In this document: positions 1-64,000 of the stretch, piece by piece
Position numbering within the stretch: the first letter of the stretch is position 1
Layout: each line of letters begins with the position of its first letter
Assembly (NCBI GenBank): GCA_965231015.1
Contig: OZ246408.1
Location: 545,237-609,236 of the forward strand
Reading direction: 5' to 3'
Source: an uncultured Gammaproteobacteria bacterium
GTDB taxonomy: Bacteria; Patescibacteriota; Patescibacteriia; UBA9934; CAZDDW01
Length of the DNA: 64,000 bases
Made by a program: the position numbers and the translations under genes
Notes under the pieces: generated by a model
Told to the model about the DNA's origin: nothing
What the model saw: the letters and a program-made list of their open reading frames with translations, nothing else
Databases searched by the model: none

Positions 1-944
1 TCAAGGATAGATTGAACAGTTCGGTAGTTTTTGGTAAGTACGATTTTTTCTGTGTCAGGATAATCCTGCTCAAACTGCAAAATGTTAGAAAGCGATGCAC
101 CACGAAATTTATAAATTGATTGATCATCGTCACCTACCACGGTCAGATTATTGTCTGGTCCAGTTAAAAGTTTCACCAGCTCGTACTGCGCCCAGTTGGT
201 GTCCTGGAATTCATCCACCAGAACGTATTTGAACTTCTTTTGCAGTTCGGCCAAGACCTTTGGTCTTTTTTGTAAAAGCTCGAGCGTATAGCCTATAAGA
301 TCCCCGAAATCGAGTGAGTCGTTTTCAAGTAGTATTTGTTGGTAGGTATGATAAGTATTGGCAAGCTCGGTTAAACGTTCGACTTCTGCCGTGGCGTCGT
401 CAGATGAATTCGTTGCATCAAGGTTGGCCCGTTCTTGTTCAGCAAACTTTAAATAGTCTTCCGGGGTGATAACTTCGTCCTTAGCTCGCGAAAAGTGTGT
501 AAGTAAGGCTTTTAAGAATTTGGTCGGGTTTCCTTTGGGTCGGTAGTATTCCAGCTCAAACCGATCAAAGTTTTGACGCATTAAAAGCCAGGTATCAACC
601 TCGTTCAAAACGCGCATGTTTCGCCCCAGTCCGATTTCGATTCCGTAATCCGAGAGAATTCGTTCGCAGAAACTATGAAAGGTCGAGATCCATAAATCGA
701 CGTACCCCATCGGCAACAAAATATCGACCCGCTCTTCCATTTCAGCCGCAGCTTTTTCAGTAAAGGTAAGAGCCAAGATTTCATCCGGTGCGGCCAGCTT
801 TTGTTCAATGAGCCAGGCGATTCGCTGCGTAATGGCCATAGTCTTCCCTGTTCCGGCTCCGGCGATAATCATTAAAGGCCCATCACGATGCGTGACGGCC
901 TTAAGCTGTTCTTCATTCAGTTTTTCCATCAAATTTTCTTGCAT
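1..944 (-). CDS. UvrD/PcrA-family ATP-dependent DNA helicase, N-terminal part (gene runs off the window start)
   Basis: Absent from the ORF track because it is open at the window edge. Hand translation from the ATG at 944-942 gives MQENLMEKLNEEQLKAVTHRDGPLMIIAGAGTGKT (Walker A). Further on it gives KYVLVDEFQDTNWAQYE and SIYKFRGAS helicase motifs. Confidence 0.85.
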   Translation of the reverse strand, partial: MQENLMEKLNEEQLKAVTHRDGPLMIIAGAGTGKTMAITQRIAWLIEQKLAAPDEILALTFTEKAAAEMEERVDILLPMGYVDLWISTFHSFCERILSDYGIEIGLGRNMRVLNEVDTWLLMRQNFDRFELEYYRPKGNPTKFLKALLTHFSRAKDEVITPEDYLKFAEQERANLDATNSSDDATAEVERLTELANTYHTYQQILLENDSLDFGDLIGYTLELLQKRPKVLAELQKKFKYVLVDEFQDTNWAQYELVKLLTGPDNNLTVVGDDDQSIYKFRGASLSNILQFEQDYPDTEKIVLTKNYRTVQSIL

Positions 945-1064
945 ATATTTAAGTGGTTCCTCCCCTTTTGGGGAAGAAGTCGAGTATCCCCTTCCTATAA
1001 GGAGGGGTTAAGGGCGGTACCGTCAGATAGGATCGCGACCCTATTTTAGCCTATTTCTCCCTAT

Positions 1065-1093
1065 TTCGCAAAAGGCTGCAAGTGCGGTATAAT
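1065..1093 (+). promoter_or_regulatory. Putative sigma70-type promoter of the methyltransferase gene
   Basis: TTCGCA (1065-1070), 17-nt spacer, TATAAT (1088-1093). The ATG lies 10 nt downstream. Confidence 0.45.
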
Positions 1094-1103
1094 AAGGCTA
1101 ATT

Positions 1104-1949
1104 ATGTCCAAATTAAACACCATTGACGCTCGGTATAAATCCCGGGAAGGAGATAAATTAGCCAAGGAAGAATTGCTTCCTGTGGTCAAACAGTACTTAA
1201 AGGCCAAGAACCCGAAGATTTTAGAAGTTGGGTGTGGTTATGGTCGGAATTTGTATGCGCTTTCGCATGTTGAAGGCTCGAGCGTGGTTGGGTGTGATAT
1301 TGCAAGTGTTGAGCTTGAAAAAGCAAACGAGAAAATGAAAGAGTATGGGGTTCAGAACGTGAAAACGGTTTTGCAGACGGACGAAGAAGAGTTGCCGTTT
1401 GGTGATAACGAGTTTGACTGTGTAGTGCTTTGGCAGGTTCTAGAGCATGTGCTTATGAAACGCGAGAAGCAGAGCTTGCTCAATGAAGTGTCTCGAATTA
1501 CAAAGGATGGCGGTCTCGTTTTTATCGAAACTCCAAACCAACTCTTCCCTATCGACTACCATGACAACAACTTGCCGCTTGTGCATTGGCTCTTGCCTAA
1601 TGCGTTGCGTCGAGCCCTGACTCGAGCTGTACGCGGCCGTGACTACCCGCCTTCGCAGTACACCAGCATCTTCGAACTCAAACGCATGTTGAAACGCGCT
1701 TCCGGAACCAAGAAGCTCGAGCAACTAACCCGAGTCTATTTTGAGGATCGATACTCTGACGTCTTCCGCCACCTCAGCGGTACCCGACTCGGCTCGAAAA
1801 AACTCATTTTTATTCTCTATTACCCACTTTATTTACTTCTACGACTCTTTCGAATTTCTGGTGACGCGTTTACACCATCACTGAGAGTCGTGTTTAAGAT
1901 CAAGAAAGCAACGAAGCAAAGAATCAACGAATCAAGTGTAGAGTCATAA
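1104..1949 (+). CDS. Class I SAM-dependent methyltransferase
   Basis: 281-aa ORF with the SAM-binding motif ILEVGCGYGRN, then the acidic loop GCDI and VVLWQVLEHV, typical of the Methyltransf_11 fold. Confidence 0.8.
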   Translation: MSKLNTIDARYKSREGDKLAKEELLPVVKQYLKAKNPKILEVGCGYGRNLYALSHVEGSSVVGCDIASVELEKANEKMKEYGVQNVKTVLQTDEEELPFGDNEFDCVVLWQVLEHVLMKREKQSLLNEVSRITKDGGLVFIETPNQLFPIDYHDNNLPLVHWLLPNALRRALTRAVRGRDYPPSQYTSIFELKRMLKRASGTKKLEQLTRVYFEDRYSDVFRHLSGTRLGSKKLIFILYYPLYLLLRLFRISGDAFTPSLRVVFKIKKATKQRINESSVES

Positions 1950-1978
1950 ATGAATATCAAGAAAAATTAAAGAGTAAA

Positions 1979-2122
1979 ATGGATGATTTTGCTGTTCATG
2001 TCTATCAAATGACATCTGATTTTCCGAAACACGAGCTTTATGGTCTTACATCACAAATACGTCGTGCCGCGGTCTCAATTGTGCTTAATTATATCGAAGG
2101 GTATGCACGACGGTTGACATAA
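1979..2122 (+). pseudogene. Truncated four-helix-bundle protein (23S rRNA intervening-sequence protein family) fragment
   Basis: Hand translation gives MDDFAVHVYQMTSDFPKHELYGLTSQIRRAAVSIVLNYIEGYARRLT*. This matches the conserved FPxxExYgLtsQlrRAavSI..NIaEG core of that family, but only about 47 of the usual ~120 aa are present. The reading frame ends exactly where the composition changes. Confidence 0.55.
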
Positions 2123-2126
2123 ACCC

Positions 2127-2147
2127 AAAAACCAGACCGAAGTCCAG
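2127..2147 (-). terminator. Rho-independent terminator-like hairpin (minus strand)
   Basis: The minus-strand RNA reads CUGGAC-UUCG-GUCUGG followed by UUUUU. Two G.U pairs make the stem specific to the minus strand. Confidence 0.5.
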
Positions 2148-2474
2148 TTTCTGGGTAGAGCCGAAGTGTTTCAGTGCAACTACTCTTCAAAGTCTTCTCC
2201 CTTCAGGAAGGCTGTGTTCCAAGCGGAGTCATAACGTTCCAAGTTACATCAGCTTTCGGGCAGGCCCGTCAGCATCAGCCTTGTACAACGCTTTATTCCT
2301 TCCAAAAGATCGGATTCACAGTATTTCTACTGGTCCTACTCTCGTGAGCTTTGTCGCACTGAAGTGCGATCCCCGGCTCACTTTCAAGATTACCAGAAAT
2401 GTACCCCAGGTCAAGAGCTTTACCCCAAGCTTATTTTTGTTTTCATACACAATTTTATCCCCTATTTAGTGGAT

Positions 2475-2503
2475 AAAAAAACCTGTCGTAGTTGACCGAC
2501 AAG
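2475..2503 (-). terminator. Rho-independent terminator downstream of the 78-aa membrane protein gene
   Basis: The minus-strand RNA reads CUUGUCG-loop-CGACAGG followed by UUUUUUU, 6 nt after the stop codon at 2509. Confidence 0.6.
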
Positions 2504-2508
2504 TTTCT

Positions 2509-2745
2509 CTATAGGAGAGGGGGTGGACTATTGTTGTGGTCTCTTAGTGAAGCACTCACCACCAGCGAGACCGCTCCGATTGATGTAATAATGAATCCGA
2601 TTATCACCACAGCGTCGGTGCCGAATCTGATATGGTTATGATCACGTAAGAGTAGGTAGGACCCAAGGGTCAGGGCTCCGAGAATCGAACAGATTAGACC
2701 CACAGTGCTGAAATGCTCATGGACAGGTTTCTTGAGGTGCCTCAT
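2509..2745 (-). CDS. Small two-TM membrane protein, unknown function
   Basis: The ORF track lists 2509-2754 with a GTG start. The ATG at 2745 overlaps the upstream stop as ATGA, a translational-coupling arrangement. There are two hydrophobic helices, each followed by LRDHN, which looks like an internal duplication. GC is elevated relative to the flanks. Confidence 0.5.
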   Translation of the reverse strand: MRHLKKPVHEHFSTVGLICSILGALTLGSYLLLRDHNHIRFGTDAVVIIGFIITSIGAVSLVVSASLRDHNNSPPPLL

Positions 2746-3227
2746 TCCATGCACTCCGCTTCGCGGGCTGGGTCACAGCTCCACTTGCACCCGTCTTCTA
2801 GCAGAATATCAGCAAACATGAGATCGAACAGGTTCGGGCTCAAGCCCAATCGAATCGAGGAGACGTCACCGTATGGGAAGCACTCATAGGCAAACAGTGG
2901 CTTGTACTGATGTCCGTCTGGAAGGTCGACCCAACCGTCAGGGGCGTCGTGGACTGCTCGGTACACGAGCGTGCTCTGGAAGCACCGGTCCCAACCTATG
3001 ATGACGTTGTCCCCAACCTTCTCTGTCGGCGCACAGACCGTGTTGGTGATCTTCCAGGACCCGACCGAGGAGGTGGTCGAGTTCATGTCGGTTCCCCGCT
3101 GGTCGATCATCCTGGCTTCCCTGATCACCGTGAAGATGACGAGAATCAACAGCAGAAGTCCGATCGGGATAACGGCCTTTTTGCTAATCCACTTTTCAAG
3201 CCAAAGCTTGATTCCTTGAATGAACAT
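2742..3227 (-). CDS. Membrane-anchored Cys-containing protein, unknown function
   Basis: 161-aa ORF with an N-terminal TM anchor (AVIPIGLLLLILVIFTVI), then a domain of about 110 aa containing 7 Cys. A strong SD (GAAGGGGG) lies 7 nt upstream of the ATG. GC is elevated. Confidence 0.55.
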   Translation of the reverse strand: MFIQGIKLWLEKWISKKAVIPIGLLLLILVIFTVIREARMIDQRGTDMNSTTSSVGSWKITNTVCAPTEKVGDNVIIGWDRCFQSTLVYRAVHDAPDGWVDLPDGHQYKPLFAYECFPYGDVSSIRLGLSPNLFDLMFADILLEDGCKWSCDPAREAECME

Positions 3228-3323
3228 GTCGTACCCCCTTCTCTCTTCTGAGAAATAAGGTTAGCAAATAAAGAGGGGTTGGTCAAGGAGGTTGACCCGG
3301 TTTTCTTTGGGTTGTTCTTATGG

Positions 3324-3366
3324 TACCCCACCCAGCCTCCCCTTAAAGGGGAGGCTGGGTGGGGTA
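3324..3366. repeat. Perfect 19-bp-stem palindromic hairpin
   Basis: TACCCCACCCAGCCTCCCC-TTAAA-GGGGAGGCTGGGTGGGGTA, read directly. It lies between the ATPase operon end and the GC-elevated island. Confidence 0.8.
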
Positions 3367-3374
3367 AATCTAAA

Positions 3375-3396
3375 GGGCGGACACATAGGTCCGCCC
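3375..3396 (-). terminator. Terminator of the V/A-ATPase operon
   Basis: GGGCGGAC-6 nt-GTCCGCCC, followed on the minus strand by UUUAGAUUU. It sits 59 nt after the atpD stop. Confidence 0.6.
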
Positions 3397-3454
3397 CTAC
3401 AATCTGATCTAATGGATTGGCACAATTAATCGAGCGGATTACCGCAAGTAATCC

Positions 3455-4096
3455 CTACACCTCGGCTTTTTCCGCTTCTTCAATAATATCTTTAACCTTC
3501 ATCAAGGTAATCAGTGTGTCTCGTTCCTGTTCGGCCAACTTGTTCTGAATATACTTAATTGTTTCAGTCATTCGTGGAATGTAAACGTATTCCAGGGCAT
3601 TAACTCGACGGCGAGTTTTTTCAATCTCTTCAGCTAAAAGCTTGGCAGAGTGTTCAACCTCGGCCAAGCGCACCATGTCCTTGAGGGTAGTTGAAAAACT
3701 TTCCAGCGCCACGTCCAGTTCCGAACTAGTCAAACTGAATCCGTAACTTAGAAAGTCCCCTTCTTCCTGATACTCAAATTGTGGCACTTCCACACTCATT
3801 ACGTTCTTGATGTCAGCTTTGAGTGTAGTCCTCATACTAGGGAGCAAAAACGCGCTTTTAAGAAGCTCCGGTGGAGTCTTGGCTCCAGCAAAGAGAAAGG
3901 CCTGGAAGCCGGTCTCAAGCTGCTTTTCAACGCTCTCACGCAAGTCTTTGGCCTCTCGAATGATGGCCATGAACTGCTTCATGAGTCCGTCGCGTTTATC
4001 TTTAAGCAACTTATAACCACGCTTATTGGTTTTAAGCTTTGTCTTGAGCTTTAGGAGCTCCTGTCGAGTTGGATTTACGCCCAGTGCATTTGCCAT
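3455..4096 (-). CDS. atpD: V/A-type ATP synthase subunit D
   Basis: 213 aa. The N-terminus NPTRQELLKLKTKLKTNKRGYKLLKDKRD is typical of the subunit D coiled coil. It is the last gene of the operon. Confidence 0.9.
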   Translation of the reverse strand: MANALGVNPTRQELLKLKTKLKTNKRGYKLLKDKRDGLMKQFMAIIREAKDLRESVEKQLETGFQAFLFAGAKTPPELLKSAFLLPSMRTTLKADIKNVMSVEVPQFEYQEEGDFLSYGFSLTSSELDVALESFSTTLKDMVRLAEVEHSAKLLAEEIEKTRRRVNALEYVYIPRMTETIKYIQNKLAEQERDTLITLMKVKDIIEEAEKAEV

Positions 4097-4108
4097 AAGT
4101 TATTGCTT

Positions 4109-4168
4109 GTGGCACGTGGCTCGTGGCACGTCGTTCTGATCGACGTGCGACGTGCAATTTGCGACGTG
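4109..4168. repeat. Intercistronic cluster of short direct and inverted repeats (C[G/C]ACGTG family) between atpB and atpD
   Basis: GTGGCACGT occurs twice (4109-4117, 4123-4131) and CGACGTG three times (4141, 4148, 4162). CACGTCG at 4127-4133 is the inverted copy and can form an 8-bp stem, GCACGTCG-7 nt-CGACGTGC. Confidence 0.75.
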
Positions 4169-4183
4169 CAGTTTAAAGATATT

Positions 4184-5572
4184 TTATTTTTCTGCTTTCG
4201 GAAGATATTTATCAATGTGGTTTTCCTTAACGCGCTTTAACTCTCGGATTGGGAGGATGCTCATCAATTTCCAACCAATGGTTAAAGTGTCTTCAATGGT
4301 TCGGTCTTCGTTCTTTCCCTGAGTGATAAACTCAGCTTCAAACGCTTCAGCGAACTTGATATAAGCACGTTCGGCGTCAGACAAAGCTGACTCACCAAGG
4401 ATCACAGCCAACTCTCGAGCTTCTTTTCCGGTAGCGTACGCCGCAAACAGCTGGTTAGCTACTCCGGAGTGATCCTCACGGGTCTTCCCTTCCCCAATAC
4501 CCTTTGACATCAGTCGTGAGAGTGAGGTGAGTGGGTCAATGCAAGGGTAAATTCCCTTTCGATAAAGTTCTCGTGATACCACAACCTGTCCCTCAGTAAT
4601 ATAACCGGTAAGGTCGGGAATTGGGTGAGTTTTATCGTCTTCAGGCATGGTCAGAATTGGAATCTGAGTCACAGAACCATATCGCCCCTTAATTTTTCCG
4701 GCTCGTTCGTAAATGGTGGAAAGGTCTGTGTACATGTAACCAGGATATCCGCGTCGTCCAGGAATCTCTTTTCGCGCTGCTCCAACCTCACGCAAAGCCT
4801 CACAATAGTTGGTAAGGTCAGTGAGGATTACAAGCACGTGCTTACCTTTTTCGTAAGCCAGGTACTCAGCAGTAGTTAGGGCCATTCGTGGCAAAGTGAT
4901 TCGTTCAACTACCGGATCATCAGCCAGGTTGATAAAGAGCACTGATCGCTCAATAGCTCCGGTCTTCTTAAACTCGTTGATAAAGAATTCTGATTCCTCA
5001 AAGGTGATTCCCATCGCTCCAAACACAACAGCAAACTCTTCATCGTCTCCACCTTCTCCAACTACTTTCGCCTGACGCGCAATCTGCGCAGCGATTTCGT
5101 TGTGCGGAAGCCCGGCCCCAGAGAAGATCGGAAGCTTTTGTCCTCGCACCAAGGTATTCAATCCGTCAATGGTTGAAATACCGGTCTGATAAAAGTCTTC
5201 AGGCATTTCTCGTGAGAACGGATTAATTGGAGCACCGTTGATGTCTAGGTGTTTTTCCGGAATAACTTCCGGCATACCATCGCGTGGCTCAGCCATTCCA
5301 CTCATGACACGTCCCAGCAAATCGGTTGAAACACCAACCTGAAGGGTTTTACCAAGAAAGGTCGCACTAGACTTGTCAACGTCAATTCCGGTGGTTCCTT
5401 CAAACATCTGCACCACAGCGTGCTTGTCAGTAATCTCAAGCACTCGTCCTTTGCGGCGCTCACCATCAGCCAATTCCACCTCAACCATTTCCTCGTACAT
5501 CACATCTTTAATTTTGTCGACGATTACGAGCGGCCCTTGGACTTCTTTGATTGTCTTGTATCGTTTTTCCAT
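4184..5572 (-). CDS. atpB: V/A-type ATP synthase subunit B
   Basis: 462 aa with conserved [19 protein letters not shown] and [29 protein letters not shown] blocks. Confidence 0.95.
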
Positions 5573-5577
5573 ATGTC

Positions 5578-7332
5578 CTAGGATTTTGCGGTTAAGTTAG
5601 AAAGAGCGCCTTTGGCATCCTTAGCAAGTTTATCCAGATTATCTTCATTGGTTTCCATCTTAGCCTTTGAGATGGCTTCTTTAATGTCGAGTCCGGTCAT
5701 ATCCTTTACTTTGACATCCTTTTCAACTGCCTCAAGGGCCGCTTCATGGAAGCTTAAGATGGCTTTCATCATCAGATACATTCGTTTTGGTGGGGTGTAT
5801 CCGTCAACTTCGTCAAAAGCAAACTGTTGTAAGAAGTCTTCTCGGATTGACTTTGCGGTTTCCAGCACCACCTGCTCTTTTTGTGAAAGCGCGTCAAGCC
5901 CAACCAGTTTCACAATTTCTTGCAAACTGGCTTCTTCCTGCAAAATTCCCATAGCCAGCTTTCGCATTTCGGGCCAGTCGTTACCCATATTTTCCCGGGT
6001 CCAGTCTTCAATGTTGTCTAGGTAAAGTGAGTAAGAGCTCAACCAATGAATCGCTGGGAAGTGTCGTCGATTAGCGAGCCCGGCATCCAGTCCCCAGAAA
6101 ACCTTAGTCACACGCAGGGTGTTCTGGGTCACAGGCTCGGACAGGTCTCCACCCGGAGGGCTAACCGCACCGATAACTGTCAAAGTTCCCTTTCGGTCAT
6201 CTTCTCCCAGACAGTCAATTGCACCAGCTCGTTCGTAGAAAGCGGCAGTTCGTGAACCAAGGTACGCCGGGTAGCCTTCTTCACCAGGCATTTCCTGAAG
6301 TCTTCCCGAAATTTCTCGAAGCGCCTCAGCCCAACGTGAAGTTGAGTCAGCCATCAGCGCAACGTTGTAGCCCATGTCTCGGAAGTACTCAGCCAGAGTG
6401 ATTCCGGTGTAGATTGAGGCTTCTCGTGCCGCCACAGGCATGTTTGAGGTGTTAGCAATCAAAGTTGTTCGTTCCATGAGTGGTTTACCGGTGTTCGGGT
6501 CTTCAAGTTCCGGGAACTCAACCAGTACGTCAGTCATCTCATTTCCACGCTCACCACAACCAATGTAAACAATCACGTCAGCGTCAGCAAATTTAGCCAG
6601 CTGCTGCTGAGTAACGGTCTTCCCTGCTCCAAACGGTCCGGGAATACACGCAGCCCCACCCTTTACTACTGGGAAGAACGCATCAATGATTCGTGTTCCG
6701 GTAATAAGTGGAGTTTTTGGCATCAGTTTTGCTTTGTACGGCCGCGGTTTTCTAATTGGCCAGTACTGAAGCATCTGAATTTCTGTGCCGTCTACTGTGG
6801 CAATAGTTTCAGTAATGTTGAACTGCCCGCTCTTAATTCCTGAGATCTTTCCATTGACTCCGGGCGGAACCATGATTTTATGTTCAATGAGCTCTGTTTC
6901 TTGGACAGTACCAATTACGTCTCCTTCGGCAACCGGTTCACCATCACTGACAGTGGCAACAAAGTCCCACTTTTTTTCCCGGTCAAGTCCGGGAACATCA
7001 ATTCCTTTAGTGATGAATGGTGATTGAGCTTCTTTTTCAATCAGCTCCAACGGTCGTTGCACACCGTCGTAAATTGATTTTAAGATTCCAGGACCAAGCT
7101 CGGCTACGAGTGGTTGACCGGTCATGTAAACCGGGTCCCCCGGCTTAAGACCTGCCGTGTCCTCGTAAACCTGAATAGAAGCCTCGTCGCTCTCCAACTT
7201 GATGATTTCACCCACGAGTTTTTTCTCGCCGATTTTCACCACGTCATACATTCGGGCGTTATTCATTTCTTTGGCTACCACAAGTGGTCCCGAGACCTTG
7301 ATGATCAATCCAGATTTCTCTTGATCAGTCAT
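5578..7332 (-). CDS. atpA: V/A-type ATP synthase catalytic subunit A
   Basis: Walker A motif GPFGAGKTV, plus [28 protein letters not shown] moved the start to Met17 ([16 protein letters not shown]), which removes the overlap with atpF. Confidence 0.95.
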
Positions 7333-7336
7333 AAGT

Positions 7337-7666
7337 TTAGTTATTAAATAAGATATCACTGCCAACAGCCTGTTCAACAATCTTTTTAAGATTGCTCAAG
7401 CCTTCCTTGGTTGCACCTTGCGGTGAAGGAACAGTTACAATTGCCGGCAAGGCCTCGCGTTCAAAGGCAGTGTCGAGTTCACTCCGAACCCGCCCGGCCC
7501 AGTCTTCGGTAATGAAGATTGCGCCAAACTGATCCGCCTTGATTTTGGCAATAATGTCTTGAATCTCATCAGTTTCTTTGATCGGAAAACACTTCACACC
7601 CAGGGCAATAAAGCCCATGATTGCTTCTTCGGTTCCTATCATGCCGATTTTGAATTCGTCAGACAT
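7337..7666 (-). CDS. atpF: V/A-type ATP synthase subunit F
   Basis: 109 aa. Position, size and the [19 protein letters not shown] motif all fit subunit F. Confidence 0.8.
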
Positions 7667-7667
7667 A

Positions 7668-8666
7668 TTAGTAACTGTTAACTAAGTGTTTGCGTATAGT
7701 GCTTGGCTCAATTTCGCCAAACTTCAAAGCCATGATAGTGGAAAGGTTTTTAATGGCATATTTTTTTCCAAAAAAGTACGCCACCACCACTTCTGGACCA
7801 TAGCCAATTAGTTTAGCGCTTTTGAGATGATCTATAATCGCATTATTAATGCCCTGCTCCAGGTGCCAAATCTGCTTATCTTTTAAGTATTCATCCACGG
7901 CTTCATTTATTATGTTTGGAAAATAATCACGAAGTCGGGTTATGAATTCCGCATCGTCAGCGGCTTCATAGTTTTCTAAGAAGCGGCTGGCCGGGATATG
8001 GCCGAAGTCGTTTAAACGTTCAGCTACCCAGGTTTTTCCTTTTTGAAGTCGTCGAGCTCGCAAGAAAATGCTCAGGTTATTTTTATCAGCGAGCATTTTG
8101 TATAGTTCGATGATAAATTTGTTTCCGGTTTTTTCGGCCAGTCTTCGGTTGCGTCGATTCATGCGGACATCAACCAGGTTCTCGATGCGTTCCGGGTCTG
8201 CATCATCTCCGATTTGCTTCTTTAGTTCGTTGATATCGTTTTTGATTTTTGGGTCAAGGTCTGTATCCAGCTCATCAATGATGTAGCGTCGTAGTTTGTC
8301 TGTTGGGATTAACCCCGGACTGGTTTCTAAGTGCGAGGCAAAATCACTCCCGGATAATTTTTCCTTGAAAAGAATTTTGATATTGTAGTAGTCGCGTTCC
8401 AAAAAAAGGAGTCGCATCAACACTTCATCAGGAATTATCTTTTCAAAGACTTTTTTAAGCCGATTCATCTTCCGACTCATGGCCACACGGTAATCCTTGG
8501 CCTCCAAATCCAAAAGTTCCCCGGCATAGTCCAGGCTGTTAAAAGCCTTAAAGGCAATGTCAGGTGTTTTGGCGTCAATCACTCGCGTCATGTCAGCCTC
8601 GCTTAAAAGGTGTCGCTCCAGGACTCTGACTTTGGCGCTAGGATAGATGTAGGTATCGCGGGTCAT
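7668..8666 (-). CDS. atpC: V/A-type ATP synthase subunit C (d-type)
   Basis: 332-aa all-helical protein lying between E and F in the operon. Confidence 0.8.
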   Translation of the reverse strand: MTRDTYIYPSAKVRVLERHLLSEADMTRVIDAKTPDIAFKAFNSLDYAGELLDLEAKDYRVAMSRKMNRLKKVFEKIIPDEVLMRLLFLERDYYNIKILFKEKLSGSDFASHLETSPGLIPTDKLRRYIIDELDTDLDPKIKNDINELKKQIGDDADPERIENLVDVRMNRRNRRLAEKTGNKFIIELYKMLADKNNLSIFLRARRLQKGKTWVAERLNDFGHIPASRFLENYEAADDAEFITRLRDYFPNIINEAVDEYLKDKQIWHLEQGINNAIIDHLKSAKLIGYGPEVVVAYFFGKKYAIKNLSTIMALKFGEIEPSTIRKHLVNSY

Positions 8667-8675
8667 GGGACTTGG

Positions 8676-9248
8676 TTATTCTGATTCGTTAAACAGGATA
8701 TGATGGACATCAATCAGGGTCTCTTCTCGAAGATTTTCCAGAATTGACTCAAAGGTACTGTCTAGGTCAATCAGTTCACCGTGGAAAATGAATCCACCAA
8801 TGGTTTCAATTGGCTCTTGATTAACCTTGGCCTTAACACCGGCTTTTTTAGCCGCCGCTTCCAAAGACTTAATCTTGTCCGTGCCAGTAGAGAGGGTTCC
8901 CTCCTCCTCTTTTAGTGGAGCCAATAGTTTAGCCAACAGGCTTTCATAAGACTTGGTATCCATTTTGGTAAGATCGTTTTTTACAGTTTTGAATACCTGG
9001 TCAAGCTGGGCCTGTTTAGCTTTGAGGACTTCTGAATTAACCTTTTCGCTGATCTTAAATTTCGCTTGGGCAAGCTTGGCTTCGGCTCGCGTGGTCATTG
9101 ACTTAAGCAAACGCTCACGCTCTGAAGCAGTCAGATCGTCCCATTCTTTTCGAGCAGCGGATAGTTCTTCCTCGGATCGCTTAGCGATCGCCTCTACCTC
9201 AGCCTTAGCCTTGTCCCTAATCGATTTTTGAATGTCAGTTAGGGCCAT
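8676..9248 (-). CDS. atpE: V/A-type ATP synthase subunit E
   Basis: 190 aa with a long N-terminal charged coiled coil and a globular C-terminus. Operon position fits. Confidence 0.8.
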   Translation of the reverse strand: MALTDIQKSIRDKAKAEVEAIAKRSEEELSAARKEWDDLTASERERLLKSMTTRAEAKLAQAKFKISEKVNSEVLKAKQAQLDQVFKTVKNDLTKMDTKSYESLLAKLLAPLKEEEGTLSTGTDKIKSLEAAAKKAGVKAKVNQEPIETIGGFIFHGELIDLDSTFESILENLREETLIDVHHILFNESE

Positions 9249-9250
9249 AT

Positions 9251-9742
<492 letters not shown>

Positions 9743-9751
9743 TTAATTAAT

Positions 9752-11713
9752 TTATTCCACCAAGCTAACGTATTTAGCTTGTTTGATTAATGGTTTGAAT
9801 TTTCGGCCACCACCGACCATAAACTTCGGGAAATACTCCACGTATTGCAAACGTCCGGAGTGAATAAAGGCTCCCAGAACGTTGATGGCAAGGTTAAATA
9901 GGTGTCCGCCTACAATAATCACAATCCACACCAAGAATCCCACGTAAGGCACCATTCCAGCAAACAAATCCGCGACCAGGTTCACAACCATGGCAATAAT
10001 TCCAGTTGAAAGCCCCAGGGCTAGCAAACGTGAATATGAAAGAATATCTGATAGGTATCCGACCAGTCCGTACAAACTAGAAATTCCACCCAACAGTTTC
10101 ATCACAGGGTTCTTTTTCTCGTAACCCTGACTCAACACCATAACCCCGGTCCATCCAAGGACTAAATATAGAGCTATTTGAGAAGCACTAGCGAAAAGTC
10201 CGGCCATGGTAGCGATCCAGAATCCGATAATCAGTAAATAAATTGCCCAGAAACCGCTAGTGATAATTCCCTCTTTAGCTTCTCCGTGCGTAATCTTCCA
10301 GAACATGTTGACCAGGTTACCGACCACCATTTGAATGAAGCCAAGGATAAAACTCATAACGAGTACGGTCATCGGGTTGGCTACCGGATCAATCAAACGA
10401 ATTGATTCAAAGAAGTTTTTAAGCGCCCCATCAGGCAAATCTGTGATAACAATTCCGAACCATCCACCAAACAGGGCTCCAATAATGAACGTTGCGATTC
10501 CACCAAACATCATCAAGCTCATGAGTTTGCGCGCTCCACCCTTTGGTTTCATAAGTTTAATCGCGGCAAACGACAAAATCGCCAATAATAGTCCGTATCC
10601 AGCGTCAGTGAGACACAGCGCAAAGTATAAAATGAAAAATGGAGCCAGGTAAATCGTTGGGTCAGGTTCAGAGTAAAGTGGTGCTCCGTAGATTTCTGTG
10701 ACTGATTCAAATGGAGTAATAGCTTTGTTATTTTCAAGGGCAACCGGAATGTTTTCGTCTTCACGAATTGCTAGTTCTTCTAAAACATACTCTTTTGATA
10801 CCGCACTTAACTTATCCCTCATTTCTCCCATGGCACCAGTAGGCATCCATCCGGTAAAGATAACGGTCTGTTTGGTGGACAAAGCCTTTCGAGCCGCCTC
10901 ATCCTGATCTTTTTGCCAGGTCAAATAGTCGTATAAAATTCGAAAATCCGGAATGTGTTTAATGTATTCTTTGATGGCGGCCTTGGTTTCCCGCACCACG
11001 ACCCGGTCTTTTTCAATTTCACGCTCCAAGTTCTTAATTTCTGACTCAATGGTCTGCCCTTTTGCAATGGGCATATCCACAGCTTTAAACTCATTCACTT
11101 CAAAAGCGTCTTTGAGATCATCATGAATTGTCTTGTCATAGGCAACCACAACCCGTACTTCTTTATCGGTTTCACTGACTTTTAGAACAACTGCCAGTTG
11201 TTTCGCGTGTAAGGCAGACTCAAAATCCTCAAAGCGGGTAATTGGCACAATGCCCAGCACAAAATCAACAAAACGAGTTGACTCTGATAAATCAACCGGT
11301 ATTCCCTGCCATTTGGCCAGGTTTTTGACCTCTTTTTTGTTTTGACTGATTCGGTTTTTAGCCGCATTAAGGTCTTTATCTAGGTTTTCTAACTCCTGAA
11401 TCAGGTTTTTATAGTCAAAATTCGCCAGCAACTTAGCAAAGTCATTCTGGCGAACCTCAATTTTCCCTCCTTGTAGTTTTTCCAAAAAGCTCTTTTTTAC
11501 CTCTTCTTCGTACGGTGTAAGCAGGTCAAGGGCGAATTTAATGTTAGTTTGCCAGTATTCTGCTTTAGATTCCGGCTTAAATAAGTCTTTTTCTTCACTT
11601 TCTTCCAAGGCCTCAACCTCCATGATTCCCTCGGTATGCAAAATATCCAAAAGACGTGGATAAATCTCTTTGGTAGCAGTAAGTTGGATTTTTGTCATTT
11701 TACTGACTGACAT
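9752..11713 (-). CDS. atpI: V/A-type ATP synthase subunit I (a-type stator)
   Basis: 653 aa with a cytosolic coiled-coil N-half and a multi-TM C-half containing LSYSRLLALGL. The start may instead be Met6 (11698). Confidence 0.9.
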   Translation of the reverse strand: MSVSKMTKIQLTATKEIYPRLLDILHTEGIMEVEALEESEEKDLFKPESKAEYWQTNIKFALDLLTPYEEEVKKSFLEKLQGGKIEVRQNDFAKLLANFDYKNLIQELENLDKDLNAAKNRISQNKKEVKNLAKWQGIPVDLSESTRFVDFVLGIVPITRFEDFESALHAKQLAVVLKVSETDKEVRVVVAYDKTIHDDLKDAFEVNEFKAVDMPIAKGQTIESEIKNLEREIEKDRVVVRETKAAIKEYIKHIPDFRILYDYLTWQKDQDEAARKALSTKQTVIFTGWMPTGAMGEMRDKLSAVSKEYVLEELAIREDENIPVALENNKAITPFESVTEIYGAPLYSEPDPTIYLAPFFILYFALCLTDAGYGLLLAILSFAAIKLMKPKGGARKLMSLMMFGGIATFIIGALFGGWFGIVITDLPDGALKNFFESIRLIDPVANPMTVLVMSFILGFIQMVVGNLVNMFWKITHGEAKEGIITSGFWAIYLLIIGFWIATMAGLFASASQIALYLVLGWTGVMVLSQGYEKKNPVMKLLGGISSLYGLVGYLSDILSYSRLLALGLSTGIIAMVVNLVADLFAGMVPYVGFLVWIVIIVGGHLFNLAINVLGAFIHSGRLQYVEYFPKFMVGGGRKFKPLIKQAKYVSLVE

Positions 11714-12059
11714 AGTCCTGGAAGCGATCGTTCACAAGTTTTACAGCCTTAGATAAGCGTTGGTCTGAACCCTTTTCAAGCTCAGCTAAGCGCTTTTTTA
11801 GCTCTGCAGTGGCAGTTTCTTTAAAGGTTTGGGCGTCAGCCTGCACTTTTTCAGCAATAGTGCTGTTTTCTTTGGTTAAAGTGTCAGCCACGTGAGCAAA
11901 TTCATACTGCATTTGCTCCTCAAGTTCAGCCTTTTTTTCTTGGGCGTTGCTTTCTGCTTTGGCAATCAAAGACTCGGCTTCTGCCTCGGTGTTCTTGATT
12001 TGCTTAATACTGGTTTGGTCAGTCATAAAATTTTGTAAAATTGCGGCTAAAGTATACAT
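11700..12059 (-). CDS. V/A-type ATP synthase peripheral-stalk subunit (G/H type)
   Basis: 119-aa charged coiled coil and first gene of the operon, as in the Thermus-type G-I-K(L)-E-C-F-A-B-D order. The start is uncertain (Met1 or Met12). Confidence 0.6.
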   Translation of the reverse strand: MYTLAAILQNFMTDQTSIKQIKNTEAEAESLIAKAESNAQEKKAELEEQMQYEFAHVADTLTKENSTIAEKVQADAQTFKETATAELKKRLAELEKGSDQRLSKAVKLVNDRFQDYVSQ

Positions 12060-12119
12060 CGAATCTGTTTTTGGGTCAATAGCATAAAAAAATTATGAAA
12101 TTAACTTAAATAAAGAGAA

Positions 12120-12151
12120 GAACGCCGATCCGTGAAGTTGGAAAGGCGTTC
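12120..12151 (-). terminator. Terminator-like hairpin after the 303-aa island gene
   Basis: GAACGCC-18 nt-GGCGTTC, followed on the minus strand by CUUCUCUUUAUUU. Confidence 0.45.
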
Positions 12152-12177
12152 GTGAGGTAGGGGTTGCGATCGAAGTC

Positions 12178-13089
12178 CTAGGGGGTGGACTCCTCGTTGA
12201 GCAGCTCCGGGTCGATGTTGTCGGTCAGGATCCCGGAGAGATCCGCGATTAGGCGGTTTCTGACGAATGGGTCCAGACCGGGCTCCAGCTCTTGGAAGCG
12301 GAGTTCGCGGATGCGCTCTTTGAGCTGGGCGTTTTTGCCCTTGGTGTACTCGGTCAGGCCAAGCACCCATTGGCGCTGCCAGGCCTGATGAGCGCGCAGC
12401 TCGCCCTTGCTCGGAGCTGGCGAACGCTTCGGGGTGAGCCGCGAGCGCACCGACTTGACCGTAGGAGTACCCTTGGGTACCGCCTTCGCCTCCGGCTTGG
12501 TGCCGGTTCCCTGCCCGAGTGTTTGCTGTTTCGGGTTCGCAGCTCCGGGAAGTTGGCCGACGAGCGAAGGAGCGGCAGGGTGCTCCGTGTTGGTAGGTTC
12601 GTCCGCCTTCGCCTTCGCCTCCGGCTTGGTGGCTCCGGGCAGTGCACCCTTGAGAACGGGTTCAGCCGGTGGCTCGTTAGTTCCCTCGTGCGGATCCGGC
12701 CTGCCGAGAATCGCGGCCGCCTCGCTTTCGAGCGGCCTGCGCTCGAGGTTGTGCCGCGCCGTCAAGTACTCGATCATGCACGGCAGGTAAACCTCGAGAT
12801 CGAACTCGTAGTCCAGGTCGTGCCCGGCAGCCTCGAGCTCTTGCTTGATGGCGGCAAGCGGGTCAGCCTCACCGGCCTTGGTATCCGAGGCCCTGAACAG
12901 GTCCTTCGGAAACTCGACCTTGAGCGGGTCGCCCAAGATCTGCTCGGCTCGCTCGTTAAAGTACTGTTCCGCCTCCGGCTCGGAAACAGCCGCTTCGAAC
13001 CGAGGGCTTGACTGGTCGACCCCGTCAGTGCGCTCACCGCGCAGTACGGCCAGACACGCGTCCAGAAACGCCAAAATTTTCGGATCCAT
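12178..13089 (-). CDS. Hypothetical protein (GC3-rich island gene A)
   Basis: 303-aa ORF whose codon third positions are almost all G/C in this frame. A strong SD (GGGAGGGAGGAAGCA) sits directly upstream of the ATG. It has a Pro/Ala/Lys-rich central linker with TKPEAKA repeats. I recognise no family. Confidence 0.6.
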   Translation of the reverse strand: MDPKILAFLDACLAVLRGERTDGVDQSSPRFEAAVSEPEAEQYFNERAEQILGDPLKVEFPKDLFRASDTKAGEADPLAAIKQELEAAGHDLDYEFDLEVYLPCMIEYLTARHNLERRPLESEAAAILGRPDPHEGTNEPPAEPVLKGALPGATKPEAKAKADEPTNTEHPAAPSLVGQLPGAANPKQQTLGQGTGTKPEAKAVPKGTPTVKSVRSRLTPKRSPAPSKGELRAHQAWQRQWVLGLTEYTKGKNAQLKERIRELRFQELEPGLDPFVRNRLIADLSGILTDNIDPELLNEESTP

Positions 13090-13192
13090 TGCTTCCTCCC
13101 TCCCGTATTTTTTGTGTTCGGTTTTTTAATTTTTCACCATAAGTCAATTTGGCGGTGTTCCGCCACAAAGAAAGAATGGCGGGAGACAGCTA

Positions 13193-13272
13193 AAAATAGC
13201 ACAAAAACAGACTTTTGTCAAGTTCTAGACACAAAGTACATACTTGACAAATATGCTAAATTGTGCTAAATT
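13193..13272. promoter_or_regulatory. Back-to-back divergent promoters built on a 10-bp perfect inverted repeat
   Basis: The inverted repeat is TTTGTCAAGT (13214-13223), 18 nt, ACTTGACAAA (13242-13251). The right arm gives TTGACA (13244-13249), 17 nt, TGC-TAAATT (-10 at 13267-13272) on the plus strand. The left arm gives TTGACA (complement of 13215-13220), 16 nt, TGC-TATTTT (-10 at the complement of 13193-13198) on the minus strand. TGCTAAATT is also directly repeated (13255-13262 and 13265-13272). Confidence 0.6.
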
Positions 13273-13403
13273 TTGCGGTTGGTTGAGGGCAATTTCGTCC
13301 TTAATTACGTTCGTTTCCCCAGACTGTGGGTAAAAGGTCCCACACTCCCAACACGCGCGCATCGCAGGTAAGTCGATGCCAACCGGGAGAGAAAGAGGAA
13401 GAC

Positions 13404-15056
13404 ATGACCACCGAAAAGAACCTGACGCCGGAGCAGATCCGGCACAACGAGATGGTAAAGCGGGAAGCGCTCGAACAATTCCGCATGGCCAACGTGCGGA
13501 TGGACAAGCGGGGCGGCAACCGTCCCGTGGGCATGGGCGATCTCGTGGAGATCGTGGTCCCCGGGTTCTCCGAGGACCAGTTCGGGAACGCCGTGGCCTA
13601 CGACGAGGACGGGACGTTGATCCGCCCGCTGTGGGCGCTCGATAACGGCTTCGTGCCGGTGCTCGCCGTGCCCATGCGGCTGTGGGTCGTGTACCCGCGG
13701 TCGCGCACCTTCGCCCGGAACAAGTACGGGGTGGCGATCCCGTTCGACATCGTCTACTTCAAGGGGAAGGGACTCGGCTTGTGGAACCACAAGCTCTCGG
13801 ATCGGTGTGAGTTCCGGAACGCCGTGGCCGTGCGGCAGACCCGTACGGTCATGGTGGCCTTCGAGCCGAACCCGCGGCGCAAGGACGAGTGGCACGGCGG
13901 ATTCGTCGGCGGCAAGCACATCGTGTGGAAGCCGCACGGCAACCCGTACGAGAACTCGGGCGTCGAGATTGGCATGCCGATCGAGGTCCAGGCAAGTGAG
14001 TCCTGGGATCGGATCGAGTGTCTGCCGGCCGTGCAGACGCGTCGGGTCAAGGCCGACGGTTCCGTTGAGGAGCTCGAGGTCCAGACCGCTCTGGTGGACG
14101 TGGCGCTCAAGCCTGGACAGATTCAGTGTCGGGCGAGCGGTGTACGCCTGTGGGCGCTCGACGCTCTGGGCGTCAAGCGTCACACCGACGAGGCGGTACT
14201 GGATCGGCGGATCGCCGAGATGCTCGCCACGCGCGGTGAGCGGCTCAATCCGGAGACCGACCCGTTCTGCCTCGCGGCCAAGGCCGCCGGCAGCACGGTG
14301 GACTACCGTCTCGCGGGCGTGAACGCTCGCGAGGTGGCCATCAAGAACTCCGGCTCGATCCTGCGCCCGAAGGCGCCGAAGATCGGACACGTGGCCATCT
14401 TGCACCCGGAGACCGGAGCCAAGATCTGCGACGTGCTGATCGAGGACGTGCTCGGGGGTGACCTCTCCATCTACTCGTCGCGCGACGAGGTGATGGCTCG
14501 GTTCAATCAGCTCAAGCGCTACCGGCGCAGGAGCTACGCCGAGCACAACGACGATGACACCATCGTCGAGGCCGTCAAGGCCGTGTTCAAGCGGTTCGGC
14601 GTGCACCTGGAGGTGGACAACAAGATTCGCTCCCAGGTCGGCGAGGACGCCACCCGCGCTCTGCTCGAGCGGCTGATCTCCCGGGGGAGCATTCGCTTCA
14701 AGCCGGCGCGGAGCCGCTCCGAGCTCGTGGTGAGTGCCTACGCGGTGCTCGGCCTCGAGTCCTCTGACGCGGACGAGGACAGCGTGTTCAAGCGCTTCCG
14801 CGAGCTCTACTTCGTCAAGAAGGGCAAGGTGGAGCGGGAGGATCCGGCCGTGATGGTCCTCTACAAGTCTCCGGGCTACAGGTCGAACCCCAACCAGAAC
14901 AAGGGGTACAACGACCGCCGGGCACTTATGCGAACCGCGGGAGAGCACCTGATGGGTGCGGACCGGTTCAAGACGGCGCTCACCCCGCCGGAGGAGCCGA
15001 AGTCCGAGTTCGACAACGAGGCCGAGGAGCTTCGCAGCTCGTCCGACGACGAGTAG
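13404..15056 (+). CDS. Hypothetical protein (GC3-rich island gene B)
   Basis: The ORF track lists 13326-15056. I prefer the ATG at 13404 because it is preceded by the SD AAGAGGAAG. About 550 aa, GC3-rich in this frame only, with a soluble-looking amino acid composition and no motif I recognise. Confidence 0.6.
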   Translation: MTTEKNLTPEQIRHNEMVKREALEQFRMANVRMDKRGGNRPVGMGDLVEIVVPGFSEDQFGNAVAYDEDGTLIRPLWALDNGFVPVLAVPMRLWVVYPRSRTFARNKYGVAIPFDIVYFKGKGLGLWNHKLSDRCEFRNAVAVRQTRTVMVAFEPNPRRKDEWHGGFVGGKHIVWKPHGNPYENSGVEIGMPIEVQASESWDRIECLPAVQTRRVKADGSVEELEVQTALVDVALKPGQIQCRASGVRLWALDALGVKRHTDEAVLDRRIAEMLATRGERLNPETDPFCLAAKAAGSTVDYRLAGVNAREVAIKNSGSILRPKAPKIGHVAILHPETGAKICDVLIEDVLGGDLSIYSSRDEVMARFNQLKRYRRRSYAEHNDDDTIVEAVKAVFKRFGVHLEVDNKIRSQVGEDATRALLERLISRGSIRFKPARSRSELVVSAYAVLGLESSDADEDSVFKRFRELYFVKKGKVEREDPAVMVLYKSPGYRSNPNQNKGYNDRRALMRTAGEHLMGADRFKTALTPPEEPKSEFDNEAEELRSSSDDE

Positions 15057-15064
15057 ATCCTACC

Positions 15065-15088
15065 AAAAAAACAGCCGGCAACCGGCTG
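15065..15088 (-). terminator. Rho-independent terminator of the 15140-15982 gene
   Basis: The minus-strand RNA reads CAGCCGG-UUG-CCGGCUG followed by UUUUUUU. Confidence 0.6.
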
Positions 15089-15100
15089 CCTTCCAAACAG

Positions 15101-15140
15101 AGGGCGCTCATCACAACGATGTGCGCCCTTATCATTTTAT
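15101..15140 (+). terminator. Terminator-like hairpin for island gene B
   Basis: AGGGCGC-15 nt-GCGCCCT, followed by UAUCAUUUUAUU on the plus strand. Confidence 0.4.
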
Positions 15141-15982
15141 TAATAAAGATCAGTTAGTTCCATTGTGCCATCTTCATAAATCCAAGCATGAAACTGTCCA
15201 ATCTTGGTCATTCCTTTTCCTGAAATATCAACAGCATAGGCCTCAATCAAATGAGTTCGGTTATCTTTTAGCTTTTGAGGTATATCAATATGCGCATTAA
15301 AGCCATGATAACTATCGTACAAACATCCTGAAAAAGCACTTAAAAGATCTTGCCTGGAATTCTCGGCAATAACGGTGTCCATATAGAAACCATCTCCGTA
15401 GATCATAACTGGCACCCGAATATTATCAACATTATAGGTGTCAAAATCAATGGCCCAACCTGAAACGACATCACTTCTGGCAGGGATATCATCAAAGCTA
15501 CCTTGAACTCCATCGTTGATTGGATCCATGGTTATACTTCCAATGTAGGCTACTTCAGAGCCAGACCAAACTACCTCATCATGTGAGGCAAAAACGTAAA
15601 TAGTGTGTGTCTGTCCATCGTACAAAGTTGGATTTACTTCCCACCCAAAACCACTTTTTAAGGACACGTTTTCATCGTAGTACTCATAGACATCATATCG
15701 GGACAAGTAAGTAGTTTGTTGACCTAGGATTTCGTTGTAATTAAAAGTATCGGAAAGAGTGAAAAAAACATACATCGGTGTTTCGGAATCAGTGGTGTCA
15801 ACAACCCAACCACGTACCATGGCACTGTTGTTGCAAGAGGAATCAGTTTGTCCCTGGATATTGTCAACCGAACCCTCGATTGTTCCTGCAGCCTTTGTTA
15901 TGTTTGAGGTGAAATAAAATCCACCGGATCCGATTGCAACTGCCAACGTGGCAATCAGAAATCCCTTGAAGAAATAATTCAT
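15140..15982 (-). CDS. Secreted or membrane-anchored protein with two tandem repeat modules, unknown function
   Basis: Start moved to Met25 (MNYFFKGFLIATLAVAIG signal/anchor), which removes the overlap with tatD. There are two similar modules: GSVDNIQG...VRGWVVD...THTIYVFA and GSFDDIPA...VSGWAIDF...THLIEAYAVD. Confidence 0.6.
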   Translation of the reverse strand: MNYFFKGFLIATLAVAIGSGGFYFTSNITKAAGTIEGSVDNIQGQTDSSCNNSAMVRGWVVDTTDSETPMYVFFTLSDTFNYNEILGQQTTYLSRYDVYEYYDENVSLKSGFGWEVNPTLYDGQTHTIYVFASHDEVVWSGSEVAYIGSITMDPINDGVQGSFDDIPARSDVVSGWAIDFDTYNVDNIRVPVMIYGDGFYMDTVIAENSRQDLLSAFSGCLYDSYHGFNAHIDIPQKLKDNRTHLIEAYAVDISGKGMTKIGQFHAWIYEDGTMELTDLY

Positions 15983-15992
15983 ATATAATTTA

Positions 15993-16874
15993 TTAAAAGT
16001 TAATATTAAAAAGTTTTTTAGCATTATTATTTGTCGCTTCAGCGACTTCCTCAACAGTAATTCCTTTTAGTTCGGCAATCTTTGCTGCAATATGTTTAAC
16101 GTAAGACGGTTCATTGCGCTTTCCTCGATTAGGTTCAGGTGACAAATACGGGGCATCGGTTTCAACCATAATCATATCGAGTGGAACCTCTTGAACCAGC
16201 TTCTGGAGTTCAGTTTCCTTGATCCCGGCCAATCTTTCAGATCGTTTTGGTGTAAAGGTAATAATGCCGGTGAATGAGATGAGAAAACCGAGTTCGAAGT
16301 ATGCTTGAGCTTCATCAACAGTGCCGGTATAACAATGTACCACCCCTCTTCTTTTCATTTTTCCGGCCTTCACGTATTCACTTAGGATTTCAAGCTGATC
16401 TGCATGTGAGTCTCGTGAGTGAATTATAACTGGCAAATTAATTTCGTTGGCCAAATCCAAATGTGCTCGCATGGATCGTTTTTGTTCTTTGATCAACTCG
16501 TCTCGATCAAACTTTTCCGGCAAATGTAAATAATCCAGGCCAAACTCACCGATGGCTATAACTTTTTGGTCTTTGGAGAGCTCACGATAAAAACTTGGAT
16601 CAAATTGTTCGCACCGCGTTTTTACTGTCGCGATATCTTCAACTTCGTTAGGGTCAGTGAATTCTTGCTCACACAAATGATTCGGGTGCAAACCAATGGC
16701 CGCCCAAACCCCGTCATATTGATTAGCAACTTCTACGGCACGACGACTGGTGTCTTGCTGGGTCCCAACTGTAATCATAAAAACGTTCTCAGCCAAAGAA
16801 GTCTTTATTACTTCATCCATGTCACTCTTGTACGCGTTAAAATGAACGTGGCAATGGGTATCAATCAATTTCAT
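15993..16874 (-). CDS. tatD: TatD-family metal-dependent hydrolase (DNase)
   Basis: MKLIDTHCHVHF N-terminal metal motif, and 293 aa of TatD-type TIM-barrel pattern (GEFGLDY, HSRD, VETDAPYL). Confidence 0.85.
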   Translation of the reverse strand: MKLIDTHCHVHFNAYKSDMDEVIKTSLAENVFMITVGTQQDTSRRAVEVANQYDGVWAAIGLHPNHLCEQEFTDPNEVEDIATVKTRCEQFDPSFYRELSKDQKVIAIGEFGLDYLHLPEKFDRDELIKEQKRSMRAHLDLANEINLPVIIHSRDSHADQLEILSEYVKAGKMKRRGVVHCYTGTVDEAQAYFELGFLISFTGIITFTPKRSERLAGIKETELQKLVQEVPLDMIMVETDAPYLSPEPNRGKRNEPSYVKHIAAKIAELKGITVEEVAEATNNNAKKLFNINF

Positions 16875-16876
16875 AA

Positions 16877-17407
16877 TTAATTAGTAATTACTTCCTGGGC
16901 TTCCTGTACTTCACTCCAAGCGGTCGGATACATGAATTTGAAAGCATCTGCTACGCCGAGGAGGTATTTGGAAACGATCGAGGTTTCCATGGCCACTCTA
17001 ATATCTCCTTCCGGTAAATATACCAGAGCAAAAAACAAAATTACCGCAACCACAATTACACCTTCAATAAAACCAATTACCAGTCCAAGCAGACGATCCG
17101 GTGAGCCGGCCATGGGCAGCCACTTGAAAACGCCCCAAACCTTTTCTACAAGATAGAAGACCAGTCCAACCAACTTGGTGATGATGATAAAAATAATGAT
17201 GAACAGAATAATTTTTCCGAAAACCCCTGCTCCGAAAATAAAACCAAGAATATCATGAATCGGATTAATAAAACGAGTTGCCACAAGAATAGCCAAAATT
17301 GAACCCACCAGGTTGCCAATGGTGTGTACAAAACCAAAGAAGGCACCGTAGGCCACAAAGGCTCCGATGATGATTACCAGAAACAAATCAATGATTGAGA
17401 TGTCCAT
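16877..17407 (-). CDS. CvpA-family membrane protein
   Basis: 176 aa, four TM helices, with an N-terminus (IDLFLVIIIGAFVAYGAFFGF) and a GLVIGFIEGVIVV motif typical of CvpA. Confidence 0.65.
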   Translation of the reverse strand: MDISIIDLFLVIIIGAFVAYGAFFGFVHTIGNLVGSILAILVATRFINPIHDILGFIFGAGVFGKIILFIIIFIIITKLVGLVFYLVEKVWGVFKWLPMAGSPDRLLGLVIGFIEGVIVVAVILFFALVYLPEGDIRVAMETSIVSKYLLGVADAFKFMYPTAWSEVQEAQEVITN

Positions 17408-17448
17408 ATTCTAATCGTTTAAAGGATAAAGGCCGAAGGATAAGGTTG

Positions 17449-18951
17449 CTAGTCCTCGAGTCTTGGAAACAACGGATCGATTTTCTTTATTGTAACAGCT
17501 GGAGCCAGTCCACCCCAAACCCAGGCGTATTCTGCGGATTCATTAAACTCCTCTGGAATGGTCAAATCCAGGCTGTTTAGTATTTTTTGAGCGGTTTCCG
17601 GCATGAATGGGTAAACCATCCAAGCCACATGACGTAGAGTCTCAAGTAGAATATACATGGTGTCATTGAGCATTTTGGTTTCTTCAAGCTTGGCCAACTG
17701 CCAAGGTTGCTGTTGCTCAATATATTGATTGGCTTCTCGGACAATTTGCATGGCTGTGTCGAGCGCGTCATGTAAGCGAATTTCACGCATAGCTAGCTGA
17801 TAGGCCGGCCAGGCTTTAGCAATGTGGGCTTCGGCCTTTTCCGGCACAACGCCGTCGCAATATTTTTCAGCCATGGCTAATACCCGATTAACCAGATTAC
17901 CTAAATCATTAGCCAGATCAGCTGAATACTTGGCATCAAACTTTTTCCAACCGATATCACCATCGTGACCGAACGGAGTGGCACTCATGAGCAAATAACG
18001 AGAGGCATCAACACCATACTTGGTAATCAAATCATTGGGGGCGATAACGTTCCCGATTGACTTGCTCATCTTTTGTCCGTCCACCAAAAAGAAGCCATGA
18101 ACAAATAATTGTTTTGGCAGTGGAAGTTCAAGACCAAGCAAAATTGCCGGCCAAATCGTGGCATGAACTCGGATAATATCCTTGCTCATTAGCTCCACGT
18201 CTGCCGGCCAAAGATGAGGCACCTCTTCCCCACCGTCCCAGCCAAGACCGGTCAAATAGTTCAAAAACGCGTCCGGCCAAACGTAAGCCACGTGTTCAGG
18301 GTCCCACGGAAGCGGTACACCCCACTTGGTTTTTGTTCTTGAAAATGAAATGTCGTTTAGACCCTGCTCATAAAAAGACAGGATTTCTTTTTTCTTTGAT
18401 TCAGGTCGAATCATGAGTTCGTCTGACTCAATTTTTTCTTTAAGTTCATCTGCAAAGACCGACAACTTAAACATGTATGTTTCTTCTTTGATAACTTCCG
18501 GTTCTATTTGGTGGTCCGGACACTTTCCGTCTACTAAGTCTTTTTCGGTTTTGTATTGCTCGCAACCTTTGCAGTACAACCCCTCATGAGTTCCTTTATA
18601 AATATGTCCAGCGTCGTAGAGTTTCTGTAGTGCGTTTTGAACCGCTTTGATGTGATCTGGATTAGTGGTTCGGATAAAGTTGTCATTTGAGATGTTCATG
18701 GTGTCCCAAATCGATTCAAACTTCGCAGCAACTTCGTCAACAAAAATTTGCGGCTCCAGGCCGGCATTTACGGCACATTCTTCGATTTTTTCCCCATGTT
18801 CATCCGTTCCGGTTAAAAAGAAGGTTGGGTGGCCAACCATGCGGTGATAGCGAGCCAAAACGTCAGCCGCCACTGTGGTGTAGGTGTGACCTATGTGTGG
18901 CTCGGCGTTTACGTAGTAAATGGGAGTGGTGATGTAGAATTTTTGGCTCAT
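17449..18951 (-). CDS. metG: Methionine--tRNA ligase
   Basis: HIGH-type motif PHIGHTYT and KMSKS, in a 500-aa class I synthetase. Confidence 0.95.
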   Translation of the reverse strand: MSQKFYITTPIYYVNAEPHIGHTYTTVAADVLARYHRMVGHPTFFLTGTDEHGEKIEECAVNAGLEPQIFVDEVAAKFESIWDTMNISNDNFIRTTNPDHIKAVQNALQKLYDAGHIYKGTHEGLYCKGCEQYKTEKDLVDGKCPDHQIEPEVIKEETYMFKLSVFADELKEKIESDELMIRPESKKKEILSFYEQGLNDISFSRTKTKWGVPLPWDPEHVAYVWPDAFLNYLTGLGWDGGEEVPHLWPADVELMSKDIIRVHATIWPAILLGLELPLPKQLFVHGFFLVDGQKMSKSIGNVIAPNDLITKYGVDASRYLLMSATPFGHDGDIGWKKFDAKYSADLANDLGNLVNRVLAMAEKYCDGVVPEKAEAHIAKAWPAYQLAMREIRLHDALDTAMQIVREANQYIEQQQPWQLAKLEETKMLNDTMYILLETLRHVAWMVYPFMPETAQKILNSLDLTIPEEFNESAEYAWVWGGLAPAVTIKKIDPLFPRLED

Positions 18952-19616
18952 ACCGGTGCAATAACGATTACGAATTCACCTTTTAGGCTATCAGAATTAA
19001 GTTGGTTTGTCACTTCGGCAACAGTGCCTCGATAAAGCGTTTCGTGTAGTTTGGTTAATTCTCGACCGACCATTATTTGACGATCTTCAATCCTGGATTC
19101 GAGCTCACCTAATGTTTTTATGATCCGATGGGTTGATTCGTAGAAGACAATGGTTGATTTGAATTCAGTTAATCGATTGAAAAATCTGTTGCGTCCTTTT
19201 TTGTGTGGCGGAAAACCAAGAAATACAAATTCATCGGCTGGAAAACCGGAAACTGACAAAGCGGCAACAATGGCGGATGGACCAGGAATTGGCACAACAG
19301 AAAGTTTGTCACCAAATTTTTTTATGGCTTCTTCTATCAGAATTCCGCCCGGGTCAGAAATGCCGGGTGTTCCCGCATCGGTCACAAGAGCAATATTTTT
19401 GGTCTCGAGTTCGTCTAAGATTTTTTTGAGTTTGCTCCGGTTTGAGTGTTGATGAAAACTTTCAGTCGAAACATTGATCTCAAAGGCTTTGAGCAACTTT
19501 CCGGTGACTCGGGTATCTTCACACAAAATCAAATCAACGTTACGCAAGGTTTCGAGTACTCGAGCTGACACATCCTGTAGATTCCCGATCGGTGTGGCAA
19601 CTATGTATAAAGTCAT
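18948..19616 (-). CDS. rsmI: 16S rRNA (cytidine1402-2'-O)-methyltransferase
   Basis: LYIVATPIGNLQDVSARVLETLRNVDLILCEDTR and GTPGISDPG motifs. Confidence 0.9.
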   Translation of the reverse strand: MTLYIVATPIGNLQDVSARVLETLRNVDLILCEDTRVTGKLLKAFEINVSTESFHQHSNRSKLKKILDELETKNIALVTDAGTPGISDPGGILIEEAIKKFGDKLSVVPIPGPSAIVAALSVSGFPADEFVFLGFPPHKKGRNRFFNRLTEFKSTIVFYESTHRIIKTLGELESRIEDRQIMVGRELTKLHETLYRGTVAEVTNQLNSDSLKGEFVIVIAPV

Positions 19617-19671
19617 AAGATTAGAACCGCCATTACTAGTATGGCCGGACGAGTTATGGTGGAAAATTAAT

Positions 19672-20832
19672 TTAAAATTCTATGATTTCAGAATTTTTCA
19701 AAGCATTATTGACCAACAATTCAACATTGAGCTTTCCTTCTTCTTCACGAGCAACCCTGACTGATCCCTTGGTTACTGGATGGCGCGGCACAAACAAACT
19801 GCAGCAGTCACCGTGCGGAACAATGGATTGTTCGTATGTATTAATGGTCTTGGCTTCATTAATGATTTCATTCTTGTCCATACCGATTAACGGTCTAAGG
19901 ATTGGAATGGTCACCGCATCATTAATAGCGGCAATATTTTCAAGGGTCTGTGATGCAACTTGTCCTACCGCCTCTCCGGTAACGAGTGCTCTGGCTTTTT
20001 CTTTTTTGGCAACGGCTTCAGCTATGCGATACATAAACCGGCGATAAAGTACGACTCGATAGTCGCCTTTGGTTTCCTGAACAATTGCTTTTTGAATTTC
20101 AAGAAATGGAACAAGGTATAGCTTGGTTTTTATTTGCCATCCTGACAGTATTTCAGCTAATTCAACAACTTTATCAACACTGGCTCGATCGGTTTGGGGG
20201 CGCGAGTGAAAATGCACGAATACGACCTCACATCCGCGTTTCATGAGTCGCCAGCTAGCGACCGGAGAATCGATTCCTCCGGAGAGTAATGAAACGACTT
20301 TCCCGCTTGAACCAACCGGGAGTCCACCAAAAGCCCGGATCTTATCGGCAAAAACAAAAGCTTCTTGGTCGACAATCTCAATTTGAATTTCAAGATCCGG
20401 GTCTTTGATCTTCACTTTTTTATCATCGGAGTTATCCAGAATATAAGCCCCGACTTCCCGACTGACTTCCATGCTGTTCATGGGAAAAAGCTTGTTGGAG
20501 CGTCGGGTGGTCACACGGAAGGTGTCCCAGTCTAAATTTTTTGCAAAGTTCAGAGCCACTGCTTTGATTTCATCGAATTTGGCCTTGGTCTTAACGGCTG
20601 GTGAAAAATGGGACACCCCAAAAACCCGACGAAGCTGCTCGATGATTTGCTCCAGTTTTGGTTTTGACCCGAGCTCAATCAAGATTCGTCCAGCAATTCG
20701 ATTGACCGATTTGATACCAGTTCCTTTGAGGGAGTGTTTGATGTTGTTGATTAATTGGTCCTCAAAACGTTTTCGGTTTTTACCTTTTAATCCGATTTCA
20801 GCGTAGTGAACAATAAAATGAGTTGGCTTCAT
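19672..20832 (-). CDS. thiI: tRNA 4-thiouridine(8) synthase
   Basis: THUMP-like N-half and a PP-loop, SLLSGGIDSPVASW. Confidence 0.9.
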   Translation of the reverse strand: MKPTHFIVHYAEIGLKGKNRKRFEDQLINNIKHSLKGTGIKSVNRIAGRILIELGSKPKLEQIIEQLRRVFGVSHFSPAVKTKAKFDEIKAVALNFAKNLDWDTFRVTTRRSNKLFPMNSMEVSREVGAYILDNSDDKKVKIKDPDLEIQIEIVDQEAFVFADKIRAFGGLPVGSSGKVVSLLSGGIDSPVASWRLMKRGCEVVFVHFHSRPQTDRASVDKVVELAEILSGWQIKTKLYLVPFLEIQKAIVQETKGDYRVVLYRRFMYRIAEAVAKKEKARALVTGEAVGQVASQTLENIAAINDAVTIPILRPLIGMDKNEIINEAKTINTYEQSIVPHGDCCSLFVPRHPVTKGSVRVAREEEGKLNVELLVNNALKNSEIIEF

Positions 20833-20837
20833 AGGCT

Positions 20838-21944
20838 TTAGTGTTCGTAAAGTTCAGTACCTGGGAAGTGGGCCACCCAACAAAACCAATAGCTTGGGGT
20901 CGTGATGATTTCTTTGAGTTGAACGCCTGCCAGTTCCCCATCCAGACCAAATCCATAGAAGCTCCAAACAGTACCGGTTTGTTCATCCATGAGCAGATCT
21001 CCGTTCCATTTAAATGTGAGAGTTTGGTTATCCACAACTCGCGAAAAAGTGCGGGTTGTCAAAAAATCTTTGTCATGCATGATCACGATTTTCAGGTCTT
21101 TCACCGTATCATTAATGACTGTTTCCAGGCTTATTTGATCCATACTCCAAGCTTTTGCATATTGAGTTCCCTGATGGAAACCAAGCACCATATCCTTGAT
21201 GGCCAGCCTGGTGTCGACGTGGTGTAAAGGAAAACGGATATCTGTATTTTCATAATATTCCCAGTATGGATCCATGGTGTAGTCGCGCTCGGCTCCGGTG
21301 TTACGGTTCAGGGCATAACCGTTCGGGTATTGACTCTTGAAAGCTTCCCAGTTTATTAGTGTGGCTGGGCGTTGTTCAAGCTCGAGTCCCGGCTCGTTTC
21401 CTTTGATCTGTATTCCGAAAATTTGTGACCAGTAAGAATTATCTTCGTGTGAATACATGACTAGGTTGTTTTCATAAAGACTGCCCGTGGTTCCAAATGT
21501 CGTTTCTCCTCGTTCATATACGGCAACGCTGTGGCAAAGTGGGCAATATGTAACAGCAAGGTTGATGCCGTCTAAGTCATCATTAACGATTTCGTGCCAG
21601 GACATAATCTGAAAAGAAAAGAAAAGCGGTTCTTCTCCATCCGTCACCGCGATTCCAAGGCCGCTATCACTTAAATAAGTATCAGCCATTCCAATAGAAT
21701 CGTAGTGCGGATCGTTAATCGCTGGAATGGCATCCTGACTTGTAACTTGGGTGATTCTTTCAGGCAGAACAATCAATTGATCGCCATCTTTTTCTCGTTG
21801 ATCTTCCAAAAGTGAACTAACGCCACGGGTGACCACGGTTTCTACCGGCTTAGGAATCATCTGGTATAACCAAAATTGGTATCCAATGATACCAAGGCTG
21901 GCCAAAACAACTAATATAATTCCAATGATGCTTGTTTTGTTCAT
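20838..21944 (-). CDS. DUF3179 domain-containing protein
   Basis: VTYCPLCHS signature. Start moved to Met19 (MNKTSIIGIILVVLASLG anchor). Confidence 0.7.
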   Translation of the reverse strand: MNKTSIIGIILVVLASLGIIGYQFWLYQMIPKPVETVVTRGVSSLLEDQREKDGDQLIVLPERITQVTSQDAIPAINDPHYDSIGMADTYLSDSGLGIAVTDGEEPLFFSFQIMSWHEIVNDDLDGINLAVTYCPLCHSVAVYERGETTFGTTGSLYENNLVMYSHEDNSYWSQIFGIQIKGNEPGLELEQRPATLINWEAFKSQYPNGYALNRNTGAERDYTMDPYWEYYENTDIRFPLHHVDTRLAIKDMVLGFHQGTQYAKAWSMDQISLETVINDTVKDLKIVIMHDKDFLTTRTFSRVVDNQTLTFKWNGDLLMDEQTGTVWSFYGFGLDGELAGVQLKEIITTPSYWFCWVAHFPGTELYEH

Positions 21945-21954
21945 GGTTAAACAA

Positions 21955-22185
21955 TTATAAATCGAGTTTGTTTTTGAGCTTTTCCTCGTCAAAACCAACC
22001 ATTATTTCTCCGTCGATTTCGATTTGTGGCACCACCATCTGTCCTGATTTCTTCATAAGTTCCTCGCCAGCGGCCTGGTCAGTAGCTAAATCGATATCCT
22101 CAAATTCGACATTGTTCTTGGTTAGAAATTCCTTGGCCATTTTGCAGTATGGGCAGGTTGGAGTTGAATATACTTTTACCGTCAT
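21955..22185 (-). CDS. Glutaredoxin-family small redox protein
   Basis: 76 aa with the CPYC active site in VKVYSTPTCPYCKMAKEFL. Confidence 0.85.
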   Translation of the reverse strand: MTVKVYSTPTCPYCKMAKEFLTKNNVEFEDIDLATDQAAGEELMKKSGQMVVPQIEIDGEIMVGFDEEKLKNKLDL

Positions 22186-22195
22186 AGTTTTTTTG

Positions 22196-23692
22196 TTAAA
22201 ACTTACGGATTAATTCTAACATGGTTCGAACACCCACTCCAGTTGCCCCGTGTTGGTAATACGCTGTTAAGGGTTTTTCTGCGTAAGACGGTCCGGCAAT
22301 GTCTAAGTGGGTCCATGGGGTTTTATTAACGAACTTTTCTAAAAACAGAGCTGCTTTGGTTGCCCCGGCCTCACGGCCACCTAAGTTATTCATGTCTGCT
22401 ACCTTTGATTCAAGTCGCTTTCGAAAGCGATCATCATCAAGTGGCAATTCCCACATTTTTTCTCCGGCCAGGTCACAGGCTTCAAATAGCTTGTTAAGTA
22501 AGGTGTCATCATTTCCCATCACCCCAGTACGGTTTTCACCAAGCGCGACAATAACCGCCCCGGTTAGCGTGGCCAGGTCAACAATGGCATCCGGTTTTTG
22601 TTTTACTGCATATGAAAGCGAATCGGCCAAGGTAACCCGACCCTCGGCATCAGTATTTTGAATCTCAATAGTTTTACCGTTCATGGCGGTTACAATATCA
22701 CCCGGCCGAATCGAGTTTCCACCAGGCATGTTTTCACACGCGGCAAAAATTCCATCAACCGCAATTTTTGGCTTCAGCGCATGTAGGGCGGAAAAAACAC
22801 CTAGCACCGTGGCACCACCGGCCATATCAATTTTCATTTGTACCATTCCCTCAGCCGGCTTCAGAGAAAGTCCACCAGAATCAAAGGTAATGGCTTTTCC
22901 AACAAGTGACAGTTTCTTTTTGCTGTTTGGTGGATTGTATGAAAGATGCACCATATATGGTTCTGCGTGTGATCCTTGCGCAATCGATAAGAAAGCTCCA
23001 GCCTTCATGGTCTCGAGACGAGCTCGATCCATAACCTTACATTTGATCACTCCTTTGCTATTTTTGGCAATTTCTTTGGCCGCGGCCACCATGTCCTCCG
23101 GTTTCATAAATTGAGCAGGAGTATTAACGAGGTTCTGGGCAACTACTGTTCCGGCCGCCATGATTGATCCAAGTTCAATTCCCTTTTGAGCACCGCGTAC
23201 GGTTGGCATTCTCCGAGTCATAATAATAAACTGCTCGATCTTGCTTTTCTTTTTCTTGTTTTTATAAGCGTCAAATTCGTAGGCGGCAAGGTATACTCCT
23301 TCGGCCATAGCTTGTCCTGATTCAGCCGGCTTCAAGCCACCCCAACCAGCTCCGTGTAAAATTGTAACGATTTTTTTAAGACCGAGCTTTTTAGCGGCAT
23401 TAAAAGACACAGCTGTAGCTTCACGAACTGCTTCCATATCAAACTTGTCTTTTTTACCAAGCCCAACCACCATGACACGTTTGGCTGGGATCAAACCTTC
23501 GGTACGAATCAAAATTGATTCCCCACTTTTCCCTTTAAAACCTTCCTCTTTCCAGATTTTTTTTATGAGTCCGTCTGTGGCCTCATTCACGGCTCCAGTG
23601 GCTCCGCCAGGCTCGGTTCCTTCAAATTCATTAATAACCAGAAGATCACATTTTTCTTCGGTTAAATCACCTTTTTGCACGATAATTTCCAT
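22196..23692 (-). CDS. pepA: Leucyl aminopeptidase (M17)
   Basis: NTDAEGR motif, KAITFDSGG and MKIDMAGGA blocks. Confidence 0.9.
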   Translation of the reverse strand: MEIIVQKGDLTEEKCDLLVINEFEGTEPGGATGAVNEATDGLIKKIWKEEGFKGKSGESILIRTEGLIPAKRVMVVGLGKKDKFDMEAVREATAVSFNAAKKLGLKKIVTILHGAGWGGLKPAESGQAMAEGVYLAAYEFDAYKNKKKKSKIEQFIIMTRRMPTVRGAQKGIELGSIMAAGTVVAQNLVNTPAQFMKPEDMVAAAKEIAKNSKGVIKCKVMDRARLETMKAGAFLSIAQGSHAEPYMVHLSYNPPNSKKKLSLVGKAITFDSGGLSLKPAEGMVQMKIDMAGGATVLGVFSALHALKPKIAVDGIFAACENMPGGNSIRPGDIVTAMNGKTIEIQNTDAEGRVTLADSLSYAVKQKPDAIVDLATLTGAVIVALGENRTGVMGNDDTLLNKLFEACDLAGEKMWELPLDDDRFRKRLESKVADMNNLGGREAGATKAALFLEKFVNKTPWTHLDIAGPSYAEKPLTAYYQHGATGVGVRTMLELIRKF

Positions 23693-23753
23693 AAAAACGT
23701 TGGTTACTTTTCTTGAGTGCTAAGCTTAGCGTAAAAATGCTTAATAATCAAGA

Positions 23754-23776
23754 GAACCGACCTTTCTGGTCGGTTC
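23754..23776 (-). terminator. Terminator-like hairpin after the alkylation-repair gene
   Basis: Perfect 9-bp stem GAACCGACC-TTTCT-GGTCGGTTC overlapping the stop codon. It is followed on the minus strand by a U-rich tract. Confidence 0.5.
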
Positions 23777-24485
23777 ATGACATGGCCTGTTTCTTTTTTT
23801 TCTGTGGCATCTTCTCGATCGCGTACCGCAGAGCCGTGCGCGGCATTCTGTCTTTGTATTTCATAACAAAGTCAAAAACCTCTTTTTGATTATGCTCAGC
23901 TGTAGTTTTTAACATCCAGCCATATCCTTTTTGAACCAAATCGTCCTGATTCATCATTAGTTTGTCTGCCACCCAAAAAACATCTTTCCGTACGTCTCGA
24001 GCCTTTTGAATCGGGCCAATAAAACTAACGGCCGCTGCTCTTTTAACCCATCGGTTTCGAGACTTTACGTAAGCTCTGACTTTTGGAATCAGACTCGGAT
24101 ACCGAGATAAAAGCTCGCTCATGGCATGAGTGCAAAACGTATCAACCAGGGCCCAATTGGTCAGGTAGTTCTTTACGATCTTGTCGAAAAATTTGAAATC
24201 GGATTCAGTGAACTCTTTTTTCCGACGATAGATCCAGTCAAAACCAATGATCGCCTCCTCGTTCATATTCGATTTAATCAATTCTTCTGCCAAATCAAAC
24301 ACTTCTTGCTTACTCAAGTGTTTTATCTTGGCATACGCTTCGCTTCCGATTGTTTTAACATGAGGTGATCGAACACCCCAGCATTTAATGGGTTCCTTAT
24401 AAAAACGAATAGCACCATCTCGATACGGAATGTCGACATGTTTCTTAAGTTCTTTTCGAACGTCAGAAATGGTTTTAGTAGCCAT
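23775..24485 (-). CDS. DNA alkylation repair protein (AlkD-like HEAT-repeat family)
   Basis: 236-aa helical repeat protein. The motifs NWALVDTFC and RWVKRAAAVSF resemble the AlkD/AlkC-like family. Confidence 0.55.
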   Translation of the reverse strand: MATKTISDVRKELKKHVDIPYRDGAIRFYKEPIKCWGVRSPHVKTIGSEAYAKIKHLSKQEVFDLAEELIKSNMNEEAIIGFDWIYRRKKEFTESDFKFFDKIVKNYLTNWALVDTFCTHAMSELLSRYPSLIPKVRAYVKSRNRWVKRAAAVSFIGPIQKARDVRKDVFWVADKLMMNQDDLVQKGYGWMLKTTAEHNQKEVFDFVMKYKDRMPRTALRYAIEKMPQKKKKQAMS

Positions 24486-24756
24486 GTTCGATTAGCCAAT
24501 CAACTGCTTCCGCGGCTTTTTCAATTGCTTTATCGTACCGCCCTTGCTGATAAAGTTCGCTAGATTCTAAGTAAAGTGCCTCTGATTCAGACACGTCCTC
24601 TCCAGCTCGCAGGGCCGGTCCTTGGTGAGTCGTAAATTCAACCGTGAGTTCGCGGTATCGATCAGACTGGGCATCAGTTGGTTGTGGGGTGTTTGAGCAC
24701 CCAACACCGGTCAATACTAGAGTTAAGATCAGAGCGATAAAAACTTGTTTGATCAT
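24475..24756 (-). CDS. Small lipoprotein, unknown function
   Basis: Signal peptide with lipobox LTGVGC (MIKQVFIALILTLVLTGVGCS). Confidence 0.6.
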   Translation of the reverse strand: MIKQVFIALILTLVLTGVGCSNTPQPTDAQSDRYRELTVEFTTHQGPALRAGEDVSESEALYLESSELYQQGRYDKAIEKAAEAVDWLIEHGY

Positions 24757-24761
24757 AGAAT

Positions 24762-25643
24762 TTAGTTTAATGATTCCGACAATGAATCCTCATCTTCTTG
24801 ATACTCACAATAACAATAATCAGTATCACCGTCTTCGCACTCTGCAATTGAAAAGGCACCTGTTTCTTGCTCGCCCTCTGCTTCACAACGCCCATTGAAA
24901 AAACCAACACTCTGGCAAGACTGCTGACACGCTTCAGCTGTATCAAAGACATGCGAATCTTTTAAATTTGTACAGTCTTGACCGTCAGAGCGAAAATAAT
25001 CCCACTCTTCACAAATGCGAATTTTTGAAAGATAACAATAAGAAACAGTGCCTTCCCGGGTTTCCACGGACATTGTTTCGTATCCTTTGTCTTGGCAGTA
25101 AACTGATGCCGGGTTGGCCATTGAGGTTGAGTCTGAATCAACAACATTGTCTGTATATCCACAATAAACAGTAATATCTGTAGAGTTTTCTATCAGGTTA
25201 CCTAATTCGTCTGCGATAGATTGCGTCTCAACTACGCAAGCCAAATTATCATCCAAATATCCGCTTTGAGCACTAACCGTTCCGGCTGAAACATTGTAGA
25301 CATCAAGATTAAACAAGGCGTTGATGAAAAAGTTTTCCACGGCCCTAGCGTCAACTTCGGCCGCTCCGGTGGTTTTGGTGACGTATCCGTTTAAGGTCAT
25401 TTCATTAATGACCATTTCCTCTCGGATATTCCAATTAAAAGTAACCTGTGTTGGGATTGAGAAATCAAGTCCGGTTTGAGCCTCCATTTCTTCCATAATA
25501 AACTTAATTTCTGCAAAATCGTCAGCTGGTACCTTAGTGTCTTCCGGGTCATCAATGGTTTTGCGATTCTGCCACACCATAAAAGATATTACGGCCAGAA
25601 TGAGGATGCCAATGATTAAAATGAATCTATAAGGATGGTTCAT
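24762..25643 (-). CDS. Membrane-anchored protein with a DUF333-like Cys-rich C-terminal domain
   Basis: N-terminal TM segment. The C-terminal MANPASVYCQDKGYE...GTVSYCYL...CEEWDYFRSDG resembles DUF333. Confidence 0.5.
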   Translation of the reverse strand: MNHPYRFILIIGILILAVISFMVWQNRKTIDDPEDTKVPADDFAEIKFIMEEMEAQTGLDFSIPTQVTFNWNIREEMVINEMTLNGYVTKTTGAAEVDARAVENFFINALFNLDVYNVSAGTVSAQSGYLDDNLACVVETQSIADELGNLIENSTDITVYCGYTDNVVDSDSTSMANPASVYCQDKGYETMSVETREGTVSYCYLSKIRICEEWDYFRSDGQDCTNLKDSHVFDTAEACQQSCQSVGFFNGRCEAEGEQETGAFSIAECEDGDTDYCYCEYQEDEDSLSESLN

Positions 25644-26757
25644 ATTGCAAAATGTTATATTCGAGAATTTTTATAAGTCCTAAAACAGTATGTTGGGCAT
25701 AATCGATTCTTTGTTTTTGGTTGCTTATGGAGTGTTGCCAGCCGCCGTTGTCGGTTTGCAGAGCCAGAAGATAGTTCAGGGCCAATCGAATCGAGTCAGA
25801 ATACCTTGATTGTCGAGCCTTATCCCCAACGGTTTCCGCAAGCTTATAAGCTTCAACCAGAGCCTCAACCATACTTGCCGTGGCAATTCTTGGATCATCC
25901 TTGCTAAAAGCCCCAAGTAAGGCCAGGTCGTTTGAGACTGTTATTTGTTCATTTTCGACTATCCAATCGTTCATGTCAAATACAAAATTCACCACCTCGA
26001 AATCTTGGGTTGCCTCAAAAAGTAACAACCCCATCTGACTTTGCCACGGCACGAACGCCGTGCTCTTATTTTCGACCCAATAATCACGATAGTACGTAAA
26101 TGCTTTTTGAACACTTTCAAGGTATTGAGAATCATTGGTTTGGTCGTAAGCCATCATTAAAGCGAGCATGGCTTCACCAGGGTAATAATCTTGGCCGTAG
26201 AGTAGATCCGAATCAAATTCTGGTCGGTATGATCCGTCTTCGTTTTGCAGCTCGAGAATACCGTTAGTATACAACCGGATTTCCTCTTCCCTGCTTGAGT
26301 CATTGAGATGGAAGAGATCGATTACAAGAAAAGCATTCATGGCAAGTTCAGCCTTTTCAAAATCAAGATAGCAGTAGTCATTATTACAACTCGACTCTTC
26401 AAGATAAAAGTCCAGTGTCTTTTTGATTGGGGCTGAAAGCTCGTCCTTGCCAACAGAGCGAACGAGTTCGATCATGGACCAAACCGAAGCCAGTTCTCGA
26501 ATCTCATTGTCCTCGTCTGAGAATGATTCAGTGGTTGGGTCAAACTCATATTCAAGCTGTCCTGTCTCTTGATTAATCATAAACTCGAACCAGTCCGCGG
26601 TTCGTTCTATTCTAGGAGCAAGATCCGAGTCTGAATAATCAAGCTCAAGGTCACTGGCTCGATAATACGGTCCATCCCAAACGATGAAATATAAAAAACC
26701 AAGCAGATATACCACCAGGCTGATTCCCAAAATGAAAATGATTCGCAAACCTCGCAT
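25627..26757 (-). CDS. Membrane-anchored protein with prenyltransferase/terpene-cyclase-like repeats (tentative)
   Basis: 376 aa with an N-terminal TM segment. QW-like motifs LQNEDGSY and LQTDNGGWQH suggest an alpha/alpha-toroid fold. Confidence 0.4.
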   Translation of the reverse strand: MRGLRIIFILGISLVVYLLGFLYFIVWDGPYYRASDLELDYSDSDLAPRIERTADWFEFMINQETGQLEYEFDPTTESFSDEDNEIRELASVWSMIELVRSVGKDELSAPIKKTLDFYLEESSCNNDYCYLDFEKAELAMNAFLVIDLFHLNDSSREEEIRLYTNGILELQNEDGSYRPEFDSDLLYGQDYYPGEAMLALMMAYDQTNDSQYLESVQKAFTYYRDYWVENKSTAFVPWQSQMGLLLFEATQDFEVVNFVFDMNDWIVENEQITVSNDLALLGAFSKDDPRIATASMVEALVEAYKLAETVGDKARQSRYSDSIRLALNYLLALQTDNGGWQHSISNQKQRIDYAQHTVLGLIKILEYNILQYEPSL

Positions 26758-26758
26758 A

Positions 26759-27547
26759 TTATTTTATGGGGATTTCTAACCAGAAGGTGCTCCCTTTTCC
26801 CTCTTGACTCTTAAAACCAATATCACTATTGTGAAACTCCACCATTCGTTTAGACAAATGCAAACCAATTCCCAATCCATCAGGATTAACCGTTCTGACA
26901 TTGGAACCGCGATAAAACACATCGAAGATTTTTTACTGTTCAGCTTTTGGTATTCCCAAGCCTTGGTATTCAGGTAGATAAAAACTCACGTGTTCGTGAA
27001 GACCAGGAATCGGTTGACCGGGTTTGATTTCTACAATATCATAAGTCCCTTTTGTCCAAGTGGCTTTACCAGTGGCAAGATCCATTTTCCAACCACTGAT
27101 CTTAGCAATTTTTTTAACCTTACGAAGCAGTTCTTGTTTTTCAGATAATTGTTTCTCTGTTTCTTTACGTTTAGAAATATCACGCGCTGAATCCCACATG
27201 TAAAGTGGATTTTTATTTTTGTCAAAAACAGTGAAAGAACTTAAAATGGTTCCGTTCTTTTTGACATACCCTTTTTCATAAATGCCGCTGTACCCGTTTT
27301 TCTTCAGTCGTTTTTCCACGATCTCATTCATTTCCCACTGATGCCATTTTTTTAGAGCTATCTTTAAAAAGTTTAAACCAATTATTTCCTTTTTTGGATA
27401 TCCGACGATTTTTACAAAAGCTTTGTTAACGTTAGTAGTGTTACCCTCCAGGTCGATCATAACAAAACTGTCTCGGAAGTTCTCGAACATTTCCTTGTAT
27501 CTTGTTTCACACACACCCGGACACTTATGAGCTTGCTTTTTGGGCAT
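26759..27547 (-). pseudogene. Decayed PAS-domain sensor histidine kinase
   Basis: A 204-aa PAS ORF (26933-27547) ends at an in-frame TAA. The same frame continues as KIFDVFYRGSNVRTVNPDGLGIGLHLSKRMVEFHNSDIGFKSQEGKGSTFWLEIPIK*, which is the G1/G2 end of HATPase_c. The HisKA phospho-acceptor and the N-box are missing altogether. Confidence 0.7.
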
Positions 27548-27549
27548 GA

Positions 27550-27906
27550 TTAGACTCGTGACTTATCAAGGTGTAGGTAGAATATGACTTTGGTGTAATA
27601 GTCTAGACCCAAATAAATTAACGCGGAAGTAAAATTTGTAATTACACCTGTTCCTTCCGGGGCTAGAATGAAGATAATCGGAAAAAATGACCAACCAAAC
27701 ATAATATAGGGCAGAGCCAATTTGTTGTTTTTATTACCCTTGTCTTGGAACAGTAATTTTATTTGAAGAATGTAATAGATACACCCAAGGCCAAAAATGA
27801 TCCACAAATGAGCAATGAGATTAATCCGAAAATATGAACTGATTGGATTGTAAAAAAATCCATAAGAGGTCTGATTAATGATATTATAGCAAAAAAAGTG
27901 GTAAAT
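27550..27906 (-). pseudogene. Microbial (type 1) rhodopsin, C-terminal fragment (helices ~D/E-G)
   Basis: The frame is open from the TAG of the upstream gene and its only start codon is a TTG. GWSFFPIIFILAPEGTGVITNFTSALIYLGLDYYTKVIFYLHL aligns with bacteriorhodopsin [44 protein letters not shown] (helix F WxxYP; helix G D...K Schiff-base lysine). Helices A-C are absent. Confidence 0.7.
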
Positions 27907-29310
27907 CTAAAGGAATTGGTTGATAATAACAAAGCCGCTGAAAAATCCAAAGAACACGAAAATTCCGGCTAGTATTATCCTTCTTAAAACGGTTGGTTGG
28001 TAGGCCTTGGGTAAAGCTCTAAAGTTCAAGACCGAGACTAAACCAATATGAACGAACATGGCTACGGCATTAATTACTGCCCCAAGTACCAAGAGTGATT
28101 TTGGTTCAGAAATTCCAAAAGCAAACAGAATTATCCCGAACGCAATTTGAGCCCACAAAAAGATGTAGTAAATCTTTGAGAGTTGAATTTTATTATTTCC
28201 AGTTCTTTTAGTCTGAACAATAGCAGCATTTTCGGCCATAATGCGAGAGGTTGAGTCCATGACACCAAGTTGGGTCTGAAAAAGCATGACAGCTACGACT
28301 AACAAGAATGCTGCACCGATTGCCGGGCCAAGTATGGAGCCTATGACCATACCCTCATTGATCACAAACTGAATTCCCTCTGCGTTGCTTTCCATGCCTG
28401 CGGTTGTCGTATGAGCCAAAAGCATTAGAAGCAAGATGGAGACAGCCCCAATGAACCAGAACACGATTGCATGTTCTGTACTTATGCGGCGCCACCAGAT
28501 TCTAAAATAACTAATATCCTGCTTTGATTCGCTTGCGGTTACTCCTTCAAGCCTAATTTTTTGGACTACACCGTCAGCTCGAAACAGGCCAGCCAAACGC
28601 TCGGCGTACTTCCCCATCCCATATCCCTTCTCTTTCACATAAATCGATTGGGTCAAGTTTAAGTTTCCTCCGGCTCCAGAATAGGCAAACGCAGCCAAGA
28701 AAGTGGCTAAAACAATTCCCTCGGGTAAGAAACTGTATTCGTTGCCTTGCCCGATAATTCCTGAAGCAAGTGCTGCCCAGTCGGCTTGTGTTGCAACAAC
28801 AATCGCCAGAATAAACACCAATGGCACTCCGATTAAAATGATTGATCTTGTTAGACTCTCCATCAAACCGTAAACCGTTTTTCCAGAGCTAAGAATTAAT
28901 CCGATCACGATCAGGAACAAGATAGCGGTCGCTGTGTAGTAGTTTTCCAGACCAACAAGAGTTGAGAATACATGAGCTGAAGCCGCAATAATTCCCGGAA
29001 GTCCAAAGCCGATAAAGGTTGATAGGATAAACCAAAAAGGTGCCGCTTTTAAGTACTTGGCGATTCCAACAAAGACACTCTCGCCCTTAACAAGCGCGTA
29101 TCTTTCAATTTCCATATTAATAAAATATTGAAAGGTGATTCCAAGTACAGCCCCCCAAGCAATACCAAGCCCATAGTTTGAAGCTAAATATGGCCACAGA
29201 ATAACCTCGCCCGAACCCAAACCAAGAGCCAAAATAATAAAACTTGGTCCTATAAGTTTCTTAAGCCGGATTGGTTTTGGAAAAGGTTTTGTTGTGGTCG
29301 ACTTTGGCAT
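27907..29310 (-). CDS. Nramp-family-like multi-TM transporter
   Basis: 467 aa, about 11 TM helices. The N-terminal GPSFIILALGLGSGEVILWP and QYFINMEIERYAL resemble Nramp/MntH-related transporters, with GSGE in place of DPGN. Confidence 0.55.
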   Translation of the reverse strand: MPKSTTTKPFPKPIRLKKLIGPSFIILALGLGSGEVILWPYLASNYGLGIAWGAVLGITFQYFINMEIERYALVKGESVFVGIAKYLKAAPFWFILSTFIGFGLPGIIAASAHVFSTLVGLENYYTATAILFLIVIGLILSSGKTVYGLMESLTRSIILIGVPLVFILAIVVATQADWAALASGIIGQGNEYSFLPEGIVLATFLAAFAYSGAGGNLNLTQSIYVKEKGYGMGKYAERLAGLFRADGVVQKIRLEGVTASESKQDISYFRIWWRRISTEHAIVFWFIGAVSILLLMLLAHTTTAGMESNAEGIQFVINEGMVIGSILGPAIGAAFLLVVAVMLFQTQLGVMDSTSRIMAENAAIVQTKRTGNNKIQLSKIYYIFLWAQIAFGIILFAFGISEPKSLLVLGAVINAVAMFVHIGLVSVLNFRALPKAYQPTVLRRIILAGIFVFFGFFSGFVIINQFL

Positions 29311-29329
29311 TAATCTATTTTACCACAAG

Positions 29330-30649
29330 TCAATAAAAATCTTTTACCCGGGAATCAGTGATGATGCTGGAACGTGAGAGTTTTTTCTTGAGAACAATTC
29401 CATTTAAAGAAGTGCAACGACTTAACGCTACATAGGTTTGACCGTGAGCAAAACTGCCATGCCCCAAATCAATAATAACTTTATCAAAGGTTTTACCTTG
29501 ACTTTTATGAATTGTGATTGCCCAAGCCAATTTGAGTGGAATTTGTTGGTAAGAACCCATTACGTCACGCGTGAATTCCCCGTCCTCAAAGACATAACGT
29601 GATATTTCCCAATTGTATTTCTTTACCTCAATAACAGAGCCGTCACTTTTTTCGACCGACACGATAAATTCATCTTCCCCACTCTCGCAGTTCAAAAATT
29701 TTTCAATGTTAACCACTTTACCGATTGTACCATTCACAAATCGTCGTTCCGAATCATTACAGATGAACATGACCTGGGCACCGACACATAAGGCGATTTC
29801 CTCATTGTTTGGATACAAATTTCTTGCCACCTTGCCTGACTTTTTAGCGCTAATCACTGTTTCTTTTTGTTTCAATTTTTTCAGTTCAGCTGAATTGATC
29901 CTATCTGCCATGACGTTTGTGGTTACCAAATAAATATACTTATCATTCTTTTTTGGCACAAAGTCTGGAACAAAGCGTGTGTTCAAGATGTTTAGGTGTT
30001 CGTCGCTAACCTCATTATTTCTAACAGCGTTTAAGACGTTGATAAGTCGGCTGTCTTTTTGTCGATAGATTTTTTTTAGTTCAATGACGTTTAAAACAAA
30101 ACTATTTGAAAACAGGTCGTTTTGACCAAGATTATGGAATACATTAGCGTCAAAAAAATACGGTGAATCGTATTCGGAAACAAGCTTGTCCCGATCGGCA
30201 GGTGTGACCACCGGTGGCAACTGGAATAAATCACCGAAGAAGATCATTTGTACTCCGCCAAAAGGTTCATTACTTTGACGAGCTTTTTTTAAAACCGTAT
30301 CCACCGCGTCTAAAAGATCAGCTCTCACCATGGAAATTTCATCTATTGCGATGGTTTTAATCCGTTTTAATTTCTTCTTCATCTTATGATTAATCTTCAT
30401 TTTCTTGGCTTCATCAAGTTCATACCCCGGTTTCAGTAAAAAAAATGAATGCAATGTTTCCCCGTTGACATTAATTGCTGAAATTCCTGTAGGAGCCAAA
30501 ACAATGATTTTCTTTTTGGAATGAAGCCTAATGTGATCCAATAAAGTTGACTTACCGGTACCGGCCTTCCCGGTAATATAAAGAGTGTCACGAGTTTTTT
30601 CTATCCTCGTGACAATATCTTTTGCTTGTTTTGATAGTTTAACTGTCAT
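29330..30649 (-). CDS. Pif1/RecD-like P-loop DNA helicase
   Basis: Walker A GKAGTGKST, Walker B AIDEISMV, and C-terminal motifs ITIHKSQGKTF and QTYVALSRC. Confidence 0.8.
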   Translation of the reverse strand: MTVKLSKQAKDIVTRIEKTRDTLYITGKAGTGKSTLLDHIRLHSKKKIIVLAPTGISAINVNGETLHSFFLLKPGYELDEAKKMKINHKMKKKLKRIKTIAIDEISMVRADLLDAVDTVLKKARQSNEPFGGVQMIFFGDLFQLPPVVTPADRDKLVSEYDSPYFFDANVFHNLGQNDLFSNSFVLNVIELKKIYRQKDSRLINVLNAVRNNEVSDEHLNILNTRFVPDFVPKKNDKYIYLVTTNVMADRINSAELKKLKQKETVISAKKSGKVARNLYPNNEEIALCVGAQVMFICNDSERRFVNGTIGKVVNIEKFLNCESGEDEFIVSVEKSDGSVIEVKKYNWEISRYVFEDGEFTRDVMGSYQQIPLKLAWAITIHKSQGKTFDKVIIDLGHGSFAHGQTYVALSRCTSLNGIVLKKKLSRSSIITDSRVKDFY

Positions 30650-30654
30650 CTACT

Positions 30655-31230
30655 CTATTTATTTTTTGCAACTGTTTTTTTGGTTACCGACTTTTTTTTC
30701 GCCGGTGCTTTCTTGTTAGTCTTCTTTTTTATTGCCGGTTTATTTTTAGTTTTCGTAGCACCTTTTTTGGCGGTCTTTTTGACCGGTTTTTTCTTATCTT
30801 CTTTTTCCTTGTTTAGTAGGATATCTTTTATTACAGTTGGTTTAAGAACTTTAAGAATTTCATCAAGTTTATCATTGAGAATCTCGAACTGTTTATTTGA
30901 TGAATCGGTTCCACCATCATTATTTTCAAAACAAGCGCTACAGAAAACGGGTTTACTGCCGGTTGGTTTAAACGGAACTTCACAACTATTACCACATTCG
31001 CTACAAGTGGCTTCATACATCTGTTTATTGCCACGGTCATTTCTTCTATGACCTCTATTATTGCTTCTACCTTGATCTGAACCTCGAAAACAATCATTAC
31101 AGAAAACGGGTTTACTGCCGGTTGGTTTAAACGGAACTTCACAACTATTACCACATTCGCTACAAGTGGCCTTGTGCATCGACGATTTTCTATCTCTGCC
31201 GCCCCGGCTGTCTTTTCTAAAATTTCCCAT
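30655..31230 (-). CDS. Double CxxC-x17-CxxC zinc-ribbon protein with Lys-rich tail
   Basis: Two copies of TCSECGNSCEVPFKPTGSKPVFC(N/S)(D/A)CF, then a KKKP/KKTAKK tail. Confidence 0.8.
   Translation of the reverse strand: MGNFRKDSRGGRDRKSSMHKATCSECGNSCEVPFKPTGSKPVFCNDCFRGSDQGRSNNRGHRRNDRGNKQMYEATCSECGNSCEVPFKPTGSKPVFCSACFENNDGGTDSSNKQFEILNDKLDEILKVLKPTVIKDILLNKEKEDKKKPVKKTAKKGATKTKNKPAIKKKTNKKAPAKKKSVTKKTVAKNK
30940..31170. repeat. 72-bp perfect intragenic direct repeat (30940-31011 and 31099-31170)
   Basis: ACAGAAAACGGGTTTACTGCCGGTTGGTTTAAACGGAACTTCACAACTATTACCACATTCGCTACAAGTGGC occurs twice, 159 bp apart. It encodes the two zinc ribbons. Confidence 0.9.
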
Positions 31231-31340
31231 AACTTTTATTAACGTGTTATTAGTAGATAAAGTGTATGCTTATTTTGATTCGAAAGCAAGGGGTAAGTTC
31301 TAAAAACAAAGACGAAGCTGTAAACGTGCTTCGTCTCTCT

Positions 31341-31415
31341 TGGCTCCGAGGGCGGGGTTCGAACCCGCGACCCACTGGTTAACAGCCAGTTGCTCTGCCA
31401 CTGAGCTACCTCGGA
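31341..31415 (-). tRNA. tRNA-Asn (GUU), CCA encoded
   Basis: The minus strand reads TCCGAGGTAGCTCAGTGGCAGAGCAACTGGCTGTTAACCAGTGGGTCGCGGGTTCGAACCCCGCCCTCGGAGCCA. It forms a full cloverleaf with anticodon loop CTGTTAA. Confidence 0.95.
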
Positions 31416-31425
31416 TTGTGCCGAG

Positions 31426-31454
31426 ATATTATCAAGATCAAAGATCGTTGTCAA
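31426..31454 (-). promoter_or_regulatory. Consensus sigma70-type promoter of tRNA-Asn
   Basis: On the minus strand: TTGACA (31454-31449), 17 nt, TAATAT (31431-26). The tRNA 5' end lies 10 nt downstream. Confidence 0.65.
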
Positions 31455-31500
31455 CCAAAAACCCGGATCCAACTTCCGTGGTCTCGGGTTTGTTTTTGGT

Positions 31501-32166
31501 CTATTTTGTGGCTGGCATGATCGATGAAAGAATGGTTTCAATGTCGTCGCTATCAAAATTAGCATCTGGGAACCAAACCCCGTCAAGATCATCCGGTACC
31601 GGTTCTGTGCTTTCCACTATGTTCCAGTCCATTGAGAATATTTCGTCATCAATTTCTACAGCATAGCAACCCATGGCCGGAGCACACCCGATTTGATAAA
31701 TAGTGACATAGTCAGTTTCATCAACCTCAGTGTAAGAATCTGTTATTTCCTCTAATTCACCGATTTCAATCGTTTCGGTGATTACATACGGCGAGGTTTC
31801 AGTGACAAGCACCAGTTCGTCAGATCGGTTTGCCTGCACCTGCCAGTTTTCTGGGATTTCCATGGTGAAACCAGTTGTTAAGGTGATTATTTGTGTTTCC
31901 CCCTCTGTTGCTAAATCGTCATCCATGGCTTCGTCTTCCCCCATTGTTCCCTCTTCTTCCATTTGAATCGCTTCAATGTCTTCCGAGTTTACTTCTAAAT
32001 TGCTCTGAATTTCATCAAGGGCAAGACTGATTTCGTTCAGACTCATTTGAGTCATGAACAAGCTAATCAAAACCGCTACAATAGCGAGTCCTGACATAGC
32101 CACACCTAGCACATTTAGAAAATTTGCGCTTGACGGACGTGGATCTTGAGGTTGTTTTTCCTCCAT
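31501..32166 (-). CDS. Membrane-anchored acidic protein, unknown function
   Basis: 221 aa with one TM segment (VLGVAMSGLAIVAVLISLFM), then a strongly acidic ectodomain. Confidence 0.55.
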   Translation of the reverse strand: MEEKQPQDPRPSSANFLNVLGVAMSGLAIVAVLISLFMTQMSLNEISLALDEIQSNLEVNSEDIEAIQMEEEGTMGEDEAMDDDLATEGETQIITLTTGFTMEIPENWQVQANRSDELVLVTETSPYVITETIEIGELEEITDSYTEVDETDYVTIYQIGCAPAMGCYAVEIDDEIFSMDWNIVESTEPVPDDLDGVWFPDANFDSDDIETILSSIMPATK

Positions 32167-32175
32167 ATATTTAGG

Positions 32176-33474
32176 TTAATAATCTCTTAATTTTTCAATT
32201 GCCGAGTTGCCTTGAATTCGTTCCAAGGCCTTGGCCTCAATTTGTCGAATACGCTCACGGGTCACGTCGAATTCTTTCCCTACTTCTTCCAGAGTGTGAC
32301 TCACTCCATCGGTCAAACCAAATCGCATTTCCAGAATCTTTTGTTCACGCGGGCTCAAGTCTTTCATGGCATCATTCACATAATCGCGCAATAGCTCTCG
32401 AGCCGCCGCGCGGTCCGGACTGATGTTTTTAACGTCTTCGATGAAATCTTCCAGTTTTGAGTCCTCATCATCTTCACCCACCGATGTCTCTAATGATACC
32501 GTATCTTGAGAAATTTTGATAATGTGGCGAACTTTATCAAGAGGCTGATCCATTTCCGCCGCAATTTCTTCCGGTAATGGTTCACGCCCTAAGTCCTGAA
32601 TCAAACGACGCTCAATTTGTTGAAAACGGTTAATTGTTTCCACCATGTGAACCGGGATACGAATAGTTCTGGATTGATCAGCCAGAGCTCGGGTAATGGC
32701 TTGGCGAATCCACCAGGTGGCATAAGTCGAAAATTTATATCCTTTACGGTACTCAAACTTTTTGACAGCTCGAAATAATCCAATGTTACCTTCTTGAATC
32801 AAATCCAGCAGTGACAATTGTTTTCCTACAAATTTTTTCGCAATCGAAACAACTAAGCGCAGGTTGGCTTCAATCAGTCGCCGCTCGGCTTCTTTGTCGT
32901 TCCGTTCCTTTCTTTTGGCTAACGCCACCTCTTCTTCAGCGGTAAGCAACGGGATTTTACCAATTTCTCGCAAATACATTTGGATTGAGTCCTGTGTGAT
33001 ATCCGAAAGATCCACGCGTTTTTTATCCGCGGAAACACGTATTTTTTCCAAGGCTTCGTCCCGATCCTTTTCTCGGCCAAGAATTCCTTCTTTCATTTCC
33101 AGCAAGTGCACACCGTAACGCTCCAGCTCATCAAGAAACTCAAAATAGGCCGGCATGTATTCCTCTACCTCATTAAAGGTGTGTAGGACCTCGTTTTCAG
33201 TAACAAATCCGCGATGACGTCCTTTGCGAATCAATTTATCAATGACTTCGGGTTCTGGCGGTGGAACTTTTGGACGTCTTTTGCGCGTGGTCTTTTTCGT
33301 GGCTTTCTTTTTAGTGCTCGTTTTCTTCTTTACCGTTGTCTTCTTTACTTTTTTATTAGCCGGAACTTTTTTGGTAGTCTCCTTTTTTACAGTTTTCTTT
33401 TTCGTAGTCGTCTTTTTCTTGCGGGCTGTTTTCTTCTTGGCTGTGGTCTTAGTCTTTGCTTTTGGCATACACAT
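32176..33474 (-). CDS. rpoD: RNA polymerase sigma factor RpoD with Lys-rich N-terminal extension
   Basis: Regions 1.2-4 are recognisable ([77 protein letters not shown]). The first ~75 aa are K/T-rich. Confidence 0.95.
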
Positions 33475-33482
33475 TTAACCCG

Positions 33483-35294
33483 CTAATCCTTTTTTGGCAT
33501 TAGCGAGTTGAGTTTTTCGATTAATTGTTTGACTTTTTCGGCTTCACCTTGGCTCTCGGCCAGTCTAATAGCCGCCTCCAAGTCTTTTCGCTTTGCTTTT
33601 CGCAAAGTCTGATGCATGGCATCAAGGTATGCATTAAGTTGTGTTCGCAGCTCGTTTGGCGCATAGTCTTCCAGCATTTTTTCACCGGTCATGGAGATTT
33701 CGTCCAGGAGCTTTGCAATATGACTTTGCTCCTCATCTGCGGCTAATTTATGGCGGAGTTGCGCGAAAAATGATTTTTCTGCGAATTGAGATTTGTCCGA
33801 ATTATATTCTAAAATCAGTGTTTTGTAAAGCTTGGTATAGTCGTTTTCCGGCAGCTCGTTCGGTTCAAGTGTGCTGATTATACCCTCCCTTAACTCATCA
33901 GAGACCATAAATAAGGCTAAAATTATACCCAAGGTTTGTTCAAAAGGTGTTTTGCTGGTTTTTTTGGCCATGGCCGCAGTTTCCCTTCTTTGCTCCTGGT
34001 GAACCTCATGAATTTGAGGCAGTGCATTGCGTAAAACATTGATATCCATTCTTAGCAAATCTGATAATTGTTGAAGCCAGTATTCTCGCTCGATTTTATC
34101 TTTCAGATAGGCTATTTCCGTTAATAGAAATTTTCCCACCTCTTTCTTTTCCTTTACGGCCGACATTTTTTTACCTTTTGTGGTTTGTCGAAAATAGTAG
34201 TCCATGATGGAAATAGGTTGGTTGACTGCGGTTGTCCAGAGCTCAGGATCTTTTTGTATCAGATCATCCGGGTCCTTGGCTTCGGCATCGTTTAAAATTA
34301 CCACCATAACTTCCCCACCCTGACCTTGGGCTAAACGAATTCCTCGTTTGGCTGCAGCAAATCCAGCGGCGTCAGCGTCAAAACAAAAAATTAGTTGATT
34401 GGTGTAGCGAAGTAAAGACTCGATCTGTCTCTCGGTCAGAGCTGTACCAGAACTGGCCACCACGTTCTCAATACCAGCTTTGTGTGAAGCTATTACATCC
34501 AGATTTCCTTCGACAATAATTACTGAATTTTTTTGTTTGATCGCTCCTTTAGCCAAATCAAGTCCGTACAACAGATCTGATTTTTGATAAATCGGAGTTT
34601 CTGGCGAGTTCATGTATTTCGGTCCGGACTTCTCCGTCATGACTCCAAGAATTCTCCCTGTGAACCCAACCACATTTCCGTGATGATCTCGCAGTGGAAC
34701 CATGATGCGATTTCTGAATTTGTCGATGATCCCGGTGCCTGATTTTTTTCTTTGTGCCAATCCACCCTTAATAACCTCTTGGGCTGTGTACCCGCGTGAA
34801 ATCAAAAAGTCACTTAATTTGTTCCAATCGTCAGGCGCAAAGCCTAAACCAAATTTTTCTGCTAGGTCATGATCAATTCCTCGGTTTTCCAAATAGGCTC
34901 GGGCGCTCGCTGCGGCATTAGAATCAGTTAACACTTTTTTATAATACTTCACGGCTAGGTCATGCATGGTCATCAATCTTTGTCGTTCGTTGGAGCGAGC
35001 CGAATTGAAACGAGGAATTTCCACTCCAGCTTTTCGAGCCAGAATACGTAAAGCTTCTGGAAATTCTACACCTTCTATGTCCATCACGAAGCTAAAAATA
35101 TCACCTCCGGCATCACAGCCAAAACAGTGCCAAATTTCTTTTTCATCGGACACGTAAAACGAAGGTGTCTTTTCTTGATGAAACGGACACACCGTTTTAA
35201 AACTGCCTGTATTGCCGGCCGGTTTTAGCGGAACATATTCGCCCACGACTTCAGAGACTTTAAGTCTGCGTTTGATGTCATCTTTAGGATCCAT
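33483..35294 (-). CDS. dnaG: DNA primase
   Basis: Zinc finger CPFHQEKTPSFYVSDEKEIWHCFGC, and TOPRIM motifs EGNLDVI and FDADAAG. Confidence 0.95.
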   Translation of the reverse strand: MDPKDDIKRRLKVSEVVGEYVPLKPAGNTGSFKTVCPFHQEKTPSFYVSDEKEIWHCFGCDAGGDIFSFVMDIEGVEFPEALRILARKAGVEIPRFNSARSNERQRLMTMHDLAVKYYKKVLTDSNAAASARAYLENRGIDHDLAEKFGLGFAPDDWNKLSDFLISRGYTAQEVIKGGLAQRKKSGTGIIDKFRNRIMVPLRDHHGNVVGFTGRILGVMTEKSGPKYMNSPETPIYQKSDLLYGLDLAKGAIKQKNSVIIVEGNLDVIASHKAGIENVVASSGTALTERQIESLLRYTNQLIFCFDADAAGFAAAKRGIRLAQGQGGEVMVVILNDAEAKDPDDLIQKDPELWTTAVNQPISIMDYYFRQTTKGKKMSAVKEKKEVGKFLLTEIAYLKDKIEREYWLQQLSDLLRMDINVLRNALPQIHEVHQEQRRETAAMAKKTSKTPFEQTLGIILALFMVSDELREGIISTLEPNELPENDYTKLYKTLILEYNSDKSQFAEKSFFAQLRHKLAADEEQSHIAKLLDEISMTGEKMLEDYAPNELRTQLNAYLDAMHQTLRKAKRKDLEAAIRLAESQGEAEKVKQLIEKLNSLMPKKD

Positions 35295-35357
35295 ATTGCT
35301 TGTACTCTATATGAGAAACATAAAAACGCCAAGCTGGGCGCATATTTTAGTTGAAAA

Positions 35358-36320
35358 TTAAACTGTTCCAAAGATTCTAAGAGCAATGTAACCTACATAT
35401 GCTGTTAGGAACATGATTCCTCCCCAACGTTCAAGACGTCGCTTTTCCCCCACAAAAAGTACCGCAAATAAGGCCAGGGAGGCCGCTATAACAATAACCG
35501 CATCAACAAAACTATCTTTTTCAAATGGAATCGGGGCTACAATAGCAGTCGCACCAAGAACCAGGAAAATATTGAAAATGTTGGATCCAACAATGTTGCC
35601 AATGGCCATGTCGACCTCGTTTCTACGTACTGCGATTATCGAAGTGACAAGCTCTGGCAGGCTGGTACCAAGCGCCACGATGGTCAAACCGATTATTGTT
35701 TGTGAAATATTTAAAATTTCTGCAATGGCTACAGCGTTATCCACGATCACACGACCGCCGACAAACAGCGCAGCCAGTCCGCCAAAAATATAAAAGATTG
35801 ATTTTGCTTTTGAAATTATGTCTTTCCCCCTAATGTCTTCATCGGGAAAAGGTTTAGCAGCACCGTAAGAGTAATATAAAAAGATTAAGAAAAAGGCCAA
35901 CAGGGCAAAACCTTCTGTGCGGCTGATCATATTTGAAGCAAAACCATCAAGATATATGTCTGCGGCAAAAACCAGTACAATGACTGCGGCTAAAAGCGAG
36001 AATGGAATTTCTTTATTAATGGTTTGTCGTTTAACACGCAGGGTTTTGAAAATCGCGGCCGCACCAAGAACCAATAAAATGTTGGCCATGTTGGAACCAA
36101 GAATGTTTCCAATAGCTACTTGATTGGCTCCCTGAAAAGCTGAAAAAACATTAACCACAAGTTCCGGAGCTGAAGTACCAAAAGCCACCACAGTCAACCC
36201 AATCACGAGCGGGCTTACCTTCATCCGCATTGCAATGGCAGTTGATCCATCAACTAAAAGGTTAGCCCCGCGAATCAGGAGGTAAAAACCAACTGTTAGA
36301 AATAATATATTTAGAACCAT
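35358..36320 (-). CDS. Ca2+/Na+ antiporter (CaCA family, YrbG-like)
   Basis: Two alpha-repeats, GTSAPEL and GTSLPEL, in a 320-aa protein with 10 TM helices. Confidence 0.85.
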   Translation of the reverse strand: MVLNILFLTVGFYLLIRGANLLVDGSTAIAMRMKVSPLVIGLTVVAFGTSAPELVVNVFSAFQGANQVAIGNILGSNMANILLVLGAAAIFKTLRVKRQTINKEIPFSLLAAVIVLVFAADIYLDGFASNMISRTEGFALLAFFLIFLYYSYGAAKPFPDEDIRGKDIISKAKSIFYIFGGLAALFVGGRVIVDNAVAIAEILNISQTIIGLTIVALGTSLPELVTSIIAVRRNEVDMAIGNIVGSNIFNIFLVLGATAIVAPIPFEKDSFVDAVIVIAASLALFAVLFVGEKRRLERWGGIMFLTAYVGYIALRIFGTV

Positions 36321-36321
36321 A

Positions 36322-36624
36322 TTACATGCGGCTGATTTCAGTCTGAATACGTTGAACCTCTTCTTGTACTAAGGGACCCTCATATTCTCCGGAGTGAGCC
36401 CGGCTTCCTTCGTAGCTGGCTTGTTTTTGGTCGATATGGAGATTAATGCTAATTCCACCATCGAAGTCATCAACGTAAGCGTGATAGCGTGGATACCGAT
36501 CATTCCCAAGCCGGCGCGAATAACTAAACAGCTGGGTGTTGTGGTCATAGTGTTCTCCATAACCCAAACGACGCATGATATTACGTGAGGTGTCTGGGAG
36601 TTTTCCTTTAGCTATCAATTTCAT
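36322..36624 (-). CDS. Hypothetical protein
   Basis: 100-aa ORF tightly packed against the antiporter gene. I recognise no motif. Confidence 0.45.
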   Translation of the reverse strand: MKLIAKGKLPDTSRNIMRRLGYGEHYDHNTQLFSYSRRLGNDRYPRYHAYVDDFDGGISINLHIDQKQASYEGSRAHSGEYEGPLVQEEVQRIQTEISRM

Positions 36625-36655
36625 AATGTTCCAATTTTACCTCATTTTGGATTCA

Positions 36656-36683
36656 TTGTCATGTCTGGTAAAATAGATATAAT
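36656..36683 (+). promoter_or_regulatory. Promoter of the 655-aa secreted protein gene (very short leader)
   Basis: TTGTCA (36656-61), 16 nt, TATAAT (36678-83). The ATG is 12 nt after the -10 box. Confidence 0.55.
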
Positions 36684-36695
36684 TAAACCAACAAT

Positions 36696-38663
36696 ATGCG
36701 TTCAATTTTGATAACTATGAGTTTGTTGATAGGATCAACTGCTTTTTTTGTACCCACAGCAATGGCTCAAACCTCGTCACTAGTTCCAGATTTATCTGAA
36801 TCTATTAGTGACGAATATTATACTTATGAGGTTACTGAAGATGATGAATCAGTTGAGGTTATCTCTTCCTGTTCGTCTGAAGAAACTCCTCCGAATTTCG
36901 AGGAACCAAGCGAATGTGTCGCTTTCTGTGATTCGTGTGTCCTAAGGGACGACCTGTGTTGGTATTGCGATGATGAAGACCTGGTCTATGAATATCAGGA
37001 AAAAGGTCTTTGGAATGGAATAAAAAATTGGTTTAATCGCATTTTCCGACCCAATGCTCCGGCTGTTGGTGGTGGACAGGCTGCTGGTCAGCAAAAAGGG
37101 TGGCTTGGAAAAGTGATCGATGCAGTTGTTAATCTGTTCACAAAGGAAGATCCCGAACAGGCGGCCGAACAAGTTGGAAATGAAAAAATCCGCGAAGCAG
37201 GAAAGAAGGTGTTGGAACACCATGAAGCCAAAAAGAAAAGCGAAGAAGGACCAAGTGCGGCTGAAGTCGAGAACGCGCTCAAAGAGGCTTTTGCTAATGC
37301 CAACAACATTTCCGATCTGATTAAATTGCGTTCCATGATGATGTGGTATTGCAACAATGAGTATGGAATCAGTTATGCTGAGCACGAGTGTCGAGAGCGA
37401 ATGATGGCGGAGTTCAAAAAACGGGGCGATGTTTTAAAACATAAATTATTGGACGCTATTGATCCATCGAGCGGGTCTGCTGACACTTTCCTCAAAATGC
37501 GGAGCTTGTATGTCATCTTAATGGCAGGGAAAAATGCGTCCGGTGAAGGGGTTTGGTTTTCAACCGATAACATCAAGGAAGTTCGTGAAAAGCTTCGAGT
37601 CAAAGCCAAGGAGTGGATGAAACATGCTCTTAATAAAGCCGGATTAGCTGAAATGGCCAACTGGAGAATTTTTGCCGACACTTATACGAATGTTTCAGGT
37701 GGCGGATCAGGTCTTTTTACTGGCTTTGCTCCTAAAGGATACGTTCAATACCGAGCTCAACGTTTAGTTCTTCAAGCCATGGCAGACATGGATATTTGTA
37801 ATCCTGACCCGGAAAAATTGAAGCGACTTCAGAATCTTTTGAATAATAACGGCCGCAGTTGTGTTGAACTTATCGGCAGTCAAGATATCTGTAATCTTAT
37901 TAATGACGGAAACATTGAAGAGGCTTACAAGAAGCTGTATGAATTAGGTGAAGATGATGAAGCAAGTAAGGAAGACCCAAACAAAGCCCCAGAGCCAGTC
38001 GATTGTTCAAAACCAGCCACTCAAACCACTGACACCACCACGGGTGATGAGACGGAAACGGATGGTGATGAAGAGGAAACAACAGTGTCCGACAATACGG
38101 TTGACCCTATACAGGGAGCCGAGAGTGAACAGAGTGAACAGAGCCAGCAGAGTCAGGTTGGTACTGATGAAAGTGGCGAGTCAACTAGTGACCTGCCTGA
38201 ACAAGAAGAGTCGGAAGAACCAGCACCTGAACCGGAAATACCTGAAGAGCCAGAAACTAAACCGTCAGGGGATAATGAGTCGGATCAAGCTGATGAAGAA
38301 GATGAAGATATTCCGGAAGATGAAGAGCAAGAACCAGCACCTGAACCAGATCCAGAGCCGGAACCGGAGCCTGAATACACTTGTTCGGTTAGCACATATT
38401 TCGATGAAACCACTGGTTGGGATTATTCTGTATCAGATTGTGACTATGGATATTATGACGCGTTTGAGTGTTGGATGATGTGTGGCTCTATGCCGCCTAT
38501 GGTGGTGGCGGAACAAACAGAGTTTGAAACGCTCTGTTATGAAACAGCGGGCGGTTTTGTGGATTACAATATGATTTTGCCGTGTCGGTTTGATCCGGAA
38601 CCACCATCTGATGTTGCGCAATGCACCAGTGATTGTCTGCGTGATGATTGGTTGCCATATTAG
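36696..38663 (+). CDS. Secreted acidic protein with Cys-rich termini and a D/E/P/Q low-complexity region
   Basis: Signal peptide MRSILITMSLLIGSTAFFVPTAMAQ. There are Cys clusters at both ends, and PEPEPEPE/EEDEDIPEDEE tracts. Confidence 0.7.
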   Translation: MRSILITMSLLIGSTAFFVPTAMAQTSSLVPDLSESISDEYYTYEVTEDDESVEVISSCSSEETPPNFEEPSECVAFCDSCVLRDDLCWYCDDEDLVYEYQEKGLWNGIKNWFNRIFRPNAPAVGGGQAAGQQKGWLGKVIDAVVNLFTKEDPEQAAEQVGNEKIREAGKKVLEHHEAKKKSEEGPSAAEVENALKEAFANANNISDLIKLRSMMMWYCNNEYGISYAEHECRERMMAEFKKRGDVLKHKLLDAIDPSSGSADTFLKMRSLYVILMAGKNASGEGVWFSTDNIKEVREKLRVKAKEWMKHALNKAGLAEMANWRIFADTYTNVSGGGSGLFTGFAPKGYVQYRAQRLVLQAMADMDICNPDPEKLKRLQNLLNNNGRSCVELIGSQDICNLINDGNIEEAYKKLYELGEDDEASKEDPNKAPEPVDCSKPATQTTDTTTGDETETDGDEEETTVSDNTVDPIQGAESEQSEQSQQSQVGTDESGESTSDLPEQEESEEPAPEPEIPEEPETKPSGDNESDQADEEDEDIPEDEEQEPAPEPDPEPEPEPEYTCSVSTYFDETTGWDYSVSDCDYGYYDAFECWMMCGSMPPMVVAEQTEFETLCYETAGGFVDYNMILPCRFDPEPPSDVAQCTSDCLRDDWLPY

Positions 38664-38680
38664 CCTAATTAAGCTAAGAT
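38652..38680 (+). promoter_or_regulatory. Promoter of tRNA-Ser
   Basis: TTGCCA (38652-57), 17 nt, TAAGAT (38675-80). The tRNA 5' end lies 11 nt downstream. Confidence 0.5.
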
Positions 38681-38691
38681 GACGCTCACGC

Positions 38692-38779
38692 GGAGGGTTG
38701 ACCGAGAGGCCGATGGTGCACGCTTGGAAAGCGTGTGTGTCGAAAGGCACCATGGGTTCGAATCCCATACCCTCCGCCA
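38692..38779 (+). tRNA. tRNA-Ser (GGA), long variable arm, CCA encoded
   Basis: GGAGGGTTGACCGAGAGGCCGATGGTGCACGCTTGGAAAGCGTGTGTGTCGAAAGGCACCATGGGTTCGAATCCCATACCCTCCGCCA, with anticodon loop TTGGAAA. Confidence 0.95.
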
Positions 38780-38827
38780 GAATTATTCTGGTACAAGTGC
38801 AGGAAAAAGATGTAAAATACAAATAAT

Positions 38828-39157
38828 ATGTTTAAAAGAAAAACTATGAAAACAAATAATCTGACAATCATGTCTTTGATTCATGCGGCATCTGTTTACA
38901 TTTACATATTTTTTGTGGTGATGCTCATGAACTCAATGCAGTATATTTTTATTGAAGAAAACGAAATAGCTGCTGCGCTTGTTATGCTGGTACTATTCGT
39001 TGTTTCTGCCTGTATCACCGGAGCGTTGATTTTAGGAAAGCCAATCTTGCTTTATCTTGAAAAGAAAAAACAAGAAGCGTTGAAGATGTTTTTTATGACC
39101 GTTGGCTGGTTGGTGCTGATTCTTGCGGTAACAATAGTTGTTTGGAGCGTCATTTAA
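38828..39157 (+). CDS. Small three-TM membrane protein, unknown function
   Basis: 109-aa hydrophobic ORF followed by a terminator. Confidence 0.5.
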   Translation: MFKRKTMKTNNLTIMSLIHAASVYIYIFFVVMLMNSMQYIFIEENEIAAALVMLVLFVVSACITGALILGKPILLYLEKKKQEALKMFFMTVGWLVLILAVTIVVWSVI

Positions 39158-39178
39158 GGTTATCCACAATAAACAAAA

Positions 39179-39210
39179 AGCCCGTCAAGGTATATCCCTG
39201 GCGGGCTTTT
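39179..39210 (+). terminator. Rho-independent terminator
   Basis: AGCCCGUCAAGG-UAUAU-CCCUGGCGGGCU followed by UUU. A U.G pair favours the plus strand. Confidence 0.65.
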
Positions 39211-39452
39211 AAAGCTCCACGCGGCTCGACACTTGATTGACTAATTATAGTCAGTCGGGCGGCCTCAAAAAGTTTGAGGCACCAAGCGTAATCAGCTATA
39301 CCCAGCGCTCCGGATAAAGCTTTTTAGGCCCGGTTCAGCCGCGGAGCTCTCGCGCTATTACCACGGTAATAGCGGTTCCAAGCTCGATAATCATGTTTAG
39401 CTCAAATAATAATCGAACGCGTGAAGCTACTTTTACAATAGCAAATATTCTC

Positions 39453-39491
39453 AAAAAGGAAAACAGAGGCCCTTCGGTCCCCTGCCTTCCT
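39453..39491 (-). terminator. Strong rho-independent terminator of the dsbA-like/lgt/gat/ligA gene string
   Basis: The minus-strand RNA reads AGGAAGGCAGGGGACC-GAAG-GGCCUCUGUUUUCCU followed by UUUUU. Three G.U pairs make the stem specific to the minus strand. Confidence 0.7.
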
Positions 39492-39545
39492 AAGCGATCC
39501 CCAGTGAAATGTCACTGGAGGCGAGTTTATCCAGTAAGACTGGAT

Positions 39546-40274
39546 TTATAACTCTTCTTCTATTATACCTTGAAACGTAGCCAAAGGTACAGCCCCGGAC
39601 ACTTTTGTTCCGTTAACGTAGGTTGCCGGGGTTCCGGTTACACCGGCTGATGTTCCGCCTGCCATTTCAGCGGCAATTTCATCTTCGTACCTGCCTGATT
39701 CATAACAATCCAGAAAATCATTCACGTTCAGTCCAATATCGTTTGCGATTTCTTCGTACGAGTCATCACCCAAGTCGCCAGAGTTAGCAAACAGTTCATC
39801 ATGATAGTCCCAAAACTTTCCTTGTTCTGCCGCACACTCGCTAGCTACGGCCGCTGGTACGGCTTCTGGGTGAAAAGACAGCGGGAAATGTCGGAACACA
39901 AGCGCTACATCATTTCCGTACTCATCAATTATACTTTTAAGAGTGTCTTGGTGGCCAGTACAGTAAGGACATTGAAAATCAGAATATTCAACCAAAATCA
40001 CTTTGGCTGTAGAAACGTCACCGAGAATGTGGTCATCACTGGTCACAGGAGGTAATTGGCCACTTGGCGCTTCAGCAGGTGCTGGTTCATCAGCTTCATC
40101 GTCCTGAACTAAGGAATCTGTTTCTTCCTCGTTTGCGGCAGTGGCAGAACCGTCATTCATGGCCATGTTGGCGAAAAATACTGCGGCCACAATGGCTAAG
40201 ACAGCAACTCCTGAAATAAAACCACTGAAAAACATGGTTTTGGGAGAGCCGTTAAAAAAATCGTTGTTATCCAT
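39546..40274 (-). CDS. DsbA-family thioredoxin-fold oxidoreductase, membrane anchored
   Basis: N-terminal TM segment and acidic linker, then the FQCPYC active site. Confidence 0.8.
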   Translation of the reverse strand: MDNNDFFNGSPKTMFFSGFISGVAVLAIVAAVFFANMAMNDGSATAANEEETDSLVQDDEADEPAPAEAPSGQLPPVTSDDHILGDVSTAKVILVEYSDFQCPYCTGHQDTLKSIIDEYGNDVALVFRHFPLSFHPEAVPAAVASECAAEQGKFWDYHDELFANSGDLGDDSYEEIANDIGLNVNDFLDCYESGRYEDEIAAEMAGGTSAGVTGTPATYVNGTKVSGAVPLATFQGIIEEEL

Positions 40275-40287
40275 AAGGTGTGTTTAA

Positions 40288-41070
40288 TTATTGAAGTTTG
40301 AGCTTATCATACGTATCTCGCTCAGGCAAATTTGTTGTTTTGAATTTATAGGCAAGGAATAAACCAAGAATAATCATGCCGATTGCGGAGTATTGTGCCG
40401 GGGTTAAGCCAAGGTATTTTACGTCAACCGCACGAGTAAAATCAAGCACAAATCGAGCCAGACCGTACCAGATTAGAAAGACGATCGGGTAAGTGGTGGG
40501 ACTCACTTTATACCTTCTTAACAACACGAAAACTAGGAATAAAATCAAGCCGTTCAGGGACAAGTAAAGACCGTGATCGTGTCGGATGATACCGTCCGGA
40601 TATTGAATTCCAAGGAAAAAACTTGTTTCTGTTCCCGGGTGGTCGTGAATAAAAGCACAGCCAATCCGACCAATAAACAGGCCGAGCGGGAGGCCAAAAA
40701 CTCCAGCACTAAAATACTTCCAAAAATCAAGTTTGTTAATTTTCAGGTAGAGCCATCCAAGAAGAACCGCTCCAACAAAACCACCAATAACAGAAAAACC
40801 ACTTTCCCATGGAGCCAGGGCCAACCAAGGATGTTCTAAATAATAACCAAGCTCATAAAACAAGACATGGAACACACGACTCATGACTACAGCACCAAGC
40901 AACACCCAAACCAGCGCGTCCCAGAGCCTTTTTTCTTGAAGACCGATCGATTTTGCGTAGTTGACTGACGCGTAGGTTCCAAATACAAAACCAAGGGCAA
41001 CCATGGTACCCCAAAATTGCAAATTAATCGGACCGAGCGGAATAGTGTGTATTTCAAGGTAAGGAATCAT
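40288..41070 (-). CDS. lgt: Prolipoprotein diacylglyceryl transferase
   Basis: 260-aa multi-TM protein. GLFIGRIGCAFIHDHPG and the overall pattern fit Lgt. Confidence 0.7.
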   Translation of the reverse strand: MIPYLEIHTIPLGPINLQFWGTMVALGFVFGTYASVNYAKSIGLQEKRLWDALVWVLLGAVVMSRVFHVLFYELGYYLEHPWLALAPWESGFSVIGGFVGAVLLGWLYLKINKLDFWKYFSAGVFGLPLGLFIGRIGCAFIHDHPGTETSFFLGIQYPDGIIRHDHGLYLSLNGLILFLVFVLLRRYKVSPTTYPIVFLIWYGLARFVLDFTRAVDVKYLGLTPAQYSAIGMIILGLFLAYKFKTTNLPERDTYDKLKLQ

Positions 41071-41699
41071 ATTTTTATGAGTTTAAATATTTCGTTTCGG
41101 TATCGAATGGACAAAATTACCCCAAGCGTTGCTCCTGTAGCATCAAAAGCGTAATCAATGACGGTATCATTAGGTTGACCAGCCTCACCGTACATTTCTG
41201 TCCCCCAAATAATATCCCCATAGTATTCAAAAGCTTCATTGCCAATTCCGGTCAAAAAACTTAAAACAATCGCAATGACCACAACCACCGCCCAATTACT
41301 TTTCAGGGTCGGTTTAAGCGTATAAACAAGGGTAACAAAGCCGATAGCCGCGAATAATGAGGCAGTATAGTGAACAAAAGAATCATAACCAATTCCCCAC
41401 CGGTATGGCCCGAAAGATCCAATCCAGGATAAACACATGGCCCCGGCCAGCAATAGTTCGATTAAAGCCAGTAATGGTTCTGTGGCACGACGTTTTAAGC
41501 TCGGAATTTTGAATATGAGCCAGGGTAAAAACAATAATATAGCCGATATCCCCATTAACCAAGCTAAAAACCATTCATCGTCATGGGCTCGGATGTCGAT
41601 CAGTTCAAAGGCCAACAAGATAGTTAAAACCACAAAAATCCAGAAAATGATCTGGATGGCAATTCTTGTTTTTAATTTAGAAAACAAAAACAAGGGCAT
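41067..41699 (-). CDS. Multi-TM membrane protein, unknown function
   Basis: 210 aa with 5-6 TM helices. It overlaps the lgt start by 4 nt. Confidence 0.5.
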   Translation of the reverse strand: MPLFLFSKLKTRIAIQIIFWIFVVLTILLAFELIDIRAHDDEWFLAWLMGISAILLFLPWLIFKIPSLKRRATEPLLALIELLLAGAMCLSWIGSFGPYRWGIGYDSFVHYTASLFAAIGFVTLVYTLKPTLKSNWAVVVVIAIVLSFLTGIGNEAFEYYGDIIWGTEMYGEAGQPNDTVIDYAFDATGATLGVILSIRYRNEIFKLIKI

Positions 41700-41700
41700 A

Positions 41701-43155
41701 CTATGTAAAGTTCGGAGAAGTTTTGTGCCAGTCAGTTTCTTCTTGGTAGGCCTTCCCTACCCTAAACAAAGTATATTCATCAAAAGCCTGTCCGATTAAT
41801 TGAAATCCGACCGGTAGATTATTGACAAAACCACACGGAATGGATATTCCGGGTAGACCGGCCAAGTTTAAGGAAATGGTGTAAATATCAGACAGATACA
41901 TTTCCAACGGGTCGTCAACCTTAGCACCTATTTCCCAGGCTACCGTTGGCGAGGTTGGGGTAAGCAAACAATCAACCTGATTAAAGACCTGATCAAAATC
42001 TTCACGGATTTTTGCGCGGACCTGCAGAGCTTTTTTGTAGTATGCGTCATAGTAACCACTTGATAGGGCGTAGGTACCAAGCATAATTCGGCGTTTAACC
42101 TCGGCTCCAAAACCTTGTCCGCGGGTTCGTTTATAAAGCTCATCCAAATTTTCACTACGCTCACTCTTTCCATACCGAATTCCATCAAAGCGAGCCAAGT
42201 TTGAGCTGGCCTCTGAAGGCATGACAATGTAATACGCGGCTAAAGAATAATCTGTGTGTGGTAGTTCCACCTCTTTAAAAACGGCACCCTTGGACTCAAG
42301 GAGTTGGATAACTAGATTGATTTGTCCCTTGATCTTGTTATCTAAACCTTTTGCAAAGTATTCTTTTGGTAAACCGATTTTAACTCCGTTGATATCACTA
42401 TTTATAAGTTCAGCCACGGTTGTTTTTATGTCGGGTGAACTAGTGGCGTCTTTTGGGTCAGGTCCCTCAATGGTTTTTAAAATTAAAGCCGCATCCTCAA
42501 CAGTTCGTGCAAAAGGGCCGATTTGATCTAGGCTTGACGCAAGAGCAATTAATCCATTTCGAGAAACACGTCCATAGGTTGGTTTTAGCCCAACTACACC
42601 ACAAAGCGAGGCTGGTTGGCGAATAGAGCCACCAGTATCAGAACCGAGCGCCGCCGGTACAAACCCGGCTGCCACAACCGCAGCAGACCCACCAGAGCTC
42701 CCCCCGGGGACTCGTTTTGTATTCCATGGATTATACGTGTTTCCGTGAGCAGAGTTTTCACAAGATGATCCCATGGCGAACTCGTCACAGTTGGTTCGAC
42801 CAATAATAATTGCTCCGGCCGCCTTAAGTCGATCCACTACGGTGGCACTATAAGTGGCACGATAATTTTCCAAAATTTTTGATCCGGCACTAGCAATTTT
42901 CCCCCTCACCAGAATATTGTCCTTTAAGGCAATGGGAATTCCGGCCAGAGGAGGCAAACTTTCGCCCTTAGAACGTTTTTCATCCCATTTATGAGCTTCT
43001 TCCAAGGCATCATCAAAAACTTCTAAAAAAGCGTGAATTGACTCGTCACGTCGTTTGATCAAATTTAAATAGCCCTGCAACAATTCAACCGAAGTGATCT
43101 TTTTTTCGGTCAATAGTCTTCTGATTTCAAAAATTGATAGATTTAGGTTGTCCAT
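41701..43155 (-). CDS. gatA: Glu/Asp-tRNA amidotransferase subunit A
   Basis: Amidase signature [14 protein letters not shown] and [10 protein letters not shown]. Confidence 0.95.
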
Positions 43156-43460
43156 TATTCCGAATTACCGAATACGTTCGGTGAACTTAAAAGTTTGCCC
43201 TCTTTAGCAGGAAACGAATTACAAATTGCATCGACGGTTGCTTGACTGCTTGCAGCAACCGTGTCTTCTCGAAGTACATTCACGCCATCATCAGCATGTG
43301 CCATCTGTGGAGCATCAGCCGATAATTTTAACTTTTCGATCTTTTCAATATAATCCAAAATCTCTCCCAGCTGTTTTTGATAAAGCCGAGCTTCTTCATC
43401 TGTGATCTGTAATTTAGCCAGATCAGCCATGTGATCGATGTGGTCTCTGGTAAGTTTCAT
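43155..43460 (-). CDS. gatC: Glu/Asp-tRNA amidotransferase subunit C
   Basis: 101 aa. The LAKLQITDEE...ILDYIEKI pattern is present, and the gene sits upstream of gatA with a 1-nt overlap. Confidence 0.85.
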   Translation of the reverse strand: MKLTRDHIDHMADLAKLQITDEEARLYQKQLGEILDYIEKIEKLKLSADAPQMAHADDGVNVLREDTVAASSQATVDAICNSFPAKEGKLLSSPNVFGNSE

Positions 43461-43461
43461 G

Positions 43462-45462
43462 TTAGTTAAGGATAGCTAAAAAATCATCTTCTGACAACAC
43501 ACTTACACCCACTTTTTTTGCTTTTGCAAGTTTTGAGCCCGGTTTCTCTCCAACCACTAAGTAGGTTGTTTCTTTACTTACTGACCCGGGCGTTCTGGCA
43601 CCTAAATCCCTCACTCTTTGCTTGGCCTCATCTCGACTCATGGTTTTCATTGAACCGGTAAAAACAAAGCTTTGGCCAGAGAGTGGTTTGGTTTGTCCGG
43701 TTTTCGTGGACCCTACCTTTACGCCGTGCTTTTTATAATCTTCGATCAGATCTTGATTTGTTTCTGATGAGAAAAAGCTGTGTAAGCTCTCTGCAACCAC
43801 ATTTCCGATGCCGGGGATAGTGTTGAGGTCTTCAGCTTTAGCTGAAATTATTCTATCTAAAGAACCGAAATGATCTGCAATATCCCGAGCGGTTTGTTCG
43901 CCCACGTGACGAATTCCCAGGGCAACCAAAAAGCGATCAAGCGGAATAGTTTTTTTATCTGCAATGGCTTTTTTTAGTTTTGTGGCTGACACCTTGGCAA
44001 AACCTTCGAGTTCTAGCAGTTCTTCAGGTTTAAGGGTGAAAAGATCCGGAGCTGATTGAATAAGTCCTGCTTCAAGCAATTGGGCCACAATAGAATCCCC
44101 CAGACCATCAATTTCGAAGGCTCTGACAGCGTGCAAAATACGACCCTGATCCTTGGCCGGACAGTCATCGTTGGTACAGTAGGTTGCCACCTCACCTTCT
44201 TTGCGCTTCGTTTCTGATCCACAAACAGGGCAATGACGCGGTGGTTCAATCCGCCTAACGTTGCTTGGACGCATCTCATTTAACACCCGTACAACTTTGG
44301 GTATTATTTCCCCAGCCTTGACCAGAATCACAGTATCTCCGATCCGAAGATCTAAGCGTTTGATCTCATCCGCATTATGCAAAGAAGCGTGCTTTACCGT
44401 GGTGCCGCCAATCCAGGTCGGTTTTACAATGGCCACCGGGGTCAAAGCTCCGGTTCGCCCAACAAACCATTCCACGTCTTCAACCACGGTCGTGGCTTCT
44501 TCGGCTGGAAATTTCCAGGCCACGAGCCCGCGAGGCGTTTTTCCAACAACACCAAGCTTGGCAAACTGCTGATTATTATTAACCCGAATTACGGTTCCAT
44601 CAATCCAATAATTCATGTTTTCACGTTTGTCCTGCATTTTATTCCAGTAGTCTTTTACTTCACCAACACTTTTAGTAACCTGAAATTCCGGGCTAACTTT
44701 AAAACCGAGCTGGTGAAGAATTTTCCATTCATTATCATGGGTTTTTTGGCCAATGTCAGTCACAATATCCCACGCTAAAAACGAAAGTTTTCGTTCGGCT
44801 GTAATACGCGGATCAAGTTGTCGAACAGTCCCGGCCGCGGCATTTCGCGGGTTCGCGAATTCTTTTTTCCCCTGTTTTTTTAGCTGTTGATTATATTTTT
44901 TAAATTCATCAACCGGAAAGTACACCTCACCCCGAACCTCGAACGTCCCTTTCAGTGCTTTTTGAGCTGACTTGGAATCTCGAAGTCGTAAAGGGATAGA
45001 TTCAATCGTTTTAATATTTGAGGTGATATTTTCCCCAACAACACCATCACCTCTGGTGGCAGCTTGAACCAAAATTCCGTCTTGATAAGTGAGAGTGATC
45101 GCTAATCCATCAAGTTTTACCATGCAAAAAACTGTAAACCGGGGTTGGTCAAGCAATTTTCCAATCCGCTCATACCAAGCCTGAAATTCGTCTTCAGAAA
45201 AAACGTCTTCCATAGACAGCATGCGTTCACTGTGACGCACCTTTTCGAATTTATCCAAGGGTTGTCCTCCTACACGTTGCGTTGGCGAATCCGAGGTGAT
45301 TAGTTCTGGGTATTCTTGTTCAAGTTCATACAGTTCGTGTTTTAAAGAATCCAAAGCCGGATCAGACATGGTTTGTTTGTCTAAAACATGATAGTTGTAG
45401 CGTTCCTTGGCAATGGTGTCTCGTAATTTTACAACGCGGTCTTTGGCTTCTTTTAAATTCAT
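43462..45462 (-). CDS. ligA: NAD-dependent DNA ligase
   Basis: Adenylation motif CMVKLDGLA, Zn finger CPVCGS...YCTNDDCPA, and HhH and BRCT regions. Confidence 0.95.
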   Translation of the reverse strand: MNLKEAKDRVVKLRDTIAKERYNYHVLDKQTMSDPALDSLKHELYELEQEYPELITSDSPTQRVGGQPLDKFEKVRHSERMLSMEDVFSEDEFQAWYERIGKLLDQPRFTVFCMVKLDGLAITLTYQDGILVQAATRGDGVVGENITSNIKTIESIPLRLRDSKSAQKALKGTFEVRGEVYFPVDEFKKYNQQLKKQGKKEFANPRNAAAGTVRQLDPRITAERKLSFLAWDIVTDIGQKTHDNEWKILHQLGFKVSPEFQVTKSVGEVKDYWNKMQDKRENMNYWIDGTVIRVNNNQQFAKLGVVGKTPRGLVAWKFPAEEATTVVEDVEWFVGRTGALTPVAIVKPTWIGGTTVKHASLHNADEIKRLDLRIGDTVILVKAGEIIPKVVRVLNEMRPSNVRRIEPPRHCPVCGSETKRKEGEVATYCTNDDCPAKDQGRILHAVRAFEIDGLGDSIVAQLLEAGLIQSAPDLFTLKPEELLELEGFAKVSATKLKKAIADKKTIPLDRFLVALGIRHVGEQTARDIADHFGSLDRIISAKAEDLNTIPGIGNVVAESLHSFFSSETNQDLIEDYKKHGVKVGSTKTGQTKPLSGQSFVFTGSMKTMSRDEAKQRVRDLGARTPGSVSKETTYLVVGEKPGSKLAKAKKVGVSVLSEDDFLAILN

Positions 45463-46250
45463 AAATGAAATGCGCTCAAATAGTATTCAATCACGTGCTC
45501 ACCAAAGAAAAGCATGGCTATGGCCGCACCAGACAAAAATGTGCCAAAGGCGATTTTAGTTTGCATGTTGACTTTTTTGGCTAAAATGAGACCGATTGAG
45601 AAGATGGCACCTGCTATATAGGCAAAAAAGAGTGTGGCCAATCCGTTCCAAAGTCCCAGCATTAATCCAATCACAACACCTAGTCGAATATCCCCGCCCC
45701 CAATCCAGCGTCCCTTAGAAACCATAAATTGCATTAAAAAAAAGATGCCAAGTACGGCTGCTCCATACAGCAATAAGCTGGGCGGAAAGCCAAGAGCCAG
45801 GTTTATCAACAAAGCCACGAACATAGCCGAAACACTGAACCGATCCGGAATAATCTGATAACGCAAGTCATAAACAAAAATCAAAATCAAAAAAGAGACA
45901 AAAATACAATCTCGAATGATCAGCCAAAGAATTAGTTCTGGGCTAACCGGTGAAAATAGAAACCAGCCATACCAGTAGTGCGCAAAGACAGCCACAAACA
46001 AGACTGCAGTCGCCAGCTCTACTGCCGGATACTGAAGACTGATCTTGTTTCTGCACTTCCGGCACTTGGCTCGCAGAATAATCCAGCTGGCCACAGGGAT
46101 TAAATCAAACCAGGCAATTGGTTGTTGGCAGTGTCGACAAATAGAGCGACGTGATTTTTTGTCCAAGGGTTCATAGGTGCGTGAAATCACGACATTCAAA
46201 AAACTGCCTACCCCGAGACCCAAAACCATAAATAATAACGCCATAAACAT
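45459..46250 (-). CDS. Prepilin peptidase (A24 family)
   Basis: N-terminal CxxC pairs (CRHCQQ, CRKCRN) and the GGGDIRLG active-site region, in a multi-TM protein. Confidence 0.85.
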   Translation of the reverse strand: MFMALLFMVLGLGVGSFLNVVISRTYEPLDKKSRRSICRHCQQPIAWFDLIPVASWIILRAKCRKCRNKISLQYPAVELATAVLFVAVFAHYWYGWFLFSPVSPELILWLIIRDCIFVSFLILIFVYDLRYQIIPDRFSVSAMFVALLINLALGFPPSLLLYGAAVLGIFFLMQFMVSKGRWIGGGDIRLGVVIGLMLGLWNGLATLFFAYIAGAIFSIGLILAKKVNMQTKIAFGTFLSGAAIAMLFFGEHVIEYYLSAFHL

Positions 46251-46287
46251 ATGGCGTTATTTTACCAATTTTAGGCTTATAATTCAA

Positions 46288-46806
46288 TTACTGTTCCTGA
46301 AAACAGGCGCCGGCACGAATTCCGGTCGGAATTGCACAATTAATTCCTTTTTGTATTCCTCGTTCCGGAATGTCTCGTTCAAACTCCAAACTAACCGCGT
46401 AACTCTGGCCATCACTTAAAACCGTATAACAGTAGGCGGTACGAGCCGGGTTTCCACATTGGCTTAAGTCCTGCAACCCCTTGTCATAAAGCGAAGGAAC
46501 TAAAGACATAAACACTATCGGGTCTCCGGAACAATTTCCCTGAAAGCCTTCACTCGAAAGACAAGCACTTTGCCCGGCATCACCCAGAGGCAAAAATTCT
46601 CCACCTGGATATTCATTCTTTTCGTTAAAATGTTGCTCCAGAGCAATTTGAATCTCATTGATGTCATTCAGGCGTTTATAGTCTCGAGATCTTTCTCGGG
46701 CTGAATTCACCATCACTGCCGCTAAAACACCTACCAATGCAATCACGGCTAAGACAACTAATAATTCAACCTTTGAGATACCCAAATTATTTTTCTTTAG
46801 ATTCAT
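46288..46806 (-). CDS. Type IV pilin-like protein
   Basis: Prepilin leader MNLKKNNLG|ISKVELLVVLAVIALVG, with G at -1 and E at +5. Confidence 0.7.
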   Translation of the reverse strand: MNLKKNNLGISKVELLVVLAVIALVGVLAAVMVNSARERSRDYKRLNDINEIQIALEQHFNEKNEYPGGEFLPLGDAGQSACLSSEGFQGNCSGDPIVFMSLVPSLYDKGLQDLSQCGNPARTAYCYTVLSDGQSYAVSLEFERDIPERGIQKGINCAIPTGIRAGACFQEQ

Positions 46807-47176
46807 AAACAATTCGTTTTATCTTTCGAGCCGCCTCTGACGGCACAAAATGTCCTTTGATTAAGTAATCGGTTGCCCCTCTCTCTAAAGCTAATTTTAC
46901 ACTATTTTTGTCACCAAGTTGAGTAATAACGACAATTGGGACAGCTTTTAGATTATTCATTCCCTTTAGTTCCTCTATGAAATCAAAACCGGTTCTATTT
47001 TCAATAGCTACATCTAAAATGATAGCTGACGGAACCAGGTTTTTAAGTTTTTTTCTGGCCTCATCAAGACCTTCCACCACTCTTACTTTGCAGTGTTCCA
47101 TTTCCAGTTTGCGTGCGTAAATTCCGGCTAAATACCCGTCTTCCTCAATAATTAAAACCGTTGGTTTATCAGACAT
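46787..47176 (-). CDS. Single-domain response regulator (CheY/PilH-like receiver)
   Basis: 129 aa. VLIIEEDG, ILDVAIEN (phospho-acceptor Asp) and DYLIKG motifs are present. There is no output domain. Confidence 0.8.
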   Translation of the reverse strand: MSDKPTVLIIEEDGYLAGIYARKLEMEHCKVRVVEGLDEARKKLKNLVPSAIILDVAIENRTGFDFIEELKGMNNLKAVPIVVITQLGDKNSVKLALERGATDYLIKGHFVPSEAARKIKRIVYESKEK

Positions 47177-47178
47177 AC

Positions 47179-48297
47179 TTACGAGTTATCACGCATAGCC
47201 AACCCTACAGCTACTGACATTCTGGGACCGATCTCATCCAACATCGGTCGTAAATCAGTTGGGTAAACAGTGCGGGCCCATGGATCACCAACGTAGGTGT
47301 TAATGTTGGTGTTATTGGCGATCAGATTGGTTAGTCCCGGCAAATGAGCTGAACCGCCGGTTAAAATTATTTTTTCTACTTTTTTCCCTTCTGAAGATTC
47401 CTGTTTGGCGTACTGTTCAAAAGTGTACTGAATCTCGTTTAAAATTGGTTTCAAAGTATCTTCAATTATTGGGATTGAATCCCCACTGTCCCCACCAAGG
47501 TCATACTTGATCTGTTCTGCTTCTTCAAAATCAACCCCCATTTGATCAGCAATGCGCCTGGTGATCATGTCTCCGCCCACGTTCACACTGCGAGTCAAAA
47601 ACGGGATTCCTTTTTCAACCACAGTGAGATTAGAGCGAGTTGCTCCAAGATCAATGATTAAAATTCGGGACTTATCTTTACCAACCAATGATCTAATGAG
47701 TGCAAAGGATTCCGTTTCCAAAGCGACTAGCTCCAACTTGGCTGACTTGAAAATTTGCACGTACTTTTGAACCAGCGACTTAGCCGCTCCGGTAATCAGT
47801 ACTCTAATATATTCCTGATCTTTTCTTTCACCAATTAACGGCTTTTTTTCTGGTACTTTTTCCTTTTTCCTTTTTCCTTTTTCTGGTGACGGTTTCTTCA
47901 ATTCATCAATCAGCTTTGAATCCAAGATCATTTCCTCTAGCGGTAATGGTACTAATTTGCGGGCTTGAGCCTCAATTAATGGCTTTAAATCTTTTTCTTC
48001 TTTTACGCGAGGCACCCGGATCACAGCGGAAAAAACCTTCGAAAGCGGCAGGGCTGAAACCACTTTCACACTTTCTACTCCGGATTTTTTGCATACTTTC
48101 GAAATTAGATCAGTGGCTTTTTTCTGATCATCGATCAGTGGTCTATCAGATTTGGCTTCGTCCGGTTGTTCAGTATAGCCATAAGTCATAACCCTTTGCT
48201 GACCTTTTTCAAGCACCAATTCAACTAACTTAATATTTCCGGCTCCGATATCGACCCCGATATATCCTTTTTTTGTTGAACCTCCAAATAAGGCCAT
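47179..48297 (-). CDS. pilM: Type IV pilus assembly ATPase-fold protein PilM
   Basis: Actin-like fold motifs GVDIGAGNIKLVEL, IIDLGATRSNLTV and ILTGGSAHLPGL. Confidence 0.85.
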   Translation of the reverse strand: MALFGGSTKKGYIGVDIGAGNIKLVELVLEKGQQRVMTYGYTEQPDEAKSDRPLIDDQKKATDLISKVCKKSGVESVKVVSALPLSKVFSAVIRVPRVKEEKDLKPLIEAQARKLVPLPLEEMILDSKLIDELKKPSPEKGKRKKEKVPEKKPLIGERKDQEYIRVLITGAAKSLVQKYVQIFKSAKLELVALETESFALIRSLVGKDKSRILIIDLGATRSNLTVVEKGIPFLTRSVNVGGDMITRRIADQMGVDFEEAEQIKYDLGGDSGDSIPIIEDTLKPILNEIQYTFEQYAKQESSEGKKVEKIILTGGSAHLPGLTNLIANNTNINTYVGDPWARTVYPTDLRPMLDEIGPRMSVAVGLAMRDNS

Positions 48298-48320
48298 AGT
48301 GACTATAATTATAGCACTTT

Positions 48321-48728
48321 TTAGGTGTTTGCGTCGATCGCTTTGTTCACAAGCGCGTCTGCTTCTTTGTTAAACTCACGTTTGACATGACGAAATGTCA
48401 CCTTGTCGAACCCATGAGTTAGGTTCCAGACTTTGATAAAGATTTTTGCCAGGTCTGGATCTTTGACCTTGTACTCACCGTTTAGCTGTTTACATGCTAG
48501 CTCCGAATCCATAATCGATTCTATTTCGCGGGCTCCAAGCTCGTGAGCCCGTTCCAGCCCCATCAAAATAGCTGTGTACTCAGCCTGATTATTGGTTGTT
48601 TCACCAAGGTATTCGCTAATTTCATCTACCACTTCCCCGTCATTTTTAATTACTACCCCAGCTCCGGCCGGACCCGGGTTTCCCCGCGCTCCGCCATCAG
48701 AAAATATTGTCAGTTTATCGTAATCCAT
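48321..48728 (-). CDS. rnhA: Ribonuclease HI
   Basis: FSDGGARGNPGPAGAG and TNNQAEYTAIL motifs. Start moved to Met9 to remove the overlap with recJ. Confidence 0.85.
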   Translation of the reverse strand: MDYDKLTIFSDGGARGNPGPAGAGVVIKNDGEVVDEISEYLGETTNNQAEYTAILMGLERAHELGAREIESIMDSELACKQLNGEYKVKDPDLAKIFIKVWNLTHGFDKVTFRHVKREFNKEADALVNKAIDANT

Positions 48729-48741
48729 ATTTTGACATTTA

Positions 48742-50484
48742 TCATTTATCATTTGACATTTTCAGATCCACGATCCGCAGCTGGATCTCACGACTTCCGT
48801 TCCACTCGTTAATGCCGATTTCATAAACAATGTCGACTAAGTCGCTAAGATTTAATTTTTCAGCCCATTCTCCAAACCGGAAACCAACCATCTTACATAT
48901 TTTACCACCTTTTTGCGGATTTGCCGTCAGACGTAAGTGCTGACCTTCGCTTCCCATGGTTTCTGTGGCGATCACCTGCAACTTTTCTGTTGTAAATAAA
49001 GGTTTTTCATTTCCTTGACCAAACGGACGAAAGTTTTCCAATTTCTCTACAAGATTCCAATCTATTTCATCAAAACTGATTTGAGCGTCGATCTTTTGAG
49101 TGGGCTCAAGTGTTACCTCCGCGAGCTTTTGTTCCGCGAATTCGGTCATAATTTCGATTGCTTTATCTAGTTTTTCTCGCGTTGAAGTCGAAAATCCACA
49201 GGCTTGCGGGTGTCCACCGAACCGGTCCAGGTACTCGGCTGTCTGTTGCATAGCCTCCGTCACGTTAAACTCTTCAATGCTTCTACCAGAGGCCACAAAT
49301 CCATCCTCAAGTTCACTAATCACAAACGTTGGGCGGTAGTGCTCGTTGCAAAGCTTTCCAGCCACAAGCCCCACGATTCCGGCCGGCCACCCTTGCCCAA
49401 TCGCAAATAATATTTTCTGATCATCCACCTCACCAATCTGATCCACAGCTTCATAATACATTTTCTCTGACATCTTTTGCCGTTTCTGATTTTTCGCGTT
49501 TAATTCTTCAGCCATGGTTTGAGCCTCTTCGTTGTCTTCACAGACCAGCAGTTCAAACGCATACGTTGCGTGATCAACACGTCCAGCAGCGTTCAGTCGC
49601 GGCCCAATCTGCCACCCAATGTTCCAAGTCTCAAGCGTTTTATCACTAATATTCGCAATCTCGAACAAAGCCTTAAGTCCTGGACGGCGGGTCTTATTCA
49701 AAACGAGTAAGCCAAATTTTTCCAGCGTTCGGTTTTCACCGGTCAATTTCATGACGTCTGTCACGGTCGCAATCGCTACTAAATCGAGCAACCATTTTTC
49801 GTGTCCCTCTGGAAAATCGAGTCCACGCGCCCGAGCCTCGTCGAGCAAGCCGCAGGCAAACTTAAAAGCTACTCCGGTTCCGGCCAAATCCTTGTTCGGA
49901 TAAGTTTCATCCGGCATTTTTGGATGGATTATTATAGCGTCCGGTGGAGTTTCCGGAACATCGTGGTGATCGCAGACAATAGTGTCGATCCCGTTTTCCT
50001 TGGCGTGAGCAATCGTTTCGAAGTTTGAAATCCCACAGTCGACCGTTACGATTAGATTTGTTTTATGAACATTTTTTAGGTGATCGACTGTCTCTACAAA
50101 CAACCCATACCCTTCCTGCTCACGGTGCGGAATGTAGACGTTCAGATTACTCGAGTCATATCCAAGCTTGTCCCCGATCTCCTTAATCGTGGTAAACAAA
50201 ACTGCTGAACCACAAACTCCATCCGCGTCATAATCCCCATGCACGGTAATAACCTGACCCGATTCAATCGCCTCAAACAGTCTCGCTACCGCGGCCTTCA
50301 TATTCTTAAACTCGGCCGGGTCATGAATGTCGCGCGAATAGTCCGGTCCCAAAAAGACATCAATCTCTTCTTGAGTCTTGATCCCACGGTTCCAAAGCAA
50401 TTGCAAAATAGCCGCATTTATTTCCGGGAACTTGTCCTTATGTTCTTGTGGCATTTCCTCCGCTACAACCCAACGTTTCGACAT
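48742..50484 (-). CDS. recJ: Single-stranded-DNA-specific exonuclease RecJ
   Basis: DHH motifs (HGDYDADGV, TVDCG, CDHH) and a DHHA1 region (GGHPQACG). Confidence 0.95.
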   Translation of the reverse strand: MSKRWVVAEEMPQEHKDKFPEINAAILQLLWNRGIKTQEEIDVFLGPDYSRDIHDPAEFKNMKAAVARLFEAIESGQVITVHGDYDADGVCGSAVLFTTIKEIGDKLGYDSSNLNVYIPHREQEGYGLFVETVDHLKNVHKTNLIVTVDCGISNFETIAHAKENGIDTIVCDHHDVPETPPDAIIIHPKMPDETYPNKDLAGTGVAFKFACGLLDEARARGLDFPEGHEKWLLDLVAIATVTDVMKLTGENRTLEKFGLLVLNKTRRPGLKALFEIANISDKTLETWNIGWQIGPRLNAAGRVDHATYAFELLVCEDNEEAQTMAEELNAKNQKRQKMSEKMYYEAVDQIGEVDDQKILFAIGQGWPAGIVGLVAGKLCNEHYRPTFVISELEDGFVASGRSIEEFNVTEAMQQTAEYLDRFGGHPQACGFSTSTREKLDKAIEIMTEFAEQKLAEVTLEPTQKIDAQISFDEIDWNLVEKLENFRPFGQGNEKPLFTTEKLQVIATETMGSEGQHLRLTANPQKGGKICKMVGFRFGEWAEKLNLSDLVDIVYEIGINEWNGSREIQLRIVDLKMSNDK

Positions 50485-50668
50485 GTTTTGATTCTTACGA
50501 AAAAGTATAAAGGATTAAGTATAGAGTATCTGATAACTTTATCCTCCGGCCTTTATTCTTTCTCTTTCGCAAGATCAAAACGCCATACCCACAGTAAAAA
50601 ACAACATGCTAAAGACCAAGATGATCACCAAAACCGTCCAGATTTTTTTCATTATTTTATTTCGGGCT

Positions 50669-51265
50669 CTAAAATTCATAGATTTGTTTTAACAACTCGG
50701 ACGGGTCATGGACAATGGCGACAGGGTTTTGATCGCGTAATAACTCTTCCGAGTGATACCCCCAGGTTACACCAATTGCCCGAACTCCGACACCCCTGGC
50801 CTCAATAATGTCTCCGCTTGTATCGGTCACAAACAAACATTCTTCCGGTTTTAAATTATATCCATCAAAAACCATTTGAAACTTGTGGGCTTTGGAACGA
50901 TGGGTTTGTGAGCCCAACACCTTAGTAAAGTATTGATCGTAATCTTTCAAAGCCAAGAAGTGATCAATATTGTCGTCGTACGTACTCGAGATCACAAACA
51001 ATTGATACTTGTCCGCGAGTTCTTTTAAGACTTCTGACAAAGGAAACAAGTGATCAGCCGTAAAGTTGTCTTTTTGCCGAGCAAAAAATTCATCAATACT
51101 GTCAGGATCATAATTAACTTTTGGTTCAGCAAAAACATTTCCCTTGTGGTGATCAATAAAGTCCTGTTCCTTCACCCCGTTCACAAGCTCTTTAGTGACA
51201 TCAAAATTAATCTGGTACGTATCACCAAGCACTCCATCGAAATCAAATATTACGGCTTTTAGCAT
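50669..51265 (-). CDS. HAD-superfamily hydrolase
   Basis: Motif I, VIFDFDGVLGDT, in a 198-aa protein. Confidence 0.8.
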   Translation of the reverse strand: MLKAVIFDFDGVLGDTYQINFDVTKELVNGVKEQDFIDHHKGNVFAEPKVNYDPDSIDEFFARQKDNFTADHLFPLSEVLKELADKYQLFVISSTYDDNIDHFLALKDYDQYFTKVLGSQTHRSKAHKFQMVFDGYNLKPEECLFVTDTSGDIIEARGVGVRAIGVTWGYHSEELLRDQNPVAIVHDPSELLKQIYEF

Positions 51266-51733
51266 AAGTTATTTTTTATCTCGTTAACCAAGAAAATCAT
51301 TTGTGGCTAAATCTAAATATTACCACCCACCACCATTACTAGTCCGGTCGTACTTGGTTTGGTGGTTTCATTTTCGACACTTTTTCGCGATCGCGATATT
51401 TTGTCGAAGATTGGGTCTGTTAATTATTAAAACTTGATCTATTTCATTATTAATTTCATCATCAATGGATTTTATACATTTTCTGGAAAATCAAAAAGCA
51501 GATCCATCATTGGCGTAAGCTCATACCTATTGTTCTTCATGAAATTTCCTAATTTCTTTTCAATCTTTTCTGTCTTTTATGAAAGACGGACACGTCTTTC
51601 CTTAAGCTCTTTCATCTTCATGTTAATCTTCCATTATCTTAACTGAAAGATATCTGAGACCAATACACTGATTATCCCAATTATCCCTCCAATCACCACA
51701 CCGGTCAAACTTGATGTTACCTCATTCATATTT

Positions 51734-53524
51734 CTATCTCTTCAACACCTTCAAGTATGCATCCGTAGGGATATCGACTTTTCCTTTACCCATAGCCATC
51801 ATTTTGGCTTTACCCTTTTTCTGTTTTTCTAATAGCTTTCGTTTTCGGGTGACGTCTCCACCGTAGAGCTTAGCGGTCACGTCTTTGCGCATCGCGCTGA
51901 TTCGTTCAGAAGCGACGATGGTGCCACCGACGGCGGCTTGGAGTTTGATCACGAACATTTGCTTCGGAATCGAATCTTTAAGTGACTTAACGATTGATTT
52001 TCCAACCGGGTGAGCTTCGTCTCGGTACACCAAAGTCGACAATGCCTCAACTGGCTCCTCAGCTACTAAGATATCCATTCGTACCACGTCAGCCGGTCGG
52101 TAATCCTTGACCTCGTAGTTAAGCGAGCCATAACCCGCGGTCAGGGTTTTTAGTTTGTCATAAAAATCAATGATGATGGCAGCAAGTGGCATTTCATAGT
52201 GAAGGATGGCCCGCTCACCTTCCAAGTATTCGGTATTCTTATAAATCGCGCGGCGTTCAGTGCAAAGCTGCATCACAGAACCCACGTAGTCCTTTGGCAC
52301 CACAATATCAGCCACTACCCATGGCTCTTCAATCTTGTCGATATGCCCAGCGTCCGGCAGGTCAAGCGCACTCTTGGTCGTAATGACCTCGCCCCCGGTC
52401 TTGGTAACGTGATACGCCACAGACGGAACTGTTACCACAAGCTCGAGGTTGAATTCGCGAGCTAATCGCTCCTTGATGATTTCTAAGTGCAACATTCCAA
52501 GGAACCCACATCGCAAACCATATCCAAGAGCCGAACTTTGTTCTGGTTCGTAGGTTAGAGCCGCATCCTGAAGCTTGAGTTTGCCTACTGCGTCACGTAA
52601 TCGGTTATACTCACTTCCCTCTTTTGGAAAAATTCCTGCAAAGACCATGGGCTTCACTTCCTGGTACCCTGGCAAGGCCTCAGCCTTTTTCTTACCTTCA
52701 ACAATCTTGGTCATAGTGTCACCAACACGCACCCCTTCCAAATCCTTTTGTCCGGTCACCACGTATCCAATTTGCCCAGTTGCAAGTTCGTCCGTTGGTG
52801 TGAACCCAGGTGTTAGCGCACCTACCTCTAAAACCTCGTCCTCTTCAAGAGTAGCCATCATCTTATACTTTTCACCTTTCTTGATTGATCCATCCACCAT
52901 TTCTACATAAGCGACCACACCTTTAAATTCATCATAAAAAGAATCAAAAACCAAAGCCCGAGTTGGAGCATCCGGATTGCCACTTGGAGCCGGAATTCGC
53001 TCCACAACAGCGTCGAGCAACGCTTCAACCCCTTCACCGGTCTTGGCTGACACAGTCAAAACCTCGGATTCATTACATCCGATAAGATCACAAATTTCCT
53101 TAGTTCTGGTGGGTACGTCGGCCGCTGGAAGATCGATCTTGTTCAAGACTGGTACAATAGTCAGGTTCTGCTCAAGGGCTAAGTACAGGTTTCCGATAGT
53201 TTGAGCCTGCACCCCTTGAGTTGCATCGACGAGCAAAATTGCTCCGTCCACGGCCGCGAGCGAGCGTGAGACCTCGTAATTAAAGTCCACATGCCCCGGA
53301 GTGTCGATTAAATTCAAAGTAGTATCCTTCCAAGACATCCGAGCCGGAGCCAGCTTAATAGTGATCCCTTTTTCTTGCTCCAGTTCCATGCTATCAAGCA
53401 ACTGCTTTTTCATCTTGCGAGACTCTACCGTTCCGGTTAACTCAAGCATCCGGTCAGCGAGCGTTGACTTCCCGTGATCAATATGCGCAATGATACAAAA
53501 ATTTCGGATTTTATCTTGGTTCAT
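51734..53524 (-). CDS. lepA: Translation elongation factor 4
   Basis: GTPase motifs AHIDHGKST, DTPGHVDF and NKID, plus the LepA C-terminal domain. Confidence 0.95.
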   Translation of the reverse strand: MNQDKIRNFCIIAHIDHGKSTLADRMLELTGTVESRKMKKQLLDSMELEQEKGITIKLAPARMSWKDTTLNLIDTPGHVDFNYEVSRSLAAVDGAILLVDATQGVQAQTIGNLYLALEQNLTIVPVLNKIDLPAADVPTRTKEICDLIGCNESEVLTVSAKTGEGVEALLDAVVERIPAPSGNPDAPTRALVFDSFYDEFKGVVAYVEMVDGSIKKGEKYKMMATLEEDEVLEVGALTPGFTPTDELATGQIGYVVTGQKDLEGVRVGDTMTKIVEGKKKAEALPGYQEVKPMVFAGIFPKEGSEYNRLRDAVGKLKLQDAALTYEPEQSSALGYGLRCGFLGMLHLEIIKERLAREFNLELVVTVPSVAYHVTKTGGEVITTKSALDLPDAGHIDKIEEPWVVADIVVPKDYVGSVMQLCTERRAIYKNTEYLEGERAILHYEMPLAAIIIDFYDKLKTLTAGYGSLNYEVKDYRPADVVRMDILVAEEPVEALSTLVYRDEAHPVGKSIVKSLKDSIPKQMFVIKLQAAVGGTIVASERISAMRKDVTAKLYGGDVTRKRKLLEKQKKGKAKMMAMGKGKVDIPTDAYLKVLKR

Positions 53525-53526
53525 AG

Positions 53527-54036
53527 TTATTTCATCTCGTAAGGATATTCGTCGCCGTCGGAGTCGATACCAGTAGCCTTAACTTGAAACATGAAGTAAC
53601 CTAGGATGATCGGGTTTGAGCCACCTTGTGTAAATCTTTGTTCAACCAAATTAAAAGGTTGAAATTGTATACCATTTAATTCAACCACCCACCCATTTTT
53701 AGTTTCAACCCATTTACCCCCGTTTACTGCAATGGTAGCTTCACCTAAAAAGGCGCCAAATGAATCAATGGTTGTTTCATCAACTTCAGTTGGAGTCACC
53801 CAACCTTCATCGATAATTGAATCAAGTTTTCTGATTGATTCTTCGTCATAAGCTAAATTCTCACCAAAAACCTGACTCACTATATCAATACAGGATTCTG
53901 CATAAGCGTGAAAGTCAGTAGTTGGATCCGTGTTGATTTCCTGATCATTTGAAATTCGAAAAACAAAAATATATCCAACAATCGCCAAGACAATAAGAAT
54001 TGGCCATGATTTATTCAATACTGTATTAATCGACAT
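53527..54036 (-). CDS. Membrane-anchored protein, unknown function
   Basis: Start moved to Met20 (MSINTVLNKSWPILIVLAIVGYIFVF) to avoid overlap with mnmA. Confidence 0.5.
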   Translation of the reverse strand: MSINTVLNKSWPILIVLAIVGYIFVFRISNDQEINTDPTTDFHAYAESCIDIVSQVFGENLAYDEESIRKLDSIIDEGWVTPTEVDETTIDSFGAFLGEATIAVNGGKWVETKNGWVVELNGIQFQPFNLVEQRFTQGGSNPIILGYFMFQVKATGIDSDGDEYPYEMK

Positions 54037-54043
54037 ATTTTGT

Positions 54044-55069
54044 TTAATAAATAATCCCTCCGCCCAACATTTGCTCGCCATCATAGAAAACAATTGATTG
54101 GCCGGGGGTTACGGCGCGTTGGTGGTCTTCGAATTGAACTCGTGCGACTGAATCCGATAGTTCAACATGACACTTTTGTAACGGTTGTCGGTAACGGATT
54201 CGGGCCGAACAATCAAACTCGCTCTCGGGTTCCACGAACCAGTTCAATTCTGTAGCCTCGAGCTCTCCTTCATAAAGTTTAGGGTGATAATTCGAGCTGA
54301 CAACCAGCTCTTTAGTCTCTGGTCGCTTGGCTACTACATAGTACGGGGTTCCGCCTCCAACATCAAGCCCGTGACGCTGTCCGAGTGTGTAGTAAGCCAA
54401 TCCTTCGTGTTCACCTAATTTTCTGCCTTCTGTGTCGAGAATCGGACCCGGATCCGGTTTTATTCGTTCTTTTAAAAACTCCATCACATCCACTTCACCA
54501 ATAAAGCAGATTCCCTGCGAGTCTTTCTTCTTAGCGGTTGAAAGCCCAAGCCCTTCAGCCTTTGCCCGAACTTCCGGCTTTGTCATCTCACCGACCGGAA
54601 ACAAGGCTCGTTTAATTGCCTCGTGTGGCACCGCCCATAAAAAGTAAGTCTGGTCTTTGTTGTTATCGACTCCTGCCAAGATCTTTTCACCGTCACGTCG
54701 TGCGTAATGCCCTGTAGCAATGTAGTCGCAACCAAGCTCATCTGCTTTTTTCAAAAACTTATCAAACTTAATGTTCTTGTTGCACATCACATCCGGATTC
54801 GGTGTTCGCCCTGCTTCGTATTCGCGAAACATGTATTCCACAACTTCGTCTCGGTAGGCTTGTTCAAAGTCGAAGGTGTAAAACTCAATCCCAAGCTTGG
54901 CCGCCACACGCATAGCATCGCGTCGATCTTCGCGCCAAGCACAGTCTGACCAGTTCTTCATAAACGCACCAATAACCTCATACCCATGTTCCAAAAGCAA
55001 AGCAGCCGACACACTTGAGTCGACCCCTCCGCTCATTCCAACTAAAACTTTGGGCTTGTCTTTGCTCAT
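54044..55069 (-). CDS. mnmA: tRNA 2-thiouridine(34) synthase
   Basis: PP-loop VGMSGGVDSS, in a ~340-aa protein. I chose the ATG at 55069 because the track's TTG start lies inside the predicted promoter. Confidence 0.9.
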   Translation of the reverse strand: MSKDKPKVLVGMSGGVDSSVSAALLLEHGYEVIGAFMKNWSDCAWREDRRDAMRVAAKLGIEFYTFDFEQAYRDEVVEYMFREYEAGRTPNPDVMCNKNIKFDKFLKKADELGCDYIATGHYARRDGEKILAGVDNNKDQTYFLWAVPHEAIKRALFPVGEMTKPEVRAKAEGLGLSTAKKKDSQGICFIGEVDVMEFLKERIKPDPGPILDTEGRKLGEHEGLAYYTLGQRHGLDVGGGTPYYVVAKRPETKELVVSSNYHPKLYEGELEATELNWFVEPESEFDCSARIRYRQPLQKCHVELSDSVARVQFEDHQRAVTPGQSIVFYDGEQMLGGGIIY

Positions 55070-55078
55070 AATATCGAG

Positions 55079-55107
55079 ATAATAGTATATTTTAGCCAAA
55101 AATGCAA
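55079..55107 (-). promoter_or_regulatory. mnmA promoter giving an essentially leaderless mRNA
   Basis: On the minus strand: TTGCAT (55107-02), 17 nt, TATTAT (55084-79). The ATG is 9 nt after the -10 box. Confidence 0.5.
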
Positions 55108-55171
55108 GCCCCTCTGCCCTTTTTTGCCCAACTCTGGTACGATTAGTCTGTTAATCAATAAATGCTAAAAT

Positions 55172-55924
55172 ATGGAACTTTTTGTACCATTAATCATATT
55201 TATCCTGGTTGTTCTCTTGATCAGCATTAAACAGATCAACCAGTACCAACGCGGAGTTAAGTTTCGTTTAGGTAAATTTGTGGGGATTATAGAGCCGGGA
55301 TGGCGTATCGTGATTCCGATTGTTGAGTCTATGAAGAAAGTCGATATCCGTGTGAAGGCCGTGGATGTACCTGACCAGGAAGCTATTACCCAAGATAATG
55401 TTTCAGCTCGCATTAACGCTGTAATTTATTATAAAGTCGAAGACGCAGGTAAAGCCATTATTGAAGTCGAGAACTTTCGTTGGGCTGTGTCACAGCTGGC
55501 ACAAACCACCATGCGAAACATTGCTGGTGAGTTGACCCTTGATGAACTTCTCACAAACCGAGACACCGCTGCTAAACGAATCAGAGAGATTGTCGACGAA
55601 CTGACTGATCCTTGGGGAATTGACGTTGAGAATGTGGAATTGAAAGACATCACCCTTCCAGAAGAAATGAAACGAACCATTGCTAAGCAAGCTGAGGCTG
55701 AACGTGAACGCCGTGCCGTGATCATTAAAGCCGAGGGTGAGGTTGCCGCCTCTGAAAACCTTGCCAAAGCCGCGCGCACCCTTGCTGAAAGCACGGGGGC
55801 GTTGCACCTGCGAACTTTATCAAGTATCAACGACTTGAGTTCAGATCAGAGCAATACAGTAATCTTTGCTATGCCGCTTGAGGTTCTTCGAGCCTTTGAG
55901 CGAATGGGAAAAGACGATAAATAA
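55172..55924 (+). CDS. SPFH/Band-7 (stomatin/slipin-like) membrane protein
   Basis: N-terminal TM segment, then an SPFH domain (RVKAVDVPDQEAITQDNV...) and a coiled-coil C-terminus. Confidence 0.85.
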   Translation: MELFVPLIIFILVVLLISIKQINQYQRGVKFRLGKFVGIIEPGWRIVIPIVESMKKVDIRVKAVDVPDQEAITQDNVSARINAVIYYKVEDAGKAIIEVENFRWAVSQLAQTTMRNIAGELTLDELLTNRDTAAKRIREIVDELTDPWGIDVENVELKDITLPEEMKRTIAKQAEAERERRAVIIKAEGEVAASENLAKAARTLAESTGALHLRTLSSINDLSSDQSNTVIFAMPLEVLRAFERMGKDDK

Positions 55925-55936
55925 AGAGATCAAAAA

Positions 55937-55966
55937 ACAGAGCTTCATTCGAGGCTCTGTTTTATT
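55937..55966 (+). terminator. Rho-independent terminator
   Basis: ACAGAGCUUC-AUUC-GAGGCUCUGU followed by UUUAUU. Confidence 0.7.
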
Positions 55967-56019
55967 ATTATGTAGCGGGAGGCTTTAGCCTTCCAACGTT
56001 GGAACCCTGAAGGGTTCCG

Positions 56020-56820
56020 CTACATTACGAACAGAATAACTATCGCGGCGGCAGCCAAAATCAAGCGGTACCAAACAAATACCATGAAATTAGTTCGAGC
56101 TATAATCTCGAGTAAAAACTTGATGGCCAAGGCCCCTGAAATCATGGCCGCAAAAAAACCAACCAGTAAAGGCATCGGATCGAGTACTCCAACTGATTCT
56201 GAAAGATCATACATTGATTTAGCGCCAGCGGCGGCAATTGCTGGAACACTCAGGAGAAACGAAAATCGAGCTGCGGTTTTTCGGTTAAGTCCTGCAAAAA
56301 GTCCGGCTGTGATTGTGATGCCCGAACGCGAAGTTCCGGGAATCAGTGCGATGACTTGAGCGAATCCGATGGCCATGGCCTGTTTCCAACCAATCTTCTT
56401 GAGCTTATTCGTTTCTGGATGCTTTTTAGCAAACCAATCGGCAATTCCAAGCACCACTGCCCAAAGCACGAGCGAGATAATCACTACGACCGGAACTCGT
56501 AATACAGTTTCGATTATATCTGACGCAAAATACGCTACTACCAGCACCGGTACAGTTGCGACCAGGATCATCCAGGCTACAGACCTCTCAGGTGTCCGTT
56601 CACGTGATAAAAACGCTAAAAACAACCTCTTAATGTCTCGCCGCAATACCATTATCACCGCCACGAGTGTTCCGAGGTGTACCATTACGTCAAACGCCAG
56701 GTCTTGCAGGGGCCAGCCTAAAAGTTCAGGTACTAAAATCAGGTGTCCTGAACTCGAAACAGGTAAAAATTCTGTGATTCCTTGAATCACTCCAAGGACT
56801 AAAGCTTGTAGTATCGTCAT
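56020..56820 (-). CDS. uppP: Undecaprenyl-diphosphate phosphatase
   Basis: GITEFLPVSSSGHL and PGTSRSGITI motifs. Confidence 0.95.
   Translation of the reverse strand: MTILQALVLGVIQGITEFLPVSSSGHLILVPELLGWPLQDLAFDVMVHLGTLVAVIMVLRRDIKRLFLAFLSRERTPERSVAWMILVATVPVLVVAYFASDIIETVLRVPVVVIISLVLWAVVLGIADWFAKKHPETNKLKKIGWKQAMAIGFAQVIALIPGTSRSGITITAGLFAGLNRKTAARFSFLLSVPAIAAAGAKSMYDLSESVGVLDPMPLLVGFFAAMISGALAIKFLLEIIARTNFMVFVWYRLILAAAAIVILFVM

Positions 56821-64000: not shown

Follow-up and report, generated by a model that had tools for sequence, protein, structure and literature searches.

The minus-strand interval 2121-2414 is an independent structured RNA gene with a candidate transcript of its own, overlooked by the first-pass annotation of this DNA. 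In the window (herein, the whole analyzed stretch of 64,000 nucleotides), the neighbors of the region containing this gene are the V-type ATPase operon, a methyltransferase gene, and uvrD. In a family-level clade of Patescibacteria, the region is probably a long-standing variable spacer that separates the V-ATPase operon from uvrD, rather than one recently inserted cassette, and holds four separate items: a two-gene operon, the RNA gene, a 222-bp segment, and a palindrome. This estimate refers to the explanation as a whole, the spacer and its four items being taken jointly. The following features were distinguished.

1901-2122, plus strand: AT-rich 222-bp segment (GC 0.365), present in this genome only; homology with lineage L004 stops at about 1900 and resumes at 2121
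2121-2156, minus strand: predicted intrinsic terminator of the RNA gene, ACCCAGAAACUGGAC-UUCG-GUCUGGUUUUUGGGUUU, from sequence reading
2156-2383, minus strand: RNA core of 228 nt with 11 helices, from conservation and a covariance model
2387-2414, minus strand: predicted promoter of the RNA gene, with -35 TTGACC (2409-2414), a 16-nt spacer, and extended -10 TGGTAATCT (2387-2395)
2475-2503, minus strand: terminator-like hairpin with a T7 run closing the two-gene operon, from sequence reading
2509-2745, minus strand: gene for a 78-aa protein with two transmembrane (TM) helices, each ending in LRDHN; singleton sequence
2742-3227, minus strand: gene for a 161-aa protein in which one N-terminal TM anchor is followed by an ectodomain of some 100 aa
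3234-3286, minus strand: signals of the two-gene operon, with -35 TTGACC (3281-3286), extended -10 TGCTAACCT (3258-3266), and Shine-Dalgarno sequence (SD) GAAGGGGG (3234-3241)
3324-3366, no strand assigned: perfect 43-nt palindrome (21+1+21 nt), present in this genome only
3366-3397, minus strand: GC-rich hairpin GGGGCGGAC...GUCCGCCC with a U-rich tail, from sequence reading

Structure and Conservation of the RNA Gene

In the RNA core, P1-P4 form a closing rod, P5 is a hairpin capped by a GNRA-type loop in most lineages, P6 pairs over a long range, P7-P10 make up a distal arm, and P11 is a small hairpin that varies. Homologues were found in eight lineages by the covariance model R1, with E-values from 1e-41 to 1e-77. 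The RNA is conserved above the level of the flanking genes, at 82-86% of nucleotides. Over these eight sequences, all of one clade and with pair statistics derived partly from the model-fitted alignment, 94.2% of the cells are paired, as compared to 29-50% in slid controls. Compensatory changes on both sides of a pair were found in 25 of the 66 pairs, and none of 500 shuffles reached the observed values. Identical helices were recovered from an independent alignment by MAFFT and RNAalifold, and the z-score of the fold is -4.4. Among other positions, the pairs between columns 76 and 260 and between columns 94 and 201 are G-U in all eight sequences; the strand of the RNA is therefore fixed.

Promoter-like and terminator-like signals of the RNA gene are conserved in six to eight lineages. 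At the promoter, the hexamers are kept across lineages and the spacer is variable. At the terminator site, a stem-loop with a U-run was found at the same place in six lineages, the stems being different and covarying. A simple consensus promoter scan called neither this promoter nor that of the two-gene operon. The RNA would be made from its own extended -10 promoter and stopped by its own intrinsic terminator, giving a core of about 228 nt and about 260 nt with the terminator included.

That this interval codes for protein, or is the remainder of a decayed gene for a 23S rRNA intervening-sequence protein (IVP), is scarcely credible. Open reading frames (ORFs) of 44-62 aa can be called mechanically in the window, and an ORF of 14 codons (UUG...UAA) within the RNA is retained in the three closest lineages. 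This ORF, however, is not retained in L011, L106, and L111, and a small ORF was rejected for want of conservation in subgroup B. Indels of 2, 5, 23, and 46 nt between the homologues are not multiples of three and break any frame, and the substitutions are paired across helices. As to a decayed IVP gene, the same stretch occurs in seven other lineages with no IVP gene beside it.

No gene was found consistently downstream of the RNA on the same strand. In L011, the RNA is present and the gene for the Cys-rich 161-aa protein is absent, and in L106, L119, and L121 the RNA lies further downstream on the contig carrying a homologue of this protein gene after the gene for ATPase subunit D. A trans-acting role is the most likely one for the RNA, which would work as a stably folded molecule (a regulator or part of a ribonucleoprotein) and not as a cis-acting leader.

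Further homologues of the RNA were sought in several sequence collections. An exact 19-mer scan of genome contigs gave nothing. A pattern scan of metagenomes gave 16 loci, two of them true homologues (L105 and L099, the latter being one contig with L006) and the others chance matches according to the covariance model and nhmmer. Two pattern scans of viral contigs yielded chance matches only, and BLAST searches against phage and plasmid collections yielded no match for the RNA.

Comparison with Known RNA Families

No RNA match was found in the whole window with Rfam 15 at the gathering threshold. Searches at E<=10 on positions 1900-3500, on positions 2100-2440 (about 340 nt), and on the homologue from L011 returned nothing except noise on the palindrome.

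The sequence of 6S RNAs is poorly conserved across phyla. One rival reading places the RNA in a known housekeeping class from which it would have diverged strongly, most plausibly as a 6S-like polymerase-binding RNA and less plausibly as RNase P RNA, SRP RNA, or tmRNA. The RNA shares with 6S RNA (ssrS, RF00013 and related families) the organization of a stand-alone gene with its own strong predicted promoter and terminator, both independent of neighboring genes. Its overall shape, an interrupted rod of about 55 bp with two large internal bubbles and with the 5' and 3' ends paired in a closing stem, may correspond to the rod of 6S RNA with its central bubble and terminal stem. It is also kept in a genome of about 1 Mb. 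Nevertheless, this assignment is unlikely. Even with only 340 nt searched, no Rfam model of 6S, RNase P, SRP, or tmRNA was matched at E<=10; ARAGORN found no tmRNA, and on inspection of the alignment none of the CR-I/CR-V motifs of RNase P, the GNAR/AGCA motif of SRP RNA, and the tRNA-like domain of tmRNA was seen. Relative to typical 6S RNA, the molecule is longer by about 40 nt and carries more branches, its rod and bubbles being accompanied by the extra hairpins P5 and P11, the long-range helix P6, and variable insertions. It is known from one clade only. A housekeeping role also accords poorly with a locus-level search, in which the RNA was not found within 10 kb of the corresponding position in L010 and L012.

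Three further resemblances were rejected. The GAGCCG... motif is similar to domain 5 of group II introns, yet it pairs here with the distant 3' end. The similarity of AGGAAUAAAGC / ACAGCCUU to P4 of RNase P fails on register and sequence, and a DGR template was dismissed with neither reverse transcriptase nor repeat found.

The RNA resembles raiA, OLE, ROOL, GOLLD, and HEARO in having many helices backed by covariation, a GNRA-type loop on P5 in most lineages, length-variable peripheral insertions, and no assigned biochemical function. It differs from these families in its smaller size (about 230 nt) and its restriction to a narrow Patescibacteria clade, and matches none of them in Rfam. Unlike HEARO, which occurs with IscB, it has no fixed partner gene for a protein. 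It may be the founder of an undescribed class of complex-folded bacterial RNAs, found so far in one Patescibacteria clade, with a role (ribonucleoprotein scaffold, ribozyme, or regulator of polymerase or ribosome) unrelated to the catalogued families. Taken together with the proposal that the Cys-rich anchored protein would be a rapidly evolving surface protein of an episymbiotic lifestyle, this reading is given somewhat less than an even chance. Descriptions of such an RNA or such a protein in Patescibacteria were not found in the literature.

Patescibacteria have genomes of about 1 Mb with little non-coding DNA. That structural selection maintains a 260-nt RNA gene there makes an important role for it likely. 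Few RNAs have so many covarying helices without an assigned function, and this family offers one that can be tested concretely, from organisms whose RNA biology has hardly been explored.

Organization of the Region between the V-ATPase Operon and uvrD

Within the clade, the D gene of the V-ATPase operon and uvrD are separated by a variable interval. It is 0.74 kb long in L012, 4.7 kb in L010 with GC-rich unrelated genes, and 4.5 kb in L011 with other genes. In these three lineages, the flanking order of V-ATPase genes and uvrD-mreB is retained and the content of the interval differs. The interval is a variable hotspot, and in this broad sense an island-like place. In L004, the order is D, 161-aa gene, 75-aa gene, RNA, and methyltransferase; the stop codon of the methyltransferase gene is only a few nucleotides from the RNA terminator, and the IVP gene is absent.

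Positions 2123-3400 had been described in the first-pass annotation as a GC-elevated island beside a truncated four-helix-bundle gene, which would suggest an insertion that cut a resident gene short. The compositional anomaly and the variability of the place were confirmed, while recent acquisition was not: between the window and L004, dS is 1.03 for the 161-aa gene and 0.71-0.75 for ATPase D and B, values of the same order. The insertion into a resident gene finds no support in L004, where the 161-aa gene, the small gene, and the RNA occupy this context and an IVP gene is missing altogether. Positions 2123-2508 are neither the edge of an island nor a spacer; they contain the conserved RNA gene, complete with promoter and terminator, and also the terminator of the two-gene operon. 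The apparent island boundary is the RNA gene, and the apparent disrupted host gene is itself the newcomer.

It had further been suggested that the two proteins are reminiscent of toxin/immunity or phage lysis-type pairs. In its full form, this explanation supposes a recently acquired GC-rich island carrying such a pair and inserted into the four-helix-bundle gene. The GC content at third codon positions (GC3) of the 161-aa gene (0.72, against 0.38-0.51 in the host), the GC-rich cargo at this hotspot in relatives, and the small gene, which is wholly different between the window and L004 amid flanks about 80% identical, as expected of an immunity gene, are in agreement with it; two weak sub-threshold matches were also obtained, one with Cpta_toxin, the best Pfam hit (E 0.025), the other with a holin family of PHROGs (E 0.72). 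The model is, however, largely refuted by synteny, and as an explanation of the region it is very unlikely. In L004, these genes have the same surroundings, and their dS is of the order seen in flanking core genes; homologues hold the same position in lineages at just 25-40% identity. The IVP gene is absent from all other lineages, and its fragment belongs to a segment of this genome only. In the 161-aa protein, the C-terminus is the most conserved part, unlike in polymorphic toxins, and the cognate partner is not kept, being soluble or absent in other lineages.

Profile searches with the proteins gave no significant match to any toxin, defense, or lysis family (0 hits in PADLOC), no endolysin gene was found nearby, and the 161-aa protein had no match in phage genomes by tblastn. 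Bacteriocin/immunity and holin-type pairs are similar in comprising two short coupled genes, a Cys-rich extracytoplasmic part, and a two-TM peptide wholly different between close relatives. In contrast to them, the 161-aa protein has no leader-peptide motif, its N-terminus is a conserved anchor and not a cleavable signal, and its C-terminal domain is conserved; the type of partner varies, and there is no family match, transporter, or endolysin nearby.

Two-Gene Operon

The 161-aa protein and its small partner are encoded by two minus-strand genes joined by an ATGA overlap, as initially annotated, and the same 4-nt overlap was found in L004 and L006. The operon signals are conserved in L004, L006, and L007, with the -35 and -10 hexamers kept and the spacer varying. 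The strong SD pointed out before, GAAGGGGG, lies 6 nt before the ATG and is kept in the orthologues. At the terminator position, L004 and L006 have a different hairpin with a T-run.

The 161-aa protein had been described as anchored and having seven cysteines; a single N-terminal hydrophobic segment agrees with the anchoring, and the number of cysteines is six, all in the ectodomain. A conserved N-terminal amphipathic segment and the ectodomain motifs LPDGH and GC(K/R)WSCDP..E..C were recognized, and conservation is best at the C-terminus. The gene is under purifying selection (dN/dS 0.17-0.21). The family is small: eight representatives were found at E<=1e-3 among 1.84 billion proteins, and one of these eight is a spurious protein made of repeats. 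The structure modeled with AF2 is weak (pLDDT 61) and gave no fold match, and nothing significant was found by a PDB sequence profile search, by Pfam on all family members, or in PADLOC and PHROGs. The protein would be type-II-anchored, with a disulfide-bonded Cys-rich domain of about 100 aa probably facing outward; this topology and the cysteine pattern suggest a fast-evolving protein of the cell surface or envelope.

A compositional scan confirmed the GC elevation for the 161-aa gene, which has a GC content of 0.547, against a window mean of 0.443, and a GC3 of 0.716, against 0.38-0.51 in 20 other genes. Only 4% of windows of the same size reach this GC content, and the rest of these are located at 12.0-15.3 kb. 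In three lineages that are a dS of 1 or more apart, the gene keeps a GC3 of 0.71-0.78. Such constantly high GC3 across lineages is not predicted by simple vertical descent with amelioration, and it counts against the proposed explanation of the region.

L106, L119, and L121 encode a homologue of the 161-aa protein immediately downstream of the V-ATPase D gene; another contig, L107, carries the same protein as L106. Counting the window and L004, the gene immediately follows D in five lineages, with spacers of 78-228 nt, despite protein identities of 25-40%. This position, together with the membrane anchor and the conserved N-terminal segment, which is presumed to be cytoplasmic, would fit a V/A-type ATPase accessory membrane subunit, assembly factor, or regulator, acting with or without the partner. 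Such a function is nevertheless quite unlikely. The gene has its own promoter, and terminator hairpins lie between it and D. It is absent from L010, L011, and L012 despite equally similar ATPase subunits; the D subunit of L011 is 95% identical to that of L106, where the gene is present. In L007 and L008, no D gene precedes it on the same strand, and in L108 and L109 it is found in a ParAB context. Its sequence also evolves far faster than that of any ATPase subunit: across lineages, D subunits are 79-88% identical, against 25-40% for the Cys-rich proteins, a contrast that illustrates the speed of divergence of a probable surface protein.

The partner gene is poorly conserved. A search with the 78-aa protein among 5.8 billion proteins returned only the protein itself, and its positional counterpart in L004 is 29% identical, a similarity not significant by BLASTP. 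The likeness to an internal duplication noticed earlier was borne out, the two halves aligning at a score of 49 (mean of shuffles 18.4; 0 of 2000 shuffles reach 49). Between L004 and L006, dN/dS of the small gene is 0.25. The partner is a two-TM protein in three lineages, a soluble and unrelated one in L106, L111, and L112, and is absent in L121. In the best explanation, its product is an interchangeable or dispensable small membrane peptide. By themselves, both proteins would be ordinary lineage-specific hypotheticals.

AT-Rich Segment with a Truncated IVP Gene

The 222-bp segment provides the methyltransferase with a new C-terminal tail (to position 1949), replacing the original one. Its second part contains an ORF of 47 aa (1979-2122, plus strand), which had been noticed as a truncated gene of the four-helix-bundle family. 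This ORF matches the Pfam profile 23S_rRNA_IVP (PF05635) with an E-value of 3.1e-14 and 53.5 bits, the cut-off being 33.8. The match covers profile positions 11-53 of 106 only, which falls short of a full-length four-helix bundle, and since it ends at position 53 the ORF is truncated rather than naturally short. The stop codon is located at the junction with the RNA terminator and overlaps its last bases. Neither a paralogue nor the C-terminal half was found in the window or at the loci of relatives, and there is no continuation in any frame. The synteny comparison likewise revealed no IVP gene beside the RNA in any of the other seven RNA-bearing lineages.

The fragment resembles the 23S rRNA intervening-sequence protein family (a bAvd four-helix-bundle relative) in the N-terminal half of the profile. 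It differs from such systems in being partial and limited to this genome, with no rRNA, reverse transcriptase, or DGR nearby. The segment, with the 5' half of an IVP gene, lies between the methyltransferase gene and the RNA terminator.

Palindrome and Probable Terminator of the V-ATPase Operon

Of all perfect hairpins in the 64 kb, the palindrome is the longest. It had been described as a perfect palindrome with a 19-bp stem that closes the island. The perfect pairing holds, and the stem can be read as 19 bp around a 5-nt loop or as 20 bp around a 3-nt loop. No conserved unit is closed by the palindrome, which the orthologous spacers of L004, L006, and L007 lack. It lies in the spacer that separates the promoter of the two-gene operon from the likely ATPase terminator. 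The adjoining hairpin at 3366-3397 is likely the terminator of the V-ATPase operon. L004 has this hairpin too, in reversed orientation and elsewhere within the spacer.

Variable Interval between the ATPase Operon and uvrD

The 2.5-kb interval between the V/A-type ATPase subunit D gene and uvrD contains a two-gene operon and a gene for a structured RNA. The signals of both are conserved, and the two form independent transcription units. The features of the region are listed below.

From about 946 leftwards, minus strand: uvrD
1104-1949, plus strand: methyltransferase gene
1979-2122, plus strand: IVP fragment, a 47-aa ORF matching the four-helix-bundle family Pfam 23S_rRNA_IVP (E 3e-14)
2121-2414, minus strand: RNA gene
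2509-2745, minus strand: 78-aa gene, product with two hydrophobic helices that both end in LRDHN
2742-3227, minus strand: 161-aa gene, sharing an ATGA overlap with the 78-aa gene
3324-3366: perfect palindrome, the longest perfect hairpin in the window
3455-4096, minus strand: subunit D, the last gene of the complete V/A-type ATPase operon
12178-13089, minus strand: 303-aa ORF without Pfam match
13326-15056, plus strand: 576-aa ORF without Pfam match

The source genome is of ~1.0 Mb, and the locus is present as exact copies in three Logan assemblies. The flanking order V-ATPase ... uvrD-mreB is kept in the related loci L010, L011, and L012, the intervals of which hold other sequence, of 4.7, 4.5, and 0.74 kb, respectively. 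Because the flanks are kept and the content differs, the D-uvrD interval is a variable hotspot. Its cargo is largely GC3-rich in several lineages.

Five ORFs of 204-453 aa were found in the interval of L010 (10600-15300), and two paralogous proteins of 221 and 223 aa, with a homologue in L106, in that of L011 (10640-15090). L121 has a TIR-domain protein and DUF7670 (9724-11760), and L119 an IS200-type Y1 transposase directly after the RNA (10470-13065). In the window, several short GC-rich palindromes (CCCCTTTTGGGG, CCCCTTCCTATAAGGAGGGG) lie in the divergent uvrD/methyltransferase intergenic region (955-1050).

The closest relatives of the V-ATPase, uvrD, and mreB of this Patescibacteria window were found in L010, L011, L012, and L017 (D 79-84% identical for L010-L012). 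These MAGs are titled 'uncultured Gammaproteobacteria', labels that look wrong. The closest relatives of the 161-aa protein belong to Patescibacteria (CPR) MAGs.

Structured RNA Gene

The stretch from 2121 had been taken for an island edge in the first-pass annotation and is instead a conserved RNA gene. In BLAST comparisons with the related loci L004 and L006, positions 2121-2480 show 82-86% nucleotide identity, above the 71-80% of the flanking protein genes. Alignment with the same loci revealed a conserved promoter, consisting of a -35 box TTGACC and an extended -10 box TGGTAATCT separated by a spacer that varies. A block of ~228 nt carries paired substitutions and is followed by a stem-loop with a U-run.

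With a covariance model of four sequences, full-length matches were obtained in eight lineages (E 1e-41 to 1e-77), namely the window, L004, L105, L011, L106, L111, L119, and L121. In each of the six lineages inspected, the boxes TTGAC(A/C) and TAnnnT, ~17 nt apart, were found at the right distance from the RNA, together with a lineage-specific covarying terminator.

The RNA is under structural selection. In the eight-sequence alignment, standard pairs fill 94.2% of cells, vs. 29-50% with the partners slid by 1-3 columns; changes on both sides were found in 25 of 66 pairs, and the observed values were reached in none of 500 shuffles. As this alignment was fitted to the covariance model, plain MAFFT and RNAalifold were also run on six sequences; the helices were the same, and 19 pairs were compensated. 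Folding of the single sequence gave a z-score of -4.4. Conserved G-U pairs identify the minus strand as the transcribed one, and indels of 2, 5, 23, and 46 nt in hairpin tips rule out coding. In the fold, P1-P4 form a closing rod, and P5 is a hairpin that in most lineages has a GNRA-type loop as its cap. P6 is a long-range helix, P7-P10 make up a distal arm, and P11 is a small variable hairpin. The stretches GAUCGC, GUAGGAC, CCGAUC, AAUAAAGC, GUCAUGA, ACAGCC, and GAAGAC are conserved and unpaired.

No match was found in Rfam 15 at the gathering threshold, nor at E<=10 with the RNA element alone as the query; ARAGORN detected no tmRNA, and literature searches gave no trace of such an RNA. Scans of viral, phage, and plasmid collections did not reveal the RNA either, nor did the sequence up to 10 kb from the locus in L010 and L012. 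In L011, it is present without the Cys-rich gene and is thus independent of that protein. We propose a stable folded RNA that would work in trans. The best-defined alternative, a 6S-like role, appears unlikely. A leader or riboswitch was rejected, since no consistent same-strand gene follows the RNA. The RNA gene, absent from Rfam and from the literature searched, is the part of the locus worth follow-up.

A 14-codon ORF (2246-2290, minus strand; UUG UAC AAG ... AUG UAA) lies within the RNA, with GGAAGGAA just ahead. The ORF is present with the same stop in L004 and L006/L105 but missing from L011, L106, and L111. Since its substitutions agree with the covariation of the helices, translation is unlikely. 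A motif containing GGGGATA, with a GTGGA-like motif ahead of it, was observed upstream of the RNA promoter in the window (2440-2470), L011 (12160-12185), and L111 (~1030-1060), that is, in both RNA subgroups, at differing distances from the -35 box. It may be a regulator binding site.

IVP Fragment

The proposed truncation of the four-helix-bundle gene is genuine, since the match covers only profile positions 11-53 of 106. The accompanying proposal, that an island was inserted into this gene, finds no support in L004, which has the same genes without IVP and where only a few nucleotides separate the methyltransferase stop from the RNA terminator end. Homology between the window and L004 stops at ~1900 and restarts at 2121; the intervening 222 bp (GC 0.365) encode a different methyltransferase C-terminal tail and the 5' half of IVP, the stop codon of which overlaps the final bases of the RNA terminator. 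Neither an IVP paralogue nor its 3' half was found in the window or any fetched locus, and IVP lies beside the RNA in no other lineage. In the simplest reading, the IVP fragment is a newcomer to this genome, or the remnant of one, and the 161-aa gene, 78-aa gene, and RNA were not inserted into it.

Cys-Rich Protein and Its Small Partner

In general, the first-pass annotation was largely right in observation and mostly wrong in interpretation. The ATGA overlap of the two minus-strand genes was confirmed, as was the Shine-Dalgarno sequence (GAAGGGGG, 6 nt ahead of the 161-aa gene ATG). The 161-aa protein has a single hydrophobic N-terminal anchor and six cysteines rather than seven. The elevated composition also holds: the 161-aa gene has GC 0.547 and GC3 0.716, vs. 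a window mean GC of 0.443 and a GC3 range of 0.38-0.51 among 20 other genes. Its GC is reached in only 4% of same-size segments, the remaining ones lying at 12.0-15.3 kb. The other GC-rich block (12011-15256, GC 0.64-0.65), containing the 303- and 576-aa ORFs, lies beyond the far side of the V-ATPase operon, which thus has compositionally foreign genes on both flanks.

Among 5.8 billion proteins, just two further 90%-identity clusters were found for the 161-aa protein. The first (P0002, 70% identity; L004/L005) has the same context of D, 161-aa gene, 75-aa gene with the identical 4-nt overlap, and methyltransferase, and no IVP gene. The second (P0003, 62% identity; L006-L009 and L105) again has a coupled downstream gene, of 76 aa. 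Searching all 1.84 billion representatives with HMMER added six more distant members and one spurious repeat-protein match; the motifs LPDGH and GC(R/K)W(S/T/Q)CDP..E..C are common to all genuine distant members. A Cys-rich homologue lies directly after V-ATPase D in L106 (L107 is a second contig with the same protein), L119/L120, and L121. The D subunits of these lineages are 79-88% identical (97.6% for the window vs. L004), and the Cys-rich proteins only 25-40% between subgroups. This kept position, with low protein vs. high D identity, indicates an old resident that evolves very fast. The gene is under purifying selection (dN/dS 0.17-0.21), with dS between the window and L004 of 1.03, vs. 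0.71-0.75 for ATPase D and B.

GC3 of the 161-aa gene is 0.71-0.78 in three lineages at dS of 1 or more and high too in L119 and L121, while being host-like in L106, L111, and L112. The gene may have been replaced repeatedly from a GC-rich pool, or biased gene conversion at a recombination hotspot could have kept GC3 high.

The position after D, kept over deep divergence, leaves some room for a V-ATPase accessory role, which is nevertheless quite improbable, as the 161-aa gene has its own promoter and is absent from close relatives (the D-uvrD intervals of L010, L011, and L012).

The internal duplication suggested for the 78-aa protein fits the alignment of its halves, which has a score of 49 (reached in 0 of 2000 shuffles) vs. 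a shuffle mean of 18.4. This protein is a singleton among the 5.8 billion proteins. It has no significant BLASTP match to the 75-aa protein of L004 (29% identity in a forced alignment), although the flanking DNA is ~80% identical on both sides. The small proteins of L004 and L006 are 76% identical (dN/dS 0.25). In L106, L111, and L112, the downstream gene encodes an unrelated soluble product of 79-87 aa, and in L121 the partner gene is absent. A fixed two-component system is therefore unlikely.

With a fixed partner unlikely, and with nothing significant for family members in Pfam (each member), PADLOC, PHROGs, a PDB sequence profile, or tblastn against phage genomes, little support is left for the suggested toxin/immunity or lysis pair, which we consider very improbable. 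Both proteins are ordinary lineage-specific unknowns. The 161-aa protein would be a surface or envelope protein with a type-II anchor and disulfide bonds, its quick divergence fitting a role at the episymbiont cell surface, and the small partner an exchangeable membrane peptide.

Palindromes and Promoter Hairpins

The palindrome at 3324-3366 is perfect, as first described. On one side of it is a GC-rich hairpin ending in a U-rich tail (3366-3397), probably the ATPase operon terminator, and on the other the promoter of the two-gene operon (-35 at 3281-3286). No counterpart exists in L004, L006, or L007. The palindrome could be an insulator, an extra terminator, or a small insertion.

A hairpin GGGCGGAC-N6-GTCCGCCC, with one copy only in the 64-kb window (3375-3396), was also found in L004 (8849-8878), with the loop reverse-complemented and the spacer position different. 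These differences point to a small palindromic element that is invertible or mobile.

Promoters of successive interval genes share a hairpin, the 3' arm of which is the -35 box. It has the form GGTCAA-N5-TTGACC in the window (3281-3297) and GAGGTCA...TTGACCTCG followed by TGCTAAGTT in L106 (4780-4830 and 5350-5410) and L119 (9940-9985). Each gene thus resembles a cassette that carries a terminator-promoter module of its own.

Follow-up and report, generated by a model that had tools for sequence, protein, structure and literature searches.

A divergent pair of genes, flanked by the V/A-ATPase operon and tatD in the 64-kb window (the whole stretch of DNA that was analysed, 64,000 nucleotides), is best read as a vertically inherited, lineage-specific unit in which selection, most likely acting on the transcript, keeps the coding sequences GC-rich; we put the probability of this reading at roughly 0.55. 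The pair consists of gene A (12178..13089, minus strand, 303 aa, GC3 0.77) and gene B (13404..15056, plus strand, 550 aa, GC3 0.90), both present as divergent ORFs where the first-pass annotation had placed them and both with a start codon (ATG at 13089 and 13404, respectively) backed by orthologue alignment. The same pair sits in the same spot in five related lineages, which argues that the GC-rich composition is old and actively kept, and each mRNA forms a more stable fold than its synonymous shuffles do, so that selection is probably on the transcript. Judged from the sequences compared, the pair appears specific to one Uhrbacteria/Falkowbacteria-like clade of Patescibacteria (CPR). The host is a Patescibacteria bacterium with a tiny genome.

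The composition of the pair departs strongly from that of its surroundings. GC reaches 0.64 in gene A and 0.66 in gene B, and by codon position (GC1/2/3) 0.69/0.45/0.77 and 0.66/0.42/0.90, compared to 0.525 ± 0.047 (GC1), 0.358 ± 0.036 (GC2) and 0.423 ± 0.061 (GC3) in fifty host ORFs, a GC3 offset from the host mean of ~+5.7 sd for gene A and ~+7.8 sd for gene B. Windows of 300 nt range from 0.62 to 0.69 GC over 12.2-13.1 kb and 13.4-15.05 kb, while the remaining 1-kb bins of the window all lie at 0.36-0.50; the abrupt switch in GC and GC3 that had been noticed by eye is thus borne out by sliding windows, bins and host ORFs alike. Gene B avoids AAA (0/31), TTT (0/20), TAT (0/14) and CAT (0/11) altogether, encodes Glu by GAG in 93% of cases and is enriched in host-rare codons, among them CGG, CTC, GGC and TCC. 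Amino-acid usage is GC-shifted too (Arg 9.6% versus 4.7%, Ile 4.0% versus 7.2%), and the raised GC1 and GC2 could be a partial legacy of a GC-rich origin or reflect protein function.

The A-B spacer (13090-13403) has a GC content of 44% and carries, as read from the sequence, divergent back-to-back consensus promoters (13193..13272): P_A (TTGACA-17-TATTTT with TG; 13221-13193, minus strand) and P_B (TTGACA-17-TAAATT with TG; 13244-13272, plus strand), with a TCTAGA palindrome between their -35 boxes. This region is near-invariant across the window, L001 and L003 and recognisable in L088, L090 and L091. The promoter positions predict leaders of ~97 nt for gene A (13090..13186, minus strand, 43% GC) and ~125 nt for gene B (~124 nt when delimited as 13280..13403, plus strand, 53% GC), in keeping with the 95-125 nt estimated earlier. 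The leader of gene A is AT-rich and weakly conserved among relatives; that of gene B contains a hairpin (13345-13389; inner stem GCATCG/CGATGC) with two compensatory pairs in L003, although its stability by itself is not significant (z -1.1). Purine-rich Shine-Dalgarno (SD) sites precede both genes (GGGAGGGAGG at 13094-13104 for gene A, around 13386-13401 for gene B), whereas any SD-like motif is found in just 3-5 of 50 host ORFs, as the first-pass annotation had held; promoters and SD sites are kept in all six lineages. The terminator hairpins that it had drawn on both sides also fold well: that of gene A (12108..12151, minus strand; GAACGCC...GGCGTTC followed by a U-rich tract) has an MFE of -16.7 kcal/mol (z -3.67), and the gene B side (15057-15140; MFE -33.5 kcal/mol, z -6.9) comprises the intrinsic terminator of gene B (15100..15140, plus strand; AGGGCGC...GCGCCCT and a U-rich tract) and, at the right border, that of the convergent host gene 15140-15982(-) (15065..15088, minus strand; CAGCCGG..CCGGCTG and U7). 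The two divergent genes form a self-contained module that brings its own promoters, SD sites and terminators, and its expression signals are unlike those of nearly all neighbours, which lack an SD and have a short leader or none at all.

Searches of Pfam, PHROGs, NCBIfam, PADLOC and PDB sequences returned no family match for either protein, nor was a transmembrane segment or signal peptide found, in agreement with the initial impression; both proteins are cytoplasmic and define new, undescribed families. Protein A is built of an acidic N-domain (net charge -14), a disordered linker rich in Pro, Ala, Lys and Gly, a K/R-rich helical segment and an acidic end. The linker holds TKPEAKA twice, as had been noticed (residues 154 and 197); in the DNA the two copies correspond to a 22-nt direct repeat (12481-12502 and 12610-12631, minus strand). 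The basic C-domain ascribed to protein A stands only in part: a K/R-rich stretch is visible by eye at about residues 205-262, but it gives way to the acidic end, and residues 216-303 amount to a net charge of only +1. Protein A is presumably the partner of protein B.

Protein B probably joins beta-barrel domains of OB/S1-like type to a J-domain-like helical module, present twice and devoid of HPD, and ends in an acidic tail. Behind an N-terminal helix (residues 9-28), the modelled beta-rich region (residues 30-245, pLDDT 55-85, with W127, R144, F153, G170, K171 and W175 invariant) possibly forms OB/S1-like domains, which may bind nucleic acid. Foldseek, the structural comparison proposed at the outset, gave as top matches the HIN domains of AIM2/IFI16/p202, ribosomal protein S1 and IF1/eIF1A, with probabilities up to 0.7-0.84 over ~70 residues, low TM-scores and none at E 1e-3. 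Protein B resembles OB-fold/S1/IF1/HIN-200 barrels in these matches and in an aromatic/basic cluster (W127, R144, F153, K171, W175), but lacks a sequence-profile match to them. The two J-like modules (residues 244-326, 14133..14381, and residues 437-530, 14712..14993, both plus strand) carry 'NPETD' and 'REDP', respectively, at the position of the J-domain HPD and are homologous to each other (hhalign probability 95.6%, E 1.2e-8). Aligned by hhalign with J-domains they score only E 2e-3 to 9e-3 at probabilities of 5-12%, and the best Pfam/NCBIfam hit is DjlA (E 0.07, from a single homologue). Unlike J-domain co-chaperones (DnaJ/Hsp40, PF00226), and with no HPD as in Tim16/Pam16, protein B has no Pfam/NCBIfam match and bears the module in duplicate inside a 550-aa protein with a beta-rich N-terminal half. 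Its acidic, low-confidence C-terminal tail (14994..15053, plus strand; last 30 residues net -6) is a feature in common with SSB-type proteins.

Among 1.84 billion representative proteins, the sole relatives found come from five other Patescibacteria lineages, Uhrbacteria/Falkowbacteria-like (L001, L003, L088, L090 and L091), and the phages, plasmids and viral contigs searched held no homologue of A or B. The co-occurrence that had been put forward as a check is complete: the two genes are always found together and divergently paired in 6/6 lineages, which are, however, not independent samples. They share one slot, in the order V/A-ATPase operon, G-like gene, A(-), B(+), TatD, CvpA and MetRS; on the short contig of L003 the visible flanks are the G-like gene (72% identity) and TatD (84%) only. 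Divergence of the housekeeping proteins across the six leaves MetRS at 51-90% identity and V-ATPase subunit I at 54-59%. For MetRS identities of 90/69/51/55%, those of protein B are 81/36/26/24%, and we count this drop along with host divergence in favour of vertical inheritance. Gene A orthologues are 61-65% (L001) and 38-41% (L003) identical; those of L088 and L091 are connected by BLASTP and the L090 copy is assigned by position only. GC3 is raised throughout, at 0.90/0.92/0.90/0.87/0.65/0.88 for gene B and 0.77/0.80/0.78/0.69/0.50/0.79 for gene A, compared to 0.31-0.58 in neighbour genes, with a spacer of 39-45% GC in all six. The relaxed values (0.65 for B, 0.50 for A) are those of L090, suggesting that the pressure differs between lineages.

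Substitution patterns indicate that the composition is being maintained. Between the closest two lineages neighbour genes are saturated at synonymous sites (pS 0.67-0.73), and gene B has a pS of 0.34. Polarised synonymous changes from G/C to A/T (S>W) number 24 per 229 S sites in gene B versus 25 per 70 in TatD, a ~3.4-fold suppression, and those in the opposite direction (W>S) 6 per 26 versus 28 per 114, while no suppression is seen for S<->S changes; with codon bias this extreme, both NG86 dS and polarisation by parsimony are rough. The GC step falls at the start and stop codons in 12/12 genes: mean GC is 0.39-0.43 at -120..-30, 0.60-0.62 at +30..+120 and again 0.40 within 60 nt past the stop.

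The mRNAs themselves are strongly folded, with a mean MFE per 120 nt of -52 (gene B) and -46 kcal/mol (gene A) versus -22 to -30 kcal/mol for host genes. Against synonymous shuffles that preserve dinucleotides, all 12 cassette coding sequences fold more stably, with z-scores from -1.6 to -7.3 and a mean of -3.2. The mean is -0.8 for 15 host genes (Mann-Whitney p 2e-4) and -0.2 for eight ORFs taken from genomes rich in GC (p 9e-4), and the sense strand shows the larger folding excess in 11 of the 12. Compensatory pairs between the window and L001 are in excess in gene B (11 vs 5.8; 15 vs 5.2) with none in MetRS; individual base pairs are not kept as far as L003. V-ATPase genes of ordinary GC also show folding z-scores of -1.4 to -3.9; the excess is therefore not unique to the pair, and selection for structure alone needs no GC3 of 0.9. 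Katz and Burge (2003) reportedly found bacterial coding regions to be under selection for local secondary structure of the mRNA. The pair is akin to such cases in its excess over shuffles, its sense-strand bias and its compensatory changes among close relatives; these generally come without a shift in composition, whereas the pair shows a ~50-point GC3 excess, confined to two genes and persisting across order-level divergence. Signals at synonymous sites have been reviewed (PMC3575835).

An unlikely but still arguable alternative is an ancient transfer into the ancestor of the clade, possibly together with the V/A-ATPase operon, after which codon-level translational control would have kept the composition, either because host-rare G/C-ending codons make translation depend on particular tRNAs or tRNA modifications, or because the mRNAs are spared by ribosome-dependent RNases such as HigB-like toxins, which require codons that end in A or are rich in it. 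Outgroup CPR genomes with MetRS-CvpA-TatD lack the V-ATPase and the A-B cassette together, consistent with such a transfer, and restriction of the anomaly to the translated region and the enrichment of host-rare codons in gene B fit codon control. Moreover, A is the most consistently avoided third base (five of the B genes have an A3 of 0.01-0.04, and the L090 copy, although its T3 has relaxed to 0.27, still has one of 0.08; hosts 0.17-0.28), and HigB prefers adenosine as the third A-site nucleotide (PMC5027501). On the other hand, A3 below T3 is usual for any GC-rich codon usage, T3 is strongly avoided as well in 5/6 lineages, no toxin or special tRNA was identified (the window has only three tRNA genes), and codon choice alone leaves the shifted GC1, GC2 and amino-acid usage unexplained. 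Codon-dependent regulation as known from Streptomyces bldA/TTA and from codon-biased transcripts tuned by tRNA modification likewise places a few genes in genome-atypical codons, but involves one or few codons rather than a wholesale GC3 of ~0.9 with shifted amino acids and no dedicated tRNA identified.

Less probable still is a recombination hot spot, at which a fast locus exchanged among relatives turns GC-rich by biased gene conversion. GC-rich antigenic-variation loci occur in AT-rich genomes, for example Borrelia vls. GC is indeed up at all three codon positions, both proteins outpace their neighbours (window-L003 dN 0.42 for B and 0.59 for A vs 0.09 for TatD), and in L003 TatD is 84% identical (pS 0.63), yet B only 51%; this cassette is more diverged than its flanks predict, a sign that some recombination or exchange of alleles has taken place here. 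However, the coincidence of the GC step with the CDS ends, and the AT-rich, unconserved leader of gene A (fast-evolving and, with the spacer, at 23-47% GC), speak against biased gene conversion or a mutational force acting on the region. There is no rise in W>S changes, the suppression of S>W being the sole effect; no paralogous or silent copies of the pair exist within the 64 kb; and a folding excess biased to the sense strand would not be expected from gene conversion. To our knowledge, biased-gene-conversion effects reported for bacteria lie far below a 50-point GC3 shift.

It is very improbable that high GC3 serves to keep an overlapping antisense gene open opposite gene B (13305-14948, 547 aa). 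The codon-aligned frame is stop-free along all of B in 4/6 lineages (459/484 codons in L090), and CTA+TCA are scarce (3/290 vs 68/1360 for other NNA codons, pooled), but the frame stays just as open when synonymous codons are shuffled at unchanged codon usage (P = 1.0), Fisher tests per lineage are not significant and the frame is interrupted in L003. Its GC1/2/3 of 0.90/0.42/0.65 is not coding-like, and C<->G synonymous changes, all non-synonymous in that frame, are not suppressed (23 per 229 vs 5 per 70 in TatD).

The first-pass annotation had taken the block for recently acquired. Composition, codon usage and amino acids do resemble those of a high-GC organism, and the abrupt step, the self-contained unit with promoters and terminators and the orphan genes are shared with horizontally acquired genomic islands. 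Instead of a novel insertion, though, the pair occupies an orthologous site in all six sampled lineages, unameliorated despite flanks saturated at synonymous sites; no donor homologue emerged from the searches described above; the gene tables of the lineage loci list no integrase or mobility genes around it; no tRNA, att repeat, terminal or flanking repeat lies at the block, the three tRNA genes of the window all being distant; and the internal control region is host-like, AT-rich and conserved. On present data, recent horizontal transfer from a GC-rich donor is effectively refuted. An assembly chimera, raised earlier, or a contaminant joined into a low-GC contig would fit the abrupt change of composition at both ends but can be dismissed. 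A separate Logan assembly, made from run SRR7048224, matches without a difference for 21,653 nt and covers both junctions; five other lineages from other samples yielded this architecture in assemblies of their own; and a host-like AT-rich promoter region sits within the block.

We therefore return to an old pair maintained by selection, with selection on RNA the most likely cause of its high GC. In the last ancestor shared by the six sampled lineages the pair would already have occupied its slot, with the V/A-ATPase operon on one side and tatD on the other. Its two sigma-70 promoters are close to consensus, its predicted leaders long and its SD sites strong, and its expression is presumably high. 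Selection against G/C-to-A/T changes would keep GC3, GC1 and GC2 high in the translated regions only, and its likeliest target would be the transcript, a GC-rich, highly folded mRNA that may be long-lived, nuclease-resistant or translationally controlled.

In sliding-window composition, GC rises to a plateau of 0.62-0.69 across 12.2-13.1 kb and again across 13.4-15.05 kb, with a spacer of 314 bp (13090-13403) at 44% GC in between; the remaining 1-kb bins of the 64 kb lie without exception between 0.36 and 0.50. The plateaus match two divergent ORFs, A (12178-13089, minus strand, 303 aa) and B (13404-15056, plus strand, 550 aa), which were confirmed by ORF calls and backed, as to frame and start codon, by codon periodicity (GC3 > GC1 > GC2) and orthologue alignment. 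At codon positions 1/2/3, A has a GC of 0.69/0.45/0.77 and B one of 0.66/0.42/0.90, against a host GC3 of 0.423 ± 0.061 in the 50 other ORFs of the window, and the GC3-rich two-gene block with host-atypical base composition and codon usage described in the first-pass annotation is thus borne out. Only translated RNA shows the anomaly, at every codon position (for GC1 the rise is about 3 sd); Arg is used instead of Lys, Val instead of Ile and CTN instead of TTR, and AAA, TTT, TAT and CAT codons do not occur in B. No 4-mer is conspicuous in the cassette relative to synonymous shuffles, GATC being slightly up (z 1.2) and the SD-like GGAG slightly down. The same codon usage leaves a 547-aa antisense ORF across B (13305-14948, minus strand), and the codon-aligned antisense frame is stop-free for all 551 codons because TTA, CTA and TCA codons are absent from B. 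An overlapping antisense gene was rejected, as the open frame is expected from codon usage alone (P = 1.0 against synonymous shuffles) and C<->G synonymous changes in B are not suppressed; it is an ORF that gene callers could mis-annotate.

The signals for expression of the pair are atypical as well. Two near-consensus promoters, each with an extended -10 element, lie back to back in the spacer, with transcription starts predicted near 13186 (minus strand) and 13280 (plus strand), a purine-rich Shine-Dalgarno (SD) sequence precedes both A and B, and terminators consisting of a hairpin and a U-tract fold on either side of the block. The promoter core is nearly invariant between the window and two related lineages (L001 and L003), -35 boxes are still recognisable in three distant lineages, and SD sites stand upstream of A and B in every one of the six lineages that carry the pair. 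In contrast, any SD-like motif was found in just 3-5 of 50 host ORFs, and many host first genes show, within the upstream 25 nt inspected for these 50 ORFs, a TAnAAT-like box whose end is roughly 7-14 nt upstream of the ATG. The near-absence of SD sequences and the proximity of this box therefore suggest that the lineage uses leaderless or very-short-leader initiation, to which the SD-led pair seems to be an exception: one CPR genome would combine two expression modes, near-leaderless SD-less genes and a long-leader SD-led pair. An Rfam search of 12.0-15.3 kb returned no cis-regulatory and no sRNA family. The sole other ORF of raised GC3 in the 64 kb (2742-3227, minus strand; GC3 0.72, GC 0.55) lies directly downstream of the last V-ATPase gene and encodes 161 aa with an N-terminal TM helix; it is without a family match and without excess mRNA folding (z +0.96), and its purine-rich SD-like leader (AGAAGAGAGAAGGGGG) resembles those of A and B.

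In the protein sequences, the strongly acidic N-domain of A and its TKPEAKA motif, present twice, were found as predicted. The C-domain, which had been called basic, does contain a basic segment, although this runs into an acidic end. With plateaus, ORFs, promoters, SD sites and insulating terminators also in place, the earlier description of the block is therefore accurate. Across lineages A keeps its architecture, in that the N-domain is acidic and helical, the linker disordered and the basic segment helical, with sequence that is barely conserved. Searches of Pfam, PHROGs, NCBIfam, PADLOC and PDB sequences with single sequences and profiles gave no family match for A, B or their homologues. 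The proposal of a self-contained module of undescribed families is upheld. For B, an AlphaFold2 model from a 3-sequence alignment reached a pLDDT of only 41, and a usable model was obtained only from a 6-sequence alignment. It predicts five strands at residues 148-208, and the apparently beta-rich part of the protein (residues 30-245) gave weak Foldseek matches to HIN, S1 and IF1 folds (E 0.02-1, probability <=0.84). Two further modules (residues 244-326 and 437-530) may be J-like. Unlike J-domain proteins (Hsp40/DnaJ), which conserve an HPD motif between helices II and III, they show NPE(T)D, RPD or RSL (module 1) and EDP, EDV, SDA, KDP or DHP (module 2) at the aligned positions. At E<=1, none of the six members matched Pfam, the J-domain (PF00226) included, the NCBIfam DjlA model matched a single member (E 0.07), hhalign of the modules against the J-domain gave probabilities of 5-12%, and no DnaK gene was found among the window ORFs scanned against Pfam. 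In our working model, A and B would be a cytoplasmic pair with strong promoters, and B would bind nucleic acid, a chaperone-type partner or both. As for known anti-phage defence or toxin-antitoxin systems, PADLOC models matched none of eight cassette proteins, and the genes, which are large, divergent and driven by separate promoters, do not have a typical toxin-antitoxin architecture.

Relatives of B are few. Word-based and exhaustive profile searches of 5.8 billion clusters and 1.84 billion representatives yielded a complete match set of five proteins, P0002 (81% identity), P0003 (51%), P0006 (E 8e-53), P0007 (E 1e-24) and P0008 (E 6e-11), with just 4 clusters among the 1.84e9 representatives. 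The GTDB representative genomes searched, viral contigs, phages and plasmids contained no relative, and attempts to expand the family recovered one already-known contig (metagenome scan) and the same three proteins (profile word-search). NCBI lists the relatives as 'hypothetical protein' in MAGs of Candidatus Uhrbacteria or the Patescibacteria group; the best matches of the window MetRS are in Falkowbacteria-labelled MAGs (55-58%). All relatives occupy the same slot: a V/A-ATPase operon whose small first gene is G-like is followed on the same strand by the A-like gene, and on the other side the divergent B-like gene is followed by convergent tatD, cvpA and metG. The divergent pair therefore co-occurs, as had been suggested for checking, in all six lineages (the window and five others). 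These are deeply diverged, host proteins being 51-90% (MetRS), 54-59% (V-ATPase subunit I) and 72-85% (TatD) identical, and the identity of B (81, 36, 26 and 24%) tracks host divergence. More distant CPR genomes keep metG-cvpA-tatD and lack both the V-ATPase and the A/B pair. GC3 across the six lineages is 0.90, 0.92, 0.90, 0.87, 0.65 and 0.88 for B and 0.77, 0.80, 0.78, 0.69, 0.50 and 0.79 for A, with neighbour genes at 0.31-0.58 and the A-B spacer at 39-45% GC; in one lineage (L090) GC3 is relaxed in both genes (0.65 and 0.50).

An assembly chimera, raised in the first-pass annotation as the alternative to a genuine module, is refuted by an independent Logan assembly of SRR7048224 that is identical over 21,653 nt, with zero mismatches and across both junctions, and by the same junction architecture in five other lineages from other samples. 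The notion that the block was recently acquired is likewise refuted. A sharp compositional step would invite it, and yet the pair sits in one slot in six deeply diverged lineages, no donor homologue was found among the representative proteins, GTDB representative genomes, viral contigs, phages and plasmids searched, the distribution is not patchy (the pair is missing only in distant outgroups that also lack the V-ATPase), and amelioration is absent, with the GC3 of B at about 0.9 in five deeply diverged lineages. Signatures of mobility are missing as well, there being no integrase or transposase among the neighbours, which are V-ATPase and housekeeping genes; neither direct nor inverted repeats flank the block, and the closest tRNA gene lies at 31.3 kb. 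The simplest history would be a single origin in the ancestor of the clade followed by vertical descent, possibly with co-arrival of the pair and the V/A-ATPase operon.

Between the two closest lineages (the window and L001), flanking genes are synonymously saturated (pS 0.67-0.73; dN/dS 0.02-0.08), so that a neutral foreign composition would have decayed long ago, whereas pS is 0.34 for B and 0.53 for A. Third-position synonymous changes were polarised by parsimony with L003 as outgroup, a rough procedure given small counts and extreme codon bias. Changes from G/C to A/T numbered 24 per 229 G/C sites in B versus 25 per 70 in TatD, a suppression of ~3.4-fold, while the reverse changes numbered 6 per 26 versus 28 per 114, and exchanges between C and G, at 23 per 229 versus 5 per 70, were unhindered; G/C-to-A/T changes are thus selectively missing in B. 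GC-biased gene conversion or a recombination hot spot could in principle raise GC locally, but adjacent non-coding DNA does not share the rise: the GC step sits at the start and stop codons in 12 of 12 genes, and the leaders of A (23-47% GC) are AT-rich in three lineages despite unconserved sequence, whereas mutation bias, biased gene conversion or any other force acting on the region would be expected to raise their GC as well. On the evidence of these comparisons, the GC-rich composition of A and B is actively maintained. In deeper comparisons the A and B proteins evolve faster than their neighbours; no polymorphism in gene B was seen across four L003-type contigs, and the window holds no silent or paralogous copy of either gene. 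The L003 locus is peculiar in that its tatD (3798-4553) is closer to that of the window (15993-16874; 84% aa identity, pS 0.63) than is the L001 tatD (79%, pS 0.73), but its cassette is far more divergent than the flanks (B 51%, versus 81% for L001). This single case of discordance hints at recombination or allele replacement around that locus.

As translated RNA alone carries the anomaly, and does so at every codon position, the transcript was tested as the target of selection. Mean folding energies per 120 nt are -52 (B) and -46 (A) kcal/mol versus -22 to -30 kcal/mol for host genes. Relative to synonymous shuffles that keep amino acids, codon usage and dinucleotides, all 12 cassette CDSs are more stably folded (z -1.6 to -7.3, mean -3.2), compared to mean z values of -0.8 for 15 host genes and -0.2 for 8 ORFs of GC-rich Acidimicrobiia loci (Mann-Whitney p 2e-4 and 9e-4, respectively), and the excess is greater on the sense strand than on its complement in 11/12 CDSs. 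Comparison of the window with L001 shows that predicted pairs of B persist more often than under partner-shuffled nulls (z 2.2 and 4.3) and that compensatory changes occur at ~2x the expected rate, with nothing comparable in MetRS. However, base pairs of B are not conserved as far as L003, and an excess of folding (z -1.4 to -3.9) is seen in the V-ATPase genes too, whose GC is ordinary. The data thus support RNA structure as one of the targets of selection, but do not prove it to be the reason for a GC3 of 0.9. In alternative, codon-level models, the pair would depend on particular tRNAs or escape ribosome-dependent RNases such as HigB. HigB favours A at the third A-site position (PMC5027501), and A is the base most uniformly avoided at position 3 of the cassette codons (0.01-0.08 versus 0.17-0.28). 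Neither a ribosomal-protein gene nor any other gene known for high expression, as a yardstick for ordinary translational selection on optimal codons, turned up in the scan of window ORFs.

Several neighbouring features deserve mention. The V/A-type ATPase operon (3455-12059, minus strand), unusual for Patescibacteria, is complete (G-like, I, c, E, C/d, F, A, B, D), and at ordinary GC its VatB (z -3.9), VatD (-2.4) and VatA (-2.2) genes carry significantly more local mRNA structure than synonymous shuffles. Between B and tatD lies a gene for a secreted or membrane-anchored orphan of 280 aa without family match (15140-15982, minus strand), which the window and L001 lineages share (77% identical) and the other four, L003, L088, L090 and L091, lack. 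The L001 and L002 contigs (runs SRR28370467 and SRR28370465) end at the same base, 161 bp past the stop of A, on the side that carries the V-ATPase operon in other lineages; strain variation, or a change of coverage at the GC/AT boundary, may have broken the assembly here. Two adjacent genes with TrwB/TraG/VirD4-type coupling-protein ATPase domains (59813-63067, minus strand), PilM (47179-48297) and a prepilin peptidase (45459-46250) belong to machinery for DNA transfer, uptake or pili that may matter for episymbiosis, and three large ORFs of host composition had no Pfam match at E<=1e-5 (36696-38663, plus strand, 655 aa; 57696-59435, minus strand, 579 aa; 27907-29310, minus strand, 467 aa).

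We propose, with a probability of roughly one in five, that the transcript itself is the selected entity and that the pair forms a 'privileged expression channel' for two lineage-specific proteins under bulk shutdown of AU-rich mRNA. Such a channel, long kept by the clade, would combine promoters of consensus type with initiation at SD sites and with coding RNAs that are extremely rich in GC and heavily folded, whereas the ordinary genes of the genome are AT-rich and near-leaderless and lack SD sites. It would allow an OB/J-like protein and an acidic/basic partner to be made while bulk AU-rich mRNAs are degraded or untranslatable, as might occur in dormancy, under attack by phages or in a shutdown brought about by toxins or RNases. 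In a more extreme variant, the signals may fit expression in the GC-rich host cell of the episymbiont, as a bacterial analogue of T-DNA genes.

The composition is an observation that we confirm, and its most interesting aspect is that a reduced CPR genome has long kept an extreme GC within these CDSs and couples it to atypical signals of expression. A GC3 of 0.9 held across deep divergence inside a 43%-GC genome is a clean exception, found in nature, to the equation of sharp compositional islands with recent horizontal transfer; the pair would be mislabelled by composition-based detection of such transfer, and offers a measurable bacterial case of strong selection at synonymous sites. A literature search on GC3 or codon-usage anomalies in Patescibacteria, or on V-ATPase in Uhrbacteria, found nothing relevant, and the novelty lies in the lack of a matching family or precedent, as distinct from a demonstrated new mechanism. 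A and B are two new protein families confined to a V/A-ATPase-bearing clade of Patescibacteria; being lineage-restricted, apparently strongly promoted and fast-evolving, they are candidates for roles in episymbiont biology, be it stress or dormancy, nucleic-acid handling or host interaction.

Follow-up and report, generated by a model that had tools for sequence, protein, structure and literature searches.

Divergent promoter pairs placed back to back form a classical class in which the two promoters are coupled via local supercoiling, with pairs known from E. coli (PMC4469952). The region considered here lies between two divergent genes, orfL on the minus and orfR on the plus strand, in the window, that is, the whole stretch of 64,000 nucleotides (64 kb) that was analysed. 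Its general plan is the same: each gene has a core promoter of its own, the two lie on opposite strands, and their upstream regions adjoin. Unlike in the usual divergent pairs, however, the two promoters are near-identical, near-consensus copies of each other and are conserved together with an orphan gene pair in six lineages. As far as can be judged from sequence, the region most probably holds two independent, strong promoters of the housekeeping-sigma (sigma-70) type placed back to back, with the palindrome that contains their -35 boxes being a by-product of this arrangement and not an operator, a reading to which we assign a rough probability of 0.78.

A second described class comprises the bidirectional promoters of Warman, Grainger and colleagues (bioRxiv 10.1101/2020.01.31.928960), in which the -10 elements are shared or overlapping, the starts lie typically 18 bp, but also 10 or 23 bp, apart, and one polymerase excludes the other (PMC12825309). 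The locus resembles these promoters in that a pseudo-symmetrical sequence appears to serve divergent transcription and that the symmetry stems from the promoter elements themselves; the -10 hexamers are, however, 68 bp apart here, the two -35 boxes are turned towards each other and ~90 bp separate the predicted starts. With neither a shared -10 element nor starts about 18 bp apart, the locus was not classed as a bidirectional promoter in this sense. The sequence immediately upstream of the -10 hexamer, TGTGc or TATGc in all 12 promoters compared, is akin to that of the extended -10, or '-16 region', TRTG promoters, which were reportedly described in Bacillus subtilis and other Gram-positive bacteria by Voskuil and Chambliss in 1998, with the difference that it is here joined to a perfect -35 box and occurs in a bacterium with a small genome, uncultured and unstudied as to its promoter usage. 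Finally, putative mobile promoters are segments of 50-100 nt with at least 80% identity that are found upstream of non-homologous genes (Matus-Garcia et al. 2012, PMC3488235). A homologous segment likewise precedes non-homologous genes here, namely orfL and a 73-aa membrane-like ORF at another locus, L009, but the common part is ~45 nt long and 71-76% identical (96% over a core of 23 nt), which is below the threshold for a putative mobile promoter, and this assignment was rejected. The features of the locus, in positions of the window, are as follows.

12120-12151, minus strand: likely terminator of orfL, a hairpin GAACGCC...GGCGTTC with a T-rich tract, as read from the sequence; its 18-nt loop keeps it off the list of the scan tool
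12178-13089, minus strand: orfL, an orphan of 303 aa whose centre is disordered and rich in Pro/Ala/Lys; GC 64%, GC3 0.77
13090-13187, minus strand: 5′ leader of orfL, ~98 nt, ribosome-binding site GGAGG; poorly conserved, identity 0.22-0.38
13186-13279, unstranded: conserved core with both promoters, roughly from predicted start to predicted start, as shown by segment identity
13193-13201, minus strand: leftward extended -10 box TGcTATTTT, the hexamer being the reverse complement of 13193-13198
13214-13223, unstranded: left palindrome arm TTTGTCAAGT, of which 9 bp are kept in L002, L004 and L014
13216-13221, minus strand: leftward -35 box TTGACA (as the reverse complement), perfect in 6/6 orfL promoters and in L009
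13224-13234, unstranded: central element TCTAGACACAA, adjoining the leftward -35 box, a candidate factor site by its invariance in the subclade
13242-13251, unstranded: right palindrome arm ACTTGACAAA
13244-13249, plus strand: rightward -35 box TTGACA, perfect in 6/6 orfR promoters
13254-13272, plus strand: tandem TGCTAAATT, whose second copy forms the extended -10 box of the rightward promoter; the window, L002 and L004 all have GCTAAATTGTGCTAAATT unchanged
13280-13403, plus strand: 5′ leader of orfR, ~125 nt, with three hairpins and the ribosome-binding site AGAGGA; folds in three relatives
13280-13307, 13325-13344 and 13359-13379, plus strand: hairpins SL1, SL2 and SL3 of the orfR leader
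13404-15056, plus strand: orfR, 550 aa, an orphan; GC 66%, GC3 0.89-0.90
15101-15141, plus strand: likely terminator of orfR, a hairpin AGGGCGC...GCGCCCT followed by TATCATTTTATT, as read from the sequence

The intergenic region (13090-13403, 314 bp) had been described as AT-rich, and its GC content is indeed only 44% (39% over 13090-13300), compared to 64-66% in the flanking genes. The two arms of the palindrome, TTTGTCAAGT and ACTTGACAAA, are 18 nt apart and each is single-copy in the window, and the coordinates agree with the initial annotation in that the -35 boxes are the two arms of a perfect 10-bp palindrome that places a TTGACA on each strand. The rightward promoter consists of TTGACA at 13244-13249, a 17-nt spacer and TAAATT at 13267-13272 with TGc directly upstream, and the leftward promoter of TTGACA, a 17-nt spacer and TATTTT, likewise preceded directly by TGc; of the spacer lengths of 16-17 nt given earlier, 17 nt holds exactly for both promoters and 16 nt for neither. 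The attributes of sigma-70-type promoters, a -35 box near TTGACA, a spacer of 17 ± 1 nt, TAnnnT and a TG at -15/-14, are found on both strands, and each promoter reaches a consensus score of 10 out of 12 plus the TG, with all six positions matching in the -35 hexamers, but only four of six in the -10 hexamers TAAATT and TATTTT, which speaks against the promoter reading. The -35 hexamers are separated by 22 bp, and the symmetry extends further outwards, the segments 13186-13204 and 13261-13279 being 79% complementary, so that the -10 regions mirror each other too. A third rightward promoter starting from TAGACA (13226-13231) was also considered and rejected, as no relative has an acceptable -10 box 16-18 nt from it.

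Transcription from a sigma-70-type promoter is expected to start 6-8 nt downstream of the -10 box. The orfR transcript would then begin near 13278 from the rightward promoter, ~90 bp away from the orfL transcript, which would begin near 13187 from the leftward one. Use of the sites by polymerase, these start positions and a high constitutive strength are predicted, as would be any coupling between the two promoters.

The comparison covered six lineages, represented by the window, L002/L003, L004-L007, L011, L013 and L014/L015, of which L005 is a near-identical version of L004; L008 lies on the same contig as L005. The back-to-back, near-consensus promoters proposed earlier, one for each divergent gene, are well supported here, since the architecture is kept in all 12 promoters of the six lineages as cTTGACA, a spacer of 17 nt whose end is a T-tract plus TRTGn, and TAnnnT, with the full cTTGACAaa present in 10 of them and a -10 of the type TRTGc-TAnnTT in all six orfL promoters. 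Each promoter would accordingly be composed of a perfect -35 box in a cTTGACAaa context, a 17-nt spacer that ends in a T-tract and TRTGn, and TAnnnT. Conservation of the palindrome in related loci had been put forward as the test of the original description, and both the palindrome and the tandem TGCTAAATT are kept in the two closest relatives, L002 and L004, so that this test does not refute it, although the intact palindrome is limited to 9 bp per arm in the relatives (TTTGTCAAG / CTTGACAAA) and the tenth pair is specific to the window. The orfR proteins of these two relatives are 81% and 51% identical, respectively, to that of the window, and the host four-fold degenerate sites are saturated (identity 0.35-0.47, dS >2 in most comparisons). 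Nucleotide identity of the core to the window is nevertheless 0.88 in L002 and 0.80 in L004, compared with 0.22-0.76 for the leaders and 0.51-0.81 for the coding sequences, and the near-invariant core of the three sequences reads GCTAAAwATAGCAyAAAA..GACTTTTGTCAAGnTCTAGACACAA..CTTGACAAAT..GCTAAATTGTGCTAAATT. Searches with the promoter-core pattern matched only L008 and L009 in metagenomes, and gave no match in species-representative genomes or in viral contigs.

The promoter form is rare in its surroundings. Against an expectation of 0.02, the window contains two matches to the strict pattern TTGACA-N11-13-TRTGnTAnnnT, namely the two promoters described here, and a count of two was reached in none of 100 shuffles; in the related loci (~150 kb) the pattern is nearly confined to the orfL/orfR intergenic region. 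The only other promoter in the window that pairs a perfect -35 box with a TG-extended -10 box belongs to a tRNA gene (31344-31415, with the promoter TTGACA-17-TGaTAATAT at 31426-31454 on the minus strand), and as this promoter has the same architecture, the form appears to be the native strong-promoter type of the host.

Among the alternatives, the one that survives best involves a separate factor, which would bind TCTAGACACAA, with or without the tandem TGCTAAATT, and co-regulate a small GC-rich regulon, the promoters themselves being ordinary. The 11-mer TCTAGACACAA is identical in the window, L002, L004/L006 and L009, four independent contexts that include the non-homologous L009, while in the 8 nt that follow it seven positions differ between the window and L004; it is, however, missing from L011, L013 and L014, which keep the promoters all the same. 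Relative to the leftward promoter, the element spans about -37 to -48, in class I/II activation a classical activator position, and since it is not A/T-rich, it does not resemble an UP element. The window contains just one copy of it, no candidate regulator is at hand, and the CTAGACA is one base off the -35 motif CTTGACA and could be a decayed duplicate. The tandem repeat noted at the outset as overlapping the plus-strand -10 box is confirmed as TGCTAAATT at 13254-13262 and 13264-13272; the copies, the only two in the window, are 10 bp apart, the first, 10 bp upstream, forming an additional -10 box with a TG extension but no -35 box of its own, and the repeat is invariant in the subclade of the window only, being missing from L011, L013 and L014. 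On this evidence the separate factor is best held as a tentative possibility. The invariance of the core in the subclade would also fit a dual constraint, as the -35 box and spacer of each promoter would lie in the upstream-contact zone of the other polymerase, and such double duty, together with a possible factor site at TCTAGACACAA, would explain the near-frozen ~90-bp core. A regulator possibly acts on the region, perhaps on both promoters, the spacers, the 11-mer and TGCTAAATT being conserved beyond the usual needs of polymerase.

The palindrome could instead be a true operator, on which one dimeric protein bound to both arms would block or activate both promoters, as suggested in the initial annotation. 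The 9-bp arms are perfectly kept in the window, L002 and L004, and the entire core is under strong purifying selection, but the half-sites of an operator would be expected to be distinct from the polymerase elements, and the arms coincide with the -35 hexamer and its c/aa flank, which is common to 10 of the 12 promoters regardless of pairing. Half-sites would also be expected to stay at a fixed spacing among homologues. The 22-nt gap of the -35 hexamers in the window, L002 and L004 is found again in L013, and its exact retention in four of the six lineages could mean that the geometry itself is selected, yet L014 has a gap of 42 nt and L011 one of 257 nt. L009, which is a different GC-rich island located by a holB-like gene, has only the leftward promoter and TCTAGACACAA, and this left half looks functional without any right arm. 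Finally, the centres of the arms are 28 bp apart and face different sides of the helix, and domain and profile searches detected no DNA-binding domain in either of the neighbouring proteins, although a cognate regulator may be encoded elsewhere. As the gap varies from 22 to 257 nt and L009 has one half only, the palindrome is therefore better explained as the incidental outcome of repeating one extended -35 element on the opposite strand, and a single dimeric regulator acting on both arms is improbable.

The GC-rich block of 3 kb (~12110-15100) is situated in a ~43% GC genome, with a V-type ATPase operon on its left and a 280-aa ORF, tatD, cvpA and metG on its right in the window. The order V-ATPase operon / orfL(-) / orfR(+) / tatD is common to all six lineages, and given the same slot in all of them and the saturated host synonymous sites, orfL and orfR are evidently old and vertically inherited, so that the name 'cassette' used initially does not suit this syntenic, non-mobile pair. 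A recently integrated mobile element, of which the region would be the control region or origin and the palindrome a replication or recombination site, would agree with the GC richness of the 3-kb block against the 43% of the genome, with the divergence of the two genes and with the palindrome between them, a layout superficially like that of small ambisense replicons; in view of the identical chromosomal slot, it is nonetheless a very remote prospect, and there are no flanking direct or inverted repeats and no integrase, Rep or other mobility domain. Phage, plasmid and viral collections gave no match by DNA, protein or pattern, which includes the DNA of the 3-kb block against phages and plasmids, the orfR protein against phages and viral contigs searched by protein pattern. 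An empty slot was not found among the few relatives present in the collections, and a genome scan with V-ATPase subunit I returned only an unrelated 40% match. The weakest explanation, that an AT-rich spacer produced the palindrome and the promoter-like matches by chance, draws on a perfect inverted repeat of at least 10 bp with a loop of at most 30 nt appearing when the intergenic region was shuffled (10 of 1000 trials, 1%) and on AT-rich DNA being full of -10-like words, but with two strict sites, each pointing outward and suitably spaced from the gene it faces, against an expectation of 0.02, and with conservation in 12/12 promoters, which already refutes it, its probability is negligible.

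Two observations concern the same neighbourhood. The 280-aa ORF between orfR and tatD (15140-15982 on the minus strand of the window, 3223-4065 in L002) carries a membrane anchor at its N-terminus, is without a match in Pfam and is present in the window and L002 only, orfR abutting tatD directly in L004, L011, L013 and L014. The identity of orfR between the window and L002 at four-fold degenerate sites is 0.68, compared with 0.35-0.38 in host genes and 0.49 in orfL, which could mean that synonymous sites are strongly constrained or that orfR alleles were exchanged more recently.

The proteins encoded by the two genes are orphans, although the annotated frames are real, judging from the GC content by codon position (0.66/0.42/0.90 for orfR and 0.69/0.45/0.77 for orfL at positions 1/2/3) and from dN/dS (0.26-0.57 and 0.28-0.51, respectively). 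Neither protein has a match in Pfam, PHROGs, PADLOC or profiles of PDB sequences. For orfR, two relatives were found among 5.8 billion clusters and three more distant ones in an exhaustive search of 1.84 billion representatives, five in all, and a word-index search with the six-sequence profile added no further members. The AF2 model of orfR built from six sequences (pLDDT 71.9, pTM 0.43; with three sequences the pLDDT was 41) suggests that the N-terminal half is beta-rich and the C-terminal half helical. A Foldseek search of the model against the PDB returned nothing below E = 0.02, the weak and insignificant matches being OB-fold proteins. A J-domain protein was also considered, and the HPD motif expected between helices II and III is present in 0/6 members.

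In the leader of orfR, the same fold with three hairpins is reached independently in the window (13280-13403), L002 (1279-1407) and L004 (1899-2025). SL1 is the 5′-proximal hairpin. The stems of SL2 are wholly different in the window, L002 and L004 (TGTGGG, GTGAGC and GGATCG, respectively), and SL3 is enclosed by CTCCC/GGGAG around a stem of GCATCG or GCGTTG, with two compensatory pairs. The z-score of the fold is only -1.16, and with just three sequences compared, a conserved three-hairpin leader is no more than suggested. The loops of SL2 and SL3 in L004 are near-identical, reading CAACC(G/A)TAAGT. The pairing between CGGTTGG (13276) and CCAACCG (13379) proposed earlier stands as far as both motifs are present and complementary in the window, but it is not conserved, the counterparts being ACCTCGA and CCA-CCG in L004 and containing one mismatch in L002, and the pairing is also missing from the minimum-free-energy folds. 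A scan of the leaders against Rfam gave no match.

Elsewhere in the window, a promoter-like TTGACC-17-TAATCT on the minus strand is followed by ~250 nt without a convincing ORF and by a terminator hairpin with a T-run (~2150-2410), and these signals may mark a non-coding RNA that is not annotated; this candidate had no match in Rfam under permissive settings. At 59813-63067 on the minus strand, two adjacent ORFs of 470 and 612 aa weakly match type IV secretion coupling-protein / TraG-TrwB ATPase domains.

As an arrangement, the promoters are of a known, textbook kind, and the most unusual part of the locus is the sustained GC richness of orfL and orfR. The GC3 of the host ORFs in the window is 0.42 ± 0.06, compared to 0.77 in orfL and 0.89-0.90 in orfR, and over the six lineages the two genes range from 0.65 to 0.92 and the host genes from 0.33 to 0.52. 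As they are GC-rich in all six lineages while host synonymous sites are saturated, their composition has not drifted to that of the genome. The difference extends to codon and amino acid usage: lysine is encoded in orfR by 31 AAG and no AAA codons, against 77 AAA and 37 AAG in host genes, and arginine makes up 9.6% of orfR, against 3.0% in the host. The high GC3 may be the codon bias usual in highly expressed genes; ribosomal-protein and EF-Tu genes, which would serve for comparison, are not present within the window. Since the non-conserved leader of orfL is not GC-rich, the force that maintains the GC content appears to act on the coding sequence. Polarised substitutions from GC to AT and from AT to GC number 24 and 6 in orfR, 19 and 8 in orfL, and 25 and 31 in tatD, counts that are ambiguous and could result from a slow decay of GC or from a parsimony artefact.

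The genes orfL and orfR are a fast-evolving orphan pair, and a few other small genes share their promoter type. In L009, strict promoters at 1191-1219 and 2072-2100, both on the minus strand, precede a small ORF with a GC3 of 0.86 and an ORF with a GC3 of 0.75, respectively, and in L011 a strict promoter at 20075-20103 on the plus strand precedes a Cys/His-rich ORF of 46 aa (in the region 20075-20292), which has 53-67% GC amid surroundings of 20-40% GC. In the window, an ORF of 161 aa with an N-terminal membrane anchor (2742-3227, minus strand), located just downstream of the terminators of the V-ATPase operon, has a GC3 of 0.72, exceeding the mean of the host by five standard deviations, and a promoter TTGACC-17-TGcTAACCT at ~3255-3283. 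The additional strict promoters before GC-rich ORFs suggest that one promoter subfamily serves a class of GC-rich genes. Whether the promoter pair is one copy of a clade-specific module (cTTGACAAAAg...TTTTGTGcTAtaTT, plus TCTAGACACAA in the subclade) that marks GC-rich orphan genes with a GC3 of 0.72-0.92 in a ~1-Mb genome of ~43% GC is rather doubtful; such a module would imply either selection on the composition of the gene or mRNA, or a dedicated factor running these genes as a regulon. If the composition is selected, the genes would be a clean natural case of base composition held against mutation pressure. On the practical side, the locus provides, for an uncultured clade with small genomes and no mapped promoters, a conserved, near-consensus promoter definition (cTTGACAaa, a 17-nt spacer and TRTGn-TAnnnT), and the promoter pair is also a compact bidirectional part.

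Follow-up and report, generated by a model that had tools for sequence, protein, structure and literature searches.

The 64,000-nt stretch of DNA analysed here (64 kb, the window in what follows) carries on its minus strand 84 codons (27553..27804) from the 3′ portion of a schizorhodopsin gene, which encode helices E to G and are directly followed by a TAA stop (27550-27552). Most likely, these codons form an ordinary pseudogene whose family is already known; we consider it very probable that they are a non-functional schizorhodopsin remnant, left by a deletion or rearrangement. A preliminary description of this DNA had assigned the whole of 27550-27906 to the C-terminal part of a rhodopsin with an intact Schiff-base lysine. 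The identification stands, the fragment being recognized by the Pfam Bac_rhodopsin profile above its cut-off and by a profile of the family (E=2.2e-31), and the extent holds from 27804 down; rhodopsin sequence is absent from the first 34 codons (27805-27906).

The remnant lies in a minus-strand frame open over 118 codons, from the TAG stop of an upstream Nramp gene (27907-27909) to the TAA at 27550-27552. As described before, this frame is in phase with the upstream TAG and contains no ATG; a TTG at 27807 is the earliest canonical start, and an ORF beginning there would be 85 aa long. The peptides first quoted for helices E-G are reproduced exactly by this frame. Helix E (WIIFGLGCIYYILQIKLLF, 27748..27804, minus strand) aligns with the segment KWVVFALGCVFFINQIILLF of P0001, a full-length relative. 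Helix F (27658..27720, minus strand) carries GWSFFP, in which Trp and Pro correspond to W182 and P186 of bacteriorhodopsin (BR), followed by the PEGxG loop. Its motif is WxxFP, the schizorhodopsin form, and not WxxYP as initially read. Helix G (27568..27645, minus strand) aligns with its counterparts in AntR, SzR4 and BR and contains LDYYTK (27589-27606), where the Asp (27601-27603) is equivalent to BR D212 and the Lys (27589-27591), four residues later, to BR K216, the retinal Schiff-base lysine.

In family alignments of 19 and 30 sequences, the helix F invariants G, W, F, P, F and the helix G invariants L, D, T, K, F, Y are all retained in the remnant, and the type 1-like W, P, D and F (BR 182/186/212/219) are present as well. 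The homologous part amounts to 84 codons, compared with a family length of 190-223 aa. Among the seven helices A to G, E, F and G alone are encoded; helix C is deleted and with it the F-S-E motif (BR 85/89/96) and the Cys at the position of BR T90. The remnant has no gene call in other assemblies carrying the same DNA, and no identical predicted protein exists in a collection of 5.8 billion clusters.

Several comparisons assign the remnant to its family. Pfam Bac_rhodopsin (PF01036), the HMM check proposed in the preliminary description, places it among rhodopsins with E=3.1e-7 and 30.5 bits against a gathering score of 24.6, over profile positions 126-213 of 224. The best match among solved structures is the Antarctic rhodopsin AntR (9or2, 7e-15, its residues 122-198 of 223), followed by schizorhodopsin 4, SzR4 (7e4g, 1.4e-8), and, in third rank, by chloride-pump rhodopsins (4.5e-4, that is ~5e-4), while BR chains give E values of 5e-4 to 5e-3 limited to the last 50 residues. 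A bacteriorhodopsin-type or proteorhodopsin-type gene is rejected, AntR and SzR4 ranking above the BR chains; schizorhodopsins are also nearer to the remnant than XeR or HeR, and the bacteriorhodopsin-like comparison made at first gives way to the schizorhodopsin/AntR clade of inward pumps. When a profile of 17 full-length family members was run against the six frames of the window, the remnant was the sole match (profile positions 118-200 of ~200). By family, as judged from these similarities, the remnant is a member of the bacterial schizorhodopsin/AntR clade of inward H+ pumps.

Relatives of the remnant were sought on a larger scale. With HMMER, run exhaustively over 1.84 billion representative proteins, 50 matches only were obtained, mostly of 190-215 aa, nearly all of which begin at query residues 31-38. 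A word-indexed search of the 5.8 billion clusters returned one close relative, P0001 (204 aa), with 57% identity over its residues 120-203. Identity between the remnant and full-length relatives, found on metagenome contigs and in MAGs labelled Uhrbacteria and ‘Saccharibacteria’, ranges from 45 to 57%, and the close relative P0086 carries the NCBI name ‘schizorhodopsin’. One protein, P0005 (2,223 aa, six matching stretches), was discarded as spurious: it is made of low-complexity PPAVVGAGIVF...LTYSRRG repeat units and has no Pfam domain.

The breakpoint is sharp at both protein and DNA levels. The first residue with protein homology is Trp35 of the 118-codon frame (window position 27804), the counterpart of residue 120 of P0001, and DNA similarity to the genes of four relatives begins at the same base (27804/5). 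Helices A-D (~119 codons) are absent from all six frames of the 64 kb window, both in tblastn with a full-length relative and with the family profile. The preliminary description had reported helices A-C as missing; their absence is real, and the loss extends to four helices, A to D, instead of three. The lost portion includes the start codon and helix C with its conserved Arg, F-S-(E/T) motif and Cys.

Between the Nramp stop and the rhodopsin homology lies a spacer of 102 nt (27805..27906, minus strand), open in frame, with the junction at its 3′ edge (~27805). Over these 34 codons neither the family profile nor the DNA of relatives gives a rhodopsin match in any frame. A second-frame ORF of 34 codons, comprised within 27759-27861 and with an ATG at 27861, encodes MDFFTIQ... 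(MDFFTIQSVHIFGLISLLI...) and looks helix-like by eye. Its reading as the original start plus helix A is unsupported, as it does not figure among the reported matches of the helix A profile, a comparison of 19 residues and of low power. At the DNA level the helix A region of a relative gives a single match, with E=0.22, whose register fits neither coding frame and which extends into the helix E region.

A consensus scan also detected a promoter-like TTTAGA-17 nt-TATAAT on the minus strand (27883..27911; TGCTATAAT; 10/12 with a TG before the -10 hexamer), a candidate that could serve to transcribe the remnant and downstream genes. The window contains TGNTATAAT 3 times, no more than chance predicts. 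Elsewhere in the window, a few genes have TATAAT ~10 nt before their ATG (e.g. upstream of 1104 and 48297) and a Shine-Dalgarno-like sequence is missing ahead of most start codons, which suggests that leaders of window genes are very short or absent.

The two genes that border the remnant differ in their state. Upstream, and abutting it, is an intact gene for an Nramp-family divalent metal transporter of 467 aa (27907..29310, minus strand, TAG stop 27907-27909). The Nramp-like assignment made earlier was right: NCBIfam NF037982 covers the protein over profile positions 1-404 of 404 (E=5.2e-87), and no Pfam match was found for this gene. Downstream, the ATG of the next gene comes 2 nt past the stop of the remnant and opens a decayed PAS sensor histidine kinase (26759..27547, minus strand). 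A 204-aa PAS ORF (26933-27547; PAS match E=9e-8) is closed by an in-frame TAA (26933-26935), and is then followed by the end of an HATPase_c domain (to 26762) which, as a fragment alone, matches profile positions 61-109 of 111. The pieces share one frame across this single TAA, and when the sequence is joined across it the HATPase_c match grows to positions 45-109 of 111, with 46.7 bits vs 32.6 for the fragment alone. No HisKA was detected and the first 44 positions of the HATPase_c profile are also missing, so that the neighbour has neither a HisKA/DHp domain with its phospho-accepting His nor a complete HATPase_c. An internal deletion and a nonsense codon have disrupted this sensor kinase, a decay that the preliminary description did not report. 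At E<=1e-10 its PAS protein has no homologue other than itself.

The following sequence of events would account for this arrangement. The ancestral gene would have encoded a retinal-binding protein of ~200 aa and seven helices that uses light to pump protons inward. Its promoter-proximal part, namely the start codon and ~119 codons for helices A-D, or the 5′ 60% of the gene, would have been lost in a deletion or rearrangement that broke the gene at ~27805, and helices E-G would have remained fused to ~100 nt of unrelated spacer after the Nramp stop. The adjacent PAS histidine kinase would also have been broken, by its own internal deletion and nonsense codon. Since two adjacent genes are broken in an otherwise compact genome, this short segment is apparently losing genes. 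No intact orthologous locus was found in the collections searched, and the ancestral arrangement, the size of the deletion and its mechanism are thus reconstructed rather than observed. We infer that deletion is the cause and that the remnant has no function.

The retained part shows little sign of age. On a profile of helices E-G the remnant scores ~106 bits, and the 17 intact members, each left out in turn, score 82-110 (mean 97). The 84 codons contain neither an internal stop nor a frameshift. As no decay is visible in the retained part, the choice is between a recent deletion and a piece still under selection. Because these codons resemble the family as closely as intact genes do, we call the event recent on the evolutionary scale, which seems more likely than continued use of the piece. 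As for activity, half of the retinal pocket (helices C and D) and helix C itself are missing, so the remnant alone could not form a retinal pocket or a proton path. Even if transcribed, the 85-codon TTG ORF should have no pump activity, and both retinal binding with a photocycle and inward H+ transport are expected to be absent.

A different origin of the junction, possible but less probable, would be a replacement: horizontal transfer or a rearrangement would have brought in the Nramp gene, perhaps together with a Pif1 helicase gene, in place of the 5′ half of the rhodopsin gene; the product would be the same dead remnant. In agreement with such an arrival, none of the Nramp homologues at 47 metagenome loci (34-84% identity) has a rhodopsin nearby and the closest schizorhodopsin loci have no Nramp; as the two genes are not paired elsewhere, their adjacency here is lineage-specific. 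A tRNA-Asn gene is also found 3.4 kb upstream. However, no integrase, att-like repeat of the tRNA or flanking direct repeats were detected in 24000-32000, and there is no GC step at the junction. The signs of insertion proposed as a check near the 3′ end of the transporter gene did not appear, and insertion of a mobile element at tRNA-Asn was rejected as no att-like repeats were found. It should be added that arrival of Nramp and simple deletion are indistinguishable as long as no intact orthologous locus is at hand.

It is improbable, in our opinion, that the three-helix piece is functional, whether as one half of a split rhodopsin whose helices A-D would be encoded elsewhere in the genome or as a repurposed small membrane protein with the TTG at 27807 as its start codon. 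Complementary helix fragments of bacteriorhodopsin can be made to reassemble in vitro. All the invariant residues remain, the Asp and the retinal Lys among them, and on the profile the piece scores as high as intact members, an intactness that ongoing selection on the fragment would equally yield. The promoter-like site lies upstream of the possible TTG start, and the ORF is packed tightly against the following gene. On the other hand, that following gene is itself broken, the frame is devoid of ATG, and the ORF is predicted by no gene caller. The N-terminal half was not found within the 64 kb, and among the best 120 of 202 family hits there is no second rhodopsin copy on the 1,002,985-bp contig that carries the locus. 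A complete internal gene limited to helices E-G was seen in no other database entry; one short hit, P0012, was examined at its locus, and it starts 25 nt from a contig end. That the E-G fragment is deliberately kept, as a split schizorhodopsin with a separate A-D half (or one derived from host or partner) or as a light-independent small membrane protein, is judged highly improbable.

We also considered that an intact rhodopsin gene is hidden by a wrong join or a collapse in the assembly or by an erroneous frameshift. The junction does fall within a T-rich, low-complexity spacer. Nevertheless, two contigs from Logan, one of 9,062 nt from run SRR7048225 (window 21907-30968) and the other of 3,426 nt from run SRR7048221 (window 26122-29547), are 100% identical to the window and span both the junction and the in-frame stop of the kinase. 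Three assemblies thus agree base for base over 3.4-9 kb across the junction, and the layout of the flanking genes is continuous and compact. Moreover, ~360 nt of coding sequence is absent in every frame, beyond what a frameshift could hide. With two separate runs identical across the junction and the N-terminal coding sequence absent from all frames, misassembly or a hidden frameshift is very unlikely. Of the two options proposed at the outset, a recent truncation or an intact gene masked by an assembly or sequencing error, the first is the better one and the second is made very unlikely by these runs.

Finally, read-through of the TAG into a transporter-rhodopsin fusion protein is effectively refuted: the frame is indeed open and continuous with that of Nramp, but the transporter profile is already covered in full ahead of the TAG, no homology was found for the linker of 34 codons, three helices of a rhodopsin would not make up a folded pump, and TAG is a normal stop that ends 16 of the 51 genes of the window. 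The in-frame adjacency to the transporter, noted in the preliminary description, therefore carries little weight, all the more as an open stretch of 33 codons is expected by chance in ~11% of cases at this base composition, by our estimate. With TAA ending 26 genes and TGA 9, all three stops are in normal use as in the standard code, and recoding of a stop codon was rejected for this reason.

The remnant has intact relatives in many genomes. A scan of one genome per species revealed 28 loci with relatives of the remnant, hosted by CPR/Patescibacteria MAGs, Anaerolineae, cyanobacteria and one Bdellovibrionales bin; the CPR hosts include Uhrbacteria, Paceibacterota, Nomurabacteria, Parcubacteria and MAGs labelled ‘Saccharibacteria’. 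At all 11 loci checked (10 from CPR and the Bdellovibrionales bin) an ORF of 191-223 aa spans the match. None of the neighbouring genes is common to the window and the 28 loci. The search for a full-length orthologue suggested earlier gave full-length relatives, the nearest with FST or FSS in helix C, and no intact orthologous locus. The idea that rhodopsins are sparse in CPR bacteria does not apply to this clade, of which CPR/Patescibacteria form a main host group (bioRxiv 10.1101/2025.10.15.682728).

The helix C motif separates these relatives. FSE is present in 117 of 147 relatives of 185-245 aa, and the closest full-length relatives of the remnant display F-S-T (10 proteins) or F-S-S (5) at BR positions 85/89/96 (for example P0001, P0002, P0004, P0006, P0058, P0065, P0079 and P0120; loci L002 and L004-L009). 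The F-S-T/F-S-S subgroup lacks the helix C Glu whose replacement in SzR1 (E81Q) abolishes all transport (PMC7148096). No characterisation of this subgroup was found.

Gene contexts around these relatives include some recurrent arrangements. In the MAG carrying P0002, the closest genome relative (L004 7174-8642), two small PAS genes lie directly upstream of the schizorhodopsin gene. A functional link between rhodopsin and PAS was not retained and the resemblance is treated as a coincidence: these PAS genes are unrelated to that of the window, and other relatives are without PAS neighbours. A conserved 130-aa gene (58-68% identity) follows the schizorhodopsin gene in three MAGs, one labelled Uhrbacteria and two ‘Gammaproteobacteria’ (L005 4717-5106, L008 2199-4233 and L009 8406-10475), two of which also share genes of ~395 aa and 124 aa at this place (77-81% identity). 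The 130-, ~395- and 124-aa genes have no Pfam match and are absent from the window. At L083 (3005-6618), the gene for P0079 comes just after genes for a cation-efflux transporter, a metal-sensing repressor and a SLAC1-type channel. A metal transporter thus precedes schizorhodopsin both there and in the window; with two cases, this may be chance.

Other features of the window deserve a brief mention. Nearly all of its genes are on the minus strand, in a compact one-strand array, and one run of genes (4184-11713, minus strand) includes V-type ATP synthase subunit I (9752-11713, E=1.5e-106). An island at ~12100-15100 has 54-59% GC vs ~43% for the genome. It contains a 303-aa ORF (12178-13089, minus strand) and a 576-aa ORF (13326-15056, plus strand) overlapped by a long antisense ORF; none of the three has a Pfam or NCBIfam match, and the island looks like foreign DNA. 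Further on, a 191-aa protein (30655-31230, minus strand) contains a treble-clef zinc finger (PF23477, E=3e-33) in duplicate; a direct repeat of 94 nt, with 93% identity between its units (30928-31021 and 31087-31180), encodes the two copies.

For annotation, the remnant should be labelled as a schizorhodopsin pseudogene and not as a rhodopsin, and the genome is not to be listed among phototrophic or light-responsive ones. The value of the remnant is that of a record of recent schizorhodopsin loss in a small genome, which its contig of ~1.0 Mb marks as probably patescibacterial, a small data point on the role of inward proton pumps in such hosts and on when they become dispensable. As the family and its presence in CPR-type bacteria were already known, novelty is restricted to one degenerate member. 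The little-studied F-S-T/F-S-S subgroup is possibly worth characterising, a matter that concerns the relatives and not the remnant locus.

The description of schizorhodopsins from Asgard archaea presented them as inward H+ pumps whose helices F and G are type 1-like (PMC7148096). A preprint of 2025 has since shown that many are bacterial, that Patescibacteria and Asgard archaea are the two main host groups of the clade, and that AntR, GSS_AntR and SzR2 fall in or near the bacterial groups (bioRxiv 10.1101/2025.10.15.682728). The taxonomic spread recovered here (CPR, Anaerolineae and cyanobacteria) agrees with that survey, which required alignments of at least 190 residues and for this reason would not have collected E-G remnants (bioRxiv 10.1101/2025.10.15.682728).

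The nearest known systems are the schizorhodopsins of the bacterial clade (AntR, GSS_AntR, SzR2, paSzR and psSzR), light-driven inward H+ pumps of Patescibacteria, cyanobacteria and Anaerolineae. The remnant shares with them WxxFP, the PEGxG loop and LDxxTK(I/V)xFY, but it has kept 84 of ~200 codons and lacks helices A-D, the helix C motif and the start codon. Its closest intact relatives themselves display F-S-T or F-S-S, in contrast to the FSE of the characterised pumps. The archaeal proteins SzR1 and SzR4 are also comparable, as the remnant retains the equivalents of SzR1 Trp154, Pro158 and Asp184 along with the helix G Lys (PMC7148096); yet archaeal schizorhodopsins (SzR4, 1.4e-8) are more distant from the remnant than the bacterial clade, and relative to them too it is truncated. 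With bacteriorhodopsin the remnant has in common W, P, D and K at the positions of W182, P186, D212 and K216. Nevertheless, this similarity is weak and confined to helices F-G, the position of BR Y185 is occupied by Phe, and the two belong to separate families, the characterised schizorhodopsins pumping in the opposite direction to bacteriorhodopsin. Lastly, although its retained part is still free of the secondary decay seen in bacterial pseudogenes born of partial deletion, the remnant resembles them in being truncated at its 5′ end, deprived of a start codon and placed beside a gene that has itself undergone an internal deletion and acquired a nonsense codon.
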